A DNA stretch of 64,000 nucleotides from an uncultured Bacteroidales bacterium (GTDB taxonomy: Bacteria > Bacteroidota > Bacteroidia > Bacteroidales > VadinHA17): assembly GCA_963741935.1 (NCBI GenBank), contig CAVUJY010000011.1, positions 9,537 to 73,536 on the forward strand, given 5' to 3'. Numbering within the stretch: position 1 is the first letter of the stretch; every line of letters begins with the position of its first letter. Under the pieces are notes generated by a model, which searched no databases, was not told the origin of the DNA, and saw only the letters and a list, made by a program, of their open reading frames with translations. A program made the translations under genes and the position numbers. Shown in pieces: positions 1 through 64,000 of the stretch.

Positions 1-379
1 CATTTTCGACAGCTATCAGAAGAGGCGTTTGGTAGTCAGAAGTAATTTTATCAAGGTAAGGATTATGACCTAAGAGGATCTTTACGGTTGAGATATGATT
101 GTTGGCAACTGCAAAAATCAGAGGACTTGCTCCCTCTGGCGATTCAGCATTTATATCAGCTCCTTTACTTATAAGTCGTTCAACTTCCAGGTCATACCCT
201 TCTGAAGCAGCTATCATAAGGTTTGTTTCAAGACTACCAGGGTAAGTAGCAGGCAGATAATTCGAAGTATCGTAATACGATTGGTAATTTTCAGCTATTT
301 GTGATGATACAGTTACGGAAAAGAGCATCAGCACAAGCACTGAAAAAATCCGTAAATGTTGTACCCTGAATGAATGCAT
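1..379 (-). CDS. ankyrin-repeat protein, truncated by the window edge
   Basis: Reverse-strand ORF with ATG at 379 that runs off the window start, so it is absent from the ORF track. Translation begins MHSFRVQHLRIFSVLVLMLFS (signal-like). It continues LMIAASEGYDLEVERLISKGADINAESPEGASPLIFAVANNHISTVKILL, which matches the ankyrin repeat consensus. Confidence 0.6.
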   Translation of the reverse strand, partial: MHSFRVQHLRIFSVLVLMLFSVTVSSQIAENYQSYYDTSNYLPATYPGSLETNLMIAASEGYDLEVERLISKGADINAESPEGASPLIFAVANNHISTVKILLGHNPYLDKITSDYQTPLLIAVEN

Positions 380-871
380 AGGTGCAAAGTTAATTTTTTA
401 GTTGTTTTTTTTATCGACTTTGGATTGAATCAGAAAAAATTATTTCACAGCTTGAAATTAAATATTAATTCCGAATCAAACAACATGCCAAACTCCTGTT
501 TTAAAGTTAATTGTTTATATATTTTCAAATTTTATCCAAAGCATTAGATTTTTATCAAACAAATATAAATAGGTGTTTGTGTATTTAGACAGAGTTTATA
601 TAACAATACATTATCTGATTAATATGGGACCTTAAGAGAATCGCTATGTTTTAGTTGTTAGAACAAGTAACTTTTCATATCTGTTATATTGAAGTAAAAA
701 AGCACTGGTAATGTAGCATCATCATTAGTTATAAGAACAATATTTCATAAAATGACAGGTTACATAATAGATCAGGATTAAAAATTAATTTTGCAAAAAA
801 AAAATAATATTCATTTCGGTAATATTTATGATTTAATTGCCGACTGAAAAAGAATACTTTTTATTTTTGTA

Positions 872-2197
872 ATGGCTAAAAATAGTTTTTTATTGAGCAG
901 AACGAAGAAAATACTACTGGCTACATTGCTGGTTTCACTGATTAGCTTCAATTTCAATCCCGGAGCGAAAGAAAAAAGTGCTGTTATAATTGATAAGCTT
1001 GTGCCGGAAAATGTCAGGCTTACAAATAGTAGCTCCTCCGGAGAAGAATTCTCAGGTGTGGAGAAAACTTTGAATTCCTTTTTGCATAAATGGTCTTTAG
1101 CAGGTGCTTCAATTGCTATTGCAAAAGATGGTAAACTTATCTTTGCCAGGGGCTTTGGATTTGCCGATACAGCAACAAAAGAAAAAATAGAACCTTATAA
1201 TAAATTCAGGATTGCAAGCATTTCCAAATTGGTTACTGCTACTGGAATAATGAAGTTAAATGAGGAGGGACGATTATCGCTTAATCAGAGAGTGTTCGGC
1301 CCCGACGGGATTCTGAATGATCCCTATTTCGACGATCCTAAGGATAAAAGGGTTTATGGTATAACAGTTGCACATTTGTTGAGTCATGAAGCTGGATGGA
1401 CACAACGATATGGTGATCAGATGTTTATGCCTATTACGATAGCTGAAAGGATGGGCGTTAAGCCACCGGTAGATACCAGGACTATTGTTCGGTTTGCTTT
1501 AAATAGAAGACTGCATTACACCCCGGGCAAAGGCCGTGCTTATTCAAACCTGGGGTATAGTATACTTGGCCTTATTATTGAGAAGGTATCCGGTATGTCA
1601 TATGAAGAATATTGTCAGAAAAACATATTTGAGCCTCTGGGAATTTACGATATGAAAATAGCAGGAAATCTTCCTTCAGAAAAGAATCCATTTGAGGTTA
1701 CCTATTATGAGCCTTCGGATGTTTTGCTTAAACCTTCCATTTATGGAACAGGGGAGCTTGTTACTCCTATTTATGGAGGTAATGATATAACTGCCCTTGG
1801 AGGTGCCGGAGCCTGGCTGGCAACGGCGCCAGACCTTATGAGACTACTGCTCGCTGTTGATGGTTTCAGTACTCGTCCTGATATTCTTAGCGATGAAAGC
1901 ATAAGGTTTATGACAGATAATGAAAACGGATTCGCCCCTGTGGGCTGGAAGACTACTATTTATAATGGTACATGGTGGCGTACAGGATCATTCCCGGGTA
2001 GTGCAGGAATGATGAAAAGACAGTCCGACGGTCTTTCATGGGTAGTTCTTGTTAACTCCAGCGCCTGGAACGGACCGGAGATATATTCATACATTAACAA
2101 TATGATGTATAGGGTAATATCACAGATCAAACCATTCCCGGAACAGGATCTTTTTGCATATTCATTACCTGTACCTTTAAATCCGGATATGCCATAA
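872..2197 (+). CDS. secreted serine hydrolase, beta-lactamase/PBP fold
   Basis: Intact 441-aa ORF with a hydrophobic N-terminus. Carries an SxxK motif (ASISK) and a YxN motif (YSNLGY). Confidence 0.85.
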   Translation: MAKNSFLLSRTKKILLATLLVSLISFNFNPGAKEKSAVIIDKLVPENVRLTNSSSSGEEFSGVEKTLNSFLHKWSLAGASIAIAKDGKLIFARGFGFADTATKEKIEPYNKFRIASISKLVTATGIMKLNEEGRLSLNQRVFGPDGILNDPYFDDPKDKRVYGITVAHLLSHEAGWTQRYGDQMFMPITIAERMGVKPPVDTRTIVRFALNRRLHYTPGKGRAYSNLGYSILGLIIEKVSGMSYEEYCQKNIFEPLGIYDMKIAGNLPSEKNPFEVTYYEPSDVLLKPSIYGTGELVTPIYGGNDITALGGAGAWLATAPDLMRLLLAVDGFSTRPDILSDESIRFMTDNENGFAPVGWKTTIYNGTWWRTGSFPGSAGMMKRQSDGLSWVVLVNSSAWNGPEIYSYINNMMYRVISQIKPFPEQDLFAYSLPVPLNPDMP

Positions 2198-2213
2198 ACT
2201 AATCTCTGGAACT

Positions 2214-2940
2214 ATGTGTTTTACCGTAAATGTGAATCTCATAAAGGAAGAGCTTGAAAACAGATATGGTGCAACTTTAATCGATCCGGAGAAGTACAGA
2301 CCAAGCTATTATTACCATGCCTTCAGCCTTCCGGACTTACCTGTTATATGTTCTGAAACTCCCGGATATTTAAGACTCCTTAAGTGGGGACTCATTCCTT
2401 CCTGGACAAAAACAGATGAAGATGCAAACGAGATACGGTACAAAACATTTAATGCCAGAGCTGAAACGATTCATACTAAACGCTCATTTTCCTCAGCAGT
2501 CAAGTCAAAAAGATGTATCATCCCGGTAAAAGGGTTTTTTGAATGGCAACATTCAGGGAATGAAAAAATACCATGGTATATTTATCATTACCAGGATGAT
2601 GTCTTTTCATTAGCCGGGTTATATGATGAATGGAGATCCGATACCACAGGAGATACCCTTTCAACCTTTACAATTATAACTACAGAGGCAAATGACCTGA
2701 TGGCCAAAATTCATAACTCAGCAAAAAGAATGCCCGCAATTCTTGATTACAAAGCGGAGAAACTATGGATTAGATACTTCAATTGAGTCGGAAGAAGCAT
2801 TGAAGTTAATAAATCCATGTCCTGAAGAAATTCTTAAAGCTCATACTGTAAGCCCGTTGATTAATAACAGGTCAGCTGATAAGAACAGATATGAGGTTAT
2901 AAAACCATTTAAATATCACGACGATAACCTGCTTTTCTGA
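2214..2940 (+). pseudogene. SOS-response-associated peptidase (SRAP/YedK family), one frameshift
   Basis: N-terminal Met-Cys (MCFTV) plus NARAET, RCIIPVKGFFEW and KRMPAIL motifs in ORF 2214-2786. The C-terminal part (AHTVSPLINN) continues in ORF 2743-2940 in another frame. Confidence 0.8.
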
Positions 2941-2979
2941 CTACAAGAGCAAGGTTTTATCTGGAAATAGGCACAGGAT

Positions 2980-3732
2980 TTATTGTGCAACAAACTGATA
3001 TGAGAGAGTGCCTGTCTGAATTTTCGGGGAATTGATATCAGGATTAAATCGCGACATGAGAGCTGTGGATACTGCAGTTTCTATCAGACATGGATCAGAG
3101 GTAGTACTGGCTTTCTCCAAAATATTTGCTTTTTCAACAATCCCCTGCTGGTTAACTTCAATACTTAATACTACCATTCCGGAACCCTGACATTTATATA
3201 TTGGTATTGGCAGGTACATATGATTGCGACCCGCAAGATCGTAATATATTCGTGTTGGTCCTTTATAATTGGCTGCCATTTGCTGTGATTCCCTGGGTTT
3301 ATTGATTATTTGCTTATCAGAACTGTCCTTCGGAATAGAAATGGTTTCATTTCCATTATTGTTTTCAGACTGTTTTTGAGCATCAATATAATTATCCTGT
3401 CCCAGCTTTCCGCTTTTAATCAGCTCGTCCTTAACCTTGTTAATATAATCTTCTGCATTAATTTTCTCGACTGTTTTGTTCGATAGATTGCGCGCAATAT
3501 TTAGCATCTCCTCATCTCCTTTGAAAATCTTTTCAAGAGTAGGAGGCTGCAAATCTTCTTGCTGGTCATTTTTAACATCAACCTGAGGAGGAGCTGCAAG
3601 CTCAACTTCGTATTCGGCAGACAAATTATTGTTTAACGATTTGATCTGAAACGATATAAAGATGATTGCGGCAATAAGATGTATTATCACAGTGCCAAGG
3701 ATTCCAACCAGTTTGCCATTATTCTTTCCCAT
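2980..3732 (-). CDS. membrane-anchored TonB-like protein
   Basis: Single N-terminal TM helix (LVGILGTVIIHLIAAIIFISF) followed by a charged low-complexity linker. The C-terminal ~80 aa (GSGMVVLSIEVNQQGIVEKANILE...ETAVSTALMSRFNP) resembles the TonB C-terminal domain. Confidence 0.45.
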   Translation of the reverse strand: MGKNNGKLVGILGTVIIHLIAAIIFISFQIKSLNNNLSAEYEVELAAPPQVDVKNDQQEDLQPPTLEKIFKGDEEMLNIARNLSNKTVEKINAEDYINKVKDELIKSGKLGQDNYIDAQKQSENNNGNETISIPKDSSDKQIINKPRESQQMAANYKGPTRIYYDLAGRNHMYLPIPIYKCQGSGMVVLSIEVNQQGIVEKANILEKASTTSDPCLIETAVSTALMSRFNPDINSPKIQTGTLSYQFVAQ

Positions 3733-3870
3733 TCTGTGCGAAATTATAAATTATTACTTTTGTATCTAATATAATCTCAATGAATAATTCATGACTTTTA
3801 ATATTTCACCTGGAATTGAACAATCATTCCATCCAGTTATTACATGATGATTATCCTAATTTGATTATTT

Positions 3871-4451
3871 ATGAAACAGGAATTAATACTTGAAGTTATA
3901 AAGGACCGCAGGAGCCTGTACTCCTTTTCATCCTGCACCAGTTGAAGAATTCAAACTTAAGGCAATGTTTGAGGCTGCCGGTTATGCACCGTCAGAGTAA
4001 CATTGAACAGCCATGGATGTTCCTTTATACAACACGTGAAAGCAAAGAACTGTTTGATACATATCTTGGCTTCATGTCGGATTCTGACAAAGTATGGGCA
4101 AGAAATGCTTATGCTATAATTATTCCATTGATCAGGACAAATCATTTGGCTAATGACATATCAAACAGGTTAGCTTACTACGATACCGGTATGGCAGTAG
4201 GAAATCTACTGGTTCAGGCAACAGCACTCGATGTTATTGTTCATCAGGTCAGAGGGTTTTCTGCAGAAAGGGTTAGAGAATATCTTAAGATGAATGATGA
4301 TATTGAGCCTGTTACGATAATGGTAGTCGGATATATGGGGGATGGTAACTCTCTGCCTCCTGAACTTTTACAGGCAGACGAGACTAAAATGGAACTTAAA
4401 CCGGTTAATGAATATTCATTTAAGGATTATCTTTATAATTCTGCTTTTTGA
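3871..4451 (+). pseudogene. nitroreductase family protein, two frameshifts near the 5' end
   Basis: MKQELILEVIKDRRSLYSF from ATG 3871, then FHPAPVEEFKLKAMFEAAGYAPS in a second frame. SNIEQPWMF and the rest follow in the track ORF 3942-4451. The RRS and QPW motifs are typical of nitroreductases. Confidence 0.7.
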
Positions 4452-4473
4452 TATTATAAATCAGCTATTTATT

Positions 4474-5158
4474 CTATTTGTTTTTTATTTTCTTCCTGAC
4501 TTTCGCATTAACAGGTTTGTTGAATTTTTGATTTTTAAATAACCCGTTTTTGACTTCTTTAATAAATTTTGACCATGCAAACGGGTTTAAGAGATTATTT
4601 ACCGGATATTGGTTTTTTGTTGACATAGCACTGAAATTCTGTTCCATTGCATATTTGAATCCTGCTTCAGGTGAAACTTTTACTCCGGTCTGATTTGCTA
4701 CTGCAACATATATTGAAGCTATGTTGTCATTCATGTTTTCAATGATAGGATCAACAGGAACTTCTTTGGTCATATCCTTTATAAATTCATTGTAATTCTT
4801 CCATGGAAGTATTGTGATTCCTTCAATTGCTATAGTATCAACATCCAGAACAATATCCACTTCACAGTGTCGCTGTTCAAAATCAGATAGGTATTATTGT
4901 ATGATATCTTTTAAATCCTAAAGCCCTGAAAAATATTGTGTCACCCGGAGTACTTGTTATTGAATAGATACCTGTTCTTTCACTTAAAGAAGCATGATGG
5001 AGCTTTTTTGAAATGACTGCAACACCGGGAACAGGTCTGTAAGCTTCATCAGTAATGATTCCGCTTACCTGAATATATCGTTCATTTTCATTTGTCTGAC
5101 TGAAAGAGGAGGCAGAGGATAAAACAAAGAATATTGTAATATATAGATATTTGCTCAA
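4474..5158 (-). pseudogene. CarboxypepD_reg-like domain protein, one frameshift
   Basis: Signal peptide, then VSGIITDEAYRPVPGVAVISK...TGIYSITSTPGDTIFFRALGFK (carboxypeptidase regulatory-like fold) in ORF 4883-5158. The reading frame continues (YLSDFEQRHCEVDIV...) into ORF 4474-4860 after a shift near 4885-4893. Confidence 0.5.
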
Positions 5159-5423
5159 ACAGGCTGAATTTTAAAAATTTGTATCTGCAAAATAAACATT
5201 ATTGAGTGTAACCATAAAACATTTAACTATAATTTAACGTGGGTTGTCAATATATAATCGGAACTCTTCTTATAATTGAAACAATCGTCATTTTTATATC
5301 TCGAAATTATTTTAATATTTGTCAGATACAAACATCCGGTTTATTTGGAAATTAATACCGGACAAAGTATTTTATACTAATTCAATAGATTCATCGTATT
5401 CATTAAACTGATAATTATCTATA

Positions 5424-7035
5424 ATGAAAATGAATAAACTACTACTATTGGGTGATGAAGCTATAGCTCAGGCCGCAATGGATGCAGGATTAAGCGGCAT
5501 GTATGCTTATCCCGGTACTCCGTCGACTGAGATTATGGAGTACATTCAATCATCAAAAACCGCAAAGGAAAGAAATATCCACCGCGACTGGTCTTCAAAT
5601 GAAAAGACAGCAATGGAAGCCGCTCTTGGAATGTCATATGCTGGTAAAAGAGCCATGGTTGCAATGAAGCATGTTGGATTAAATGTTGCTGCAGACGGTT
5701 TTATTAATTCTGCAATAACCGGAGTAAATGGTGGACTAATTATTGTTTCTGCAGATGATCCATCAATGCATTCATCTCAGAATGAGCAGGATTCCAGATT
5801 TTATGGAAAGTTTGCCCTTGTTCCCTGTTTTGAGCCTTCCAATCAGCAGGAAGCATATGAAATGATATTTGATGCATTTGAAACTTCAGAAAAATACAAG
5901 CTGCCGGTATTGGTCAGGATTACAACACGTCTGGCTCATTCCAGATCAAGTGTTATTATTGAAAAAAAGCATGCCGGAAAATAAAATGAATATACCTTCT
6001 GATCCGCTTCAGTTCGTTCTTCTTCCTTCAATTGCAAGAAAAAAGTATAAGTCACTGTTGTCTGCCTATGATTCACTAAAATTTGAACACAGGATCTCTA
6101 AGTACAATACCTTTAAGGACGGTCGAAAAAGAGAATTGGGAATAATTACCTGCGGAATAGCATATAATTACCTTATGGAGAACCTGGCTGGCACTGATCA
6201 CGAAATACCCGTTCTCAAGATTGCTGCATACCCTTTTCCAAAGGATCTGATTGAGGATCTGACAAATCGCTGTCGTGAAATTCTGGTACTTGAAGAGGGA
6301 GCACCAATGATTGAAGAGTCGTTAAGAGGAATTCTTGATAATGGAATAAAAATATACGGCAGGCTTGATGGAGCTGTTCCCCGCGATGGGGAATTAAATC
6401 CGGCGATTGTTGCAAAAGCGATGGGTCTTACTGTTTGTTATGGAGCAAAAGTCCCGTCGGTAGTAAAAATGCGTCCTCCTTCCTTTTGTAAGGGATGCGG
6501 TCATGCCGATATGTTTAATTCTTTAATTGAAGCAATTAAACCATATGGTTCCGGACACGTTTTTTCTGACATTGGTTGTTATACGCTTGCAGCACTTCCT
6601 CCCTATAGTGCTATAAACTCATGTGTTGATATGGGTGCATCGGTTACAATGGCAATAGGAGCCGCGGATGCCGGTTTGTTTCCTACTGTGGCTGTGATAG
6701 GCGACTCCACCTTCACTCATTCGGGTATGACCGGTCTGCTTGATGCAGTAGTTAAAAATTCCACAGTGACTGTTATTATATCAGATAATTCAACTACCGG
6801 AATGACGGGCGGTCAAAAATCAAATGCCACCGGAAGAATTGAACAGATATGCAGGGGTATAGGAGTTGAGGAGAATCATATAAGGGTAATCATCCCGTTG
6901 CGAAAAAATCATGAGGATAATGTACATATAATGAGTGAGGAGTTTGAATACAAAGGAGTGTCTGTAATAATTGCAATGCGTGAATGTATTCAGACCGCAA
7001 CGCGGAGAAAAAGAACAGAAAACTCAAACGAATAA
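5424..7035 (+). pseudogene. iorA: indolepyruvate:ferredoxin oxidoreductase alpha subunit, one frameshift
   Basis: N-terminus LLLGDEAIAQAAMDAGLSGMYAYPGTPSTEI, plus a TPP-binding region and a CxxC region in the second ORF. The two ORFs (5424-5984 and 5869-7035) overlap across an A7 run at 5962-5968. The combined length of about 537 aa fits IorA. Confidence 0.85.
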
Positions 7036-7052
7036 CCCGAAAAAGAATTGTT

Positions 7053-7694
7053 ATGAAGAATGACATAATATTATCAGGAGTAGGAGGACAGGGTATTTTA
7101 TCTATTGCTGCTGCCATAGGTCTTGCTGCAGTTGAGAATAACCTTTATCTTAAGCAATCAGAGGTTCACGGAATGAGTCAGAGAGGCGGAGATGTGCAAT
7201 CCCACCTTCGCATTTCAGATAAGCCTGTAGCGTCTGACCTTATTACTTTCGGACAGGCCGATATTATTATATCAGTTGAGCCGATGGAGGCTTTAAGGTA
7301 TCTTCCCTGGCTTTCATCAGACGGATGGCTGGTAACAAACTCAGTGCCTTTTATTAACATTACTGACTATCCGTCAGAAGAAGAGATATCGGGAGAGATA
7401 AAAAAAGTCAAAAACCATATAATAATCAATGCTGATGCAATAGCTAAAGAATCAGGATCAGTTCGTTCCGGAAATATGGTAATTCTTGGAGCCGCATCAC
7501 CCTTTATCGAGATGTCATATTCAAGTCTTGAAAATGCTGTCAGAAAGCTCTTTGAACGAAAAGGAGAGGATATAGTCGGGATAAATCTTAAAGCTCTTAA
7601 GTCGGGAAGGGCAATTTCTGAGAATAGAACTTTCCTCAAAGTAAAAAATCTCTCCTTTCTCTTGAGGGATTTCTTTATGCTTCTTAAAATTTGA
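7053..7694 (+). CDS. iorB: indolepyruvate:ferredoxin oxidoreductase beta subunit
   Basis: MKNDIILSGVGGQGILS... is the typical IorB/pyruvate-ferredoxin oxidoreductase gamma-like start. It lies directly downstream of iorA. The internal ATG at 7053 is preferred over the track start at 6984. Confidence 0.8.
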   Translation: MKNDIILSGVGGQGILSIAAAIGLAAVENNLYLKQSEVHGMSQRGGDVQSHLRISDKPVASDLITFGQADIIISVEPMEALRYLPWLSSDGWLVTNSVPFINITDYPSEEEISGEIKKVKNHIIINADAIAKESGSVRSGNMVILGAASPFIEMSYSSLENAVRKLFERKGEDIVGINLKALKSGRAISENRTFLKVKNLSFLLRDFFMLLKI

Positions 7695-8674
7695 AATGTG
7701 CATTAAGATAAATAGCATCAGTCGCATGAACTTCATTTAAATATGGCATGATACGACGGTAATTAAGTGCCAGCTTCAGGTTGCTTGTTAAGGAGTGCTG
7801 AAAACCGGTAATAAGATAACTGCCATCAATGTTGTAATCCCACTGTAGTCTTTCCCCCGGCAAAATGACTGAAGTTGCGTAATCATATCTTGCGAAGATC
7901 TCCGAGGTTTCGTTAAGGAAGTATGAACCTGTTGCTGAAATTCCCCAGACATTATGCCCTGGTATCAGGTCAAGATTTGATTTGTAACTGGCTTCTCCAC
8001 CTATACTTATTTTGTCATCCTTATATCCGGCAAATGCAATAAACGTTGACTGCCAGACTCCCTGAGGCCTGATAATATCAGTATATATCCTGAACACAAA
8101 ATGTCCGGGTGTAGTGGCTGTAATTCCAATTGAGCTTTTCAAACTATTATCGACCTGAATATTAGTATAGCCTTCTCCATTCATCAGGGATAAATCGATC
8201 TCAAGGATATCATTAATTTCATAATCCAAAACCACGCCAAGGTCAGCTACTGTACCGTAACCATATTTTGCCTGATATTCTGGTCCAAGATATCGTTTAC
8301 CCCAAAAACCTTGCTGAAAACTAAAAATTCCTGGTGTTTGCAATCCCAAAAGAAAGTGTCAGTCTATCCTTTGAGTAGGTGACTGATGCTTCTCTGAAAT
8401 AAGCGTATCTTTTAAGTACAGAGCCTTCTGCCAGATCATCCGGAGAGCCAACATTGACAATTATTCTTGAAGAAAAGTTCCCTTCGGGCAGAAATTCATA
8501 ACCCAGATTAGCTCTGTTTAAGTAAAATCCATTTCTTTGGACAGTATCATTAAAGCTATAATGAAAATCAGTAAATATTTCAGCTAATGGCTTTCCGTCA
8601 ATTGTAACAGACTGTGATCTAAGCATATGAAAGCAGAATGCTGTAAAAAACAGGATAGCAAAAACTTTTTTCAT
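7684..8674 (-). pseudogene. outer-membrane porin-like beta-barrel, one frameshift
   Basis: Signal peptide MKKVFAILFFTAFCFHMLRSQ and alternating beta-strand-like pattern. The C-terminus ends in aromatic YLNAHFKF. ORFs 8321-8674 and 7684-8349 overlap in different frames. Confidence 0.5.
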
Positions 8675-8856
8675 TAAAAATAATCCTACGATTAGGTCAA
8701 AATTCAGAATCGCAAATGTAAAATTTATAAATTAATGCAACCCTGAAAAGAGGTAAATTTTTAAATTTTGATTAACAGAATATTATAAAAGCTCTTTTAA
8801 GGAGATTAATTGTTTTTTTTTAACAAAATTTGTAAACTCTTAAATAAATAGGTTTA

Positions 8857-10408
8857 ATGTCAACAGATTCATTAGAATAAAGCTGAGAGATTTCTTGCTA
8901 TTGCCGATCAGTATAAACTGGGTAAACTTGTAACTGAATCTTCTCACCCAGCTACCGTAAACTTGTCTGAACTTGCCAGTGGAAAACCTTCCTGAAGCAA
9001 TAAAAGTTTTAAAGGAACTTGACAATGATACAGTTAAAGTTCTGATAGATAAGACTAAGCAGATATGCGATCTGAAGAATAAAATCAACGAAACGTTGAA
9101 AGCCGGGAATAATATTTTTTTCTGTGGGTGCGGTGCCACAGGAAGATTATCACTTACAATTGAGACCCTTTGGAGACAGGTACATAAAGGTGACGGTCTA
9201 AAAGACAGGGTATTCAGTTTTATGTCCGGCGGGGATGTTGCATTGATAAGGTCAATTGAAAATTTTGAAGATTATCCTCAATATGGAGCAAGACAGCTTA
9301 TTGAGGCCGGATTTAAACCCGGGGACTTGTTAATTTCTACAACTGAAGGAGGAGAAACTCCATTTGTAATAGGGGCAACTGAAAAGGCCGCGCTTATATC
9401 AGATAGGAAACCATTCTTTCTCTATTGCAATCCGGATGATATTCTTTGTGAGGTAGCAGAACGATCAAAGCTGGTAATTCAGAACCAGCATATTGAAAAG
9501 ATTAATCTTACGGTCGGGCCAATGGCGGTTACCGGAAGCACCCGCATGCAATCGTCAACTATACTTCTTGCGGCAGCAGGAATTGCAATGCTTTATTCTT
9601 CTGAAAGTGATTCAACAGTATCAGATATAATCAAGATCATTCAGTGCTTACTGGGATTCACTTGATATAAGTTTCATTGGAAGGTTTATAATTCAGGAAT
9701 CAGCATTATACAAAAACGGTGATTACCTTTTATATGAAACTGATAATAAACTGGGAATTACTGTGATAACTGACACTACAGAAAGATCTCCAACTTTTAG
9801 TCTGTACCCTTTTGAAAACGCAGGACGAGATTGAACCTGGTCTTTCCCTATGCTACCTTTACCTGCCTGAAGAAACTGACAGTGAAAAGGCATGGAAATC
9901 TTTATTATGGAGATCTCCCAGAACTTTGGAATGGTCAGATATTAATGGAATAGCATCCGAAAAACGGCTTCTTGGTTTCGATTTTAGTCAGAAGGTTTTA
10001 TCGAGACGTGAAAATCAGATAGTGCATGGCAATCAGTACAGGTTTGTGATTAAATCAGAAGAAACAGGACTTGACTTTAAATTGGGAAATAATGAACATT
10101 TTTTAGAAACACCTTTCGAGTCTCCAATCTTTATACATCTGGTTCTTAAAATGATATTAAATACACATTCAACTTTGATAATGGGGAGACTGGGAAGGTA
10201 TGAAGGAAATGTTATGACTTATGTAAGGGCTAGTAATAACAAGCTTATAGACAGGTCAATACGATATATTGACCTGATTCTGCAAAGAAAAAATATAAAA
10301 CTGACTTATGACAAAATTTGTTATAAACTATATGAGATGCTTGAGAAAACACATGGTGATAAATCGATTGTACTTACAACAGTAAGAGCAATAGAAAAGC
10401 AGAGTTAA
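8857..10408 (+). pseudogene. SIS-domain protein of the MurQ/GckR family, several frameshifts
   Basis: LVTESSHPATVNLSEL (TE..P motif) is in a frame upstream of ORF 8973. Also NIFFCGCGATGRLS and GSTRMQSSTILL (SIS motifs). ORF 9812-10408 carries KMILNTHSTLIMGRLGRYEGNVMTYVRASNNKLIDRSIRYI (MurQ/GckR C-terminal signature). The pieces lie in at least three frames. Confidence 0.55.
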
Positions 10409-10490
10409 ATAGTTAAGGTATATTTAAGGTAAAATGAGAACAGAATCTATAATAAATTAATAAATCTATGAAAATGAAAAGCATAATAAT

Positions 10491-10979
10491 TTGAGAGTAT
10501 ATGCTCTGGCGGCTCTTATCTTTGTATTTGCAGGTGTCAAAGCACAGGAAGCAAAAAAATTGTATGATCCTTCTCTTGACGGTATGAAGCAGATAAAAGA
10601 GGCTGCTGCAACAGCTGCAAAAGAGGGTAAGCATGTTTTGATTCAGTATGGCGGTAACTGGTGCAGTTGGTGTATAAAGTTTGATGCTTTCTGTAAAGCA
10701 GATACAGCAATTTCCAGAATTATATCCCAAAATTATATTCCGGTAAAACTTAACTATGATCCTTCCAATAAAAATGATGCTGCGAATGAATACCTCGGAA
10801 ATCCGACTCGCTTTGGTTTTCCGGTGTTCATTATACTTGACGGAAAAGGGACTGTTCTGCATATTCAGGATAGTGCTCTTTTAGAGGAAGGAAAGGGATA
10901 CAGTAAAGAAAAGGTTTCCAGGTTTTTTATGAACTGGACAGTATCAGCTCTGATTCCAAAGACTAAAAGGAAATCGTAA
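10491..10979 (+). CDS. secreted thioredoxin-fold protein (CxxC)
   Basis: Signal-like ALAALIFVFAGVKAQ and redox motif GGNWCSWCIKF. The track start is TTG. An upstream ATG (MKMKSIII) lies in another frame, so the 5' end may also be frameshifted. Confidence 0.7.
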   Translation: MRVYALAALIFVFAGVKAQEAKKLYDPSLDGMKQIKEAAATAAKEGKHVLIQYGGNWCSWCIKFDAFCKADTAISRIISQNYIPVKLNYDPSNKNDAANEYLGNPTRFGFPVFIILDGKGTVLHIQDSALLEEGKGYSKEKVSRFFMNWTVSALIPKTKRKS

Positions 10980-10993
10980 ACCGTCAAAAATTT

Positions 10994-11030
10994 AAGAGGC
11001 TGTATCCTGATTGGAAACAGCCTCTTTTCG
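10994..11030. terminator. hairpin between convergent genes, candidate bidirectional terminator
   Basis: Perfect 10-bp stem AAGAGGCTGT / ACAGCCTCTT (10994-11003 and 11017-11026), followed by TT. It is flanked upstream by A-rich sequence. Confidence 0.55.
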
Positions 11031-11069
11031 TCAGAAATGCAGCGAACATTTCCACCGTTCTGCTTAACA

Positions 11070-11438
11070 TTATTCCTGGATCATTTCATCCTGACCCTGA
11101 GCCTTTCCGTTTCGTAGCAGGAGAAGGTCATTCAAAACAATCTCGGTAATGTTCTTACTTACCCCTTTCTTATCTTCGTAAGTGCGATAGACAATTCTTC
11201 CTTCAACCGCAACTTCTTTCCCTTTCTTAAGGAATCTTCCGGCAATATCAGCCAGTCCGTTCCAGGCTACAATATTATGCCAGGTGGTTTCACTGACTCT
11301 CTGACCTTCGGCATTTTTATAGCCATCATTGGTGGCCAAAGTGAAATGAGTTACTTTCTTTCCTGTTTCAGTTGTTTTGATTTCAGGATCCATTCCAAGA
11401 TTTCCGATGAGTGTTACTCTGTTTTTTAATGAGTTCAT
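11070..11438 (-). CDS. ssb: single-stranded DNA-binding protein (short form)
   Basis: NRVTLIGNLGMDPEIKTTETGKKVTHFTLATN...TTWHNIVAWNGLADIAGRFLKKGKEVAVEGRI is the OB-fold SSB signature. The protein is 122 aa. Confidence 0.9.
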   Translation of the reverse strand: MNSLKNRVTLIGNLGMDPEIKTTETGKKVTHFTLATNDGYKNAEGQRVSETTWHNIVAWNGLADIAGRFLKKGKEVAVEGRIVYRTYEDKKGVSKNITEIVLNDLLLLRNGKAQGQDEMIQE

Positions 11439-11610
11439 AACTTAAAGATTTAGTTTGACTTGAATTAATTTCTTAGCAAACTTAAGTCATCTCTGAAATG
11501 TGTTACGGTTATTAAATCATTTATACTCGTTTTCAAATCATTTATAGTCGGTTGTACCCGTTTGAAAACGTTTTTTAATATCTGTATCAGGTATATATGA
11601 TTGATATATT

Positions 11611-12003
11611 TTGTATCTTTATAAAAACATAAGTGCTTTGGAAAAGAAATGTCTCGATTGTGGCGATACCTTGCGTGGTCGTACCGATAAAAAATTCTGT
11701 TCCGACCAATGCAGGAATAATTACAACAATAAACTAAACCGCGATTCAAACAACTATGTAAGGAATGTTCACGGTTTGTTGAGAAAAAACAGAAGGATAT
11801 TATCTGATCTCTATTCTGACGGAAAGGTTAAAATCCATAAAGATGCTCTGTTCGCACTTGGGTATAATTTTAGCTTTTTTACCCATATTATTGAAACATC
11901 AGAGGGCAGAAAGTTTCATTTTTGCTTTGAATATGGATATTGTTTCACAGAAGATGACTATCTGGAATTAAAACAGAATGAGAAGTATCTCGATTATCAG
12001 TAG
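11611..12003 (+). CDS. hypothetical zinc-ribbon protein
   Basis: CLDCGDTLRGRTDKKFCSDQCRNNY is a CxxC...CxxxC motif. There is no ATG upstream of the motif, so the start codon is uncertain (TTG in the track). Confidence 0.4.
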   Translation: MYLYKNISALEKKCLDCGDTLRGRTDKKFCSDQCRNNYNNKLNRDSNNYVRNVHGLLRKNRRILSDLYSDGKVKIHKDALFALGYNFSFFTHIIETSEGRKFHFCFEYGYCFTEDDYLELKQNEKYLDYQ

Positions 12004-12041
12004 TCTGATTACGGTTTATTTATGATTTAATATTAGAGGAA

Positions 12042-12587
12042 TCAGATGCGCACGTTATTCTTAAGCGGGGTGTGCTCTCTGGCTTTAATCGGAACAAGAT
12101 GACCGGTATAGCTTACATTATCGATCATTAATGTATTCATGGAAGCCGAACAGGTGCCATCCTTTGTTATGCTGAGGAAAACATCGAATGAATTGGCTCC
12201 ATTATCAACAGTCAGTTTAATTTCATATCTGCCTTTTTGTTCGATATTAGTCAATTGATAATCTTTTGTTCTCCCTATAACGTTTATTGCAGCTATTGGC
12301 TTGAATTCATATTGTCTTCCCAGGTATGCAGCACTTATCACGGCTTTATTCCCATCAACTATGATGTAGTTCGATCGTGGCATAAGGTCGATCAGTCCTC
12401 CATATGCAAAATGCAGCTTGTTGAACTTAAGTATGAACCTTTGGTTTTCAACGGCGTTCTTAACTACTTCCTGGTTGGCAAGTTTCTTTTCATTCCTAAG
12501 TTCAGCCCTGGAGACACCGGTGTCTTTCGTGGTTGCACATGATGTTATTATAAAAAGAGTCGATACAAGAAATAATATCTTTTTCAT
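12042..12587 (-). CDS. lipoprotein, DUF4251-like
   Basis: MKKILFLVSTLFIITSC lipobox from the internal ATG at 12587. The body resembles the DUF4251 family seen in Bacteroidota (recognised from memory, not searched). Confidence 0.5.
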   Translation of the reverse strand: MKKILFLVSTLFIITSCATTKDTGVSRAELRNEKKLANQEVVKNAVENQRFILKFNKLHFAYGGLIDLMPRSNYIIVDGNKAVISAAYLGRQYEFKPIAAINVIGRTKDYQLTNIEQKGRYEIKLTVDNGANSFDVFLSITKDGTCSASMNTLMIDNVSYTGHLVPIKAREHTPLKNNVRI

Positions 12588-12655
12588 GGCAGTATGTTTT
12601 TCTTTGTTAGAAACAAATATCATGCCATAACAGGAAGATATGTTCTTGAAGAAAA

Positions 12656-13543
12656 CTATTTAATAAAGGGGAAGTAGTAGCTCATATTCTCCTTGGTTAG
12701 CCTTGTTCCATAACCAGAATCTTCAAAAGCTTCACAATATTTTATTTTTTCGCCTCTCTCTTTTCCATAAATCTCAATAAGCTTTTCGCGATAAGGGGAA
12801 GCATCAGATGATTGTTTCCTGGTTTTTCCCAGCCATATCCTTCTGTCTGCATCAGATGCCGGTACCTGATCAAGAACACCCTGGTTAAAAGGTAGCCATT
12901 CATACATCTGTGATTTATGCTGATGATACATATCCATTTTCTTTTCAATAACATCATCTATATCTACACATACTTCAGCTTTAAATGGCTCAGGATGGAT
13001 GAACCTATCACTCATAAACAGAAACATCGGGTTCTTTTTCAAAAACGGCACCTCAGGCAATATTGTCGGAACTGTGACCATGTACGCAGCATCAAGTACC
13101 AGGACTCCTGTATACCTGTGATCGGGATGATAGTCATAAGGACGTGGGAAGATTACTATATCGGCTTTCTGTTCCCGGATTAACCTGATGATTTCCAGTC
13201 GGTTTTCATACGTAGGCATCAACTGTCCGTCATGATTGTCAAGTGTAATATACCGTACCCCTATAACCTCACCGGCTTTTCTTGCTTCTTCACGACGAAT
13301 TTTGGCTAATTCAGGAGCTTTAATGCTCTGGTGCCCTGCATCTCCATTGGTTACTGAAACCATTAGAACATCATATCCGAGCTGCGCCCATTTGTAGGCT
13401 GTTCCTCCAACTTTATCAGCATCATCGGGATGGGCTCCGATTATTATAACATGTAACTTCTTATTCTCCTGATCCTGTGCATTTACCTTTGGAAAGAATG
13501 CAAGCAAAAAGGCGACCTGAATAAAAAACAGAACAGTTTTCAT
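12656..13543 (-). CDS. PIG-L/LmbE family deacetylase, secreted
   Basis: Signal peptide, then IIIGAHPDDADKVGGT and VSVTNGDAGH, the PIG-L metal-binding motifs. Confidence 0.85.
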   Translation of the reverse strand: MKTVLFFIQVAFLLAFFPKVNAQDQENKKLHVIIIGAHPDDADKVGGTAYKWAQLGYDVLMVSVTNGDAGHQSIKAPELAKIRREEARKAGEVIGVRYITLDNHDGQLMPTYENRLEIIRLIREQKADIVIFPRPYDYHPDHRYTGVLVLDAAYMVTVPTILPEVPFLKKNPMFLFMSDRFIHPEPFKAEVCVDIDDVIEKKMDMYHQHKSQMYEWLPFNQGVLDQVPASDADRRIWLGKTRKQSSDASPYREKLIEIYGKERGEKIKYCEAFEDSGYGTRLTKENMSYYFPFIK

Positions 13544-13570
13544 ATCGTATGAGGTTTTAGTTAATTATCA

Positions 13571-15097
13571 TTACCAGCTTGAGTTAGCCAGATCCCAAAC
13601 ATTTGCGAAGCTTATCTTAATTATCTTCTCCATAATATCCCAGTTAACAGTATTAATTTCATCTTTAGGTGTATGATACTCTTCTCTGTGACCTGGTTTG
13701 AATCTCATTACAGGCACTCCAACTTCAACAAATGATCTGTGGTCGGTACCTCCCGGAGGATCGTCAGATGGTTGATAGTCAACAATAAGATCAATATTAT
13801 ACTTTTTCAGGTTTGCCTGTGTTATCTCTTTGAATAAGGGATAGGAATCATTATAAGTCATAGTGACCTTTTTGGGTTCATCCTCCGAAATATATCTTGA
13901 GATCATATCAAAATTAATATTTAGCTTAAGATTTTTCAGTGGGTAAGGCAGATTCCTGACATAATACCTGGAACCAAGCAGGCCCTCTTCTTCAGCTGTC
14001 CATAGTGCTATAATAATAGTCTTTTCGGGTTTAACTCCGGTTTGCATAAGAGCTTTTGCCAGTGTCAGTACTCCAACAGTACCTGATCCATTATCATCTG
14101 CTCCATTCCAGATATATCCGTTCCCCATGCCCATATGATCATAGTGGGCGCCTATTACTATTATTTCGTCCGGATTCTTGCCTTCAATGACACCAATAAT
14201 ATTTTTAACCGCTACCTGCGATGTATTTACTGAGGTTTTAATATAAACCGATTTATTTGTCGTCTGTGGTATCACATAGGGTTTGTTCTCTTCCGTTTTG
14301 GCAATATATTCATCAAGATCAATCCCGGTGCCTTTCAAAATTTCATTGGCTGTTTTTACCGAAGCAGTAATCCTGATCATGTTATCAGGATTATTCTTAT
14401 TCGGAATAGAATACCTTGCATAAGGTCTTCCGGTTCGTGGAGTTCCTTCTGAAGGAGACATATTCATAAAATCATTTGGAGCAGGATATCCGACAACAGT
14501 TGATGCAGGATTAAACTCAATAATACCGATAGCACCCAATTCTTTCAGGGTTGATTCTGTCGCTCTTGAAATTGACTGAAGTTCTGACTGATTTTGTGTT
14601 TCCTTAATAAACGCCGGGAATCCAGCAATCTTAAGGACGATTTTTCCTTTTATATCAAGCTTATTGAAGTCGTTGTGCTTAAGTTTTTCATTTTTAATTC
14701 CATAACCTATAAAAACAACAGGAGCCTCAATTTCGACAGCAGGATCTGATGGTCTGACCAGAAAATCAACATTATAAGTACAATTTATAGTCTTAACATT
14801 TTTACCGTCAGATACTTTTATTTTCATCAACTGCTCATCACCAGGAAGTGTTTTTAAAAGGACGAAGTTCTGAAAGTAAGACCTTTCAATAATGTTGTTA
14901 TTATTTAGGCGGCTTCTTTGTCTTATAATGTCACCTGCAGGCTTAACATTGTATAATTGAAGCATGCTGGCGATATAATCGGCTGCCAGTGATTCTCCTT
15001 TTTCACCTGCCATCCGGCCTTCGGTCCAGTCGGACGACAAAAAACCCAGTTGCGCTTTTAGTGCATTGGGAGTGATGGCATCAAAGCCTTTGTCCAT
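13571..15097 (-). CDS. M28 family aminopeptidase with PA domain
   Basis: GAHYDHMG, GADDNGSGTVGVLTLAKAL and WTAEEEGLLGSRYY are the M28 zinc-ligand motifs. A lipoprotein signal (VKKQFLSMLLLFLISCQ, about 15098-15174) lies upstream in a different frame. This implies a 5' frameshift. Confidence 0.85.
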   Translation of the reverse strand: MDKGFDAITPNALKAQLGFLSSDWTEGRMAGEKGESLAADYIASMLQLYNVKPAGDIIRQRSRLNNNNIIERSYFQNFVLLKTLPGDEQLMKIKVSDGKNVKTINCTYNVDFLVRPSDPAVEIEAPVVFIGYGIKNEKLKHNDFNKLDIKGKIVLKIAGFPAFIKETQNQSELQSISRATESTLKELGAIGIIEFNPASTVVGYPAPNDFMNMSPSEGTPRTGRPYARYSIPNKNNPDNMIRITASVKTANEILKGTGIDLDEYIAKTEENKPYVIPQTTNKSVYIKTSVNTSQVAVKNIIGVIEGKNPDEIIVIGAHYDHMGMGNGYIWNGADDNGSGTVGVLTLAKALMQTGVKPEKTIIIALWTAEEEGLLGSRYYVRNLPYPLKNLKLNINFDMISRYISEDEPKKVTMTYNDSYPLFKEITQANLKKYNIDLIVDYQPSDDPPGGTDHRSFVEVGVPVMRFKPGHREEYHTPKDEINTVNWDIMEKIIKISFANVWDLANSSW

Positions 15098-15360
15098 TGG
15101 TGTTATCTGTGCATTTATTAACCTGGCAGCTAATAAGAAACAGCAGAAGCATTGATAAAAATTGCTTTTTCACGTGTAATTGGTTTTTTGGTAATATTTT
15201 AAATGAAAAGGCTAAAATATAAAAATATTATCTCCATTCCCGTAATTTTTGAATTTCTGATATATTTTCAGGTTAAAGATGGATTATTTTTTTTGAAACT
15301 ATGATCATAATTCATCTGAGGTTAAATTTTTATATTTGGGAAAAATTAAATAAAATATCT

Positions 15361-15903
15361 ATGAGGAAGATTTGTAACTTTAATAATAGCAATGATCGTA
15401 TTTTCAGGTATGGCTTTTTCACAATCAAGGACAGTCTATCAAAATGGTTATCTTGTTAAGGTTGGAGATAAATCTCCTGATTTCACTATTAATGAAACAG
15501 GAGGAAAGTCATATAAACTCTCTGATCTTAAGGGGAAAGTAGTTATGCTCCAGTTTACTGCAAGCTGGTGCAGTGTATGTCGAAAAGAGATGCCGTTTAT
15601 TGAAAAGGAGATATGGATGGAGAAGAAAAACGATGGTCTGGTTGTTATCGGCATTGACAGGGATGAACCTGTTGATAAAGTAATCAGGTTTAAAAAAGAT
15701 ATTGCAGTAACATACCCTATGAGCTCTTGACCCCGGCGCAGATATATTTGGTCTTTATCGCCGAAAAGGAAGCAGGCGTTACCAGAAATGTAATTATTGA
15801 CCGCAACGGGAAAATTATTTTTCTCACGCGACTTTACGACCGCAGTGAATTTGATCAGATGAAAAAGGTGATTTTTGCAGAACTTGACACTGAAATAATC
15901 TGA
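15361..15903 (+). pseudogene. TlpA/redoxin-like thiol:disulfide oxidoreductase, about three frameshifts
   Basis: FTASWCSVCRKEMPFIEKE (CxxC) in ORF 15392-15730. ATG 15361 (MRKI) is in another frame. The 3' part reads ALDPGADIFGLY, then AEKEAGVTRNVIIDRNGKIIF, in two further frames and ends at TGA 15901-15903. Confidence 0.7.
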
Positions 15904-16025
15904 CAATATATACGTTATATGCACTGAGATCGTTAAACATAAACTTTTTGTCTTGAATAATGTTCTATTAATTGATTCTTTACGAATACTTTTACAGAAC
16001 TTTACTTTTAACCATAAAAACAAAA

Positions 16026-16662
16026 ATGATGAAAAAACTATTTGCAGTAATCCTTATTGTATTTATAGCAATACCAGCCTTTTCCCAGATAAAATTTGGT
16101 ATAAAAGCAGGTGTAAGTACAACCAATTTATCAATGCCATCCGTAAAAACCGTTGAAACTGCCTCGACTTCATATTCTGTTGAAGCCCTTTCATCTGCAA
16201 AATATGGTTTTCATGGAGGCGCGTTTATGAGGGTAACACTTCTTGGTGTCTATGTTCAGCCTGAATTATTATTTACTAACAGAACAAGTGAATATACGGT
16301 TACAGAATTATCTAAGTCCATCTGTTGTAGTAAAACAAAAGTTTAATAAACTGGATATTCCTGTTATGGTAGGATTTAAGCTTGGTCCGCTTCGTCTGAA
16401 TGCAGGTCCTGCAGCTTCACTTCTTATTAATAGTCCCAAAGACCTTATTGATGATCCAAATTTAAAGAGCAATTACAGCAGAATGACAATTGGATATCAG
16501 GCAGGCGTAGGTATTGATATTCTGAAGACTCTGACATTTGATGTGCGTTACGAAGGAAGTCTTAAAAAATACCAGAATCAAATTGAAAACCTGACTGGTA
16601 CGAAATTCAATCTCGATGACAGACCAAATGCCTTCCTGTTTAGTTTGGGTTTGTTTTTCTAG
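16026..16662 (+). pseudogene. outer-membrane beta-barrel protein (PorT/OmpA-like barrel family), one frameshift
   Basis: MMKKLFAVILIVFIAIPAFSQIKFGIKAGV signal plus first strand. The C-terminal strand ends in an aromatic residue (AFLFSLGLFF). ORFs 15972-16346 and 16243-16662 overlap in different frames. Confidence 0.6.
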
Positions 16663-16707
16663 GATGATTCGTTTTAAGAAAATATTTTATAAATAAAATA
16701 TCCTGTT

Positions 16708-16753
16708 TTTTGCCTGGGTTTGCTGGCTCTGTTTGTCCTGTAAGCCCAGGCAA
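16708..16753. terminator. long-loop hairpin between convergent genes
   Basis: TTTGCCTGGG (16708-16717) pairs with CCCAGGCAAA (16744-16753). A T-run lies on the left and an A-rich tail on the right. The 26-nt loop is large for a classical terminator. Confidence 0.3.
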
Positions 16754-16838
16754 ATTTCAAATAGATGAAGAACTTATTCCTTCAAATAGAGTTATTTGCA
16801 TGATTTTGATAGGATTTAATTACTTGGAGAATAGCATT

Positions 16839-17195
16839 TTAGCAGCTACAAGAAGTAATAAGTACTCCGAATATTTTTTTCAGTGCTGCCTGTGGTATTG
16901 TCACTGCAAGTTTTGATCCGAAATATGATCCAATAATGAAAAAGATTGCAATTATAAATGCAAATTTGAAATTTACTTCACCAGCTTTATAATAATTGTA
17001 TGCAGCTATAATACCAATAGGAGGTAACATCACTGCAAGGCTTGTTCCCTGTGCTGTTTGCTGACTTAATCCTAAAATATAAACCAGAGCCGGAATCATT
17101 ATAATAGCTCCGCCTATACCAAGCATTCCAGCCATAACACCTGTTACTATTCCTATTAGTATCAGGATAATTAGCATAGTTATTGACATCTTCAT
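16839..17195 (-). CDS. TauE/SafE (TSUP) family anion exporter, short form
   Basis: Polytopic 118-aa protein with GVMAGMLGIGGAIIMIPALVYILGLSQQTAQGTS, the TSUP signature. Confidence 0.65.
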   Translation of the reverse strand: MKMSITMLIILILIGIVTGVMAGMLGIGGAIIMIPALVYILGLSQQTAQGTSLAVMLPPIGIIAAYNYYKAGEVNFKFAFIIAIFFIIGSYFGSKLAVTIPQAALKKIFGVLITSCSC

Positions 17196-17400
17196 AATGT
17201 ATTAGGTTAAATGAATCGGAACAAAATTATAAAAAAAACGGGCATGGTAAGCACAAAGATCTGTTGCATATAAAAAAGATAATTATTTTCTCAGAATGTT
17301 ATGCATTATTCTTAACTCTTCTTTTTGAGTTAATAAGCATTTCATCATTATTTTGCCACATTCAACATTATCCGTAAATTTGTAGCCTGTTTGAAAGACA

Positions 17401-18432
17401 ATGAAGAAAAAAGCTTTAGCATATATTCTGGGGAGCATTGCTGTTTTAGTCTTAGCTGTTATCATATTGGTTTATAAAAATGTATATGGTACTACAGTGT
17501 TCGTCAAAAACAACAAAAGCATCCTTTATATTCCAACCAATTCATCTTATTCACAGGTGCTTGATACTATTGAAAAGAACCTGAATGTTACCAATATTCA
17601 GGCTCTTGACTGGGTGGCAAAAAGGAAAAACTATCCTGCCAGGGTTAAGCCGGGACGGTATGTTATTGAGTCTGATTTAAGCTATTCCAAATTAATAAAC
17701 CTGTTAAGATCTGGTCGTCAGACGCCGGTAAGGGTAACTTTTAACAATATACGAACATTAAATCAGCTTGCAGGGAAGATCGGCAATCTGATTGAAGTTG
17801 ATTCGTCCGATATTATCAACTTCCTCTCAGATGAATCAAATTACTCTTCCGATGGATTTAAAAAGGAGAATATCATAGCGATGTTTATTCCGAATACTTA
17901 TCAGATTAACTGGAGCACAGATGCTAAAGGGTTATATACCAGGATGCTCACGGAATACAGGAAATTCTGGGACGAAAATCGTCTGACCAAAGCAAAAGAA
18001 AAAGGTCTTGATCCTTTGGAGGTATCAATTCTTGCTTCAATAATTGACGATGAAGTATCGAAGCCTGATGAGAAACCACGTATAGCCGGAGTATATCTGA
18101 ACAGATTAAAGAAAGGAATGCCTTTGCAGGCCTGCCCAACTATAAAATTCGCATTAAATGATTTTACTATTACCCGTATTTTAAAGAAATATCTTGTTGT
18201 TGATTCTCCATATAATACCTATATACATAAAGGCTTTCCTCCCGGACCTATTGGATGCCCATCTGTTGATGCTATTGATGCTGTGTTAAATGCTGAAAAG
18301 AATGACTACATCTTTTTTGCAGCTAAATCAGATTTTTCAGGTTATCATAATTTCTCAAAAACCCTTTCAGAGCATAATCGTTATGCTGCCATGTATCAGA
18401 AAGAACTGAATAAAAGAAAAATTTTCAGATAG
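17401..18432 (+). CDS. mltG: endolytic murein transglycosylase (YceG-like)
   Basis: N-terminal TM helix. YceG motifs ASIIDDEV, RIAGVYLNRLKKGMPLQACPT and SPYNTYIHKGFPPGPIGCPS. Confidence 0.9.
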   Translation: MKKKALAYILGSIAVLVLAVIILVYKNVYGTTVFVKNNKSILYIPTNSSYSQVLDTIEKNLNVTNIQALDWVAKRKNYPARVKPGRYVIESDLSYSKLINLLRSGRQTPVRVTFNNIRTLNQLAGKIGNLIEVDSSDIINFLSDESNYSSDGFKKENIIAMFIPNTYQINWSTDAKGLYTRMLTEYRKFWDENRLTKAKEKGLDPLEVSILASIIDDEVSKPDEKPRIAGVYLNRLKKGMPLQACPTIKFALNDFTITRILKKYLVVDSPYNTYIHKGFPPGPIGCPSVDAIDAVLNAEKNDYIFFAAKSDFSGYHNFSKTLSEHNRYAAMYQKELNKRKIFR

Positions 18433-19444
18433 CACCGATAACTTCTACTTCACGGTCGAGCACAATACCAAATTTATCGAGGACGGAATTTCTGATATCC
18501 TCAGATAATCTGTAAATATCAGTTCCTGATGCTTTCCCATAGTTAACAATAACTAATGCCTGTTTTTCATGAATGCCGGCATCACCAATACGTCTCCCTT
18601 TCCATCCGCACTGTTCAATAAGCCAGCCCGCAGAAAGTTTTATACCTCCCGATATATCAGCGTAAAAAGGTATTTGAGGATATTTTATTTTTAGGTTTTC
18701 TGAAACATTTTTATCAACAACAGGATTCTTGAAGAAGCTGCCGGCATTGCCAATCTTTTCAGGGTCAGGTAATTTACTGCTTCTTATATTTATTACTGCC
18801 TGTCTTACATTATTAAGAGTCGTTTCCCCAAGTCTCGAAACTTCATCTTTGAGTGAACCATAAGTCAGGTTAATTGATTCATTTTTTGAAAGTCTGTAAT
18901 ATACCCGGGTAATTAGATATTTGCCTTTAGCCTTGCTTTTAAAGATGCTGTTTCTGTATTCAAACCTGCATTGATCATTATCGAAAATTCTTTTGCTCCC
19001 ATCACTTGTACTTATTGCTCTTACCTTCACAATCAGATCCTTAACTTCAACTCCATATGCTCCTATATTCTGAACAGGAGTTGCTCCAACGTCTCCCGGA
19101 ATATGTGAGAGGTTTTCCAGCCCTCCAAATCCTTTACTAACGCTCCAGGCAACAAGTTTATCCCATTCCAATCCTGCTCCGGCTGATACTATGACGTAAT
19201 TATCCGATTCTTCTTCCACTTTAATACCCTTTATTTCAGGAATAAGAATTGTGCCTTTAAAATCATTGGTAAAGAGTAGATTACTTCCTCCTCCGATTAT
19301 CAGAAGAGGTTTTTTCCATCTTAGTCCACCAGCAAGTACAGACGTGGCTTCCTTTTCATTTCTGATATGGATCACACAACTTGCCTTATAATCCAGACCA
19401 AAGGTGTTATATTTTTTAAGGGATATATTTTTTTTTATTATCAT
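18425..19444 (-). CDS. murB: UDP-N-acetylenolpyruvoylglucosamine reductase
   Basis: LKKYNTFGLDYKA, IIGGGSNLLF and GLENLSHIPGDVGATPVQNIGAYGVE are the FAD-binding MurB signatures. The 339-aa ORF is intact. Confidence 0.9.
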   Translation of the reverse strand: MIIKKNISLKKYNTFGLDYKASCVIHIRNEKEATSVLAGGLRWKKPLLIIGGGSNLLFTNDFKGTILIPEIKGIKVEEESDNYVIVSAGAGLEWDKLVAWSVSKGFGGLENLSHIPGDVGATPVQNIGAYGVEVKDLIVKVRAISTSDGSKRIFDNDQCRFEYRNSIFKSKAKGKYLITRVYYRLSKNESINLTYGSLKDEVSRLGETTLNNVRQAVINIRSSKLPDPEKIGNAGSFFKNPVVDKNVSENLKIKYPQIPFYADISGGIKLSAGWLIEQCGWKGRRIGDAGIHEKQALVIVNYGKASGTDIYRLSEDIRNSVLDKFGIVLDREVEVIGAI

Positions 19445-20102
19445 GCTGGTTACAGGTTACTAATCAGTGTCTAAAGTTTGGAGTGCCTAAAATGCCTAAA
19501 GTTAAATAGATTGAATCAGTTTGTTTTATAACCCGCGATGATATTTAAAGCTTGTAATACATTTTGATTGTTTTATATGGATGTATAAATAATAGATATC
19601 AGGATGACATGTGGCGTAATCGTCTATTTATCAGCCATACAAAAAATTACTGACAACAGGCTGACTGAAAGAGCGTTACATATATGAAAATTACCTATGG
19701 TGTCGAACCCTAATGCTTATAGTACACGATTTTACAACTTTATTCTCTATCACGGAAGAGGTCATCTGTTAAGGACAAGAATAGCAATCAATAAATGATT
19801 CGTTATAATGATTGGGAGATACCTTCAACAAAAATCTGCAAAAATAGTATAGTTAGAAAAGATGAGATGTAAGATTAAGGGTGCGACCAGGAGTTATTCA
19901 TATTATGCCGATTCGTGGCTTAAAAAAATAAAATGCCAGCTGGAACCGAATTTACAAGTATCTAATAATACTTAATTGGTCAAATTGTTAATCTGGTTAA
20001 CCGATATCATAAAATCTAATTTACTATTTTTGACAGTGCATTATTCTCTGGTCACTATTGTGGCATTTTAGTGATCATTCTGTTTGATATATTTTTTTGA
20101 CG

Positions 20103-20747
20103 ATGGAAAAACTGGATCTGATAAAAGAAGCATTTCCTTTCCTGGAGAAGGAACTGATTGCTGAAATAGATAGTGTTTCAACATTTCAGGAGCTTAAGAC
20201 AAGCCAGAGCATTCTTGGTGAAGGTGATTATATAAAATCCTTTCCAATGGTGCTTAAAGGCTGCCTGCGTGTTGTACGACTTTCAGAAGATGGAAATGAA
20301 CTGCTTTTATATTATCTCAATAAAGGCGAGATATGCAGTATGTCGCTGACTTGTTGTATGTCGCTGCAGAAGAGTAATATTATAATGATAGCTGAGGAAA
20401 ATTCATCAATTATAACTATACCTGTAAATAAACCGGAGAAATGGATGACTGAATTTAAATCATGGAAAGAGTTCATGATGAATTCATATCGTCAGCGATT
20501 TGAAGAATTGCTTGAAACAATTGATTCAATAGCGTTTACAAAGCTTGATGACCGGATAATAAGGTTTTTCGAAGAGCGTTACAAATCCACCGGACAAAGT
20601 ACTTTTATCGGAACACATGCAGATATTGCCGAACAGCTTAATACATCACGGGAAGTGGTAAGCCGTCTTTTGCGCCATCTTGAGCTCCAGGATCTGGTTC
20701 GGACTGACAGAAACAGGGTAGATTATTCCATGTTAATAAAGAAATAG
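20103..20747 (+). CDS. Crp/Fnr family transcriptional regulator
   Basis: cNMP-binding-like beta-roll, then a C-terminal HTH (IAEQLNTSREVVSRLLRHLELQDLV). ATG 20103 is preferred to the TTG at 20097. Confidence 0.85.
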   Translation: MEKLDLIKEAFPFLEKELIAEIDSVSTFQELKTSQSILGEGDYIKSFPMVLKGCLRVVRLSEDGNELLLYYLNKGEICSMSLTCCMSLQKSNIIMIAEENSSIITIPVNKPEKWMTEFKSWKEFMMNSYRQRFEELLETIDSIAFTKLDDRIIRFFEERYKSTGQSTFIGTHADIAEQLNTSREVVSRLLRHLELQDLVRTDRNRVDYSMLIKK

Positions 20748-20749
20748 CT

Positions 20750-20775
20750 CCTTCTGTGACTAAAGTCACAGAAGG
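20750..20775. promoter_or_regulatory. perfect palindrome containing TGTGA-N6-TCACA (CRP/FNR-type site) or crp terminator hairpin
   Basis: CCTTCTGTGAC TAAA GTCACAGAAGG has 11-bp perfect arms. TGTGA is at 20755-20759 and TCACA at 20766-20770. No T-tract follows it. Confidence 0.4.
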
Positions 20776-20792
20776 AACCGGCAAGCGATAAC

Positions 20793-20800
20793 TATTTTTG
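20793..20800 (+). promoter_or_regulatory. candidate Bacteroidota -7 promoter box (TAnnTTTG)
   Basis: TATTTTTG matches TAnnTTTG. It lies 16 nt upstream of ATG 20816. Confidence 0.35.
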
Positions 20801-20815
20801 TCTCAAATTTTAAAT

Positions 20816-21067
20816 ATGAAAGATTTTTTCAATAAACATTTCGTCGAGATTATTTTTGCTCTGGTGGGTGGTGTTGCAGGTTTTCTTTATTGGAAACTTA
20901 TTGGATGCCAGTCAGGTACATGCCCTATAAAATCCGTATGGTACCTTAGTACAATATGGGGAATGACTTTTGGATACCTCACAGCAAGTATAATAAAAGA
21001 TCTTTTTTTAAAGGTCAGAGATAAGAAAAAAGCAGGAGCTGAATCAGATTCTGAATCAAAAGAATAG
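20816..21067 (+). CDS. small membrane protein with GCxSGxCP motif
   Basis: 83 aa from ATG 20816. Two predicted TM helices flank LIGCQSGTCPIKS, followed by a charged C-terminal tail. Confidence 0.5.
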   Translation: MKDFFNKHFVEIIFALVGGVAGFLYWKLIGCQSGTCPIKSVWYLSTIWGMTFGYLTASIIKDLFLKVRDKKKAGAESDSESKE

Positions 21068-21544
21068 TCATTAGTCTGGACTTACGATTGGAAAAATTTC
21101 AGGTAGATTTTTTTTCAAAAGAAGGCTGTCATTTTAAATAGTGATGGCTTTTTTCTTTGTAATACCGGGTCCCCATGCATTTTTGCACACAAAATATTAT
21201 GACAACTGGCTCTGAAAGAGCCAGATATGAATAGCCAGGTGTGATTCTAATCGAAATCACGTCGTTCTAATTAACCGTTTCAGAATATGTGCGACAGAAG
21301 TACTCATGCTTCAGGGCTTGAGAATCAGAGATGATTGGTTAAAGATTACCCCGTTGCAATGTACAGGTTACTGACATGGTGATGCTCTGCATAGCTTTAA
21401 GGTAAATTATCTGTATATTCAACTTTTAAAGGCAAAGTTGCTGTTGGCTCAAAATTCTTGTGGTAATAGGTGCAGTACATTTTAAATAAAATATTAATTT
21501 GCGGATGATTAGTTTTATCAATCTAAACTGAAAATACTTTTATC

Positions 21545-23040
21545 ATGTCAATCAATCGCAGGAATTTTCTTAAGGCCACTACACTTGCCGGTGCAGGTAC
21601 AATGGCCGGAGGGCTTATTTCGGGATGTGCTCCTAAACAACCTGAATCAAATCTGGCTGGAATTCTTGAATCAGTTAAAAAGATCCATTCCCAGAAATTT
21701 AATATGTCAGGATATGCAGCGCCTGCTCTGCCTATGGTTAGAATTGGGATTATCGGATTAGGTGACAGGGGAAGTGGTGCAGTTGAAAGACTGTCTTATA
21801 TCGAGGGTGTTGAGATCACAGCAATCGGAGATCTTCGTAAAGTAGCTGTAGACGGTTCTCAGAAATATCTTAAAAGTGTAGGCAGACCTGAAGCACGGGA
21901 GTTTTTTGGTGATGATAATGCCTGGAAGAAATTAGTTGAGCTGACAGATCTTGATCTGATTTATATATGTACGCCATGGGTATGGCATACCCCTATGGCA
22001 GTATATGCTATGGAAAATGGGAAACATGTAGCATGCGAAGTACCTATTGCACGGACGATTGATGAAGCATGGCAACTTGTTGAAACCTCTGAAAAAACCA
22101 AAAAGCATTGTATGATGCTTGAAAACTGCTGTTATGATTTCTTTGAATTATTAACATTAAATATGGCACGGCAGGGGATGTTTGGCGAGATTATTCATGG
22201 TGAAGGAGCTTATATTCATAATCTTATGGGATATAACTTCAAAAAGCCTCTCGATGATAAGCAAACTGATGGTGCCTACACAGGTATGTGGCGCCTTAAA
22301 GAAAATGCAACACGTAACGGAAACCTTTATCCTACACATGGATTGGGACCTATATGCCAGGCACTGAATATCAACTGGGGTGATAAAATGGAGTATCTTT
22401 CTTCAGTGTCAACATAACGATTTTACAATGGGACCAAAAGAGAAAGAGCTGGTTGCACAGGATGCATTCTATGATCCCTGGAAAGATTCTAAATTCAGGG
22501 GTAACATGAACACTACAATAATTAAGACATCGTACTTGGAAAGACAATAATGGTCCAGCACGATGTGTCATCAATGCATCCATATTCAAGAATTCATCTT
22601 GTTAAGGGAACTAAAGGAATGGCGCGAAAATATCCGGAAGAACTTATCGCTTTGGTGAAACAGTGGGTTGATGATGACCAGAACTGAAAGAACTATATGA
22701 TAAGTATACCCCTGAAATAGTAAAGAGAGTTGGAGAGATGGCAAAAGAAGTAGGTGGTCATGGCGGTATGGATTTTATAATGGACTGGAGATTAATAGAT
22801 TGTCTCAGGAATGGACTGCCTCTCGATCAGAATGTCTATGATGGAGCCCTCTGGAGCTCTGTCGCACCTCTAAGTGAATGGTCGGTAGCCAACAGATCCC
22901 AGTCAATTGATGTTCCTGACTTTACAGGCGGTTCGTGGAAAACCAATAAACCTCATGGAATTAATCTTGAAACAGGAGGCACCACTAAGGTACTTGATAT
23001 AGCAGAAGCAAGGGAAAAAATGCAATTGAACGTTAAGTAA
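21545..23040 (+). pseudogene. GH109-type NAD-dependent glycosidase (Gfo/Idh/MocA fold, TAT signal), three frameshifts
   Basis: TAT motif NRRNFLKATTLAGAG and Rossmann VRIGIIGLGDRGS. The C-terminal [45 protein letters not shown] is characteristic of GH109 alpha-N-acetylgalactosaminidases. Middle pieces (HNDFTMGPKEKEL..., GKTIMVQHDVSSMHPYSRIHLVKGTKG..., [15 protein letters not shown]) lie in shifted frames between 22400 and 22740. Confidence 0.8.
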
Positions 23041-23187
23041 ATCAAGGTAATAGCTGATTGATTTACCGGATAGTCAGATCAAATTTGTATATGCGCTGAA
23101 ATTATAATGGCTTGTCCAGACAACTGATTACTAAATTTCTTTACTTTGCACCCTGTTTAAAACTGCAGATGAACTAATTAAACAAAG

Positions 23188-25209
23188 ATGGTATCAGGGG
23201 GTAGCGAATTAATTGGTTTGCTTTTTAGTGCATATTTATTATTCTTATTATCGGGTACTTTATTATTACCTTTCATTCCTGTTCGTCATAAAGCAACGAT
23301 TAGCATCATTCTTGTTTTTCTGATTGCAGTATTGACCAGTGCTTTAGCCTTTAAAGCTTTAGCCTGGGGAGCTATTGAAATTCAGATAAACGGCGGACTG
23401 TTTTTTGGTATTATACCATTAAGAATTGATTCCCTTACTGCTTTTTTTATCCTTATTATCAATTTTACAGCAATTACAGGCGTACTTTACGGAACAGGTT
23501 ATCTGAAATCTGTCGCTGTCAGACCTTCAGTTATATCACTGCACTGGATATTATATATCTTGTTTCATTCTTCAATGCTTGCTGTTACTATGGTTCAGCA
23601 CAGCATCGTATTTCTTATTGCATGGGAGATAATGTCACTGTCATCCCTTTTTCTTGTGGTATTTGAGCATGAAAATCCAAAAGTGCTGAAGGCAGGAATT
23701 AACTATTTGGTGCAGATGCATATAAGTGTGGTTTTTCTGACTGTGGGATTTATTTGGGTTTATTTTAAGACCGGTACATTCGACTTCAGAGGAATATCCT
23801 CATTTTTTAGTTCAAATGACAATATCTGGTTGTTTCTTGTATTCTTTCTTGGATTTGGTCTGAAAGCCGGATTTGTTGGACTGCACACATGGTTGCCAAA
23901 AGCTCATCCTGCTGCTCCGTCACACATTTCAGGCGTGATGTCAGGCGTAATAGTTAAGATGGGTATCTATGGCATTTTTCGAATAATATCTTATCTTAAA
24001 TCAGATTTTCTGATTATCGGGGAAATTGTGCTGTCCGTTTCCTTAATGACTGGTTTGTTCGGGATAATGAATGCTGCAGTGCATCGCGATTTTAAGAAGC
24101 TTCTGGCATACTGTACGATCGAGAATATTGGCATTATCGGAATAGGAATTGGTATCGGATTAATCGGTATTTCAAAAGGGCAGAGTTTGCTTTGTTTTCT
24201 TGGTTTCGGCGGGGCACTGGTTCATGTACTTAACCATTCATTATTTAAATCGTTGCTTTTTTATTCTGCAGGATCGGTATACAAACAAACCCATACCCGG
24301 GATATGGATAAACTGGGAGGGTTGATAAAGGTGATGCCATCCACTGCACTTTTCTTCCTTATTGGTTCAATTGCAATTGGAGGGATTCCTCCTTTTAATG
24401 GCTTTATATCGGAATTTCTTATCTATTCAGGAATAATTCATGGTATTAATACAGCTGGTATTTCACAGCTTACATTAATGATAATAACCTTCGCAGGAAT
24501 GAGTATAATCGGAGGTGTGTCAATTATTACTTTTACAAAAACCTTCGGTACTATCTTTCTTGGTAATGCCCGACAGAGAAGTAATCACAAACCGGTTGAA
24601 GTCTCATTTATAATGTTATTGCCACAATATCTGATAGTATGCCTGATGATTCTCATTTCTGTTTTCCCGGGTTATGTTATTCAAATTATGACAACAGTTC
24701 TGAATACATTCAGATTCCCGGGAATTAATATGTTTACTGCCGAATCGGAAAGATACATATTCATTATGCAGAATATAAGCATTACATCATTGCTATTCAT
24801 AGCTTTATCAGGAATCTTATTTTTTGTGCGATATACCTTTATCAGGGGAAAAGAGCAAAAAATCTCCTCAACATGGGGATGTGGCTATGTAAATCCAAAC
24901 ACTCATATGCAGTATACCGGAAAATCATATTCAAAGTCTTTCGGTAAGCTATTGAATTTTATGCTTATAGAGAAAAAAAGATATGAAGAAATCGACAGAA
25001 ATGATACATTCCCTGAAACGAGAAAATACAGTTCCTTTTATCTCGATGTAATAGAAAACAAGATAATTGATCCGATTATTCAATTGATTACATACATTAC
25101 CAACAAATTCCAGTTCATACAAAATGGTAAAGTTCAGGCTTATGTTATTTACGGAATTGTCTTTATATTAACAATATTTATATTAACAGTTTTAACTCTG
25201 ATTAATTGA
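23188..25209 (+). CDS. HyfB-like antiporter-type membrane subunit (NuoL/M/N superfamily), copy 1
   Basis: 673 aa, polytopic. WEIMSLSSLFLVVFEH and LHTWLPKAHPAAPSHISGVMSGVIVKMGIYG are typical of hydrogenase-4 component B. Confidence 0.85.
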   Translation: MVSGGSELIGLLFSAYLLFLLSGTLLLPFIPVRHKATISIILVFLIAVLTSALAFKALAWGAIEIQINGGLFFGIIPLRIDSLTAFFILIINFTAITGVLYGTGYLKSVAVRPSVISLHWILYILFHSSMLAVTMVQHSIVFLIAWEIMSLSSLFLVVFEHENPKVLKAGINYLVQMHISVVFLTVGFIWVYFKTGTFDFRGISSFFSSNDNIWLFLVFFLGFGLKAGFVGLHTWLPKAHPAAPSHISGVMSGVIVKMGIYGIFRIISYLKSDFLIIGEIVLSVSLMTGLFGIMNAAVHRDFKKLLAYCTIENIGIIGIGIGIGLIGISKGQSLLCFLGFGGALVHVLNHSLFKSLLFYSAGSVYKQTHTRDMDKLGGLIKVMPSTALFFLIGSIAIGGIPPFNGFISEFLIYSGIIHGINTAGISQLTLMIITFAGMSIIGGVSIITFTKTFGTIFLGNARQRSNHKPVEVSFIMLLPQYLIVCLMILISVFPGYVIQIMTTVLNTFRFPGINMFTAESERYIFIMQNISITSLLFIALSGILFFVRYTFIRGKEQKISSTWGCGYVNPNTHMQYTGKSYSKSFGKLLNFMLIEKKRYEEIDRNDTFPETRKYSSFYLDVIENKIIDPIIQLITYITNKFQFIQNGKVQAYVIYGIVFILTIFILTVLTLIN

Positions 25210-27229
25210 TTAATGCCTTGATATTCATAGTGCTGATTGCTGTTTTGGCAATACTGCTGGTAAAAACAACAGTAAAGGGAATTATCGCGGTTTCAGCCGT
25301 GGTAATAATCGGTTTACTGACAAGCTTTATTGCATTTAGAGCACTCATGGGAACAAACTATGATGTTGTATTAACCGGTACCATCATGTTTGGGAAAGTC
25401 CGCATCCTTATTGATGCACTTTCAGCATGGTTTATTCTGACCATAAATTTTACACTTATTACCGGTGCTATTTATGGTTTTAATTATATGAAGATGTACA
25501 GTGACCGTAAGAGCGAGATTACTCTTCATTGTATTGCCTACATTCTTATCCAGGTTGCCTTACTTGGGATCTGTTCAGTTCAGAATGGTTTCATTTTCCT
25601 TTTATTCTGGGAACTTATGGCTCTGTCTGTTTTTATTCTGGTGATTTTCGAACATGAAAAGCCAGATACAATTAAAGCCGGAATAAACTACCTGATTCAG
25701 TCACATATCAGTATTGTTTTTTTAATGCTTGGATTTATCTATGTGGCATTCAAAAATGGCGGTTACGGCTTTGATTCTATTTCAGAATTTTCATCTCATC
25801 AATCCACACTTGCCGGAACTGCACTCTTTCTCTGTTTTTTTGTTGGTTTTGCAATCAAATCCGGTTTCGTGCCCTTTCATACCTGGTTGCCATATGCACA
25901 TCCTGCTGCACCTGCTCATATCTCAGGTATAATGTCAGGTGTTCTGATAAAAATAGGGATCTATGGCATTTTAAGGATGTTGTTGCTGATAAAAACAGAC
26001 TATACAACAATTGGGTATATTATCCTTATAGTTTCAGTTATAACCGGATTGTATGGAGTTATGCTGGCTATAATACAGCATGACCTTAAGAAACTCCTGG
26101 CATACCATAGCATTGAAAATATCGGAATTATAGGAATCGGTATCGGTATTGGCTGCATTGGACTTGGAGATACCAACAAATGGATGACTATTCTGGGGTT
26201 TTCCGGTGCTCTTGCTTCATACTTTAAATCACTCATTATTTAAATCATTGCTGTTCTATAGTGCAGGTAATGTTTATCAGGCTGCTCACACTCTTAATAT
26301 TGAAAGGTTGGGTGGATTAATAAAGAGAATGCCAAAGACTGCAATTTTGTTTCTGGTAGCTGCGATAGCTATCTGCGGACTTCCACCGTTGAATGGTTTT
26401 ATTTCAGAATTCATGATATATGCAGGAATTTACAACTGGCTTTTCAGCGCCAGTTTGATTTCACTGATTGCTATAATATTTGCTCTTGTAGGACTTGTCC
26501 TGATAGGAGGTTTGGCGATTCTTTGTTTTACAAAAGCTTTCAGCGTTGTATTTTTAGGAAAATCAAGGGATATTCCTGAAGGAAATATAAAAGAAACAGG
26601 GTTCTGGCAATTGCTTCCTATGTATATGACGGTAACATTAATGATAATTATCGGATTGTTTCCTTCCGTTTTTATAAGTGCTTTGCAAACTCCGGTTAAT
26701 CTGTTTACACATCATATCGTATTTAATCTTAATCTTATTAAAGTAAGTGCCATTGATTCTCTTCAGATTATCAGCTGGCTGTTCATGGTATTTATATTGG
26801 TAGTAGCAGGATTGATGATATTAAAAAAACTGGTTCAAAGGAACAGGCTCATTGTAAAAGGACCAACATGGGGATGCGGATATAATGCAGCTGGTTCCAA
26901 AGTCCAGTATACAGCCGGCTCATTTGTCAAAAGCTACTCGAAGCTTGCCAAGCCATTTCTGAAAATTGAGAAATCAGGTGATGATGTTGATAAGGTATTT
27001 CCATCACTAAAACATTATTATACACGAGTCTTATGATAAGCTTGAACATATTCTTATTGATAAACCACTGAAGCTGATGTACAGGATTATTGATCTTTTT
27101 AAATTCATACAGAATGGCCATTTGCAGAGATATATTCTTTATGGAATAATATTTATTACCGCTGTGCTTTGTGTCCCTCTGATTATTGATAAGATATTGA
27201 CACTTATTCATTTCTTAAATAATTTGTAA
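25206..27229 (+). pseudogene. HyfB-like antiporter-type membrane subunit, copy 2, two frameshifts
   Basis: Paralog of the upstream gene (WELMALSVFILVIFEH; FHTWLPYAHPAAPAHISGIMSGVLIKIGIYG). Shift 1 is near 26211-26216: GAL, then LHTLNHSLFKSLLFYSAG. Shift 2 is near 27030: the C-terminus KLEHILIDKPLKLMYRIIDLFKFIQNGHLQRYILYGIIF aligns with the copy-1 C-terminus. It ends at TAA 27227-27229. The TTG start overlaps the copy-1 stop (TTGA). Confidence 0.8.
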
Positions 27230-27232
27230 AAA

Positions 27233-28138
27233 ATGTTAAGTCTGATTTTAATATTACTAACCAGCTTGTTCTTTACAGGTATTATTCTGAGAACCAAAAG
27301 CATAGCTTCGGGACGAAAAGGTCCGGGTATAATGCAGCCGCTGAAGGATGTAGTTAAGCTTTTCAGGAAAGGCTCAGTTTATAGTGATACCACAAGTATC
27401 ATTTTCCAGATTGCCCCAACCATTTACTTTACATCTGTGTTCATGGCATGTCTGGTTGTTCCGTTTGGCTCTTACAAAGGTATCGTAAGCTTTGATGGCG
27501 ACTTTATTTTCTTTGCATATATACTGGCATTGGGCAAGTTCTTCAGTATTATTTCAGCCATGGATACAGGCAGTAGTTTTGAAGGCATGGGAGCAAGCCG
27601 CGAGGCATTATATTCAATGTTTGCTGAACCTGCTTTCTTTATACTCATCGGTTCATTTGCACTTCTTACTGGCAATACATCATTCTATGATATCTTTTCT
27701 ACCTTGCATCTTGGCTCTTCAATAACCTACACTTTGGGAGGTCTGGCAGCATTTGTGCTTATAATGATATCAATGATTGAGAACAGCAGGATGCCTGTGG
27801 ATGATCCAAAGACACATCTGGAGCTAACTATGATACATGAAGTTATGATTCTTGATAATAGCGGCTTTGATTTTGGATTAATCCTTTCAGCCGGATATCT
27901 GAAGTTTGCAATGTACGGAGCATTAATTGCAGATTTTTTTATAGGTGGATTATCACTGATCTGGGCCATTCCTGTCTTTTTGATAATTCAGCTGGCTTAT
28001 GCAGTAATGGTAGGTCTTATTGAATCTTTTATGGCACGATTCAGAATGAGCCATAACCCACAGTTTATTCTTGCTCTATCATCCGTCAGTTTTCTGATAT
28101 TTCTTGGAGTATTACTTGTTTTGGAAAAATTTGTATAA
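27233..28138 (+). CDS. HyfC/HycD-like (NuoH family) membrane subunit
   Basis: 301 aa, polytopic. N-terminal GRKGPGIMQPLKDVVKLFRKG is typical of formate hydrogenlyase subunit 4 and NuoH. Confidence 0.85.
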   Translation: MLSLILILLTSLFFTGIILRTKSIASGRKGPGIMQPLKDVVKLFRKGSVYSDTTSIIFQIAPTIYFTSVFMACLVVPFGSYKGIVSFDGDFIFFAYILALGKFFSIISAMDTGSSFEGMGASREALYSMFAEPAFFILIGSFALLTGNTSFYDIFSTLHLGSSITYTLGGLAAFVLIMISMIENSRMPVDDPKTHLELTMIHEVMILDNSGFDFGLILSAGYLKFAMYGALIADFFIGGLSLIWAIPVFLIIQLAYAVMVGLIESFMARFRMSHNPQFILALSSVSFLIFLGVLLVLEKFV

Positions 28139-28149
28139 AACATCTGAAG

Positions 28150-28782
28150 ATGACAAATGTACTGTTGATTATATTTATTATAAGTCTTTTATATGTTGCG
28201 ATTGCGAACAGGATCATAACATATGTGAGGGTACTTGCATTACAGGGCTTTATCCTTTTTGCAGTGGCCTTTCTTCAATTGCAGGATATAAAGACGTGGA
28301 ATCTGATTCTCATTCTTCTTGAAACAATTGTTTTTAAAGCTCTGGCAGTTCCATTCTTTTTAAGCTATCTTATTAAGAGAAATAAAATTACCCGTGAATC
28401 TGAGCCATATCTTCCGCATTTTATATCACTGATTATAGTTACTCTGATTGTGGTAATTACAATACTGTTAGCTAATTCAGTCCATGACGCAAATCTTGAT
28501 AAGATTTTCTTTATAGTATCGCTATCGACTCTCTTTACGGGTTTATACTTCATAGCTTCAAGGAAAAAGATTATAACACATGTTATGGGATATCTCATGA
28601 TTGAGAATGGGGTATTTGTTCTTTCTCTTGCAGTTGGTAATGAGATGCCAAACCTGGTTAATCTTGGTATTATGCTTGATGTATTTGCAAGTGTTCTTAT
28701 TCTGGGCATCTTCCTTAATAAGATCGGCGATGTATTTAAAGATGCGGATGTTGACCAGCTAAGTAATTTGAAAGACTATTAA
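28150..28782 (+). CDS. HyfE-like small membrane subunit
   Basis: 210 aa with about 6 TM helices. Size and position (between the NuoH-like and NuoN-like genes) match hydrogenase-4 component E. MIENGVFVLSLAVG resembles NuoK/HyfE. Confidence 0.7.
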   Translation: MTNVLLIIFIISLLYVAIANRIITYVRVLALQGFILFAVAFLQLQDIKTWNLILILLETIVFKALAVPFFLSYLIKRNKITRESEPYLPHFISLIIVTLIVVITILLANSVHDANLDKIFFIVSLSTLFTGLYFIASRKKIITHVMGYLMIENGVFVLSLAVGNEMPNLVNLGIMLDVFASVLILGIFLNKIGDVFKDADVDQLSNLKDY

Positions 28783-28790
28783 TCGAGGAA

Positions 28791-30222
28791 ATGATGACAG
28801 GGATTTATCTTATTTGCTCTTTTGTTCTTGCAGGATTTATTTTCCTGAACAGGAAAACCTTAATAAATAACATATTAATTGTTGCTTTTGGAATATTGCA
28901 GACTGCATTCACAGTATATGCAGTAATGAACTATAGGTCAGGTTCTCTTGAATATTTCACATTTGATGCTCTGGGTTTACTTCTTCTCATGACTTTGAGT
29001 ATTGTTACTATTCCTGCTTTGCTTCATAGTTATCTTTATATTAAGAGACATAATGAGACACCGCAATCGCGTTCAATATATTTTGCAGCACTTGTTGTCC
29101 TTATTACTTCTATTACAGCTGCTTATCTGGCAAATCAGATTGCTGTTATCTGGATATTTGCTGAAATGACCACCTTGTCTGCATCTATGCTTATATACCA
29201 TCACCGCAACAAGCTGGCTCTTGAAGGCACCTGGAAGTATGTTTTCATTTGCGCAATAAGCTTAACTTTTGTCTTTATTGGCATATTATTTCTGAGCCTT
29301 TCTCTTCGCAATTCAGGATCTGATGATTTGTCATTCAGTAATCTTCTGTTATATAAGGATAAGCTCAACCCTTTTTGGTTAAGGCTGGCTTTCCTCTTTA
29401 TTTTCACAGGATTTACAGCCAAGATGGGACTGGTTCCAATGTACACAGCCGGTATTGATGCAAAAGATAAAGCACCTGCTCCTGTGGGTGCCTTACTGGC
29501 AAGTGTTTTGATGAACATGGGCTTTGTTGCTATATTCAGATTTTACATTGTTATTGCACAGACATCTCTTTTTCACTGGGCCAACCTCATAATTTTTGTA
29601 TCGGCAATTCTTTCGGTTTTAGTGGCTACTGTCTATATGACCAAGGTTATGAATATTAAGAGAATGTTAGCCTATTCAGGAATAGAACATATGGGCATTG
29701 TAATGCTTGGTGTCGCTGCCGGCGGTATTGGTTATTATGCGGCTGTACTGCATATAATACTTCACACTTTTGTAAAATCAGGATTGTTTTTTCAGTATAA
29801 CCAGCTATACAGAGTATTTCAGAGCAAAAGTATTCATCAGGCAGGCAATTATTTTAAATATAATCCAGCCGGTGCAATTGTTTTACTATTTGGCTTTATT
29901 AGTGCCACTGCTATGCCTCCATCTGGCTTGTTTGTTAGCGAATTTTTGATCTTCAGGTCGCTTTTTGAGAGCAGTCATCTGATTATACTGGTACTGGTAT
30001 TGATACTGCTTACCATTGTTATATGGGCATTTGGTAAAAATATATTTAAAATATTGTTTGTTCCGGTTCCCGGGTTTGATGAATCAAAAGTGCCTAGTTA
30101 TAAGCCCATGGGAATCATTAACTCAATATATACTTATGTTTTCGGCAATCTGGCTTGGTCTGAATCCTCCTGATGTTTTTGTTCAGATGATACAGGAGGC
30201 AGTTAAAATTTTACCTAACTAA
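28791..30222 (+). CDS. HyfF-like antiporter-type membrane subunit (NuoN-like), 3' frameshift
   Basis: Polytopic, with FTAKMGLVPMYTAGIDAKDKAPAPVGALLASVLMNMG and MLAYSGIEHMG. The as-read ORF stops at 30173. An overlapping frame (30016-30222; WESLTQYILMFSAIWLGLNPP...) ends 1 nt before the next ATG, so that is probably the true C-terminus. The shift is near 30070-30110. Confidence 0.8.
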
Positions 30223-30223
30223 T

Positions 30224-31726
30224 ATGAATGTTTTAGCAATAACTAATCATCAGTCAGTTCCGGTAGAAGAAATTCCGGTTTTGGAGTATAAATCCTTTAT
30301 GGAGATGCAACACTTCATTACTCGAAGATCATCCTGAACGACACTGTGTCTGTTATTTTGGTTATCGTTCAGGTAATATTGTGCATCTTATTTGTTGTAT
30401 AGCCGATGATAATCAGCATAATATAATGGTTTCTTCATCCATAGTTGAAGAAAACTCCAGTTCTGGATTCCTTCACTTCCAAAAATCTTGCATTTGAGAA
30501 ATTTGAACGTGAGATTCATGAGAATTTCGGTATTTCTTATTCTGATCATCCATGGCTGAAGCCGGTTAGGTATTCTGAAAACAGATCCGATAAGGGTCAG
30601 AATATTGCTGATTACCCGTTTTATAATATTGAAAGCGAGGAGCTTCATGAAGTAGGAGTGGGGCCTGTGCATGCCGGTATCATTGAACCCGGGCATTTCA
30701 GGTTTATTTGTAATGGGGAGCAGATTTTGCATCTTGAAATTCAACTGGGATTTCAGCATCGGGGAGTAGAACAGTTGTTCCTGGATAAAACTAAACTGAT
30801 TCAGCGAACAATTCTTGCTGAATCGATTGCCGGAGATAGTGTTATCGAACATAATTCAGCTTTTTCATATCTGATGGAAAGTCTGGGTGGAGTAGAAATT
30901 GGTAAGAGATGTTCTTTATGCCAGAACAATAGCCCAGGAGATAGAACGTATTGCAATTCATACCGGTGACCTGAGTGCAATATGTACTGATATTGCTTAC
31001 CAGCTTGGAAGTTCAGTTCTGGGAAGATTAAGAACACCTGTAATTAATTTTTTTCAGGAATGGTGTGGAAACAGACTTGCCAAAGGACTGATAAGAACCG
31101 GGTATAATCCATATCCATTTACTAATGCGCTGGCTGAAAGGTTATTAATGATTCTGGATGCATTTGAACCGGATTTTATTGAGATAAACAGTGAACTTTC
31201 CACTTTGCCAAGTACCTTATCGCGGTTTGAGAGAACAGGTACCTTATCTTATGACCAGCTTCTATCGATTGGTACCGTAGGTATGTCTGCAAGAATGAAC
31301 GCTCTGGAAAGGGATATACGAAAATCTCATCCTTATGGATTATATTCTGAATTAGACCATATTCCCGTAATAAAACATCATGGCGATGTATATTCAAGAG
31401 TACAGATAAGAAAGGAAGAGGTACTGCAGTCAATATCATATCTCAGACAGTTGCTGAAGAGTTTGCCAGAGCCTGGTAATACCGGCTCTGTTGGTATCTC
31501 TATGACTCCCTCTGCCTTTTCAGTTTCTCTGACCGAAGGATGGAGAGGAGAGATTTGTCATGCCGCCATAACCAATGAAAAAGGAGAACTTATAGTGTAT
31601 AAAATAAAAGATCCGTCTTTTCATAACTGGCTGGCTCTTGCCCTGAGTGTAAGAAATAATGAGATATCAGATTTTCCGGTATGCAATAAAAGCTTTGATC
31701 TGTCATATTGTGGTCATGATCTGTAA
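30224..31726 (+). pseudogene. HycE/HyfG-like NuoC-NuoD fusion (hydrogenase large-subunit homolog) lacking NiFe cysteine ligands, three frameshifts
   Basis: NuoC-like EREIHENFGISYSDHPWLKP. NuoD/HycE-like GPVHAGIIEPGHFRF...LGFQHRGVEQL. It has AESIAGDSVIEH where HycE has DRVCGICGFAH, and ends SFDLSYCGHDL where HycE has SLDPCYSCTDR. Frame changes are near 30300-30335, 30440 and 30900. Confidence 0.8.
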
Positions 31727-31745
31727 ACCTGAAACGCTATAGAAT

Positions 31746-32495
31746 ATGCTTAATACTTTAAAAATACTTCAACATCAGGGAAAACAATATATTCCGGACC
31801 TTAGAAATGCCAAAGTTCCTGGTATATTCAGGGGTCGTCCTGAAATTAGTCTGGAAACAGTTGATACCAGGGCTTTAATGGATGTCTGTCCCACAGATGC
31901 AATATATACAGATCCTGTCAGGATAGATCTTGGAAAATGTACTTTCTGTGGAGAATGTGCAAGATTATTTCCTTCGAAGATCCGTTTTACAACAGACTTT
32001 AAGCTCTCCTCGAATGACAGGGCAAGGCTTATTATATCCGAAGGATCTGTTAGTCCGGTAGAAATTGACCCGGCCAAAGTAAGGAAGGAGATCAGGAAAA
32101 TATTTGGTGGTTCACTCAAGCTAAGGCAGGTGTCGGCTGGAGGAGACAACAGTTGTGAACTTGAATTAAATGCTGCGGGCAATGTGAACTTTGATATGGG
32201 ACGTTATGGAATTGAGTTTGTAGCTTCTCCACGACATGCAGATGGAATTGTAATCACAGGTCCTGTTTCAAGAAATATGGCAGAACCACTTCAGATAACC
32301 TATGATGCCATACCTTCACCTAAACTAATAATACTTGTTGGTACTGATGCAATCAGTGGTGGAATATTTCAGGGAAGCCCTGCAATCGACAGAAAATTTA
32401 TTGAAGAAAACCATATCGATCTCTATATTCCCGGGAATCCGGTTCATCCTCTGACCTTTATAAATGGAATAATGGATTTGCTGGGTATTAAGTAA
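31746..32495 (+). CDS. NuoB/HycG-like small subunit with an N-terminal half-ferredoxin, proximal-cluster ligands mostly lost
   Basis: FVASPRHADGIVITGPVS and GTDAISGGIF are NuoB-family motifs. It reads VSAGGDNSCELE instead of DCGGCNGCEIE, GTDA instead of GACG, and PGNPVHP instead of PGCPPTP. The N-terminus has CPTDAI and CTFCGECARLFP. Confidence 0.8.
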   Translation: MLNTLKILQHQGKQYIPDLRNAKVPGIFRGRPEISLETVDTRALMDVCPTDAIYTDPVRIDLGKCTFCGECARLFPSKIRFTTDFKLSSNDRARLIISEGSVSPVEIDPAKVRKEIRKIFGGSLKLRQVSAGGDNSCELELNAAGNVNFDMGRYGIEFVASPRHADGIVITGPVSRNMAEPLQITYDAIPSPKLIILVGTDAISGGIFQGSPAIDRKFIEENHIDLYIPGNPVHPLTFINGIMDLLGIK

Positions 32496-32536
32496 TCAAG
32501 AATTATCTCCCAATCTCCCTCTTTTCTTCAATATGC

Positions 32537-32612
32537 GCCGTTATGCCGTTTTATGCCGTTACGCCGTTATGCCTTACCCTGAGCTTGCCGTAAGGGTACG
32601 CCGTTACGCCTT
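32537..32612. repeat. tandem GCCGTT word-stutter repeat abutting the ggt stop codon
   Basis: Five exact GCCGTT units (32537, 32545, 32555, 32563, 32600), mostly in an 8-nt AYGCCGTT register. There are also three variants (GCCTT twice, GCCGTA). An embedded 6-bp hairpin is TACCCT (32575-80) / AGGGTA (32593-98). Confidence 0.7.
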
Positions 32613-34301
32613 TTAATACCCCGATGCCTGTCCGTCCTTTCTTGCTTCAGAAGCTCCAAACCATACCTTATTCTTATCATCCCACATAATAGCCTGATAG
32701 CCTCCATATCCACCGAGATCCCATTGTACAACATGTCCCATATTGATAAGTTTCTGAATCACTTCCCATCGGAATCCACTTTCGAGAAGTAATGTCCCCC
32801 CATTTGTCATTACCTGACCTGTTGGTTCTGATGATCCTACGTGATGCATCCTTGGTGCATCACCTGCTTCCTGAAGGTTCATTTTGAAGTCAACAAGGTT
32901 AACAACAATCTGAACATGTCCCTGTGGTTGCATATCGCCTCCCATTACACCAAAACTTATAAAGGGTTTGTTATTCTTTGTGATAAAGGCTGGAATTATT
33001 GTATGAAAGGGTCTTTTCCCTGGTGCATAAACATTATTATGACCTTCTTCCAGACTGAACATCTCACCTCTGTCCTGAAGAATAAACCCAAGTCCGGTAG
33101 GGCACATACCAGAGCCCATTCCACGATAGTTACTCTGTATCAGCGAAACCATATTTCCGTACTTATCAGCCACAGTCAGATATATTGTATTTCCGGCTTC
33201 AATCTTTCCGGCATCATAGATCTTTGCAGCTTTATTCATATCGATAAGCTTACGTCTTTCAGCTGCATAGCTTTTTGAGATAAGCTGACTTACAGGTATT
33301 TTAGCAAAAACGGGGTCTGCATAATATTTAGCACGGTCCTCGAAAACAAGTTTTTTTGTTTCTGTAAAAAGATGGATGTATTCTGCTGATCCAAAACCCA
33401 TCTCAGCAATATCATAGCCTTCAAGTATATTCAGCATCTGAAGTGCAGCGATTCCCTGTCCGTTTGGAGGTAGTTCCCATACCTGGTAGCCTCTGTATGT
33501 CGTACTTACTGGTTCAACCCATTCAGAATGGTGCCTCGACATGTCATCATAGGATAGAAAACCACCCTGTTTTTTCATAAACGCATCAATGTCCCTGGCA
33601 ATGCTTCCCCTGTAAAACTCATTTCTTCCACCTTTAACAATTTTTTCCAGTGTATTTGCAAGGAGAGGGTTTTTGAATATTTCTCCTTTCGACGGAGCTT
33701 TGCCTCCTGGCATGTAGACTTCTTTAATATTAGGATATTCTTTAAGTATTTCTGTTCCTTTATCGAGATAGTATGCAATAACTTCACTAACAGGAAAACC
33801 TTCTCTGGCATAGCTGATTGCAGGTTGAAGGATGTCTTTTATCGGCAGTTTTCCGAACATTTCATGCATTTCGAACCAGCCATCAACACAACCGGGTACC
33901 GAAACAGGCAAGGGACCATATTTTGGAATAAATTCGAAGCCGTTGTCCTTGAAATATTCAAGTTTGAGTGAGCGTGGTGATTTCCCGCTGGCATTAAGAC
34001 CATATAATTTTCCTTTATCAGCGCTCCATATTATTGCAAACAGATCACCTCCAATCCCTGATCCTGTCGGCTCCACAACACCAAGAACAGCATTTGCTGC
34101 AATTGCTGCGTCAATGGCATTACCTCCCTTTTTCAGTATGTCGAGGGCCGCCTGTGTAGCCAGTGGCTGACTGGTTGCAGCCATTCCGTTTCGGGCGATC
34201 ACTTCTGACCTGGTTGCAAAGTCTCTTCCTGTAATCCTGTCCTGAGCATAGGAAAGAAACGGAAGCATGATAGCAAATAGTAGTGTAATTATTCTTTTCA
34301 T
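32613..34301 (-). CDS. ggt: gamma-glutamyltransferase
   Basis: 562 aa with a signal peptide. GSGIGGDLFAII, an autoprocessing-site-like GNTIYLTVADKYGNMVS, and GVMGGDMQPQGH. Confidence 0.9.
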   Translation of the reverse strand: MKRIITLLFAIMLPFLSYAQDRITGRDFATRSEVIARNGMAATSQPLATQAALDILKKGGNAIDAAIAANAVLGVVEPTGSGIGGDLFAIIWSADKGKLYGLNASGKSPRSLKLEYFKDNGFEFIPKYGPLPVSVPGCVDGWFEMHEMFGKLPIKDILQPAISYAREGFPVSEVIAYYLDKGTEILKEYPNIKEVYMPGGKAPSKGEIFKNPLLANTLEKIVKGGRNEFYRGSIARDIDAFMKKQGGFLSYDDMSRHHSEWVEPVSTTYRGYQVWELPPNGQGIAALQMLNILEGYDIAEMGFGSAEYIHLFTETKKLVFEDRAKYYADPVFAKIPVSQLISKSYAAERRKLIDMNKAAKIYDAGKIEAGNTIYLTVADKYGNMVSLIQSNYRGMGSGMCPTGLGFILQDRGEMFSLEEGHNNVYAPGKRPFHTIIPAFITKNNKPFISFGVMGGDMQPQGHVQIVVNLVDFKMNLQEAGDAPRMHHVGSSEPTGQVMTNGGTLLLESGFRWEVIQKLINMGHVVQWDLGGYGGYQAIMWDDKNKVWFGASEARKDGQASGY

Positions 34302-34341
34302 AAAGTAGTGTTATTGATACAAAGGTAAAAAACAACAGGCA

Positions 34342-35050
34342 TTATTTTGCCATTGCTTCAGCTTTTAATGCCGGGGGCATCTTTTCAATTGAATATCTTA
34401 GAGCTGTCCTTGGCATTGTTGATTTATTCCTGATTACATATTCATACACTTCCTGCTGATGTGCCTGGCTGGCAGCTTTTAGCATCCAGCCATATCCTTT
34501 CTGTACCATGTCGTCCTTGTCAGAATGCAGAATATCAGCTATATCAAAGATATCGTTTAAAAATTGTCCATTACGGGCAGGAACTATTAATGATACGGCA
34601 GCGGCTCGTTTTACCCACCGATTATCAGATGTTGCCCATTTTTTCAACCCTGAAATAAGATAAGGATACATTTCAACTATAGTTCCTACTGTATGATTAC
34701 AAAGAGTATCGCACGATGCCCAGTTTCCTACATAGTTGTTTACCCATTTCTCAAAAATTTCAAAATCGCCAGGCTGGTATTCATTTCCTTAAATTATAAG
34801 ACCAGTTGCATGCAACAAATGATTCTTCCATTATGCCTGATTTCCATAAAGAATCGCATAAAGAAAATATTTTGGATTTGTTTTTGTCCTCCAGCATTTT
34901 ATAATGATCCTTACTTATCCGGATAACCACTGCCGACTTGATACCATACATTTTTACTGCTTCTTTGAAGAATCTTTCTCCTGATAATTTTGTTTTTTCA
35001 TCAGCATTTCTGATCAATTCCTTTCTTAAATTTTCTATAATATTTGCCAT
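34342..35050 (-). pseudogene. DNA alkylation repair protein (AlkD-like HEAT repeats), one frameshift
   Basis: N-terminal ORF 34781-35050 (LRKELIRNADEKTKLSGERFFKE) and C-terminal ORF 34342-34671 (RWVKRAAAVSLIVPARNG...KGYGWMLKAAS). The linking segment EYQPGDFEIFEKWVNNYVGNWASCDTLCNH can be read in a shifted frame around 34680-34790. Confidence 0.75.
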
Positions 35051-35219
35051 GACAATTTTTTGCTTTATGATGAGGCTCAGAATATAAAAATCTAAACAAA
35101 GTTAAACCCATATTTTCAGTATATTGAGTTCTCTTTAAAAATCTTTGCTGAAAATACTTATTAAAGCTTCTGTCTTTTTAATAAATTAGCGTCGTATTAA
35201 TTAAATGCATTTTGCTGAC

Positions 35220-37278
35220 ATGAAACACTTGCCAAAACGTTTAATCCTGATCCTTATGATAATTTTAGGTCTTGACGCATGTAAAAATGAGAAACAACCA
35301 GATCCTGTAGCTGCTGATGATTTTAAATATTTTGTTGAACAGTTTGAAGATATCAGGGTTCTTAAGTATAAAGTTCCCGGTTTTGAATCTCTCTCTTTGC
35401 AACAGAAAAAATATATATACTACCTGAGTCAGGCAGCTTTATCCGGAAGAGATATTCTCTGGGATCAAAATTTCAAATACAACCTTCTTATCAGAAAAAC
35501 AATTGAGACGGTAATTGATAGTTATACCGGAGATAAGGAAGATCCTGAATATAAGTTGTTTCTTGTTTATGCAAAGCGTGTTTTCTTTGCAAACGGAATC
35601 CATCATCACTATTCAAGTGATAAGTTTAAACCCGGATTTCCGGAAGCTTATTTTGCTACCCTTTTAAAAGGAAGCGATAAATTGAAACTGCCATTGGCCA
35701 AAGGTCAGACTGTTGACCAGCTTATTAAATTTCTGACTCCTGTTTTGTTTGATGAAAACCTTTATGCCCGAAAAGTAGAACAGCGTGAAGGTTATGATCT
35801 TGTTGCCGGATCTGCCTCAAATTTTTATGAAGGAGTTACACAAAAAGAGGCCGAAGATTTTTATGCCGGGAAAACTGATCCGAAGAATACCCAGCCAGTT
35901 TCTATAGGACTTAACTCAAAGCTTGTGAAAAAAGACGGCAAGATAACTGAAGAGGTTTATAAATCAGGTGGACTATACGGACCTGCTATTGATAAAATAA
36001 TCTACTGGCTTGAGAAAGCAATTCCTGAGGCAGAAACTGAAACTCAAAAAACTGAATTAAAGCTCTTGATTGATTATTACAAAACCGGTGACCTTAAAAA
36101 ATGGGATGAGTATAATGTGGCATGGGCTCAAAATACTGAATCTATGGTAGATTATATCAATGGTTTTATTGAGAATTATGAAGATCCTATGGGAATGAAA
36201 GCTACCTGGGAAGCCATTGTTGATTATACAGATATTGAAGCTTCCAAAAGAACAGCAATAATTACTGCAAATGCACAATGGTTTGAAGATAATTCACCTA
36301 TTCAGCCTAAATACAGAAAAGAAAAGGTTACTGGTGTTGCTGCCAAGGTGATAGATATTGCAATGCTTGGAGGCGACTGCTTTCCTGCTTCTCCGTTGGG
36401 TATAAACCTGCCAAATGCTGACTGGATAAGGAAAGAGGTTGGTTCAAAATCAGTAACTCTGGCAAATATTACAAATGCCTATAACATAGCCTCGCAGGGA
36501 AATGGTTTTCTTGAAGAATTTGCTGCCAGTCCTGCCGAAGTGGAGCGGGTTAAAAAATATGGAGCAATTTCAGATGCTTTACATACCGACCTGCATGAAT
36601 GTGTTGGACATGCAAGCGGAAAACTTGCAGAAGGAACAGATCCTAATGCACTTAAGAACTATTCATCAACGCTTGAGGAGGCAAGAGCTGATCTGTTCGC
36701 ACTTTATTATATGATGGATAAAAAGATAATTAAAGCTTGGCCTCTTGCCAGACATGGAAGCTGCTGAAGCTGCTTATGATTCATACCTGCGTAACGGATT
36801 GCTTACACAGATTGTAAGGATCAAACCCGGCAAAGATATTGAAGAAGCACATATGCGCAACAGGGCCCTCATTAGTCGTTGGGTATTTGAAAAAGGAAAA
36901 GCGGATAATGTAGTTGAGTTTTTTAAAAGGGACGGTAAAACCTATGTAAAGATTAATGATTATAAAAAGCTAAGGATTCTTTTCGGTGATTTATTAAAGG
37001 AGATTCAGCGAATTAAGTCGGAAGGCGATTTTGCTGCAGGTAAAAAATTAGTTGAAGATTATGGTGTGAAGATTGATCCTCAGTTGCATACAGAAATACT
37101 TGCCAGGTATGAAAAACTTAACCTGGCTCCATATACAGGGTTTGTTAATCCTTATATATTTGCTTCAGTTAATATGGATGGAGATATTGTTGATATAAAA
37201 CTCAGCTATATAGATGATTATCTGAGTGAAATGATGTTTTACGGGAAAAATTATTCTTTTCTTCCTGTAAATAACTGA
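35220..37278 (+). pseudogene. dipeptidyl-peptidase III (M49 family) lipoprotein, one frameshift
   Basis: Lipobox LILMIILGLDAC. Zinc motifs HECVGH and EEARADL. ORFs 35205-36767 and 36745-37278 overlap in different frames. The total of about 685 aa fits bacteroidetal DPP III. Confidence 0.8.
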
Positions 37279-37282
37279 TAGG

Positions 37283-37427
37283 GTTTCTCGAAAATGTTTA
37301 TTAACCGCAGAGTGCGCAAAGTCTCTGCAAAGAGCGCAATGATAATACTTTTATAATTAGCGCTTTGCGAACTTTGCGTAATTCCTTTGTGAGCTTTGCG
37401 GTTAATTGAGAATGAATTCTGAGAAAC
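37283..37427. repeat. imperfect ~145-bp palindromic intergenic element built from CTTTGCG/CGCAAAG words
   Basis: Left arm GTTTCTCGAAAATGTTTATTAACCGCAGAGTGCGCAAAGTCTCTGCAAAGAGCGC. The reverse complement of the right arm is GTTTCTCAGAATTCATTCTCAATTAACCGCAAAGCTCACAAAGGAATTACGCAAAGTTCGCAAAGCGC. Both arms share TTAACCGCA cores (37301-37309 and 37398-37406). Confidence 0.7.
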
Positions 37428-37602
37428 TCTCTTGAGAATCACACTGCAATTATCAGCTCTAAAGGAGTTGAATATGTTTACAACATCGTTACAGTGCTTG
37501 AGATCAGAGAGTTAGTTTACGTGTATGTATAGAATAATAGAAAGTAATTTATGTATGTTATGTTAGGCATATTACTATGTTATACATACTACAGGATGAT
37601 CT

Positions 37603-38973
37603 TTAAAAATCAATTATCTTCTCAACCTTATTGCTTTTGAGATATTGTTTCAGGATGACCTGGATATCCTGATTGTCAAGAGAAGGTGTGATACAGTCGT
37701 GAATTGCCACCAATCCGAACCCCATTTCATTGATATTAAAATAGCCATAGCCGGCATATTTGCCATTTACTACTTTTACTGCACATCGTTCTTCCTCAGC
37801 ACGTCCTTTATCAATTATAAAAAAATTACGTCTTGATAGCATGAACTCATCCATTACAGATGCAGCCCGTTTATTGTATTCTTCAGAGGATTCCTTCCCG
37901 CAGCAAGCTCCTTTGCATATGCCCACCTGGTAATGAAAACATGCGCCTTCAGTTTCATAGAGTCCGCAAAGTTTCTGACAAAGACCAAATTTTTCCACAA
38001 GATACAGCAGTTTAGATTTTGTTTTATCCTTTGAAGTGAAAACCGATACCGGAATTTCATCATCATTAATCTGACCATAACGGTAGTTAATATATCCCTT
38101 CATATCGGTAAAACTGAATATTCCCCACTGGAAGCCTGTTCTTCGCTGAGCCCTGTTATACACAGGCTTATGTTTTTTTATTTCGTACGATTCCTTAAGA
38201 AGAGCGATTAGTTCACTGCCAGTTGTTTCCCAGTAAATATCAGCGATCATGTCACGCATTTCCATTGCACGGTTTGTAGAATTATTGGATAGGTGGGTAC
38301 TTACTCTCTGCTGCAGGTTGCGACTCTTTCCAATATATATAAGATCCTTATTTTCATTGTAGAAATAATATATCCCCGGCTCATCAGGTATGCTTTCAAC
38401 TTTAGCTGTGTCAAGTTTTGGATTTAGTTTTGCAATACGGGTATTTTTTAGAAGGACTGATTTGGAGCCACTAATCTCTTTGTCTTTTGCCATCAGAATC
38501 TCGAGCAGTTTAACAGTGGCCAGTGCGTCACCAGCTGCACGATGTCTCCCGTTAATAGTAATTTTAAGATCTTTACATATGTTCCCCAGACTATATGACC
38601 CGTGTCCCGGAAGTAGCTTCCTGCTTAAAGCCACAGTATCAAGTATATTTCTTTTGTAATTGAATCCCAGTGACTTAAATTCCTGTCTTATAAAAGAATA
38701 ATCAAATCTGGCATTATGTGCTACAAAGGTTCTTCCTTCAGTTAACTCAACAATTGTTTTTGCAATTTCATAGAATCTGGGCGCATCTTCAACCATTTCA
38801 TTGGTTATTCCGGTAAGGTTGGTGATGAAGTACGGAATATTTCGTTCAGGATTTACCAGTGAAACAAACTCACCTGTTATCTGGTACCCGTCATGCTGAT
38901 AAACTGCTATCTCAGTGATCTTTTCAACCTGCGCGCTTCCTCCTGTAGTCTCAATATCAATAATTGCATACAT
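37603..38973 (-). CDS. DnaQ-like 3'-5' exonuclease fused to a GIY-YIG (UvrC/Cho-like) nuclease domain
   Basis: MYAIIDIETTGG (Exo I), HNARFDYSF and H..AGDA (DEDDh). GIYYFYNENKDLIYIGKSRNLQQRVSTH (GIY-YIG). A Cys-rich segment follows: LCQKLCGLYETEGACFHYQVGICKGACCG. Confidence 0.85.
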   Translation of the reverse strand: MYAIIDIETTGGSAQVEKITEIAVYQHDGYQITGEFVSLVNPERNIPYFITNLTGITNEMVEDAPRFYEIAKTIVELTEGRTFVAHNARFDYSFIRQEFKSLGFNYKRNILDTVALSRKLLPGHGSYSLGNICKDLKITINGRHRAAGDALATVKLLEILMAKDKEISGSKSVLLKNTRIAKLNPKLDTAKVESIPDEPGIYYFYNENKDLIYIGKSRNLQQRVSTHLSNNSTNRAMEMRDMIADIYWETTGSELIALLKESYEIKKHKPVYNRAQRRTGFQWGIFSFTDMKGYINYRYGQINDDEIPVSVFTSKDKTKSKLLYLVEKFGLCQKLCGLYETEGACFHYQVGICKGACCGKESSEEYNKRAASVMDEFMLSRRNFFIIDKGRAEEERCAVKVVNGKYAGYGYFNINEMGFGLVAIHDCITPSLDNQDIQVILKQYLKSNKVEKIIDF

Positions 38974-39069
38974 CCGGGGATACTGTTTTGGAATAATGGT
39001 ACGAATATAATGAGTTTTGAGAGCTAAGTGGACTGGAGTTCGTATTTTTGTTATATAAAATTGTCAGCC

Positions 39070-39900
39070 ATGCATGAGTGTTACGGAAAAAAATTCATAC
39101 TGAACGGTGAACTATTGTCGAATGAGTTATTTGATAATTCACTTGTTTATGATGGTGATTCAATCTACGAAGTAATCAGGATGGTAAAAGGGAACCCCGT
39201 TTTTTTTGCTGACCACATGGAAAGACTCGCTGCCAGCGTGAGGCAACAGGGGAAGAATCATTTGGCAGACATTTCTTCCTTGCGACCGGCAATATTAAAT
39301 CTTTCAAGAGCGGATAAGAGGAAAGATGCAAACCTTAAGATCGTTTTTAATTATAACAATGGTTCGGAGAATTACCTTGCATATTTCATAGAACCTATTT
39401 ACCCGACTGAGGACCAATACAGCAACGGGGTAAAAGGTATACTTTATCATGCCGAGAGAAAGGACCCAGAGTCAAAGATGATAAATCATAAACTCAGGTC
39501 ATCTATCTATCATAAACTTATTCTTGAAGGAGCGTATGAAGCTTTGCTTGTAAATGAGAATAATCTTATTACTGAAGGCAGCCGTTCCAATATTTTTTTC
39601 CTCAAGGGTGATTCCCTTTATACTGCACCTGATGGACTGATTCTTAACGGTATAACCCGTAAGCATATTCTTGATATCTGTAATGAAAATAATATAAATA
39701 TAAAATTTGAATGTGTAGGAATTGATGAATTATCTGATTATGACGTAGCATTTATGACAGGTACTTCACCAATAGTCCTGCCATTCCATCATATTGGAGA
39801 TATCCCTTTTCAGGTCAGGTTACCTTTAATCAAACATTTAAGGAAGCTTTATGCTAAAAAAGCTGAGGAGAGTATTGTCCAATTCAGATCCGAATTATGA
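39070..39900 (+). CDS. class IV aminotransferase fold protein (branched-chain aminotransferase / aminodeoxychorismate lyase family)
   Basis: FFADHMERLAASV and EGSRSNIFFLKGDSLYTAPDGLILNGITR are typical class IV PLP-enzyme motifs. The internal ATG at 39070 is preferred. Confidence 0.75.
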   Translation: MHECYGKKFILNGELLSNELFDNSLVYDGDSIYEVIRMVKGNPVFFADHMERLAASVRQQGKNHLADISSLRPAILNLSRADKRKDANLKIVFNYNNGSENYLAYFIEPIYPTEDQYSNGVKGILYHAERKDPESKMINHKLRSSIYHKLILEGAYEALLVNENNLITEGSRSNIFFLKGDSLYTAPDGLILNGITRKHILDICNENNINIKFECVGIDELSDYDVAFMTGTSPIVLPFHHIGDIPFQVRLPLIKHLRKLYAKKAEESIVQFRSEL

Positions 39901-39967
39901 TTCCCCTTTAAACCTTCTGAAGGATAATTTATTATATTTGTACCAAATTAAATCTAACACCTAAAAT

Positions 39968-40261
39968 ATGGCAAGTGTACGAGAGCTTAAAAAAGATATA
40001 GATTTCCTGGTTTTCGAAGTTATTTCTGATTGTTTCGCTTACTCAAGCATTCATCCCGATACAAAATCTGATGAATTATCTGTACTGATCACAGATGCAG
40101 TTGAATTCAGAAATGATCTTATATCCCGCGTAAATAATCCTGATGGTAAGGATAATCCTAAGATTGTCAAGGCTTATTATAAATCAGTTGAAAAAGATTT
40201 AATGACGGGTGTAGATAAATTATTTACCCGGTTAAGCGAGTTGTCTAAGAGCGAGGAGTAA
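39968..40261 (+). CDS. hypothetical protein (97 aa, helical)
   Basis: Intact ORF with coding-like composition and no recognisable motif. Confidence 0.4.
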   Translation: MASVRELKKDIDFLVFEVISDCFAYSSIHPDTKSDELSVLITDAVEFRNDLISRVNNPDGKDNPKIVKAYYKSVEKDLMTGVDKLFTRLSELSKSEE

Positions 40262-41250
40262 TATTTTTGTAAATAAGTTTTCCGCAGCTTACACATTTTC
40301 CATCCCGGCTAAGGTTTAGTATTTGAATGTTATAGCCTTCCCTTTTAGTTACAGTTGTACCGCATTCAGGACAAATAGTATTGTGTCCCTTTATCTGATT
40401 CCATATTGCCAAGGTAAACGTAATCAAGATTTTCGGAAGCTATTTCATGCAATTTTAGTAGTTTCTCTTCCGGGGTAAGGGGATCATCCCTTTTATATCT
40501 GGGAAAGTATCTGCTAAGATGTAAAGGAACATCTTTCCCTAATTCGTTTGCTATCCATTCCGATTGTAAGAGCATTTCTGTTTCTTCATCATTTTGACCT
40601 GGTATAATAAGTGTGGTAATTTCCAAATGTTTTCCTGATGAAGCAATAAGTTTAAGATTAGATTTTACCGGTTCAATGTCAGCCCCGGTAAGTTTTTTGT
40701 AAAAGCTGTTATTGAATGCTTTAAGGTCAATATTAAAGGCATCAATATGCCCGATCAAATCATTTAGAGGTCCCGGATTCACAAATCCATTACTTACCAA
40801 AACCGTAAATAATCCTTTGTCATGTGCCATCGCTGCAGTATCAAGCACATATTCTATTGAAACTATTGGTTCATTATAGGTGAAAGCTATTCCAATATTG
40901 TTTTTCACAGCCATAGCCTCTCTTACAATACTTTCCGGGCTTCTTTTCTCTGAAATCAATGAAGGAATGAATTGCGATATATCGTAATTCTGACAAAAGT
41001 CGCACCTCATATTGCAACCATAAGAACCAATGGAGAAGATATTACTGCCCGGGAAAAAATGGTACAGTGGCTTCTTTTCAATTGGATCAATGGATTTTCC
41101 TGAAATAATACCATAGGTCTGCAATTCTATTCTTTCCCCGGTATTCTTCCTTACGCCGCATATTCCTGTTTTTCCGGATGCAATCTTGCAGAAATGTGGG
41201 CAAAGAAGACATTCGAGTCTGTCTGAACTTTTTTTAAAAAGAGGTGTCAT
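40245..41250 (-). pseudogene. amrS: AmmeMemoRadiSam-system radical SAM enzyme (PflA-like), one frameshift
   Basis: N-terminal CLLCPHFCKIASGKTGICGVR. Radical SAM motif CNMRCDFCQNYDIS. The C-terminal zinc ribbon CPECG...CVSCG is in ORF 40245-40427 in a different frame. The shift is near 40395-40410. Confidence 0.75.
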
Positions 41251-41465
41251 ATATTATATTACTTCAGAACTCTTTTTGGTTTATAAAATCATATTTGTAA
41301 AATTAATCATGAATGAGGGTTTTTATTCATGCAGGAGGTAATATTTTCTTAATTTTACTCTGTATAATGGAGAAATTGTTTCTGCCGGATTCTGATGTTC
41401 AGTATAATTTTGATTTAATATCATTTAAATGGCTATTACGTATATTTAACGGAATATAATAAATT

Positions 41466-42305
41466 ATGGTTTCAAGGAGGGATTTTCTAAGGAAGACTTT
41501 TATAGCAGCTGCATCACAGCATTAATATCTCCTCTGAATCTTATATCTTCAGTGAAACAGACAGGTGTAATCCTATACACAGTTCGTGATGATTTGGTTA
41601 ATGATTTCAACAGGACTCTCGAAACAATTGCAGAAATTGGTTATAACTGGGTCGAGGCTGCAAGCTATCAGGACGGACTCTTTTATAATCGAAAACCATC
41701 AGATTTCCGTAGAATTGTTGAAAGTTTCGGACTTAAGTGTATAAGTACCCATTGTTCAGTTGACTATTACTGATTTAGACATTGCAATAGAGGCAGCTAA
41801 CGAATCAGGAATGAAATACCTTATCCTCCCTTCTTTGCCTTCTAAATGGCGGAAATCACTGGACGGCTTTAAGGAAGCAATTGATTTTTTTAATATGGCA
41901 GGTGAAAAATGCAGGATTGCCGGACTCAAATTCGGATATCATAATCATAGAATAGAGTTTAAGAAAAGAGCGGGACAGATTCCTTACGATATTCTAATCT
42001 CCGGAACAGATCCTCAACTGGTTACGTTTGAACTTGATCTTTGCTGGATAACTGCTGCCGGTTACAGTCCTGTTGAATACTTTAAGAAGTATCCCGGACG
42101 ATTCGAATTATTCCATGTGAAGGACATGACAGCAAACAAGAGTGTTGCAACTCTTGGAGAAGGGATAATTGATTTTAAACCGATTTTTGCCAATTCCGGC
42201 TTGGCAGGGATGAAATATTTTTTTGTTGAGCAGGATAGTTGTAAAACACATACTCCACTTGAGAGTATCAGGTTAAGCCGCGAGTATTTATTAAATATTA
42301 TATAG
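41466..42305 (+). pseudogene. TAT-exported xylose-isomerase-like TIM-barrel protein (sugar phosphate isomerase/epimerase family), two frameshifts
   Basis: MVSRRDFLRKTFIAAAS (TAT) from ATG 41466, then ALISPLNLISSVKQTGVILYTVRDDL in a second frame. ORF 41760-42305 has YHNHRIEF, FELDLCW and FHVKD, the typical AP-endonuclease-2/xylose-isomerase-like barrel motifs. Confidence 0.7.
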
Positions 42306-42369
42306 TATCTTTAGTCACTCCAAACTTTAGCTCACTTTAATGTACTAATCAGTTACAATATTTATAATT

Positions 42370-43389
42370 ATGGACAAAGTCGAAAATACTGTCATTGTAC
42401 CTTTTGAGAAAATGAAATCTGAGTTTTTCCGTATTCTTGTCAAGTTCGGATTTTCGGAAAACAGGGCAGAGGAATGTTCTGAGATATTCAGTGTCAACAG
42501 TCTCGAAGGTGTTTATTCCCATGGAGTTAACAGGTTCCCGCGATTTATAAAAGGTATCAGGGAAGGTATTTTAATGCCTGAAGCCAGTCCTGAACTGGTC
42601 CACAGTTCAGGTGCTATTGAACAGTGGAATGGGAATCTGGGTCCCGGGCCGCTGAATGCTTCTTTTGCCACAGAAAGAGCAATGGAGCTGGCTGAAAAGA
42701 ATGCTATTGGAATGGTAGGATTGTCAAACACGAATCACTGGATGCGTGCAGGAACATATGGCTGGCAAGCTGCCAGGAAAGGATTTGTATTTATCTGCTG
42801 GACAAATACATGCGCAAATATGCCAGCATGGGGAGCTACTGATCCACGACTTGGTAATAATCCGTTTGTAATGGCAATCCCTTATGGTGATGAAGCTGTT
42901 GTTCTTGACTTTGCGATGTCACAATATTCGTATGGAAAGATGGAATCGTACAGAAATGAGAATAAAATGCTCCCGTATCCCGGGGGGTACGATAGCAACG
43001 GAGAATTAACAACTGACCCGGGGGAAGTTTTAAAAACATGGCGGGCTCTTCCTGCAGGCTATTGGAAGGGTGCCGGATTTTCAATAATTCTTGATATACT
43101 TGCTGCAGTTCTTGCAGGCGGTCTCTCAACTCATGAAATTAGTTGCAAGAAAGTAGAATCAGCTCTGTCTCAGGTTTTTATAGCAATCAAATTAAGCAGC
43201 CTTAAGAACTTTCCTGCAATAAATCACACAATTGATAATATTGTAACTGATTTGAAGAAGTCTGATCCTGAAAGCAATACCGCGCAAATACGTTTTCCGG
43301 GTGAACAGGTTGTTAAGACAAGGTCAGTAAATTCAAAGAATGGAATTCCGGTAAACAGAGATATCTGGGAAAAGATCCTGAGTTTATAA
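42370..43389 (+). CDS. yiaK: Ldh_2 family dehydrogenase, 3-dehydro-L-gulonate 2-dehydrogenase (YiaK/DlgD)-like
   Basis: GVYSHGVNRFPRFI, GAIEQW, NHWMRAGTYGWQAA, CWTN and PAGYWKGAGFSIILD align along the full length with my recollection of E. coli YiaK. Confidence 0.8.
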   Translation: MDKVENTVIVPFEKMKSEFFRILVKFGFSENRAEECSEIFSVNSLEGVYSHGVNRFPRFIKGIREGILMPEASPELVHSSGAIEQWNGNLGPGPLNASFATERAMELAEKNAIGMVGLSNTNHWMRAGTYGWQAARKGFVFICWTNTCANMPAWGATDPRLGNNPFVMAIPYGDEAVVLDFAMSQYSYGKMESYRNENKMLPYPGGYDSNGELTTDPGEVLKTWRALPAGYWKGAGFSIILDILAAVLAGGLSTHEISCKKVESALSQVFIAIKLSSLKNFPAINHTIDNIVTDLKKSDPESNTAQIRFPGEQVVKTRSVNSKNGIPVNRDIWEKILSL

Positions 43390-43516
43390 ACTGATATTGC
43401 AATTCATGTATCTGAAAGCTGTGGAATACTCGCATGTATTTATTGTGCCGATCTCCTGAAACATGAGTTAGTTTTCCATGTACGTAATACCTATGTCTTC
43501 TTTATCAAGGCTTCTT

Positions 43517-43990
43517 TTAAATATTTTCCTCGATAATCTCAAATGGAACCTTATTGGTTTCGGCGAAGTTGAGAATCTCTTCTCTGACTAAGGTATTTAT
43601 ATCATGAAATGTGGAGCCGAATCTCAGTAGTGTTCTCTTTCCCGACTTCATAAAAAATATTATATTCATAGGATATACCTCAATCTTCTCTATATCCTCT
43701 GACTCCAATAAAACAGCCGGAAATATAGAATTTTTCTTAAGTAAAATATTTTTTGCTCCAATCTCGATAAACTTAACTGCTTTACCCAATCCGGACCATA
43801 TCTGGTATAAACCGAATCCTGTAAGGAATAAAATTGTTATCCATAATGTACCATCAGCCTTTAACGTTTTGAAATTGAAGATGAGCCAAAAGACAGCAAC
43901 GATAAGGCAGATTATTCCAAATGCAATCCGGAACACCTTAATTACTTTATTATTTTCAACAGTACCAAGTGAAAAATGCTTCTTTTCCAT
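43517..43990 (-). CDS. hypothetical membrane protein
   Basis: 157 aa. Two N-terminal TM helices followed by a soluble C-terminal domain. No recognisable motif. Confidence 0.4.
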   Translation of the reverse strand: MEKKHFSLGTVENNKVIKVFRIAFGIICLIVAVFWLIFNFKTLKADGTLWITILFLTGFGLYQIWSGLGKAVKFIEIGAKNILLKKNSIFPAVLLESEDIEKIEVYPMNIIFFMKSGKRTLLRFGSTFHDINTLVREEILNFAETNKVPFEIIEENI

Positions 43991-44171
43991 TTTAAATCAT
44001 TTCCGGCAATTTATCCTTTTTTTAGATGTATTCAAAACTGAAAATTATTAGCATCCTTTTAACGACGCCTAACTGTATTTTGAACATAAAAAATTTCAAT
44101 TAGTTTCAAAAAGTTTCAGAATATTAATTTGTATATTTGGTATGAAATAAAACGGAATTAAAATTTCTGAA

Positions 44172-44975
44172 ATGAGCTCAACTGTTAGCAGGCGTAACTT
44201 TATTCTGAAACATCTTGAAATGCATGACCAGGTAAATGTAGCTGAGCTTAGTAAACAGTTAGGGGTGAGTGAAGTTACAATTCGTAAAGACCTTAAGCAC
44301 CTGGAACAGAAAAATATCCTTATAAGGTCACGCGGTGGTGCTATGAAGCAAAGTCTCATTAATATCGATCTGTCGATCTACGACAGACGGAAAAAGAATA
44401 TTAAACTAAAAGAGGCGATAGGCAAAACTGCAGCAGGATTAATTCTCGATGGAGAAACAATATTTCTTGATACCGGTACCACAATAATGGAGTTGGCCAA
44501 ACATCTGCCGAAGAGGATTGATGTTACTATTATAACCAATTCTGTGGATATTGCGTTCCGTTTGGCTGAATATCCGGCAATCAGGGTGATTATGCCAGGA
44601 GGAATATTAAGAAGAAATTCCCTCTCCCTGGTAGGGGAAATGGCTGTTGAATCATTACGGAACTATTACTGCGATAAATACTTTCTTAGCGCAGATGCTA
44701 TTGATATTGAGCGCGGTATAATGACTGCAAATATTGAGGAAGCATCACTGGCGAAACTGAATATAAAGAACTCGAAAAAAGTATTTGCGCTTATTGACTC
44801 CTCTAAATTCAATTGTATGGGGACTATGACAATAGCATCTCTATCGGAAATTGACACAATAATTACCGACAACGGTGTGTCATCAGCAATTCTTGATGTA
44901 ATCCGAAAGGAAGGGCGTAAATGTTCTTGTTGCAGATACAATATGATTTCCATTACAGGCATATATGAAACCTAA
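44172..44975 (+). CDS. DeoR/GlpR family transcriptional regulator (3' end probably frameshifted)
   Basis: HTH VNVAELSKQLGVSEVTIRKDLKHLEQKNIL plus a DeoR C-terminal sensor domain. After about 44905 a shifted frame reads KGVNVLVADTI*, stopping at 44944-44946. This looks like the native DeoR C-terminus. Confidence 0.85.
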   Translation: MSSTVSRRNFILKHLEMHDQVNVAELSKQLGVSEVTIRKDLKHLEQKNILIRSRGGAMKQSLINIDLSIYDRRKKNIKLKEAIGKTAAGLILDGETIFLDTGTTIMELAKHLPKRIDVTIITNSVDIAFRLAEYPAIRVIMPGGILRRNSLSLVGEMAVESLRNYYCDKYFLSADAIDIERGIMTANIEEASLAKLNIKNSKKVFALIDSSKFNCMGTMTIASLSEIDTIITDNGVSSAILDVIRKEGRKCSCCRYNMISITGIYET

Positions 44976-46215
44976 CTATTATCTTCTTGTACTGATATTT
45001 CTGATCTTTTTTGCAATATCATTTTTAACCAATATTCTTGGATCGATAAATCCGAATGTGAGTGACAGTTTTGTATTAACCGGAACGATGACAGGATTGC
45101 TTCCTTTTTCTTTTTTTATTGCATATGCATTAATGTCAATACCCTCAGGTATGCTTGTCCAGAAATATGATGAAAAAAGAAGTCTGATTGTAGCGTGGGT
45201 TCTTTCTTTTTCAGGGGCTCTGATATTTTCTCTTTTCCCCTCGTTTCCTGTTTTTCTCTTTTCACTATTCTTAATAGGTTCGGGAATGGCTCTTCTGCAG
45301 GTTGCATTATTCCCATTATTAAGAGTTACCGGAGGGGAACAGCATTTTGCATTTAATTCGGTAATTGTTCAGCTTGTTTTCGGGATAGCTTCATTCCTTA
45401 GTCCATTTGTATATTCTTACCTCGTGTCGAACCTTACGGATCAACAGGTTTCAAAAGGCATATTTATAGGTTTTATGTCTGTTCTGACTCCAAAACAGTT
45501 GCCATGGGTCTCAATTTACTGGATTTTTACTTTTATAAGCTTCGCAATGATAGCCATAATACTTTTTGTCAGGTTTCCAGGAGTAATTAGAAAAGTGGAT
45601 GAGATTGTTGGTGCCTGGGAAACTCATATTGAACTATTCAAAAAGAAGACTGTAATACTATTCTTTCTTGGCATATTTGCCTATGTGGGTATTGAGCAGG
45701 GTATTGCAAACTGGATTTCTGAGTTTCTTCGTACCTATCATGGTATTAAGCCTGAAACAGGAGGCGCTGCAACAGTAGGATTATTCTGGGGAATGATGAC
45801 AGTAGGCTGCATTTTGGGACTTGTATTGTTAAAAGTAATAGACAGTAAAATTGTTTTACGCATCTTTGTTATTGCCGCGCTTGTTGTCTTATCTTTTACT
45901 CTATTCGGGAGCGCAAAAATGGCTCTGTTTGGATTTCCTGCACTCGGATTTTGCCTTTCGGTAATGTATGCCATAATATTTTCTCTTGCTTTAAACAGTG
46001 TCTCAAAATACCACGGATCGTTTGCAGGAATACTATGTACTGCCATAGCAGGTGGAGCAATATTTTCTCTCCTTATCGGAAAGCTTAAAGATATGATCGG
46101 TTTACAATCTGGCATGCTGATATTGTTTATCCCGCTTTTTTATATTCTGAGTTTAAGTTATTGGGCAAAGCCAATAGTAACTAACGCAACAATCAAAAGA
46201 AAAAATACCAATTAA
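44965..46215 (+). CDS. MFS sugar transporter (FucP / glucose-galactose porter-like)
   Basis: 416 aa with 12 predicted TM helices. The N-terminal region FFAISFLTNILGSINPNVSDSF...LLPFSFFIAYALMSIPSG is typical of FHS-family sugar/H+ symporters. Confidence 0.8.
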   Translation: MKPNYYLLVLIFLIFFAISFLTNILGSINPNVSDSFVLTGTMTGLLPFSFFIAYALMSIPSGMLVQKYDEKRSLIVAWVLSFSGALIFSLFPSFPVFLFSLFLIGSGMALLQVALFPLLRVTGGEQHFAFNSVIVQLVFGIASFLSPFVYSYLVSNLTDQQVSKGIFIGFMSVLTPKQLPWVSIYWIFTFISFAMIAIILFVRFPGVIRKVDEIVGAWETHIELFKKKTVILFFLGIFAYVGIEQGIANWISEFLRTYHGIKPETGGAATVGLFWGMMTVGCILGLVLLKVIDSKIVLRIFVIAALVVLSFTLFGSAKMALFGFPALGFCLSVMYAIIFSLALNSVSKYHGSFAGILCTAIAGGAIFSLLIGKLKDMIGLQSGMLILFIPLFYILSLSYWAKPIVTNATIKRKNTN

Positions 46216-46231
46216 TTAAAATCTTATCATT

Positions 46232-46979
46232 ATGAAAACAAATGAATTTAACAGAAAGGGCATTGCCGCAGGAATTAAAACAGGCAAAACTTTATTAGCA
46301 TCAATTGTTACCATTTGCTTATTCCTCGTTATTTCAACTGTTGCCAAAGCACAGGTTGCTGATAATACAGGATGGATACAGCTTTTTAATGGGAAGGACC
46401 TGACAGGATGGAAACAGGTTGGTCCGGGAACACATTATGTGGAAGATGGTTTGTTAAAGTCTACCGGAGGGATGGGTTTACTTTACTGGACTGGTGGAGA
46501 ATTCGGGAACTGTACAATTCGTGTGGTTTTCAGGATGCGCGATAACAACAGTAATTCTGGTGTTTTTATCAGAATACCTATTGAACCCCGTGAAGAATGG
46601 ATGCCGGTTTTTTATGGATATGAAGTTCAGATAGATAATAAACCGGAACTCTCAGATGAAGATGATTATCACTATACAGGGATGTTGTATTCACTGACCA
46701 AACCATTAGCTAAAACAGGAAAACCTGGTCCGGAATGGAACACAATGGATATAACACTTGATGGTCTTGAGAACAATTGTTTATCTCAATGGAGTAAAAG
46801 TTACAGATTACAAAGAAGGTGATCCGGTGCCTGAACGTAAATTTGATTTTGAACCATTTCATGGACTTCGTCCGGTATTAGGATGGATAGGGGTACAAAA
46901 TCATGGTGATAAAGATGTTGTATTCTTTAAGGAAGTTTCATGTCAAACCGCTTCAAAAGTGCAAAGTAATGTTAACTGA
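46232..46979 (+). pseudogene. DUF1080 (3-keto-disaccharide hydrolase family) protein, one frameshift
   Basis: GWIQLFNGKDLTGWKQVG, SNSGVFIR and GYEVQIDN in ORF 46232-46822. VYLNGVKVTDY...GWIGVQNHGDKDVVFFKEV in ORF 46758-46979. Confidence 0.75.
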
Positions 46980-47007
46980 TTATTAATATCCATTTTAATA
47001 CAAACCT

Positions 47008-48537
47008 ATGAAAAGGACAAGTCATAAAACAACCAACAAAAAAGAGATCTCCCGCAGGAGTTTTGTGAAAACAGCTGCTGCAGGTGCTGCTGCAATGACT
47101 ATACTGCCAAATTTTACAATTAGCGGACTGGGACATGTTGCTCCAAGCGATAAGTTACTTATTGCTGCTGTAGGCTGTGGCGGAGAGGGGGCTGATGATA
47201 TACGCCATTATTCGATAGCGCCGAAAAAGAATGCTGAAATAGCTTTCCTTTGTGATGTAGACGACAGGATGGCGGCACCCAGAAGAAAAGAATTTCCAAA
47301 AGCAAAGTTCTATTACGACTGGCGTGAAATGTTCGATAAGGAGAGTAAAAACTTTGATGCTGTATCTGTTGCAATACCTGATCACAATCATGCTATTGTC
47401 GGGCTAAGTGCCATGCAGCTTAATAAACATCTTTATCTTCAAAAACCTCTTACTCACGATATTTATGAAGCCCGTATTCTGACACAGGCTGCTGAAAAAT
47501 ACAAGGTGGTTACCCAGATGGGGGACCAGGGTGCTTCATGCGACGGTATGCGCACCCTTCGCGAATGGATTGAAGCAGACGTTCTTGGGGAAATTCAGAA
47601 GGTGTATTGCTGGACCGACAGACCAGTCTGGCCACAGGGAATACCCTGGCCATCAGACCAGTCCTGCTGTTCCTTCTGAACTGAAATGGGATCTCTGGTT
47701 AGGAACAGCCATGGAAACAAATTATATTGATAATATGGTTCCTTTCAACTGGCGTGGCTGGTGGAGGTTCGGTACCGGTGCTCTTGGAGATATGGGATGT
47801 CATATTATGGGACCTCCATTTAAGCTGCTCAAACTGGGATATCCTACTGAAGTATCAGGTAGTGCAAGCACACGTATACAGTGGAATTTTTGAGGAAGGA
47901 ATATATCCTGACAGCGGACCAGTATCCAGTTCAATTCGTTTTAAATATAAGCTGGACAATGGGAAGGATTTAGATCTTTACTGGATGGATGGTGGAATTA
48001 CCCCTGAACGTCCATCTGAAATTGACTCTGATCAGAATATGAATGAAGTGATGGCTGATTACCCTGGGTCTTAACGATTATGAAGGAGGTACTTTGTTTA
48101 TTGGAACAAAGGGAAAAGCAGCCTGCGGATGGGGTGGCCGTAATCCGATTCTTTTACCACTTTCCCATAATAAGGATGTAAATATTCCTCAAAAGTATGC
48201 AAGAGTTCCGGGAAATATGGATGGTCACTGGTGGCAGTGGATTGATGCATGCATAGCCGGATATGGAAATGCTGAAGTTGATTCTCCGTTTGTGGGTTAT
48301 GCAGGACCACTTACCGAAACTGTATTAATGGGTAACCTTTTACTGAGAAGCTTTAATATCCGGGAAAAAATTAAGAGAACCGACCCTGTTTATGGTGAGA
48401 TGGAGGGTTATACTTTTCCAGGAAGATACATAAACTATAAATGGGATGGTCCAAACATGAGAATTACAAACTTTGAACAGGCTAACCAGTTTGTTAAACG
48501 TGAGTACAGAAAAGGGTGGGGGGAGATAAAACTGTGA
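47008..48537 (+). pseudogene. TAT-exported Gfo/Idh/MocA family oxidoreductase, about three frameshifts
   Basis: TAT motif SRRSFVKTAAAGAAAM, Rossmann LLIAAVGCGGEG, and LYLQKPLTHDIYEAR. WRGWWRFGTGALGDMGCHIMGPP is in a second frame, and further pieces are in ORFs 47727-48074 and 48094-48537. Confidence 0.8.
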
Positions 48538-48582
48538 CCATATGTTGCTTGAAATAATAGCTGATAGGATTGTAAATGAGAT

Positions 48583-48787
48583 GGAGAGTGGGAGAGTGGG
48601 AGACATTGAGAAGAGGAGAGTGGGAGAAGGGAGAAGTAACCTCTTTATCTCCTGTGTAAGTTCATGTTTTTGTTACACAGAGGGAGACACAGAGAAGACA
48701 CAGAGTTACACAGAAAAGACAGAGATTATTCTTAGCTCTGTGGTTCTCCGTGCTGCTATCGGGACTCAGTGAGCTCTGTGTAAGTTC
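48583..48787. repeat. composite intergenic repeat with GGAGAGTGGGAGA units, CACAGAG units and inverted CTCTGTG units
   Basis: GGAGAGTGGGAGA-type purine words at 48583-48636. CACAGAG at 48676, 48688 and 48699, and CACAGAA at 48709. The reverse-complement word CTCTGTG at 48736 and 48774. CTGTGTAAGTTC occurs twice (48652 and 48776). Hairpin CTGTGTAA / TTACACAG at 48652-48679. Confidence 0.7.
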
Positions 48788-48832
48788 TTAAAATATTTTA
48801 GTCCCGATTATATTAATTTATTTAATCGTAAT

Positions 48833-49556
48833 ATGAAACAAATAGTTTATAAAGACTATAACGAACTCTCCGTAAAAACTGCTGAGATGATCGCAGATAT
48901 AGTGAAAAACAAACCTGATGCACTTCTCTGTTTTCCTGCCGGAGAGACTTCTGTCGGAACATTTCAGCACCTTGTTAAAATGTATAAGGCTGGGGAAATC
49001 AGTTTCCTGTAAATGCCGGATTGTTGGTCTTGATGAATGGGCAAACATCGGAGAAATGAAAAAGGAAAATTGTTATTCATTTCTAAAAAATCACCTTTTT
49101 GATCATATTGATTATTCTCAAGAGAATTTTTGCTTTTTCGACGGAGAATCCGATGACTTGGAGAATGAGTGCAAAAAGACGGACAACTTTCTTAAAAAGT
49201 ACGGACCTATTGATATGATTCTGCTGGGTGCGGGAATGAACGGTCATCTTGGTTTAAATGAGCCTGGTACATCATGGGAACTCTATTCTCATATTGTAAA
49301 ACTTGATGATACAACCAGGAAAGTTGGTCAGAAATATTTCTCGGGCAGCGTTGAACTTACCTCAGGTATTTCACTCGGAATAAAATATATTATGGAGGCT
49401 GCGACTGTCATTTTACAATTAAATGGAGACAGAAAAGCTGAAGTCGCAAAAAAGTTAATCACTGAGAATCCCTCAGTATCTTTTCCCGCTTCAGCCCTTA
49501 AATTGCATAAGAACTCATTTCTTCTTATGGATAAAGATGCTGCTAAATTGATATAA
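48833..49556 (+). pseudogene. glucosamine-6-phosphate deaminase / 6-phosphogluconolactonase family protein, one frameshift
   Basis: MKQIVYKDYNELSVKTAEMIADIVKNKPDALLCFPAGETSVGTFQHLV from ATG 48833. Then RIVGLDEW and LLGAGMNGHLGLNEPG in ORF 48918-49556. The shift is near 49010. Confidence 0.7.
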
Positions 49557-49565
49557 AAAATTGAT

Positions 49566-50699
49566 GTGAATAAAAGAAGGTCAGATAAAATATCTGAAAT
49601 AGTATCGTTCTTAAATCAGAACAAACATGCTGAAATAGATGCATTTGTCGGATTTGATGCATGTATAGATCAGATAGTAAGGGTCGTAAAGGATAAGGAT
49701 GAGAACGGTAATCATGGATATTTTGATACAAGCAGGCAGTTTGGAGAGTACCTTTTAAATCTGGAAAATAAAAGTTGTGGTGTCGAGCTGAATACCAAAC
49801 TGTTAAAACCGGGGGGTAATATGGTAATTACTGGCAATGCTCTCGGAAATCTTGGTATCAGGGTGGAATGTCTCGGTACTTTTGGCTTCCCGGAAATATT
49901 GCCGGTTTTCAGATCAATGTCTCTCAATTGTAAACTTCATACTATAGCCGATACAATAACAGCCACTGCTATTGAATTCAGTAACTCAAAAGTTATAATG
50001 TTTGATCCCGGACCTTATGAGAATCTTACATGGCATGATATAAGACATATCGTTGGCCTGGAGAATCTTAAAGTTTTGTTGGCTGGGAAACAACTTGTTT
50101 CATTTCTTAACTGGAGTGAAATTGAAAATTCATCGACAATATGGAAGGGATTTTTTGATGAAGTATTTCATGCGGTGGTTAATTCAGATGATAAACCTAT
50201 ATTTTTCACCGACTTTTCCGACTGCTCAAGAAAGTCAAAGAAAGAGATCCAGTTTGTATTGGATCTTCTGGGGAGGTTCAGGAAATATTTTAAAGTAATC
50301 TTTAGCATGAACAGGAACGAGGCAGGATTGGTTGCGCAGGCAATTGATGCTCCGTTTTCATCTTCCGATTCAAAATTTATTAAGTCAATTTATGATGCTA
50401 TTGATGTTGATACCTTAACTATTCATCAGACTTTGGATGCAATTGCCTTTGACGGGGAGAAAATTTGAAAAATGTGAGACATTTATGTGCAAAAATCCTG
50501 TTATTTTACAGGTGGAGGGGATAATTTTAACGCCGGTTTCTGTTATGCCCAGTTGAATAAGTTGGATCTTTATCAGTCACTTCTAGTAGCAAATGCAGTA
50601 TCGGGTTATTATGTGAAAACAGGAATTAGTCTGAATGCAGAGCAGTTAAAAGATTTTTTACTTGTGCTGGGATTAGTATGGTTTTTGAGCTGTTTTTAA
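49566..50699 (+). pseudogene. ribokinase/PfkB-superfamily carbohydrate kinase, one frameshift
   Basis: KPGGNMVITGNALGNLG near the N-terminus. The nucleotide-binding motif FTGGGDNFNAGF is in ORF 50487-50699. The track start is GTG, and the frame changes between 50468 and 50487. Confidence 0.55.
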
Positions 50700-51152
50700 T
50701 ATTCAGTTTAGAAACCCTTGTATGTAATATACAGTATGGATCAATTGCGAGTCAAAATCTTGTTGAATAATGATCCTGTTATTTAAATACCTGAAATACA
50801 AATTTGTAATAGTTGTATTCCAACATTAATAAGTCGAAAATAAAGGAAGAGAACTCCGGTATTTTTCCATTACCTAAACCCAATGGACATCAAATATTTT
50901 TTTTTCTGCATAAAACTAGCATAATACATCTTGCATTGATAAATAGTTGATTTGTCTATTATTGTATATTGGTGATAGAATATTAACAGTAAGTGTACCA
51001 TTGTTTTGAAATCAATTAATTCACTCATTCATTCATTAGTAGCAAAAGAATGATTAGGTTTTTATGAATTCCTACATTATATTTGTGTTTAACAACTCTT
51101 CAAAAAAATATGCATATTCTATTTTAAATTTAATTAAACAGAAAAATAAAAG

Positions 51153-51941
51153 ATGAAAAAACTATCAATTATCAGCTTGATCTTATTGGGCTGTGTATTT
51201 AGTTCTCTTAATGCACAGCAAACAACTCCACAGGAATCAAAATATCCAAAACCTGAGATGATGAAACCGGGTATGACAGAGATATGGGAACCTGAAGTGA
51301 AAATTATTCAACCTGCCGCTACTAATTCTCAACCACCATCAGATGCTATTGTATTATTTAATGGTAATGACATAAGTGCCAATTGGTCAGATATGCAGGG
51401 AAATCCTTCGAAATGGATCGTAAAAGATGGTGAACTGATAAGCGTCAAAGGAGCAGGATATATTAAAACCAAACGACAGTTTACTAATTTTCAGTTGCAT
51501 ATCGAATGGAAAACGCCATCGGAAGTGACAGGTGAAAGTCAGGGAAGAGGAAACAGCGGTGTATTTTTACAGGAACTATATGAAGTACAGGTTCTTGATA
51601 GTTATAATAACCGCACTTATCGTAACGGACAGGCAGGAAGTATTTATAAACAATATCCTCCTCTGGTAAATGTATGCAAGGCTCCGGGAGAATGGCAGAC
51701 TTATGATATCATTTTCACTGCGCCAACATTTGGAAGTGACTCAACTGTTTATGTTACACCTCCAAGAGTTACTGTTTTGCAGAATGGTGTTCTTGTTCAG
51801 AATAATGTATGTCTCAGAGGACCAACTGAATATATCGGTATTCCTGAATATTTTGTTAAAAAGCATGGCCCCGGAAGCCTGGCACTTCAGGATCATGGAA
51901 ATCCGGTAGCCTACAGAAATATCTGGATCAGGGAATTGTAG
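51153..51941 (+). CDS. secreted DUF1080 (3-keto-disaccharide hydrolase family) protein
   Basis: Signal peptide. LFNGNDISANW, GNSGVFLQ, YEVQVLD and LALQDHGNPVAYRNIWIREL. Intact. Confidence 0.85.
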   Translation: MKKLSIISLILLGCVFSSLNAQQTTPQESKYPKPEMMKPGMTEIWEPEVKIIQPAATNSQPPSDAIVLFNGNDISANWSDMQGNPSKWIVKDGELISVKGAGYIKTKRQFTNFQLHIEWKTPSEVTGESQGRGNSGVFLQELYEVQVLDSYNNRTYRNGQAGSIYKQYPPLVNVCKAPGEWQTYDIIFTAPTFGSDSTVYVTPPRVTVLQNGVLVQNNVCLRGPTEYIGIPEYFVKKHGPGSLALQDHGNPVAYRNIWIREL

Positions 51942-52040
51942 ATCTGGTTAACATGTTGTTAAATATAACACTTGGTTTCATATTCTAAATAAATAATTAT
52001 TAATTTTAACGATCAATAATAAATTTAAATCTACCTGAAA

Positions 52041-53544
52041 ATGAAAGAAGATTCAAAAAACATGACTCGTCGGAATTTTATTGGTACTACCGGTGCTGTT
52101 GCTGCAGGTTTGACTATACTTCCGAGCTCAGTTAGTCAGTGGTCTTGGCCACAAAGCTCCCAGCGACAAGCTGAATATAGCTGTTGTTGGTATTGGTGGT
52201 ATGGGTAATTCAAACCTTAAAGAATGTAAAACCAACAGAAAACATTGTAGCTCTCTGCGATGTTGACTGGGGTTATTCAAAAAAAGTATTTGAAGCAAAT
52301 CCAAATGCAAAAGCATACTGGGATTGGCGAAAAATGTATGATGAAATGGGTAAATCAATTGATGCAGTTATAGTTGCAACAGCTGACCATTCTCATGCAG
52401 TTGCAGCATCCAATGCAATCGCAATGGGCAAACATGTTTACTGTTCAAAAACCTCTTACACATACTGTTTATGAATCAAGGTTATTAACCAAACTGGCTA
52501 AGAAATACAAAGTGGCTACTCAGATGGGTAACCAGGGTTCTTCAGGCGAAGGTGTTAACCTAACTGTAGAATGGATGAATAATGGTGAAATCGGTGAAGT
52601 AAAAAAAGTAGAAGCATTTACCGACCGTCCGATCTGGCCTCAGGGACTGAATGTTCCTAAAGGTGAATGGGTTCCTGATACACTTAACTGGGATCTTTTT
52701 ATCGGACCTGCAAAAATGCGTCCCTATAACAGTATTTACACACCATGGAACTGGCGTGGCTGGTGGGATTTTGGAACAGGTGCACTTGGTGATATGGCTT
52801 GCCATATTATGCATCCGGTATTTATAGGTCTTAAATTACAGTATCCGATAAAAGCACAGGGAAGTTCAACACTTTTACTAACCGATTGTGCTCCAAATGC
52901 ACAGATGGTTACCCTTACTTATCCTGAAAGAGCTACACCAAAAGGATCAAAAATGAAATATCCTGAAGTTGAAGTTATCTGGTATGATGGTGGTTTACAG
53001 CCTCCAAAACCTGAAGGATGGCCTGCAGGAAAAAATATGAATGATAGTGGTGGCGGAGTTATTTTCCACGGAACAAAAGATACTCTTGTTTGTGGTTGTT
53101 ATGGTAAAGATCCATGGTTATTGTCAGGTCGTAAGCCTGTATGTTCCGAAAACTGAGCGAAGAGTTGAAAATGCAATGAACGGCGGTCATGAAATGGACT
53201 GGGTACGTGCATGTAAAGAAAGTCCTGAAAGCAGAGTTATGACAAAATCTGATTTCTCAGAAGCAGGTCCTTTCAACGAAATGGTTGTTATGGGTGTACT
53301 TGCTGTCAGACTTCAGGGTTTGAATAAAGAACTTGATTGGGATGGCGAAAAATATGGAATTTCACCAACATTATCAGATGATGATAAAGTAAGACTTACC
53401 ATTTCTGATAATTTCACAATAGTTGATGGTGATCCTAAATTTGACAGACCAAATATTACTCTGAATGCAAAGCAATTTGCAGCAGAGATGGTTAAACATA
53501 CCTACCGCAAAGGATTTGAACTGCCGGCTATGCCTTCAGTTTAA
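52041..53544 (+). pseudogene. TAT-exported Gfo/Idh/MocA family oxidoreductase (paralog of 47008-48537), at least four frameshifts
   Basis: MTRRNFIGTTGAVAAG (TAT) from ATG 52041. [16 protein letters not shown] is in a second frame. [26 protein letters not shown] and WRGWWDFGTGALGDMACHIMHP are in further frames. Confidence 0.8.
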
Positions 53545-53561
53545 GAATTAGTGCAGATTTT

Positions 53562-53600
53562 AAAGTCACAGGTTAAAATAGCCTGTGACTTTTTACTTTT
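53562..53600 (+). terminator. rho-independent terminator
   Basis: 11-bp perfect stem AAAGTCACAGG (53562-72) / CCTGTGACTTT (53582-92), followed by TTACTTTT. It lies 18 nt after the stop at 53544. Confidence 0.65.
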
Positions 53601-53716
53601 TATTAATTAATCCTCTTGTTTCATTAGGCAAGGATATGTTAAGTATATTTTTTTCACAATTAAGTATCTTATTAAGAGTTTTGCCGAATGAGCAGGTTAG
53701 AAAAAAATTAAAAAAT

Positions 53717-54451
53717 ATGAAAGCAATTAACATTTTATTGTCATCTGTTATGGTATTAGGTCTCGTAACATCATGCGGATCAAAGGGAGGTGCAAAAAAA
53801 GAAGCTGCAAAAGATGATGGCTTTGTCTCAATATTTGACGGAAAAACAACCAACGGCTGGCGTGGCTATGATAAACCTGCTTTTCCCGCAGAAGGATGGG
53901 AGGTAGTCGATGGTACACTTCATTGTATAGGTTCCGGAAACGGTGAAGCCGGTGGTCCCGGGGGTGATATTATCTACGATAAAAAATTATCTAATTTCGA
54001 ACTGGAGCTGGATTGGAAGATCTCAGAAGGTGGGAACAGCGGTATCTTCATTCTTGCCCAGGAGATTGATAGTGTTCCAATTTATGAATCAGCTCCTGAA
54101 ATGCAGATCCTTGATAATGACAGACATCCCGATGCAAAACTTGGTGTTGACGGAAACAGAATGGCAGGTTCTCTTTATGATCTTATACCTGCCAAACCAC
54201 AGAACACCAAACCTGCCGGTGAATGGAATCATGTTGATATCCTGTGCTACCAGGGAACAGTTGTATTCTCACAGAATGGCGAACATGTGGTTGAATTCCA
54301 CCTCTGGACTGATGCCTGGAAGAAAATGGTAGAGAATTCAAAATTCAAGGATTGGCCAATGTTTCTTAATACTGCCCATGAGGGTTATATTGGTCTTCAG
54401 GATCATGGTAATGACGTGTGGTTCAAGAATATCAAGCTTAAAATATTATAG
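53717..54451 (+). CDS. DUF1080 (3-keto-disaccharide hydrolase family) lipoprotein
   Basis: Lipobox VMVLGLVTSC from ATG 53717. IFDGKTTNGWRGY, GNSGIFIL, EMQILDN and GLQDHGNDVWFKNIKL. Confidence 0.8.
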   Translation: MKAINILLSSVMVLGLVTSCGSKGGAKKEAAKDDGFVSIFDGKTTNGWRGYDKPAFPAEGWEVVDGTLHCIGSGNGEAGGPGGDIIYDKKLSNFELELDWKISEGGNSGIFILAQEIDSVPIYESAPEMQILDNDRHPDAKLGVDGNRMAGSLYDLIPAKPQNTKPAGEWNHVDILCYQGTVVFSQNGEHVVEFHLWTDAWKKMVENSKFKDWPMFLNTAHEGYIGLQDHGNDVWFKNIKLKIL

Positions 54452-54470
54452 TCTTGTTCTGAAATAAATT

Positions 54471-54500
54471 AAAACCGGATCAATTTGATCCGGTTTTTTT
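54471..54500 (+). terminator. rho-independent terminator
   Basis: AAAACCGGATC AATT GATCCGGTTTT, followed by TTT. It starts 20 nt after the stop at 54451. Confidence 0.75.
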
Positions 54501-54508
54501 ATGTTCAG

Positions 54509-54551
54509 TCTTTGCGACCTCTGCATTTTCTTTGCGAACTTTGCGGTTTAA
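54509..54551. repeat. half-copy of the CTTTGCG-word element seen at 37283-37427
   Basis: CTTTGCGACCTCTGCATTTTCTTTGCGAACTTTGCGGTTTAA. The 16-mer CTTTGCGAACTTTGCG (54530-54545) is identical to 37363-37378. Confidence 0.65.
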
Positions 54552-54618
54552 AAACAATCAAAATTCGAAAAGTATGTTTCTCAAATGGTGGAAAAATATT
54601 GATTATTGTTTTTATAAA

Positions 54619-55206
54619 TCAAGGAGTCGGGCTACTACCTTTTAATCCAATATCTTCTGCCACCATCCTCATCCCCATGATACAATCCGTGATGAGTTCA
54701 TCAAGTTGAACACCCAGCATTTCAGCACCTTTTTCAATAACACTTCTGTCAACTCCGGCAGCAAACTTCTTGTCGTTCCATTTTTTCTTTACTGACCTTG
54801 CCTCCATATCCATAACACTTTTTGATGGTCTGACCAGAGCACTGGTGGCTACCAAACCGGTTAGTTCATCAATTGCATATATGGTTTTTTCTAACTGAGA
54901 TTTAGGCTCAATATCAGTGACAAGCCCCCATCCATGGCTTAATACAGCTCTGATATATTCTTCAGGCCAATTATTATCCCGCAGGATTTTTTCTGTCATA
55001 ACACAGTGCTTGTCAGGATACATCTCGTAATCGAGATCATGGATGAGTCCTATAATGCCCCATTTATCCTCATCTTCCCCATTCTTTTTTGCCATATACC
55101 GCATTACGGCTTCAACTGACAAAGCATGTTTTAACAGACTCTCTGATTTATTATATCGCCTGAATAATTCTAGAGCAATATCTCTGGTAGGTGTTATCTC
55201 CGGCAT
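54619..55206 (-). CDS. HD-domain phosphohydrolase
   Basis: LKHALSVEAVMRYMA...IIGLIHDLDYE is the H...HD motif. 195 aa, intact. Confidence 0.8.
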   Translation of the reverse strand: MPEITPTRDIALELFRRYNKSESLLKHALSVEAVMRYMAKKNGEDEDKWGIIGLIHDLDYEMYPDKHCVMTEKILRDNNWPEEYIRAVLSHGWGLVTDIEPKSQLEKTIYAIDELTGLVATSALVRPSKSVMDMEARSVKKKWNDKKFAAGVDRSVIEKGAEMLGVQLDELITDCIMGMRMVAEDIGLKGSSPTP

Positions 55207-55251
55207 TTAATATTTTAATTTAGATTGTTATAACTTATTTTGATCCACACA

Positions 55252-58200
55252 TTACCTGATAACCTTTAACAAGGGAATCGTTTTATTGATTGTGGATCCA
55301 CGTATATTCAGATAATAGAGCGCTGGTTTTAAAATCACATCATCAACAGTAATTGTATTTTTTCCGATGGAGATATATCTTTCAGAGGAATATAGTACCG
55401 AACCCGTAAGATTTGATATGCTTATTATTACATTCTCGGAATAAGGCGATTTGAAATAGATTGTAAACTGATCTTTAAACGGATTCGGATATAAACTAAA
55501 TGATTCATCAAGATTGATATTTTCTATGTTGACCCTTGCAGTATCATTCAGAGTATAATCATCCTTATTATTCAAACCATACACAGCAATATCATAAATT
55601 CCATATTTAGTCATGTTTACAGGGAGCTTAAAGGAAACAATTACAGAATCATTATATGGAATAGTATTTCCGAAATGTTGAGTTTCCGGCAATGAACTAT
55701 TATTAACGGAGTATGCCAGATTGAACCCGTTCATATTCTCAATTCCCATGGTTTTTGACTAAAACAGAAAGTGTCTCAAAGCCGTACTTCTCTTTCTGAA
55801 CAGGGTTGATAATCTTTGCTACCTGGATATCGTTTTTAATATAAAGAACCGGACTTGACTCGGCAAAATCAATCAAATCTATCCATGCGCAATCAGCCCC
55901 TTTATTAACAGTATTATCCTTATCATATCTCCATTCCAGTTTATTTAATCCGGGGGACATTTTTATCACATATCGTGTCCAGGGAATTTCTCCTGATTTA
56001 GTCAGGAGTTTTTATCATTTAGCCGGAATGAAAAATTATCGTAATCAGCTTCAGATGAGACTTTATAATAAAATCTCAGGGAATCTTCTCTTGCATAAAA
56101 AGTCTTAATAATCAGTGATGTTAATCCATCATTTGATATCATCCCCGATTTAGCTGAGATAATACCATCAAAAGAGTTTGTTCCTGTAATTGTCCAGGGT
56201 TAGTACTTTTGTTTATCCATGGAAAGACTGTAAATGATGATGCTTCAAAGCTTTCCCTCATTTTGCCAACTCTGAATGAGAAATCTCTGTTTATAAAAAA
56301 CGGATCGCAGTCAAGAGCTGATGAAACATTAATTGTACTCCCTGATAATACTGACTCTGATAATTTTACAGGAATAGCAATGTCTGTAATTTCTCCGAAT
56401 TTTAATATCCCTGATTTAACATCCTGTTGCAGAATAGTAATATCCTGATCAGGACTGGTTACTGAAAACTGACCTGAAATATCGCTGCTACCCTGATTCC
56501 GTGATCTTGAAAACAAGATTGAATGATTCTCCGGGATCTGCAATATAATCACCGTTCCCTGCGAATGTATCATCAATGACATAGTTTATAGTCTGTAGCT
56601 TTGGGGAGTGAATTGTAATATCCTGAGTATATGTTTTCTCTGTCAGCTGATCCTTAAGCTTTAGTTTTAATGTGGCAACCGACAGATCAGGAGCATTCTG
56701 GGAAATAGTCATACTCAGACGGTCAGGAATTGAGACTTCAGAGCCGGCTTCCAAAGTGCCGATATATACAGAATCATTATTTACAGTAAGATAATCAGAA
56801 ATAGAAGTTACTGTGGCATACAGACCATTAGCAGATGTTAATCCAAGGTTGCTGACCGTAAACTTCAGATAGAAAGTCTCGCCAAAGTCCGCTCTGCCAT
56901 TATTATTTGCGGCACTGTCGTTTATAGCAGTACCTGAGAGATTAATAAACTCTTTTGTTATATCTGAAAAATAAATTGTCTTAATAATCGGATATTTATT
57001 CTGCCCGGTGATCACAATAAGACAGGAATCATCAGATAACCCAGGCATGTTAAGCTCTGCTGCTCCGGAAGGACTTACAAAGGAAGCATCCCAAAGAGTG
57101 TCGAAATGAGAAACAGCAACATAAGCAAAAGGATCAGTATTAAGAGAAAAAGATTTTATTCCGTTCGGTAGTGTATCAGGTAAGGAAATGTTGAAATGAT
57201 CGGGTTTCCCTAGGAGAGGAATAACACTGGGGTCTCCCACAAGGTTATATGTTTCCCAATAATATTTTTTACGTGCTGAGGTTGCAGTGCTTGCACTTAC
57301 TGACATATTGCCTGAATAATTAATCTGACCCATAGTATAATACCAATTTGAAGGTGTTTCCCCATGGGTGTGAAATAATCTGTCATAGGCTCCTGCACCT
57401 GTACCTTCATAAGTAGGGTTATCAGATGCAATACCTGATCCCACAGACCAGAAAAAGTCTTCATCCCAGTATGAATCATTTGAACAACCAATAAATCCAA
57501 TAGCCCCTTTGCCGTCAGCAAGTACCATCTTGTTGCCAAATGAGGTAGCGCTGCTGAACTGACTTGTAACGCAGGCATTGCTGATAATAAAAGGATACAT
57601 GTTATTATTCTTAAGCAAGGGAATATCAGATGATTTTAAATAGTACGAAGTGCCGCCGGAGTTATATAACCAGCCATTCGGAAGTGCCATGACCGGTATA
57701 ATTAACAAAGGATACACCGTTGTTAATTATTTTTTTTAACGAATCTGATACGGTCGATGCAGCTGATTGCGGATAATAAAAGTGGTATTCATCTATTTTA
57801 TTTGAAGAGTTCAAATAATTGGTGATTGAATACTTTACCTGTCCGTTCATTATTTTATATTATGAGGCATCATTACCTGCTGTAACAACAGCCCTTGAGT
57901 AGAACTTATTTGTATCGGCAAACTGAAATTTTTCATACTGGATTATCTTGCTGATGACTGATTTTAATTCAGTTGTATCTGCAACAGGCAATCTTCCGAT
58001 ATACATGTCAGGGATATAATCACCTTCACCGTCAAATTCGCCATAATACATATCTGTAATATTTCCCGTACCATAATATGGAACCTTTTTTACATCACCT
58101 ATAATTAAAAGATATTCAGGCGGAGGCTCATCGGAATAAGATTTATAGATTTTGCTCAGGGTATCCTTGAGTTCGCCATAAGTATTGCCAGCCAAACCAT

Positions 58201-59054
58201 TTCCCTTATAAAGTACTGTCAGCCGGTAACCTTTCTGCAGCTTCCATTTCAGAAAATGGTTCAAGTTGCTTTTTAAAAGTGCTGTCAGTGAGAATAATCA
58301 TTTTTACAGGCTGATCTGTATAACCCGGAACTACTTCGTCAGGATTGTAATTCAGCAAAACATTTTTAAGGGAACTGGTGAAAAGACTTGATCTGGATAG
58401 TGGTGACACTTGAGATGAGCTTAATTCATCAGTAAATGATATCTCAATTGTCATGGAGGTGATTACCTCAATAACATTTGAATGAGGGTTATATCTTACC
58501 GGAGATATAACTAGATTTGCCAATGGTTTGCTTCGTGCTTTACCCAAATGAATAATCTGAACTGTATCAGCTGGTAAAAAGCCTTTTTGACTGTACGTTT
58601 TCTTATTTTGTATAAAAGGATGTTTTTCCTGTACTTCATTTTTTGTCCCGCTCTCCTGAACCGGAAATAATTTCCCTTTTATTCTTTTACCTTCTGGTTT
58701 TATTCTGGTGGAAATAACATTTGAAATCTTTACCGAATAATGTGAACCTTCCGGTACAGAAATAAGCCTGCTGTAAACAGGCAACTCCGGCTCACCCGGA
58801 ACAGTTGTATAGTTGTGATCTGCAATGTAGATCCGATAAAAAGATCCGTTATCAGCAGATACTTCTTCTATGTTAAGTTCTGATATTGAGTAGTTTATGA
58901 TTAATGATTGGTTTTCGGTAATGACACTGGTCTTCTGTAGGTTATTGCCAATTTGGAATTTGACACTATTACCTGGCTGCCCTGCAGCTGATGCCGTACA
59001 AAGCAGAAAAACTACTACCAAACCTGACTGTTTAGCTTTCCCTAAACGCATCAA
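55252..59054 (-). pseudogene. peptidase C25 (gingipain-like) family protein with T9SS type-A C-terminal sorting domain, at least six frameshifts
   Basis: Signal peptide plus propeptide-like N-terminus (58206-59054). LLIIGDVKKVPYY and YIGRLPV (57860-58264). VNYTGHGTSEWL, the catalytic His region (57662-57850). ISNACVTSQF, the catalytic Cys region (56488-57717). C-terminal SLYPNPFKDQFTIYF...LYYLNIRG...LLKVIR sorting domain (55252-55749). Confidence 0.75.
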
Positions 59055-59200
59055 TGTTAATTAATTAACGCTATTACCTAAATTCTGAAGGCAAGTTATA
59101 AAAAACCTATTAAATATGATAGTGATGATATTAAATTTATTTAAAATATAAATTTCGTACTTTTATATTTGGTTTTGAACCTAAAATACTTGTCTGCCGG

Positions 59201-62200
59201 ATGAGAAAAATTGTGATATTATTTATTCTGCTAATTCCGGGTCTTAATTCGACAGGGCAAACCAATAAGTATGGTGTTCCCCTCGTTAAAAATTATATGA
59301 CTCAGTTAACCCCGGGATCAGAACAAAACTGGTGCATTACAAAGGATAATTTCGGGAATATATATTTGGGAAGCCAGGACAGGGGAGTAACACGTTATGA
59401 CGGAACCAAATGGACCAGCATTAAGATCGGAAAAAACCCCAGGATTTATTCATTGGAGTCAGATTCCAGAGGAATTGTCTACGTTGGAGCTGCTTTTGAA
59501 TTTGGTTATCTCCAGCCTGATAAAAGAGGTAACACTGAATATATATCACTTGCATCACGACTCGATTCAATTTCGGAAATAAAAGTTGTATATTCAATCG
59601 TTATCGAGAATGGGAAAGTACTGTTTCTGAGTCCCAAATTTGTATATATCTATGATATAGTAAGAGATTCATTATCCAAGATTAATCTACTGAAATACAA
59701 GTTGATCGATGCTTTGCGATTAGTGAAAGTCAATGATAAACTTATAATTGCTGATAATTTTGGCGGACTATTTGAATTAAATGATACAGTAATTACTCAA
59801 TTACCCGGTGGAGAGTTTTTCAAGAATAAGAACTGTCTCGTATTTTTACCATATGATCATAACAGGGTACTGATCGGAACTTTTTACGATGGCGTTTTTT
59901 TATATGATTATAAAACCGGAGATGTTAACAGCAATTTTATCGATCATAATATTAACGAAAAACTTAAACAGGTTAGTGTTTATGCCGGTGCAATGATTAA
60001 ATCCGGCCTATATGCATTCGGCACTACAAATCAGGAAGGTATATTGATTTTTAATCATTCCGGAAAACTTGTTCAGCAAATAAGAAAAGAGAATTCTGCT
60101 CTGGAAGACAATACAATATATTCAATGTATTGCGATTACATGAATGATGGTGAGCTATGGTTTTCAACCCTTGGCTATATAAACAAAGCATATACTAATT
60201 TACCTCTGACCGAGTTTGGCGATAAACAGGGTATCGGTTCTGGTGTTAATAAAATATCTAACTTCCATGGAGATCTATATCTCTCATCTGATGCAGGTAT
60301 TCTTAAGAGTTACACCGATGAACAAAATGGTACGGGTTTTAAAAAAATTGAAGGTATTAACACTCAGGTCTTTCCTCTTGAGATAATAAAGTCAGAAGAA
60401 GGAAACATTTTGCTCGCAGGCTCTCTGAATGCACTTCTTGAGTTGTCCGCGAAAGGAAAAATCTCAAATGTTGAAAAAAATTGCACAGGCTTGCCCGTCA
60501 AATACCCTATTGTTTTTAATGTCAAAAAGATACTCCAGTCATCCAATGACAGATCAATTGTATATCTGGGTCTGGATGCAGGAGGTATGGTGTTTTTAAG
60601 ATTCAATGGTGATCATTGGTCATTTATTAACAGAGATAAAAAAATTCCCGGGGTTATTTCTGGAATTGTTGAAAAGAAAGAGGGGGGACTATGGATACTT
60701 ACTGATGATCCGGTTGCATTATATAGTATGGAGATTTCTGGTAAGGATACATTAGTTCTAAAGTATGGAAGAGATAAGGGTGTTCCTGATATAGATATTA
60801 ATTCAATTAATTCTTTTAATAATGATATATATCTGACAACTGGAAATGGGATGCTGAAATATCTCGTTCCAGAAGATAAATTTATCCCTGATGACAGCCT
60901 CACCGGAGGATATTCATTTCATAAATCTTGTCAGGGTATTTATCCTGACAGCGATGGTGATATATGGTTCAGCGGAATAGATAAAAACCGGATAGAAATG
61001 TTGTTCAGAAAGACAAAGGAAGGTTATATCGGGTACTCAGGTGTTCTGTCTTTGCTTCCGAATGTTGCATTAATGGATATAATGTATCTTGATGGGAAGA
61101 TATTTTTACTAAAATCTAAAACAGTGTACGTCCTCGATAAAGCAGGGCTAATACCCGATACTACAACGGTAAATTCATTTTTTGTAAGAATTTTAGCAGG
61201 CTCCGATTCAGTAGTTATGCAGAGAACTTTTTTCAAAACCATTGAAAAGGGAAAAAGAATTCCTCAGCATTCACAGATAATAGGAGAAGTTCCTGAATAT
61301 GGTTTTGATATGAATGAAATTTCCTTCGAATGGACAACCCCTTATTATACAGAAGAGTTGCTGACAGAATATAGTTATAAACTCGATGGTTTTGATAAGG
61401 AATGGTCAGCATGGGAAGGTATTTCATATGGTAATACAATGGAAGCTCAGTATTCAAAAAGGAAATATACGAATCTTCCTTATGGACATTATATTTTCAG
61501 GGTCAGAGCTAAAACATTGACGGGCCTGAAAGGAAACGAACTGAGTTATGAATTTGTAATTCTTAAACCTTGGTATGCAACAATTGCTGCTCTCCTTGGT
61601 TTTATCATAATTGCTTTGATTATTATTTATTTAGTAATTAAAGCCTATACAAAAAAGCTTATAAATGAAAACATTCGCCTCGAAGGAATAGTCGCTGAGC
61701 GTACGGCCGTAGTAGTTAAACAGAAAGAAGAGCTGGAATCGAGCATTCATTATGCAAGCAGGATTCAGATGGCACTACTTCCATCAGAAGCTATCCTTAA
61801 AGAGAACATTAAAAACTATTTTGTGCTTTTTAAACCGCGCGATATTGTTAGTGGTGACTTTTACTGGATGACACGAAAAGGAGACAGACTTTATATTGTT
61901 GCTGCCGACTGCACAGGTCATGGAGTGCCCGGTGCCTTCATGAGTCTTCTTGGGATGTCTTTTCTTGATGAGATCATTGATAAGGATTCTGCCCCCAAAG
62001 CTAATATTATTCTTAATGAGTTAAGACTTCATGTAACTGAGTCGTTGAAACAGGTAGGAGATGATGATGAAGCCAAGGATGGCATGGACATAGCGATTCT
62101 GGTTATTGATTTTAAAACAAAGATGATGGAATATTCGGGTGCTTATAATCCTTGTTTTAAAGTCAGAAAACTTAATGAAGATGATGATATTAATAATCAA

Positions 62201-62554
62201 AACTCTGCATCTAAAAGAGCTGGATTTATGTCAAATGGAAAATATTTACTTGAAACTATTTATGCAAGCAAGATGCCAATAGGTATCTCTTTAAAGATGG
62301 ATGAGAGTTTTGTATTTAATGAATGGCCGATAGAACAGGTATTTCATATTATCTTTTTTCAGATGGTTACCAGGATCAATTTGGGGGACCTACATGGACG
62401 AAAATTTATGAAAAAAGCATTCAAGGAATTTATTCTCAGTATACAGGATTACCCGATGGACAAGCAAAAGGAACTTATCGATAATAATCTGAAGGAATGG
62501 ATGGGATCAACACCACAGATTGATGATATTCTTGTAATGGGGATAAAAACCTGA
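59201..62554 (+). CDS. sensor protein with periplasmic beta-propeller repeats, Y_Y_Y domain, TM helix and cytoplasmic PP2C/SpoIIE phosphatase
   Basis: Y_Y_Y region YSYKLDGFDKEWSAWEG...NLPYGHYIFRVRAK. TM helix WYATIAALLGFIIIALIIIYLVI. PP2C motifs SGDFYWM, VAADCTGHGVPGAFMS and DGMDIAILVID. The open ORF hides a compensated double frameshift at about 62350-62395. Confidence 0.8.
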   Translation: MRKIVILFILLIPGLNSTGQTNKYGVPLVKNYMTQLTPGSEQNWCITKDNFGNIYLGSQDRGVTRYDGTKWTSIKIGKNPRIYSLESDSRGIVYVGAAFEFGYLQPDKRGNTEYISLASRLDSISEIKVVYSIVIENGKVLFLSPKFVYIYDIVRDSLSKINLLKYKLIDALRLVKVNDKLIIADNFGGLFELNDTVITQLPGGEFFKNKNCLVFLPYDHNRVLIGTFYDGVFLYDYKTGDVNSNFIDHNINEKLKQVSVYAGAMIKSGLYAFGTTNQEGILIFNHSGKLVQQIRKENSALEDNTIYSMYCDYMNDGELWFSTLGYINKAYTNLPLTEFGDKQGIGSGVNKISNFHGDLYLSSDAGILKSYTDEQNGTGFKKIEGINTQVFPLEIIKSEEGNILLAGSLNALLELSAKGKISNVEKNCTGLPVKYPIVFNVKKILQSSNDRSIVYLGLDAGGMVFLRFNGDHWSFINRDKKIPGVISGIVEKKEGGLWILTDDPVALYSMEISGKDTLVLKYGRDKGVPDIDINSINSFNNDIYLTTGNGMLKYLVPEDKFIPDDSLTGGYSFHKSCQGIYPDSDGDIWFSGIDKNRIEMLFRKTKEGYIGYSGVLSLLPNVALMDIMYLDGKIFLLKSKTVYVLDKAGLIPDTTTVNSFFVRILAGSDSVVMQRTFFKTIEKGKRIPQHSQIIGEVPEYGFDMNEISFEWTTPYYTEELLTEYSYKLDGFDKEWSAWEGISYGNTMEAQYSKRKYTNLPYGHYIFRVRAKTLTGLKGNELSYEFVILKPWYATIAALLGFIIIALIIIYLVIKAYTKKLINENIRLEGIVAERTAVVVKQKEELESSIHYASRIQMALLPSEAILKENIKNYFVLFKPRDIVSGDFYWMTRKGDRLYIVAADCTGHGVPGAFMSLLGMSFLDEIIDKDSAPKANIILNELRLHVTESLKQVGDDDEAKDGMDIAILVIDFKTKMMEYSGAYNPCFKVRKLNEDDDINNQNSASKRAGFMSNGKYLLETIYASKMPIGISLKMDESFVFNEWPIEQVFHIIFFQMVTRINLGDLHGRKFMKKAFKEFILSIQDYPMDKQKELIDNNLKEWMGSTPQIDDILVMGIKT

Positions 62555-62667
62555 AGACTTATTGTATACTCATACTGGAATATCAGACAGGTAATATTCT
62601 TAATTAAAGTTAATAGTTTCTGAACTGCATCAAAACTTCGTATATTGTAAATTATAAAATTAGAAAT

Positions 62668-63420
62668 ATGAGCAACAATCATTCAATCAGAGGATTAAGG
62701 GTTTTTATAACCTTAATAATTATAGCTATGTACACATCCGCTTTTTCTCAGGAGATACCTACTTATGATAAACTTAACACTTCAGCAGGAATTGTAGAAA
62801 TGCACTTCATAGGGCATGGATCGTTGATGTTTAAAATAAATGGTTCAATAATTTACATTGATCCTGTTCGTTCTTCAGGCAATTATGAATTCATGCCGAA
62901 AGCTGATATAATTCTGGTAACTCATGACCATGGTGATCATCTTGATCCTACATTAATTGGCGATCTGAAAAAGCCGGGTACTCTCCTGTTTACAAATGAA
63001 AGTTCTGCTGCAAAAGTCACCTGGGCTATGGTTATGAAAGCCGGAGACAGACAGGAGATTAATAATATTGTGATTGAGGCTGTTCCTGCCTATAATATTG
63101 TAAATGAAAGGGCCCCCGGACAACCTTTTCATCCCAAAGGGGTAGGAGTAGGCTATATTCTCGGCTATGGAGGTAAAAGAATTTATGTGGCAGGCGATAC
63201 TGAGAATACACCGGAGATGAAGGCTTTAAAGAATATTGATGTCGCTTTCCTTCCGATGAACCTGCCTTATACAATGACCCCTGAAATGGTTGCAGATGCT
63301 GCGCTCGCATTCAGACCAAAAATATTATATCCATATCATTATGGAGAGACTAATACCGACGAACTTTTAAAACTCTTGAAAGATAGTGGCATTACTGTAC
63401 GAATTAGAAACTTAAAATAG
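62668..63420 (+). CDS. secreted MBL-fold metallo-hydrolase
   Basis: Signal peptide, then HFIGHGSLMF and ILVTHDHGDHLD (HxHxDH motif). Confidence 0.85.
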   Translation: MSNNHSIRGLRVFITLIIIAMYTSAFSQEIPTYDKLNTSAGIVEMHFIGHGSLMFKINGSIIYIDPVRSSGNYEFMPKADIILVTHDHGDHLDPTLIGDLKKPGTLLFTNESSAAKVTWAMVMKAGDRQEINNIVIEAVPAYNIVNERAPGQPFHPKGVGVGYILGYGGKRIYVAGDTENTPEMKALKNIDVAFLPMNLPYTMTPEMVADAALAFRPKILYPYHYGETNTDELLKLLKDSGITVRIRNLK

Positions 63421-63601
63421 GTATTAGCTAGAAGAGCATTCGCTGAAGGGAAAAAGAGCAATCTAATGATCACAAATGCTGAAACCGGATTGTTTTGTTC
63501 TGATTGCATATCGGGTATTCAGGTTTGCTGATGTACCGGCTGATTTTCTTATATGATTGTGGATTCCTTTTATTAATCCGATGAGATAAAGTAAATATTT
63601 T

Positions 63602-64000
63602 ATGTTGAAAACTAAATTTTTTACAATCCTGTCCTTTTTGTTTTTAATAGGATCAGTTTCTGCTCAGAACCTTGCATTGCCTTCGCTCCAAGGGTTTAAG
63701 AAGATTGAAAATTATCCAGTATTTACGCCTGAGACATTGTGGGATTTTATTAACGGTGCTGCTGATACTTACCTGGCATATGGATTTCAAAATCTGCATG
63801 TTGCAGAATATAAGAAGGGCAAGAATATTATTAAGCTTGAAGTGTATAAGCTCAGTAATAATATTATGGCTTTCGGTATATATTCAAGTGAGCGATCTCC
63901 GTCTTTTCAGTTTGTAAATATTGGTGCACAGGGATATAAGATAGATGGAACTATTAACTTTTTTAAGGGAGATTATTATATTAAAATCAGGACCTTTTCC
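63602..64000 (+). CDS. secreted hypothetical protein, truncated by the window end
   Basis: ATG 63602, with MLKTKFFTILSFLFLIGSVSAQ signal. The frame stays open to the window end and is absent from the track because there is no stop. Overlapping track ORF 63672-63917 is rejected. Confidence 0.45.
   Translation, partial: MLKTKFFTILSFLFLIGSVSAQNLALPSLQGFKKIENYPVFTPETLWDFINGAADTYLAYGFQNLHVAEYKKGKNIIKLEVYKLSNNIMAFGIYSSERSPSFQFVNIGAQGYKIDGTINFFKGDYYIKIRTFS

Follow-up and report, generated by a model that had tools for sequence, protein, structure and literature searches.

The seven close-set genes at 23188-32495 (+) of the window, the 64,000-nt stretch of DNA analyzed here, almost certainly encode an Ehr-type ("energy-converting hydrogenase related") membrane complex and not a hydrogenase. 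Tentatively, this complex is best read as a conformational ion translocator or sensor. It is descended from Hyf/Hyc/Mbh-type group-4 hydrogenases, and the operon is no oddity of the window but an ordinary member of a family that occurs in hundreds of Bacteroidota genomes.

Gene content and reading frames of the operon

The genes encode, in order, two HyfB-like subunits, one HyfC/NuoH-like, one HyfE-like and one HyfF-like subunit, a large subunit, and a small subunit. EhrA-1 (B1; 23188-25209, +; 673 aa) is an intact antiporter-like subunit (PF00361, E 1.3e-54) that matches the HyfB model over its full length (positions 12-666 of 669; E 2.5e-147) with 492 bits, below that model's equivalog cut-off of 667 bits; its best PDB matches are HycC (173 bits) and MbhH (172 bits). 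The second HyfB-like subunit, EhrA-2 (B2; 25206-27229, +), has a TTG start and lies in three frame pieces, collinear tblastn segments in frames 3, 1, and 2 that align at 71-75% identity with the intact L001 orthologue (its residues 3-675). EhrB (C; 27233-28138, +; 301 aa) is intact and HyfC-HycD-NuoH-like (PF00146, E 9.3e-36), with HycD as its best PDB match (89 bits vs 43 bits for NuoH). EhrC (E; 28150-28782, +; 210 aa), likewise intact, is HyfE-like (NCBIfam HyfE model, E 2.4e-21), is also weakly matched by PF00420 (NuoK), and carries two membrane glutamates. The antiporter-like EhrD (F; 28791-30222, +; PF00361, E 6.3e-44) reaches 195-212 bits against HyfF models, under their cut-offs. The last two genes are those of the NuoC-NuoD/HycE-like large subunit EhrL (30224-31726, +; PF00346 and, weakly, PF00329) and of the intact small subunit EhrS (31746-32495, +), which joins a ferredoxin-like to a NuoB/HycG-like part (Fer4 and PF01058, E 2.4e-20).

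These Pfam and NCBIfam matches agree with the gene content and order given in a preliminary description of the sequence; the TTGA overlap it reported between the B1 stop and the B2 start is present at 25206-25209, and its remaining gaps of 3, 11, 8, 1, and 19 nt are reproduced from the frame-corrected gene ends. The absence of hyp, fdh, nik, nuoEFG, HyfA/HycB, and endopeptidase genes that it had noted also holds within the swept part of the window, our Pfam sweep having covered most ORFs of at least 120 aa (all except about seven, at 10413-10979, 11070-11438, 11611-12003, 57860-59054, 59201-62554, and 62668-63420).

Three of the seven genes are interrupted by frameshifts, six in all: two in B2 (+1, at ~26197-26234 and ~27024-27026), one in EhrD (+1, at a CCC run at ~30095-30107, with tblastn pieces in frame 3 and then 1), and three in EhrL (+1, at ~30305-30312, 30446-30460, and 30894-30905). 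The ligand motifs are free of all six, and the small subunit is unbroken. Five unrelated flanking genes are also frameshifted, 13 of the 14 shifts in the compared genes are of the same "+1" type, and the orthologous operon is whole in ~70 of 80 Bacteroidota loci, as a six- or seven-gene form. Because the flanks are frameshifted too, at equal density and almost always in one direction, and orthologous operons are intact in more than 70 Bacteroidota genomes, assembly errors are the most likely cause; we regard the six frameshifts as very probably artefactual and the genes as most likely intact in the organism.

A decaying pseudogene cluster with six real frameshifts would fit the damage to three of seven genes and a density (six in 9.3 kb) somewhat above that of the compared flanks. 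It is nevertheless very improbable, since unrelated genes in the flanks are hit with the same frequency (four frameshifts fall within 1.5 kb at 52032-53514), the near-uniform +1 shift is a technical signature, the pieces contain no in-frame stops, and the broken genes are 71-83% identical to their orthologues, within the range of the intact ones.

Metal sites of the large and small subunits

When EhrL is aligned to MbhL (106 bits), HycE (98 bits), and Nqo4 (71 bits), the four cysteines of the NiFe site are replaced by A, S, S, and G, respectively. The former motif L1 reads AESIAGDS (30817-30840) and L2 reads SFDLSYCGHDL, directly followed by the stop codon (31691-31723). Of 155 intact orthologues, 154 have no cysteine at any of the four positions and the remaining one has a single Cys. 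The position of Nqo4 Tyr87, the quinone tyrosine of complex I, is occupied by Gly. The old pocket keeps the polar residues E154, E199, D204, R440, and C162, and mostly C495, whose conservation makes some chemistry there possible. A genuine [NiFe]-hydrogenase of group 4 (Hyf / FHL-2) with motifs hidden by sequencing errors, which the Hyf-like gene order and best family matches and the label "Ni,Fe-hydrogenase III large subunit" of relatives in source records would favor, is effectively refuted by the ligand loss in intact orthologues and has a negligible probability: L1 and L2 read AGDS and SYCG in unbroken stretches, as in those 154 orthologues, the EhrL ORF ends three residues past L2 and thus lacks the C-terminal extension that an endopeptidase would process, all scores stay below the NCBIfam equivalog cut-offs, and the intact small subunit lacks three of four cluster cysteines.

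EhrS fuses a HyfH/NuoI-like half-ferredoxin domain (residues ~14-99, matched by the NuoI, HycF, and HyfH models) to a NuoB/HycG-like domain (~110-249). Its AF2 model (mean pLDDT 86, pTM 0.86) has HycG and MbhJ as best Foldseek matches (TMt 0.84), and its sequence scores are 83 bits for MbhJ and 71 bits for HycG. The only complete FeS site (31887-31958, +) is formed by C48, the "CP" cysteine of ferredoxin motif I, and C65-x2-C68-x2-C71 of motif II, all four of which are present in 162 of 162 EhrS relatives from four phyla; in Bacteroidota EhrS, motif I has lost its first three cysteines and motif II its fourth (F75 here). The former proximal (N2) cluster positions (32145-32438, +), aligned to the four MbhJ/HycG cysteines, hold D134, C137, D201, and N231. 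Across 80 environmental Bacteroidota orthologues, the first, third, and fourth of these are D, D, and N without exception, and the second is C in 70, T in seven, N in two, and S in one, while Alistipes has D/E, V/T, E/D, and A/N/T. Cluster loss with acidic replacement seems to have occurred at least twice.

In relatives from Planctomycetota and Proteobacteria, the large subunit is likewise NiFe-less and shares the EhrL motifs ESIAGD and SYCG[HN]DL, but these relatives keep all three clusters. Unlike the NiFe-less complexes of Planctomycetota, Bdellovibrionales, and Variovorax, the Bacteroidota form lacks the proximal and one ferredoxin-domain cluster, and since these sister complexes keep three clusters, it represents an FeS-depleted subtype without an electron wire.

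The preliminary description had proposed the loss of both NiFe and proximal-cluster ligands, with indels masking CxxC motifs as the refuting case. Residue-by-residue alignment, for the small subunit against MbhJ and HycG, and the intact orthologues bear out both losses, and in ~150 orthologues free of such breaks the NiFe and proximal-cluster ligands are absent as well, which rules out that refuting case. Its estimate of at most one FeS cluster proved exactly right, but the same complete and invariant four-Cys [4Fe-4S] motif makes "cofactor-less", its title word, slightly too strong. Its Ehr assignment stands on the ligand losses in intact orthologues together with the seven-gene span and subunit types of the Geobacter complex; Ehr is a class already named before 2013 and deliberately left out of HydDB.

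Ion pathway and possible functions

The charged ion-pathway residues are essentially invariant, both in the three antiporter-like subunits and in the NuoH-like loop and at the HyfE-like glutamates. In B1, 109 relatives show little or no variation at TM5 Glu, TM7 Lys, TM8 Lys, TM11 His/His/Lys, and TM12 Glu, the TM12 Glu of EhrD is found in 121 of 121, both EhrC glutamates in 113 of 113, and the EhrB TM5-6 loop E..R.P.DD....E is kept across 139. Peripheral subunits are conserved as strongly as membrane subunits. EhrS is 68-81% identical between families from aerobes (Niastella, Lewinella, and Lutibacter) and ~52-54% identical to representatives of the anaerobic Alistipes/Rikenellaceae clade. 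This identity across families, together with intact operons, points to strong purifying selection and to a role that does not depend on H2 metabolism.

With the distal and proximal clusters gone and one left, we infer that no electron path leads to the old active-site pocket, and hence that neither hydrogenase nor quinone-reductase chemistry would take place; the distances in this "broken wire" argument are those expected from the homologous structures of complex I and FHL. We tentatively propose, at somewhat under even odds, that the complex is a non-redox cation/proton translocator. Ions would pass via the antiporter-like subunits and the NuoH/HyfE channel, Mrp-like in effect, with the conserved NuoCD/NuoB-like cap providing conformational coupling or gating. 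The one remaining cluster may be structural, or a redox/oxygen sensor modulating activity, and D134 and D201 may provide a fixed charge or cation site in place of the former cluster. Counting against translocation of this kind, the peripheral arm is too strongly conserved for a passive plug. If the proposal is true, this Bacteroidales copy of a widespread relative of membrane hydrogenases and respiratory complex I, which has lost its metal sites for making hydrogen or passing electrons, would translocate ions without such redox chemistry.

A redox-driven ion pump is rather less probable. The lone [4Fe-4S] cluster would be reduced by ferredoxin or flavodoxin, or by a dehydrogenase encoded separately (e.g. 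the FDH-Ehr idea), and the acceptor would be menaquinone or a sulfur compound bound nearer to it than in complex I. An absolutely conserved site could indeed still pass electrons to a nearby acceptor or from a partner encoded elsewhere, and the invariance of its four cysteines, the strong constraint on the peripheral arm, and the FeS-replete sister complexes, which imply a redox function in the ancestor, all favor a pump of this type, as do the proposed redox coupling of Ehr, including FDH-Ehr (PMC6349859), and the higher abundance of Ehr in Geobacter grown on formate (PMC7894505). However, the distal cluster and the proximal ligands are lost, the one retained proximal Cys being variable (T/V/I/N in relatives), the quinone tyrosine is replaced by Gly, no partner oxidoreductase or other donor or acceptor module is conserved beside the operon in 79 loci, and the operon is found in obligate aerobes and strict anaerobes alike.

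Ion flux might instead be coupled to some non-redox reaction within the old pocket, for example vectorial CO2 hydration (DabAB / cyanobacterial NDH-1 Cup-like) with Cys/His/Asp binding zinc. DAB and Cup systems show that antiporter-like subunits can drive chemistry other than redox reactions. The conserved residues of the pocket include C162, D204, and H445 and, for the most part, C495 and H497, and the β1-β2 loop, itself conserved, contains E154. We consider this coupling very unlikely, because the candidate ligands are variable (14 of 73 Bacteroidota orthologues have S or A in place of C495, Alistipes and Planctomycetota vary at C444, and Solirubrobacterales carry T instead of C162) and because Pfam and NCBIfam models gave no carbonic-anhydrase signal.

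Comparison with known systems

Every subunit has best or near-best sequence and structure matches in E. coli Hyc (FHL-1, PDB 7Z0S) and Hyf (FHL-2), and the gene order is that of Hyf, hyfB-C-E-F-G-(H)I. Unlike both, the operon lacks NiFe ligands, the proximal cluster, and a C-terminal processing tail, and the window lacks HyfA/HycB, a separate HyfH/HycF, HyfD, FdhF, hyp genes, and an endopeptidase. Pyrococcus furiosus MBH (PDB 6CFW) also supplies top matches (MbhL 106, MbhJ 83, and MbhH 172 bits), but its Mrp-type MbhA-G module has no counterpart in the operon. MBS/Mbx (PDB 6U8Y) shows that a complex derived from a hydrogenase can lose NiFe and still pump ions; it retains a three-cluster wire, and its subunits match the operon weakly (MbsL 35 bits and MbsJ 39 bits).

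Homologues of NuoB, C, D, and H, together with K-like and L/M/N-like subunits, link the operon to complex I (Nuo/Nqo), as do the conserved Lys/Glu pattern of the antiporter-like subunits and the TM5-6 loop of NuoH. In contrast to complex I, the operon has no N2 cluster, no NuoEFG, A, or J, only half a NuoI, and Gly at the Nqo4 Tyr87 position, and its subunits score lower against complex I than against hydrogenase subunits. The Mrp Na+/H+ antiporter is a multi-subunit cation/proton translocator built on the antiporter-like subunits MrpA and MrpD, with no redox drive, and MrpA matches B1 at 119-122 bits. Lacking MrpB/C/E/F/G and having NuoH-, NuoCD-, and NuoB-like subunits, the complex is not an Mrp member, but by analogy we think that it may work like one.

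As in the Ehr class generally, the large subunit lacks CxxC NiFe motifs. By published description, the operon resembles the Ehr of Geobacter sulfurreducens (GSU0739-GSU0745) in its seven-gene span, and the subunit types of that complex comprise a NuoL-like EhrA-1, a HyfE-like EhrC, a large EhrL, and a small EhrS (PMC7894505).

Operon layout and reading frames

Seven co-directional, almost abutting genes occupy 23188–32495 on the forward strand, and their Pfam and NCBIfam assignments match the Hyf/complex-I-like module of the preliminary description. Two HyfB-like antiporter-like genes (B1, 23188–25209; B2, 25206–27229) are followed by genes for a NuoH/HyfC-like subunit (27233–28138), a HyfE-like subunit (28150–28782), the HyfF-like antiporter-like subunit F (28791–30222), a NuoC-NuoD/HycE-like large subunit (30224–31726), and a small subunit in which a ferredoxin-like domain at the N terminus precedes a NuoB/HycG-like domain at the C terminus (31746–32495). 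The TTGA overlap claimed at 25206–25209 is present in the sequence, and the intergenic gaps of 3, 11, 8, 1, and 19 nt are obtained from the frame-corrected gene ends.

Compared with solved structures, all subunits score closer to hydrogenase complexes than to complex I: the HyfB-like proteins to HycC (173 bits) and MbhH (172) over NuoL (96), the NuoH/HyfC-like subunit to HycD (89) over NuoH (43), the large subunit to MbhL (106) and HycE (98) over Nqo4 (71), and the small subunit to MbhJ (83) and HycG (71) over NuoB (about 60). None of the operon proteins reaches an NCBIfam equivalog cut-off for a Hyf subunit, with scores of 492 bits against a cut-off of 667 for HyfB, 77 against 136 for HyfE, and 195 against 610 for HyfF.

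Using the intact orthologous operon of a related locus (L001) as a guide, we mapped six frameshifts within the operon, which place B2 in frames 3/1/2, F in 3/1, and the large subunit in 2/3/1/2. The same comparison, made against syntenic loci, located eight more in five unrelated neighbouring genes, namely a GH109-like oxidoreductase (about 22681), a DNA-alkylation repair gene (about 34782), an M49 peptidase (about 36730), a radical-SAM gene (about 40390), and a GFO/IDH/MocA oxidoreductase (52032–53514) with four shifts between 52126 and 53150; in such unrelated genes the frequency is roughly one per 1–3 kb. A ‘+1’ change, meaning one surplus base or two absent ones, accounts for 13 of the 14 shifts, and several shifts lie in short homopolymers or repeats, e.g. 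CCC at 30104–30106 and AAAA at 30451–30454. The frame pieces of the broken genes contain no in-frame stops, and their identity to orthologues (71–83%) is at the level seen between intact orthologues.

We consider it highly probable that the shifts are assembly indels rather than decay confined to the operon, and the contig carries the signature of a systematic assembly or polishing error. True pseudogenization in the source organism would also break B2, F, and the large subunit, and is very improbable given the stop-free frame pieces and the shifts in unrelated genes. The ligand motifs discussed below are free of frameshifts and the small-subunit gene is unbroken. Because the error signature is window-wide, every gene call of the contig needs frame correction. 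Three overlapping ORFs at 5424–7694 (+), the middle one with a thiamine-pyrophosphate enzyme domain, are probably a single gene split by two further frameshifts.

Former cofactor sites and membrane machinery

In HMMER alignments to MbhL and HycE, the large-subunit segment AESIAGDS (30817–30840) occupies the place of the NiFe motif L1 (RxCGxC), with Ala and Ser at Cys1 and Cys2, and the terminal SFDLSYCGHDL (31691–31723, followed by the stop) that of L2 (DPCxxCxxR), with Ser and Gly at Cys3 and Cys4. The reading frame stops three residues past the L2 position, without a processing tail. The reported loss of the NiFe ligands extends well beyond the window: among 155 intact large subunits drawn from four clades, 154 have no Cys at any of the four positions, and the remaining one has Cys at a single ligand position. 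A displaced Cys sits between the former Cys3 and Cys4 positions; of 73 environmental Bacteroidota sequences, 14 have Ser or Ala in its place. Zinc or another metal in the old pocket was rejected, as the Cys and His residues that might bind it vary between orthologues. The NuoC-like domain contains an H-C...C-C motif (ERHCVCYFG...LICCIADD, about 30336–30410) that is invariant in environmental Bacteroidota orthologues; because it is missing from Alistipes, we rejected it as an additional cofactor ligand set common to all.

In the small subunit, D134, C137, D201, and N231 stand where MbhJ and HycG have their proximal (N2) cluster cysteines, as the earlier reading of missing ligands had it. The first, third, and fourth of these residues are invariant across 80 Bacteroidota orthologues, and the second is C in 70, T in seven, N in two, and S in one. 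The corresponding residues are D/E, V/T, E/D, and A/N/T in 53 Alistipes/Rikenellaceae sequences and D, I, D, and D in Solirubrobacterales. With these cysteines missing, the proximal cluster cannot be bound there. Judged by alignment, the conserved feature at the former site is a pair of carboxylates, D134 (32145–32147) and D201 (32346–32348), which could provide a fixed charge or a cation site in place of the cluster. In Bacteroidota, Alistipes, and Solirubrobacterales (the window and loci L081–L149 among them), loss of the proximal cysteines is always accompanied by Asp or Glu at positions 1 and 3. AlphaFold2 predicts the small-subunit monomer with confidence (pLDDT 86, pTM 0.86), and the C-terminal domain of the model can be superposed on HycG and MbhJ (TMt 0.84).

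The N-terminal domain of the small subunit matches NuoI, HycF, and HyfH models. It keeps C48, the ‘CP’ cysteine of motif I, together with C65, C68, and C71 of motif II; cysteines 1–3 of motif I and cysteine 4 of motif II (now F75) are lost. By the established ligation rule of 2×[4Fe-4S] ferredoxins, the four retained cysteines correspond to exactly one complete cluster; all four are kept in 162 of 162 relatives, which sharpens the preliminary estimate of at most one FeS cluster. The NiFe site and the proximal cluster thus cannot be bound, and one cluster site is left.

Comparison of 109–139 relatives showed the membrane ion pathway to be invariant or nearly so, including the TM5 Glu, TM7 Lys/His, TM8 Lys, TM11 His/His/Lys, and TM12 Glu of the HyfB-like subunits, the TM12 Glu of the HyfF-like subunit, two membrane Glu of the HyfE-like subunit, and the E..R.P.DD....E loop of the NuoH-like subunit. 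The β1–β2 loop of the large subunit is of hydrogenase type (GPVHAGIIEPGHFRF; EPGHFRF). Across families the peripheral subunits are conserved at least as much as the membrane subunits; identity to Chitinophagaceae is about 70% for the small subunit, about 64% for the large subunit, and about 55% for the HyfB-like subunits. Selection on the residues of the ion pathway and the coupling loop is strong.

Relatives, subtypes, and genomic context

A small-subunit search of species-representative genomes identified at least 449 loci, the best 80 of which come nearly all from Bacteroidota (Bacteroidales, Prolixibacteraceae, Lentimicrobiaceae, Chitinophagaceae, Saprospiraceae, Lutibacter, and others) and include the cultured Niastella vici (Chitinophagaceae). 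In about 70 of these 80 loci the operon is complete and every gene is a single full-length ORF; one or two HyfB-like genes are present, so that six-gene operons with a single HyfB occur beside the seven-gene form; gut Alistipes/Rikenellaceae constitute a more distant clade with a six-gene operon. There is nothing exceptional about the window operon within its large, conserved, and mis-annotated Bacteroidota family. One locus (L010, JBLNAO010000017.1) is labelled as a Chloroflexota MAG, yet its operon is 70–90% identical to Bacteroidales operons, and the contig is probably mis-binned.

An exhaustive profile search yielded 3981 small-subunit relatives, and many of the 85 full-length representatives compared have all four proximal cysteines together with a two-cluster ferredoxin domain. 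One such four-Cys type comprises loci from Planctomycetota and Bdellovibrionales, with more members in Variovorax and Nannocystis (L151–L173; P0339, P0348, and P0369). Its large subunits, checked only in the Planctomycetota and Bdellovibrionales loci, carry the same ESIAGD and SFDLSYCGNDL replacements and hence lack the NiFe site; ESIAGD and SYCG[HN]DL are common to the window and to NiFe-less relatives in three other phyla. Source records label the three-cluster small subunits merely ‘4Fe-4S binding protein’ or ‘NuoB family’. Because four-Cys relatives also have a NiFe-less large subunit, the family holds both three-cluster and one-cluster subtypes, and the window operon belongs to the latter.

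In a rough neighbour-joining tree, the one-cluster clades of Bacteroidota and Solirubrobacterales lie apart, the Solirubrobacterales clade being nested among four-Cys forms. As a lead from a crude tree, this suggests repeated cluster loss with Cys-to-Asp/Glu replacement at the same two positions. A Pirellula contig (L154) carries two Ehr-like large/small subunit pairs (557–3061 and 3396–10735) in one 20 kb locus, suggesting paralogous complexes in tandem.

Seven loci (L029, L034, L038, L041, L053, L065, and L072; Prolixibacteraceae and related lineages, plus Lewinella) have a divergent Crp/Fnr-family regulator gene 134–245 nt upstream of the operon. In all seven, the first gene is preceded by a 9–10/10 match to TTGAT-N4-ATCAA, located about 79–85 nt upstream in six of them, and matches of ≥9/10 were observed in eight loci against 1.8 expected. 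In the window a Crp-like gene (20097–20747) lies about 2.4 kb upstream, and no box of ≥8/10 occurs within 260 nt upstream of the operon. No Rfam family matched the window at gathering score, with only noise upstream of the operon, and neither a riboswitch nor tRNAs were found; counts from a sigma-70 promoter and terminator scan equalled the shuffled expectation and are uninformative, Bacteroidota promoters being outside these models.

Further downstream, 44172–54451 holds a sugar-oxidation locus with a DeoR regulator, an MFS transporter, three PF06439 3-keto-disaccharide hydrolase genes, TAT-signal GFO/IDH/MocA oxidoreductases, and glucosamine-6-phosphate isomerase-like and ketohexokinase-like genes. 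A T9SS C-terminal sorting-domain protein and a frameshifted C25 (gingipain-family) peptidase at 55252–57717 (−) are consistent with a Bacteroidota origin.

Working mode and comparison with known systems

With the clusters on either side of the surviving one gone, no electron path would lead to the old pocket, and the Bacteroidota complex would therefore have given up through-electron transfer. Conservation of everything else, in hosts that include both obligate aerobes and strict gut anaerobes, makes cation/proton translocation the most plausible retained function. The complex may thus translocate cations or protons, Mrp-like in effect, gated by conformational changes of the NuoCD/NuoB-like cap; its lone cluster would then have a structural role, as the off-pathway N7 cluster of complex I is held to have, or serve as a redox or oxygen sensor. 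This is our leading reading, with slightly less than even odds of being right.

A little more tentatively, the complex could be described as a ‘redox-dead’ descendant of hydrogenases and complex I, working as a conformational cation/proton translocator or as an ion valve gated through its lone [4Fe-4S] sensor. The coupling parts (antiporter-like subunits, E-channel, NuoH loop, and NuoD β1–β2 loop) would then be complete, and the electron wire would have been cut, apparently at least twice independently, with the carboxylate pair replacing the proximal cluster.

The strongest competing explanation is that the lone cluster, invariant as its ligands are, still passes electrons to an acceptor bound nearby or works together with a partner encoded elsewhere. 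When 1375 flanking ORFs from 79 loci were clustered, no conserved partner gene emerged beyond the synteny shared by the 16 closest relatives (GGT, alkylation repair, and M49 peptidase genes), and we regard continued electron transfer as unlikely, though a serious contender. Non-redox catalysis, e.g. CO2 hydration, is a marginal prospect, as the candidate ligands in the old pocket vary.

It is still debated how, in complex-I-type machines, a change of charge at the quinone or NiFe site drives ion translocation about 200 Å away. The family constitutes a natural experiment on this question, with a full three-cluster wire in Planctomycetota and Variovorax versus a lone cluster in Bacteroidota and Solirubrobacterales, and both types occur in cultured hosts (Niastella vici, Alistipes, and Variovorax). 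Comparing the subtypes could reveal which coupling parts need redox chemistry. [quoted passage not shown]

Despite the hydrogenase-like scores of every subunit, a true group 4 [NiFe]-hydrogenase has almost no probability, as the large subunit lacks the four NiFe cysteine ligands and the small subunit the four-Cys proximal [4Fe-4S] cluster. Among the window ORFs scanned (all but about seven), we found no hyp, nik, fdh, nuoEFG, HyfA/HycB, or endopeptidase genes, in line with the maturation, input, and Ni-transport functions noted as missing at the outset. Complex I has the N2 cluster and the quinone Tyr/His of NuoD, whereas the operon is devoid of N2 ligands and has Gly at the position of the quinone tyrosine (Nqo4 Tyr87, T. 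thermophilus numbering). NuoI carries two [4Fe-4S] clusters and the operon only one complete four-Cys site, and NuoA and NuoJ genes are missing from it. Mrp antiporters comprise an MrpA–G set, of which the operon has only MrpA/D-like (PF00361) and NuoK-like parts, with no MrpB/E/F/G matches in Pfam or NCBIfam.

The Ehr class is defined as gene clusters that resemble those of group 4 hydrogenases and encode a large subunit without the NiFe cysteines (PMC6349859, PMC5037454, PMC10284858). It is left out of HydDB, functionally uncharacterized, and suspected of coupling a cytoplasmic redox reaction to charge translocation (PMC6349859, PMC5037454, PMC10284858, PMC7304191, PMC4758237). We found no paper on Bacteroidota Ehr or on loss of the FeS wire, a mention in a 2013 survey being possible; the analysis contributes a separation of FeS-replete from FeS-depleted subtypes within the class and, from alignments, the conserved pair of carboxylates at the former cluster site. 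The window operon combines a group-4-like large subunit devoid of NiFe cysteines with NuoL/HyfB-, NuoH-, HyfE-, and HyfF-like genes and a large/small subunit pair, so that the initial ‘Ehr-type’ assignment agrees with the published definition. The Geobacter sulfurreducens Ehr locus GSU0739–45 likewise has seven genes, with the NuoL-like EhrA-1, the HyfE-like EhrC, EhrL, and EhrS named (PMC7894505), and both its seven-gene span and these subunit types match the window operon.

Follow-up and report, generated by a model that had tools for sequence, protein, structure and literature searches.

NiFe-less hydrogenase-like large subunits already form a named class, Ehr (PMC6349859, PMC4758237, PMC10284858). 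[quoted passage not shown] In Geobacter sulfurreducens, for example (EhrA-1, EhrC, EhrL and EhrS; GSU0739-45), Ehr proteins are encoded with NuoL/Mrp-like, NuoH-like, HyfE-like and NuoB-like subunits, as is the large subunit described below (PMC6349859, PMC4758237, PMC10284858, PMC7894505). The Geobacter complex is expressed (PMC7894505), and oxidoreductases and quinones have been put forward as interaction partners of Ehr complexes (10.1101/765248, PMC6349859). Our literature search found no usable description of an Ehr complex from Bacteroidota, or of EhrL and EhrS.

Other described systems share parts with the locus considered here. E. coli Hyf and Hyc (PDB 7Z0S) have it in common with the closest true group 4 [NiFe] hydrogenase that we found (locus L084, from Planctomycetota) that the gene order is HyfB-C-E-F-G, followed by a ferredoxin-fused small subunit; our operon has the same arrangement. 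Complex I (E. coli NuoCD, PDB 7P61 and 7Z7R) is built on homologous core modules, with a fused NuoC-NuoD that carries no NiFe; its NuoB retains cluster N2, and its NuoD a quinone site. Mrp antiporters (PDB 6Z16, 7QRU) contribute MrpA/MrpD-like subunits with conserved Glu, Lys and His residues in transmembrane helices, and lack the hydrogenase-derived peripheral cap.

The window, by which we mean the whole stretch of 64,000 nucleotides that was analysed, comes from an uncultured Bacteroidales bacterium. It contains a seven-gene Hyf-type operon at 23188-32495, in the order HyfB1, HyfB2, HyfC, HyfE, HyfF, large subunit and small subunit, so that the large-subunit gene is the sixth of seven:

23188 to 25209, forward strand: HyfB/NuoL-type antiporter-like subunit 1 (HyfB1), 673 aa, first operon gene (Pfam Proton_antipo_M, 1.3e-54)
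25206 to 27229, forward strand: HyfB-type antiporter-like subunit 2 (HyfB2), in three frames, with shifts near 26200-26240 and near 27025 (tblastn)
27233 to 28138, forward strand: HyfC/NuoH-type membrane subunit, 301 aa (Pfam NADHdh, 9.3e-36)
28150 to 28782, forward strand: HyfE-type (NuoK-like) membrane subunit, 210 aa (NCBIfam 'hydrogenase 4 membrane subunit', 2.1e-21, under its cut-off)
28791 to 30222, forward strand: HyfF/NuoN-type antiporter-like subunit, with one frameshift near 30070-30107 (tblastn)
30224 to 31726, forward strand: large subunit, EhrL-like, fused NuoC and NuoD domains, 499 aa when corrected (HMMER, tblastn, AF2)
31746 to 32495, forward strand: small subunit, 249 aa, with an N-terminal ferredoxin-like (HyfH/NuoI-type) domain and a NuoB/HycG-type domain (Pfam)

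The features that mark Ehr complexes are found together here: homology of the large subunit to group 4 large subunits and NuoD, absence of both CxxC motifs, and a surrounding cluster of membrane-subunit genes (seven genes, by Pfam and NCBIfam). That the complex belongs to this class and is not a hydrogenase is very likely. The explanation as a whole, with the fused NuoC/NuoD-type, HycE/HyfG-like product of 30224-31726 as the large subunit of an Ehr-type complex that is Hyf-like and related to both group 4 [NiFe] hydrogenases and complex I, is probable. The Bacteroidota clade differs from described Ehr in having two HyfB paralogues and hence seven genes. Among NCBIfam families the membrane subunits best match Hyf B, E and F; unlike Hyf and Hyc, however, the operon lacks HyfA, a formate dehydrogenase partner and any conserved maturation genes nearby, and unlike complex I it has no NuoEFG module. 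Hyp Pfam families are absent from the gene calls within loci L081-L087.

A first-pass annotation of the window had recognized the large subunit as a homologue of group 4 hydrogenases and NuoD that retains the surrounding scaffold. The scaffold motifs are present (GPVHAGIIEPGHFRF, LGFQHRGVEQL and EIERIAIH), and HMMER aligns the protein with E. coli HycE (PDB 7z0s_E) over residues 179-545 (E=2.5e-30) and matches it to MbhL 6cfw_L (2e-29). An AF2 model of an orthologue 77% identical to the window protein (P0008) reached a pLDDT of 94.7 from a diverse alignment of 77 sequences, where 23 close homologues had given 61.6; its top Foldseek match was again HycE 7z0s_E (TM 0.90, rmsd 2.7). The model thus indicates that the HycE fold is retained. 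Replacement of both NiFe motifs had been reported at two places, and residues and coordinates prove exact:

30829 to 30840, forward strand: A-G-D-S, replacing the N-terminal C-G-x-C NiFe motif (translation, HycE alignment)
31697 to 31714, forward strand: D-L-S-Y-C-G, replacing the C-terminal D-P-C-x-x-C NiFe motif (translation, HycE alignment)

In the HycE alignment, window LAESIAGDSVIEH pairs with LSDRVCGICGFAH, and SFDLSYC with SLDPCYS. This register places the ligand positions at A202, S205, S493 and G496: CGIC has become AGDS, DPCYSC has become DLSYCG, and, as the annotation had it, no ligand Cys is left of four. The HycE alignment, direct translation and the orthologues agree on these residues, which bears out its further statement that they are not artefacts of frame choice. 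The chain ends four residues after DLSYCG, without a cleavable extension. With all four ligand Cys replaced, the large subunit cannot be a [NiFe] hydrogenase.

All of 79 orthologous large subunits, each taken from a separate Bacteroidota species genome, share these substitutions, and the replacement is therefore far beyond chance. At the four AGDS columns these proteins have Ala in 72, Thr in 6 and Ser in 1; Gly in 79; Asp in 79; and Thr in 44, Ser in 34 and Cys in 1. The DLSYCG columns hold Asn in 51 and Asp in 28, then Leu, Ser and Tyr in all 79, then Cys in 61, Ser in 14 and Ala in 4, and finally Gly in 79. CxxC occurs at neither motif in any of them; the orthologue comparison that had been suggested thus finds A/S-G-D-S/T and (D/N)-L-S-Y-x-G across Bacteroidota. 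The nearby Cys residues, already described as out of register, are also variable: Cys486 of FPVC is Cys in 63 orthologues, Ser in 12, Ile in 3 and Asn in 1, and Cys495 of YC is the variable column of the second motif (61, 14 and 4). Other residues hardly vary at all, with D204 in 79 of 79 and C444 and H445 in 78-79 of 79.

One might suppose that the protein nevertheless works, as a hydrogenase or as a quinone reductase of the complex I type, with non-canonical ligands or residues. Its fold and operon are of the Hyf/FHL type, the planctomycetal [NiFe] relative shares its gene order, and in public annotations such proteins go by the names 'Ni,Fe-hydrogenase III large subunit' and 'NADH-quinone oxidoreductase subunit C'. 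Against a hydrogenase stand the loss of every ligand Cys, the variability of the nearby ones and the absence of the proximal cluster (see below). Against a quinone reductase, the NuoD equivalog models score the large subunit far under their cut-offs (NF004739, 133 bits against 360; TIGR01962, 112 against 459), and the column aligned to the quinone-binding Tyr of NuoD is Gly or Ala, in a register uncertain by one. No [NiFe] enzyme is known to have Ala, Ser, Ser and Gly at the ligand positions. Either function is highly improbable.

Ligand loss extends well past the nearest orthologues. The closest relatives are 74-77% identical, and a relative occurs in at least 522 species genomes. Among the 150 best representatives at 50% identity, 4 carry CG[VA]C...LCY[SA]C; the others carry x-G-D-[ST] and [ND]-L-S-Y-x-G-x-D-L. 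The G-D pair is nearly universal among the Cys-less representatives at this level, and each of the 106 that are full length has at most one of the four ligand Cys. In a neighbour-joining tree of 112 sequences the Cys-less proteins form one clade, with bootstrap support of 8/30, so a single ancestral loss is not established. Purifying selection, which the annotation had proposed to gauge by dN/dS, is evident: the median is about 0.08 (range 0.03-0.12; NG86, 16 orthologue pairs with dS<1.5). These values rest on other pairs than the window gene and its nearest orthologue, between which dS is saturated (pS 0.69-0.77), making the dN/dS of the window's own lineage uninformative. Taken together, the comparisons indicate that ligand loss is a family trait, ancient and selected, and that hundreds of Bacteroidota species possess the large subunit in intact, strongly conserved form.

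The gene as assembled is interrupted three times, as the first-pass annotation had seen, in each case by a single extra base:

30308, forward strand: frameshift 1, one extra C; removal joins ...KSFMEM to NTSLLEDHPERH, with the length of the orthologue consensus
30453, forward strand: frameshift 2, one extra A in gaagaAAAct; removal gives SSSIVEETPVLDSF, colinear with orthologues
30904, forward strand: frameshift 3, one extra A (ggtAAgag); removal gives GGVEIGRDVLYARTIAQEIERIAIH

Deleting the three bases yields an ORF of 499 aa, colinear with orthologues. The annotation had suggested that the gene may be decaying, and this can be developed into a rival account, a pseudogene whose metal ligands have been lost and which frameshifts are now destroying in the window lineage. 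Besides the three frameshifts, it can call on the interruption of four of the seven operon genes, and on the reduced remnants seen in some Bacteroidales (L085 has an orphan large subunit, and L086 nothing but HyfF and the large subunit). But the same ligand loss is found in 79 species at an omega of about 0.08. Moreover, the corrected protein matches 130 of 130 invariant columns and 196 of 196 columns conserved at 95% or more among the 79 orthologues, and the corrected gene contains no genuine nonsense codon. Nor are the shifts confined to this gene: at least 11 verified against homologues lie between 21.5 and 37.3 kb (about 16 kb, or about 0.7 per kb), hitting at least five neighbouring genes, unrelated ones included, and 9 of the 11 are one extra base, an error profile that looks technical. 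It is implausible that every second gene should be freshly broken with no degradation at the amino-acid level. The many shifts in neighbours, the lack of nonsense codons and the sparing of conserved residues lead us to read the three interruptions as most likely assembly indels or sequencing errors and not pseudogenization; decay, the one part of the earlier reading to fall, is very improbable.

Genes are split across the window generally, suggesting shifts of the same type, and likewise in other loci from long-read MAGs (L004, L007, L009 and L011). Outside the operon, shifts lie near 22400-22680, 34783 and 36731. One +1/-1 pair, 130 nt apart, restores the frame. A rule that all shifts are +1 proved too strong, as a GH109-like gene carries +1, -1 and -1. 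Programmed frameshifting was considered and rejected: the sites are too many, lie in unrelated genes and share no motif. On this reading the frameshifts are a data-quality signal for the assembly, not biology, and real shifts of very recent origin are improbable.

The membrane arm includes three antiporter-like subunits with conserved charged residues. HyfB1 has 'hydrogenase 4 subunit B' as its top NCBIfam match (under the cut-off), can be aligned to HycC 7z0s_C and MbhH 6cfw_H, and matches MrpA chains at 1e-33 to 1e-34; E147, K226, H233 and K354 are invariant in 46 orthologues, with H240 in 44 of them. HyfB2 is covered in three parts by tblastn with intact orthologues of 675 aa, residues 3-350 lying in frame 3, 333-608 in frame 1 and 609-675 in frame 2; Pfam finds positions 5-198 and 202-285 of Proton_antipo_M on two separate ORFs, and all of 57 orthologues have E138, H227, H234 and K348. 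In HyfF, frame 3 encodes residues 1-439 and frame 1 residues 427-475, with the stop at 30220-30222, and K210 is invariant in 71 orthologues. The pattern in the antiporter-like subunits is one of invariant Glu (TM5), Lys (TM7), His and Lys (TM12), and by alignment the canonical Glu, Lys and His residues checked are retained in all three. HyfC and HyfE are 86-90% and about 90% identical to their orthologues.

Most of 80 loci compared have the same seven genes in the same order, with near-fixed lengths from HyfC to the small subunit (301/210/475/499/250 aa; HyfC has 301 aa in nearly all). Among the flanking gene families, none recurs in more than 21 of the 80. Scanning the operon for sigma-70 promoters and terminators, a search that Bacteroidota promoters fall outside, gave chance-level, uninformative counts, and neither Rfam nor tRNA scanning of the window gave a hit. 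In Bacteroidota the operon as a whole is maintained by strong purifying selection.

The small subunit departs further from the hydrogenase plan, in ways that the first-pass annotation had passed over, as it had the named Ehr class itself; its central reading, a NiFe-less homologue, stands. Pfam identifies Oxidored_q6 (2.4e-20) and Fer4, and the protein can be aligned to MbhJ 6cfw_J and HycG 7z0s_G. The assembly collection contained no exact match to it. Two sites matter:

31887 to 31958, forward strand: ligands of the single retained [4Fe-4S] cluster, C48 (in CP) and C65-x2-C68-x2-C71 (alignment of 77 orthologues)
32139 to 32438, forward strand: former proximal [4Fe-4S] site, GGDNSCELE, GTDAISGG and PGNPVHP (MbhJ/HycG alignment)

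C48, C65, C68 and C71 are invariant in 77 small-subunit orthologues. Missing from the ferredoxin-like domain are Cys 1 to 3 of motif 1 and Cys 4 of motif 2, both motifs being complete in the planctomycetal hydrogenase and in an Ehr locus from Acidobacteria (L082). At the proximal site the four columns, all Cys in MbhJ, HycG and the planctomycetal hydrogenase, are D134, C137, D201 and N231 in the window; three of the four Cys are gone. Across the 77 orthologues the columns hold Asp in 77, Cys in 65, Asp in 77 and Asn in 76. The Bacteroidota clade is thereby set apart from Ehr operons of Wallbacteria, Acidobacteriota and Binatia, three that keep all four proximal Cys (Geobacter EhrS is not among them): its small subunit lacks the proximal ligand set and keeps just one [4Fe-4S] site, of the ferredoxin type. 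These features may already have been described in the primary Ehr papers (Coppi 2005; Marreiros 2013).

Compared with Hyf, Hyc and the planctomycetal hydrogenase, then, the window complex has neither NiFe ligands nor a proximal cluster, and one ferredoxin cluster instead of two. The published structure of MBS from Pyrococcus reportedly contains three [4Fe-4S] clusters, the proximal one being used for catalysis. MBS/MBX (PDB 6U8Y) is likewise a respiratory complex that descends from a hydrogenase and has a large subunit that has given up H2 production; the window small subunit differs in lacking proximal-cluster ligands, and the match to MbsL is weak (2.3e-11). The N2 ligands that complex I retains (CCxxE...C...CP) are lost from the window's small subunit, C being replaced by D, D and N relative to NuoB/PSST chains, and the small subunit falls below the cut-offs of the NuoB models.

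One way to understand such a complex is to suppose that electrons no longer reach the interface between subunits. As there is no chain of clusters leading to it, conventional redox coupling at that point is most likely absent. The complex would then most likely be an ion-translocating membrane machine, moving H+ or cations in the manner of Mrp; the cap inherited from a hydrogenase would have a structural or regulatory role, and the lone [4Fe-4S] cluster may serve as a redox sensor. We put forward this step, drawn from missing features, tentatively. Mrp antiporters are the closest model for a version that works without redox chemistry. By analogy the complex may share their working principle, yet it is no member of the family: Pfam and NCBIfam find no match to MrpB, C, E, F or G in the operon, which has NuoH-, NuoC/D- and NuoB-like genes instead.

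In a second perspective the complex would be an ion pump driven by redox chemistry at a new catalytic site. Ferredoxin would supply electrons that pass through the single [4Fe-4S] cluster to a substrate yet to be named or to a new metal centre in the old NiFe/proximal pocket, lined by D134, C137, D201 and N231 of the small subunit and E199, D204, H209, C444, H445, H497 and D498 of the large. The replacement residues are conserved as catalytic ones are (D204, D134 and D201 without exception, N231, C444 and H445 nearly so), the wider Cys-less family has G-D almost throughout, the ligands of one FeS cluster never vary, dN/dS is 0.08, and the proposed dealings of Ehr with oxidoreductases and quinones fit as well. 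On the other hand, none of the 80 loci has a conserved partner oxidoreductase gene beside the operon; loss of the proximal cluster leaves the ferredoxin-like domain without an evident electron path to the interface; C137, the last Cys of the proximal site, is replaced in 12 of 77 orthologues; and Asp, Asn and Ser are equally expected if a buried metal site was merely refilled with polar residues. We consider such a pump rather unlikely.

The strict conservation of D204, D134, D201 and N231, together with one [4Fe-4S] site, does argue that the interface still does something specific; it could bind another metal or a substrate. Our broader proposal, of a machine without interface electron transfer, takes two forms and is held with less than even confidence: the Bacteroidota Ehr may be a redox-sensing or ligand-gated translocator of cations or protons, or may have a new non-cysteine metal site in the D/D/N and G-D-S/T pocket. 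In both forms it would be a naturally occurring 'redox-dead' version of the complex I coupling machinery, maintained under strong selection in hundreds of species.

A practical implication concerns annotation. Metagenomic surveys that count names of the kind now attached to these proteins would wrongly assign H2 metabolism, or an extra complex I, to many Bacteroidota; the motifs x-G-D-[ST] and [ND]-L-S-Y-x-G-x-D-L provide a simple filter for the Cys-less proteins. For the family, the role of Ehr is treated as an open question in the literature (10.1101/765248, PMC10284858), and a clade that has also dispensed with the proximal cluster leaves fewer options for it and argues against a conventional redox-driven pump. 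If ions are indeed translocated without redox chemistry at the interface, the Bacteroidota complex would be a natural experiment on the working of the complex-I-type coupling module.

The large subunit is the sixth gene of a seven-gene operon and stands next to its small subunit:

23188-32495, seven-gene operon (Pfam and NCBIfam assignments), in the order HyfB-like 1, HyfB-like 2, HyfC/NuoH-like, HyfE-like, HyfF-like, large subunit, small subunit
30224-31726, + strand, fused NuoC/NuoD-type large subunit, readable across three frames
30829-30840, + strand, A-G-D-S in translation
31697-31714, + strand, D-L-S-Y-C-G in translation
31746-32495, small subunit, aligning to MbhJ and HycG

The two motifs lie exactly where the first-pass annotation placed them. 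HMMER alignment to E. coli HycE (PDB 7z0s_E; E=2.5e-30, residues 179-545) sets LAESIAGDSVIEH on HycE LSDRVCGICGFAH and SFDLSYC on HycE SLDPCYS; at the four NiFe-ligand positions this puts Ala202, Ser205, Ser493 and Gly496, and none is Cys, as had been proposed. Pfam places Complex1_30kDa and Complex1_49kDa on fragments of the subunit. An AlphaFold model of P0008, an orthologue 77% identical to the protein, made with a diverse alignment, reaches pLDDT 94.7; structurally it is closest to HycE (TM 0.90, rmsd 2.7 Å), with E. coli NuoCD next. As modelled, the hydrogenase scaffold is fully retained.

The corrected protein has more than 8000 relatives, of which the best 120 are intact, about 499 aa long and 73-78% identical, mostly from Bacteroidota MAGs, under the names ‘Ni,Fe-hydrogenase III large subunit’ or ‘NADH-quinone oxidoreductase subunit C’. 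Scanning GTDB at one genome per species confirmed at least 522 stretches encoding a relative; almost all of the 80 loci retained belong to Bacteroidales or Bacteroidota. Among 79 full-length orthologues the ligand columns read A72/T6/S1, T44/S34/C1, S79 and G79, with no conserved Cys, while G203 and D204 are invariant. The nearby Cys residues, already described as out of register, both vary (Cys495, C61/S14/A4; Cys486, C63/S12/I3/N1), which excludes both as essential ligands. A profile search of 1.84 billion 50%-identity representatives returned 4944 matches, 591 at E<=1e-30; genuine CG[VA]C...LCY[SA]C motifs occur in only 4 of the best 150, and the remainder of these carry x-G-D-[ST] and [ND]-L-S-Y-x-G-x-D-L. 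The named members belong to Bacteroidales, Acidobacteriota, Wallbacteria, Binatia and Thermodesulfovibrio. Purifying selection is evident: the median dN/dS (Nei-Gojobori) over 16 pairs with dS<1.5 is 0.08, with values spanning 0.03-0.12. Judged by these alignments, the Cys replacement is a family trait and no accident.

Decay of the gene had been raised as a further possibility, because it carries three frameshifts. These are real in the assembly, one extra base each: once single bases at 30308 (C), 30453 (A of an A-run) and 30904 (A) are deleted, the gene reads as one 499-aa ORF, without internal stop and colinear with its orthologues. Decay is nevertheless very unlikely, as the corrected protein departs from none of the 130 invariant columns and none of the 196 columns conserved at >=95% in the 79 orthologues, and neighbouring genes are shifted in the same way. 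With intact proteins of syntenic loci as tblastn queries, 11 shifts were located within 21.5-37.3 kb of the window: three each in the GH109-like oxidoreductase and the large subunit, two in the second HyfB paralogue, and one each in HyfF, the DNA-alkylation-repair gene and the M49 peptidase. A single extra base is the cause in 9 of the 11, and one +1/-1 pair, its members separated by 130 nt, regains the frame. Where the alignments show in-frame stops, these belong only to stretches read out of frame, to overhangs at HSP ends, to the small-subunit gene's own stop codon or to a single spurious antisense ORF. On the + strand of the window, an ORF-overlap scan scored 26 of 29 transitions as ‘+1’; Pfam finds further split genes (2-oxoacid:ferredoxin oxidoreductase, AhpC, GFO/IDH/MocA oxidoreductases, C25 peptidase), and several other long-read MAG loci (L004, L007, L009, L011) hold split genes of the same kind. 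We infer that indel errors in the assembly account for the frameshifts.

Unrelated genes are split at 5424-7694, 15392-16662, 21545-23040, 25206-27229, 28791-30222, 34345-35050 (- strand), 35205-37278, 47008-48537, 52374-53544 and 56139-59054 (- strand). Among these genes are the 2-oxoacid:ferredoxin oxidoreductase, AhpC/TSA, an outer-membrane beta-barrel protein, the C25 gingipain-like peptidase, three TAT-signal GFO/IDH/MocA (GH109-like) oxidoreductases, HyfB2, HyfF, the DNA-alkylation-repair protein and the M49 peptidase; homologue alignments put most splits of the 21.5-37.3 kb region down to one extra base. Over its full length, the window resembles an indel-rich assembly. It holds no tRNA genes and no Rfam families at the gathering threshold.

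The first-pass annotation, sound on the ligands of the large subunit, overlooked a second loss next to it. In alignment to MbhJ and HycG, the proximal [4Fe-4S] Cys columns of the small subunit read D134, C137, D201 and N231, within GGDNSCELE, GTDAISGG and PGNPVHP; among 77 orthologues these columns are D in 77, C in 65, D in 77 and N in 76. In a second Bacteroidota clade (L087), none of the four Cys remains, whereas all four are kept in the Ehr operons compared from Wallbacteria, Acidobacteriota and Binatia, and in the true hydrogenase of a Planctomycetota locus, L084. The N-terminal ferredoxin-like domain is likewise reduced: two CxxCxxCxxxCP motifs are present in the true hydrogenase and in the Acidobacteria protein, but in the Bacteroidota domain motif 1 is down to its ‘CP’ and motif 2 to its CxxCxxC. 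In the standard wiring of 2x[4Fe-4S] ferredoxins, the motif 1 CP Cys and the motif 2 CxxCxxC together bind one cluster, and these four Cys are invariant in 77/77 orthologues. With this one ligand set kept and the NiFe and proximal ligands lost, a single isolated [4Fe-4S] cluster is predicted, in a complex predicted to have neither a NiFe site nor a cluster at the membrane-arm interface. The literature searched, with the primary Ehr papers outside it, gave no description of this combination of proximal-cluster loss and single-ferredoxin-cluster retention, for which no novelty is claimed.

Most of the 80 loci share the gene order, with near-fixed lengths of 301, 210, 475, 499 and 250 aa. L084, the closest true [NiFe] hydrogenase found, has an identical gene order and also a ferredoxin-fused small subunit; the gene order thus indicates derivation from a Hyf-type group 4 enzyme. 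Each flanking family occurs in at most 21 of the 80 loci, so that a conserved partner oxidoreductase is lacking; the shared ones (gamma-glutamyltranspeptidase, DNA-alkylation-repair protein, M49 peptidase), mostly on the opposite strand, reflect synteny of close relatives. A CRP/FNR-family regulator (20097-20747) and a TAT-signal GFO/IDH/MocA-GH109-like oxidoreductase (21545-23040) lie upstream of the operon, an arrangement seen only in the closest relatives (e.g. L002, L012, L018, L021, L026); a link to operon regulation is possible, though not family-wide.

Other loci depart from this pattern. In some Bacteroidales (L085, 9001-10503), the Cys-less large-subunit gene follows mutS directly and is isolated, the 9 kb around it being free of membrane and small-subunit genes; a Mucinivorans MAG (L086, 6538-9400) retains just the large subunit and a HyfF-like gene. 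These are either operon remnants or signs of a large-subunit role outside the complex. Bacteroidales-type operons on contigs labelled Chloroflexota (L010, 75% identity, with the gamma-glutamyltranspeptidase neighbour of the Bacteroidales loci) and Acidobacteriota (L057, 66%) probably reflect mis-binning of these contigs. L005 and L009 carry a second, divergently oriented HyfB-like and HyfC/NuoH-like pair upstream of the Ehr operon on the - strand, which may belong to another complex-I-like or Mrp-like cluster.

One way to understand such a complex, preferred tentatively, is as a redox-independent, Mrp-like H+/cation translocator, in which the cap inherited from the hydrogenase would serve a structural or regulatory purpose, with the lone [4Fe-4S] cluster possibly acting as a sensor. 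It is preferred because no cluster chain reaches the subunit interface and no redox partner is conserved, while the membrane arm is nonetheless intact and strongly selected; the canonical TM5 Glu, TM7 Lys, His and TM12 Lys of the antiporter-like subunits are essentially invariant among orthologues. The invariant Asp, Asn, Ser and His of the old pockets could instead form a new catalytic or metal site, the chief alternative though a doubtful one. A cryptic hydrogenase or quinone reductase, for which the retained scaffold might speak, is scarcely credible with the ligands and cluster chain gone.

Hydrogenase-like large subunits without NiFe ligands form a named class, Ehr, found in many phyla and with a role ‘still unknown’ (PMC6349859, PMC4758237, PMC10284858, PMC7304191, 10.1101/765248); Ehr was first described in Geobacter, where proteomes show higher abundance on formate (PMC7894505). 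The gene shows every defining Ehr feature tested, but not those of [NiFe] hydrogenases, of NuoD/NuoB or of Mrp. The NiFe-ligand loss is thus the Ehr trait found anew in a member of the Bacteroidota, and would not surprise a specialist; it is of use for annotation, and makes the question of Ehr function sharper.
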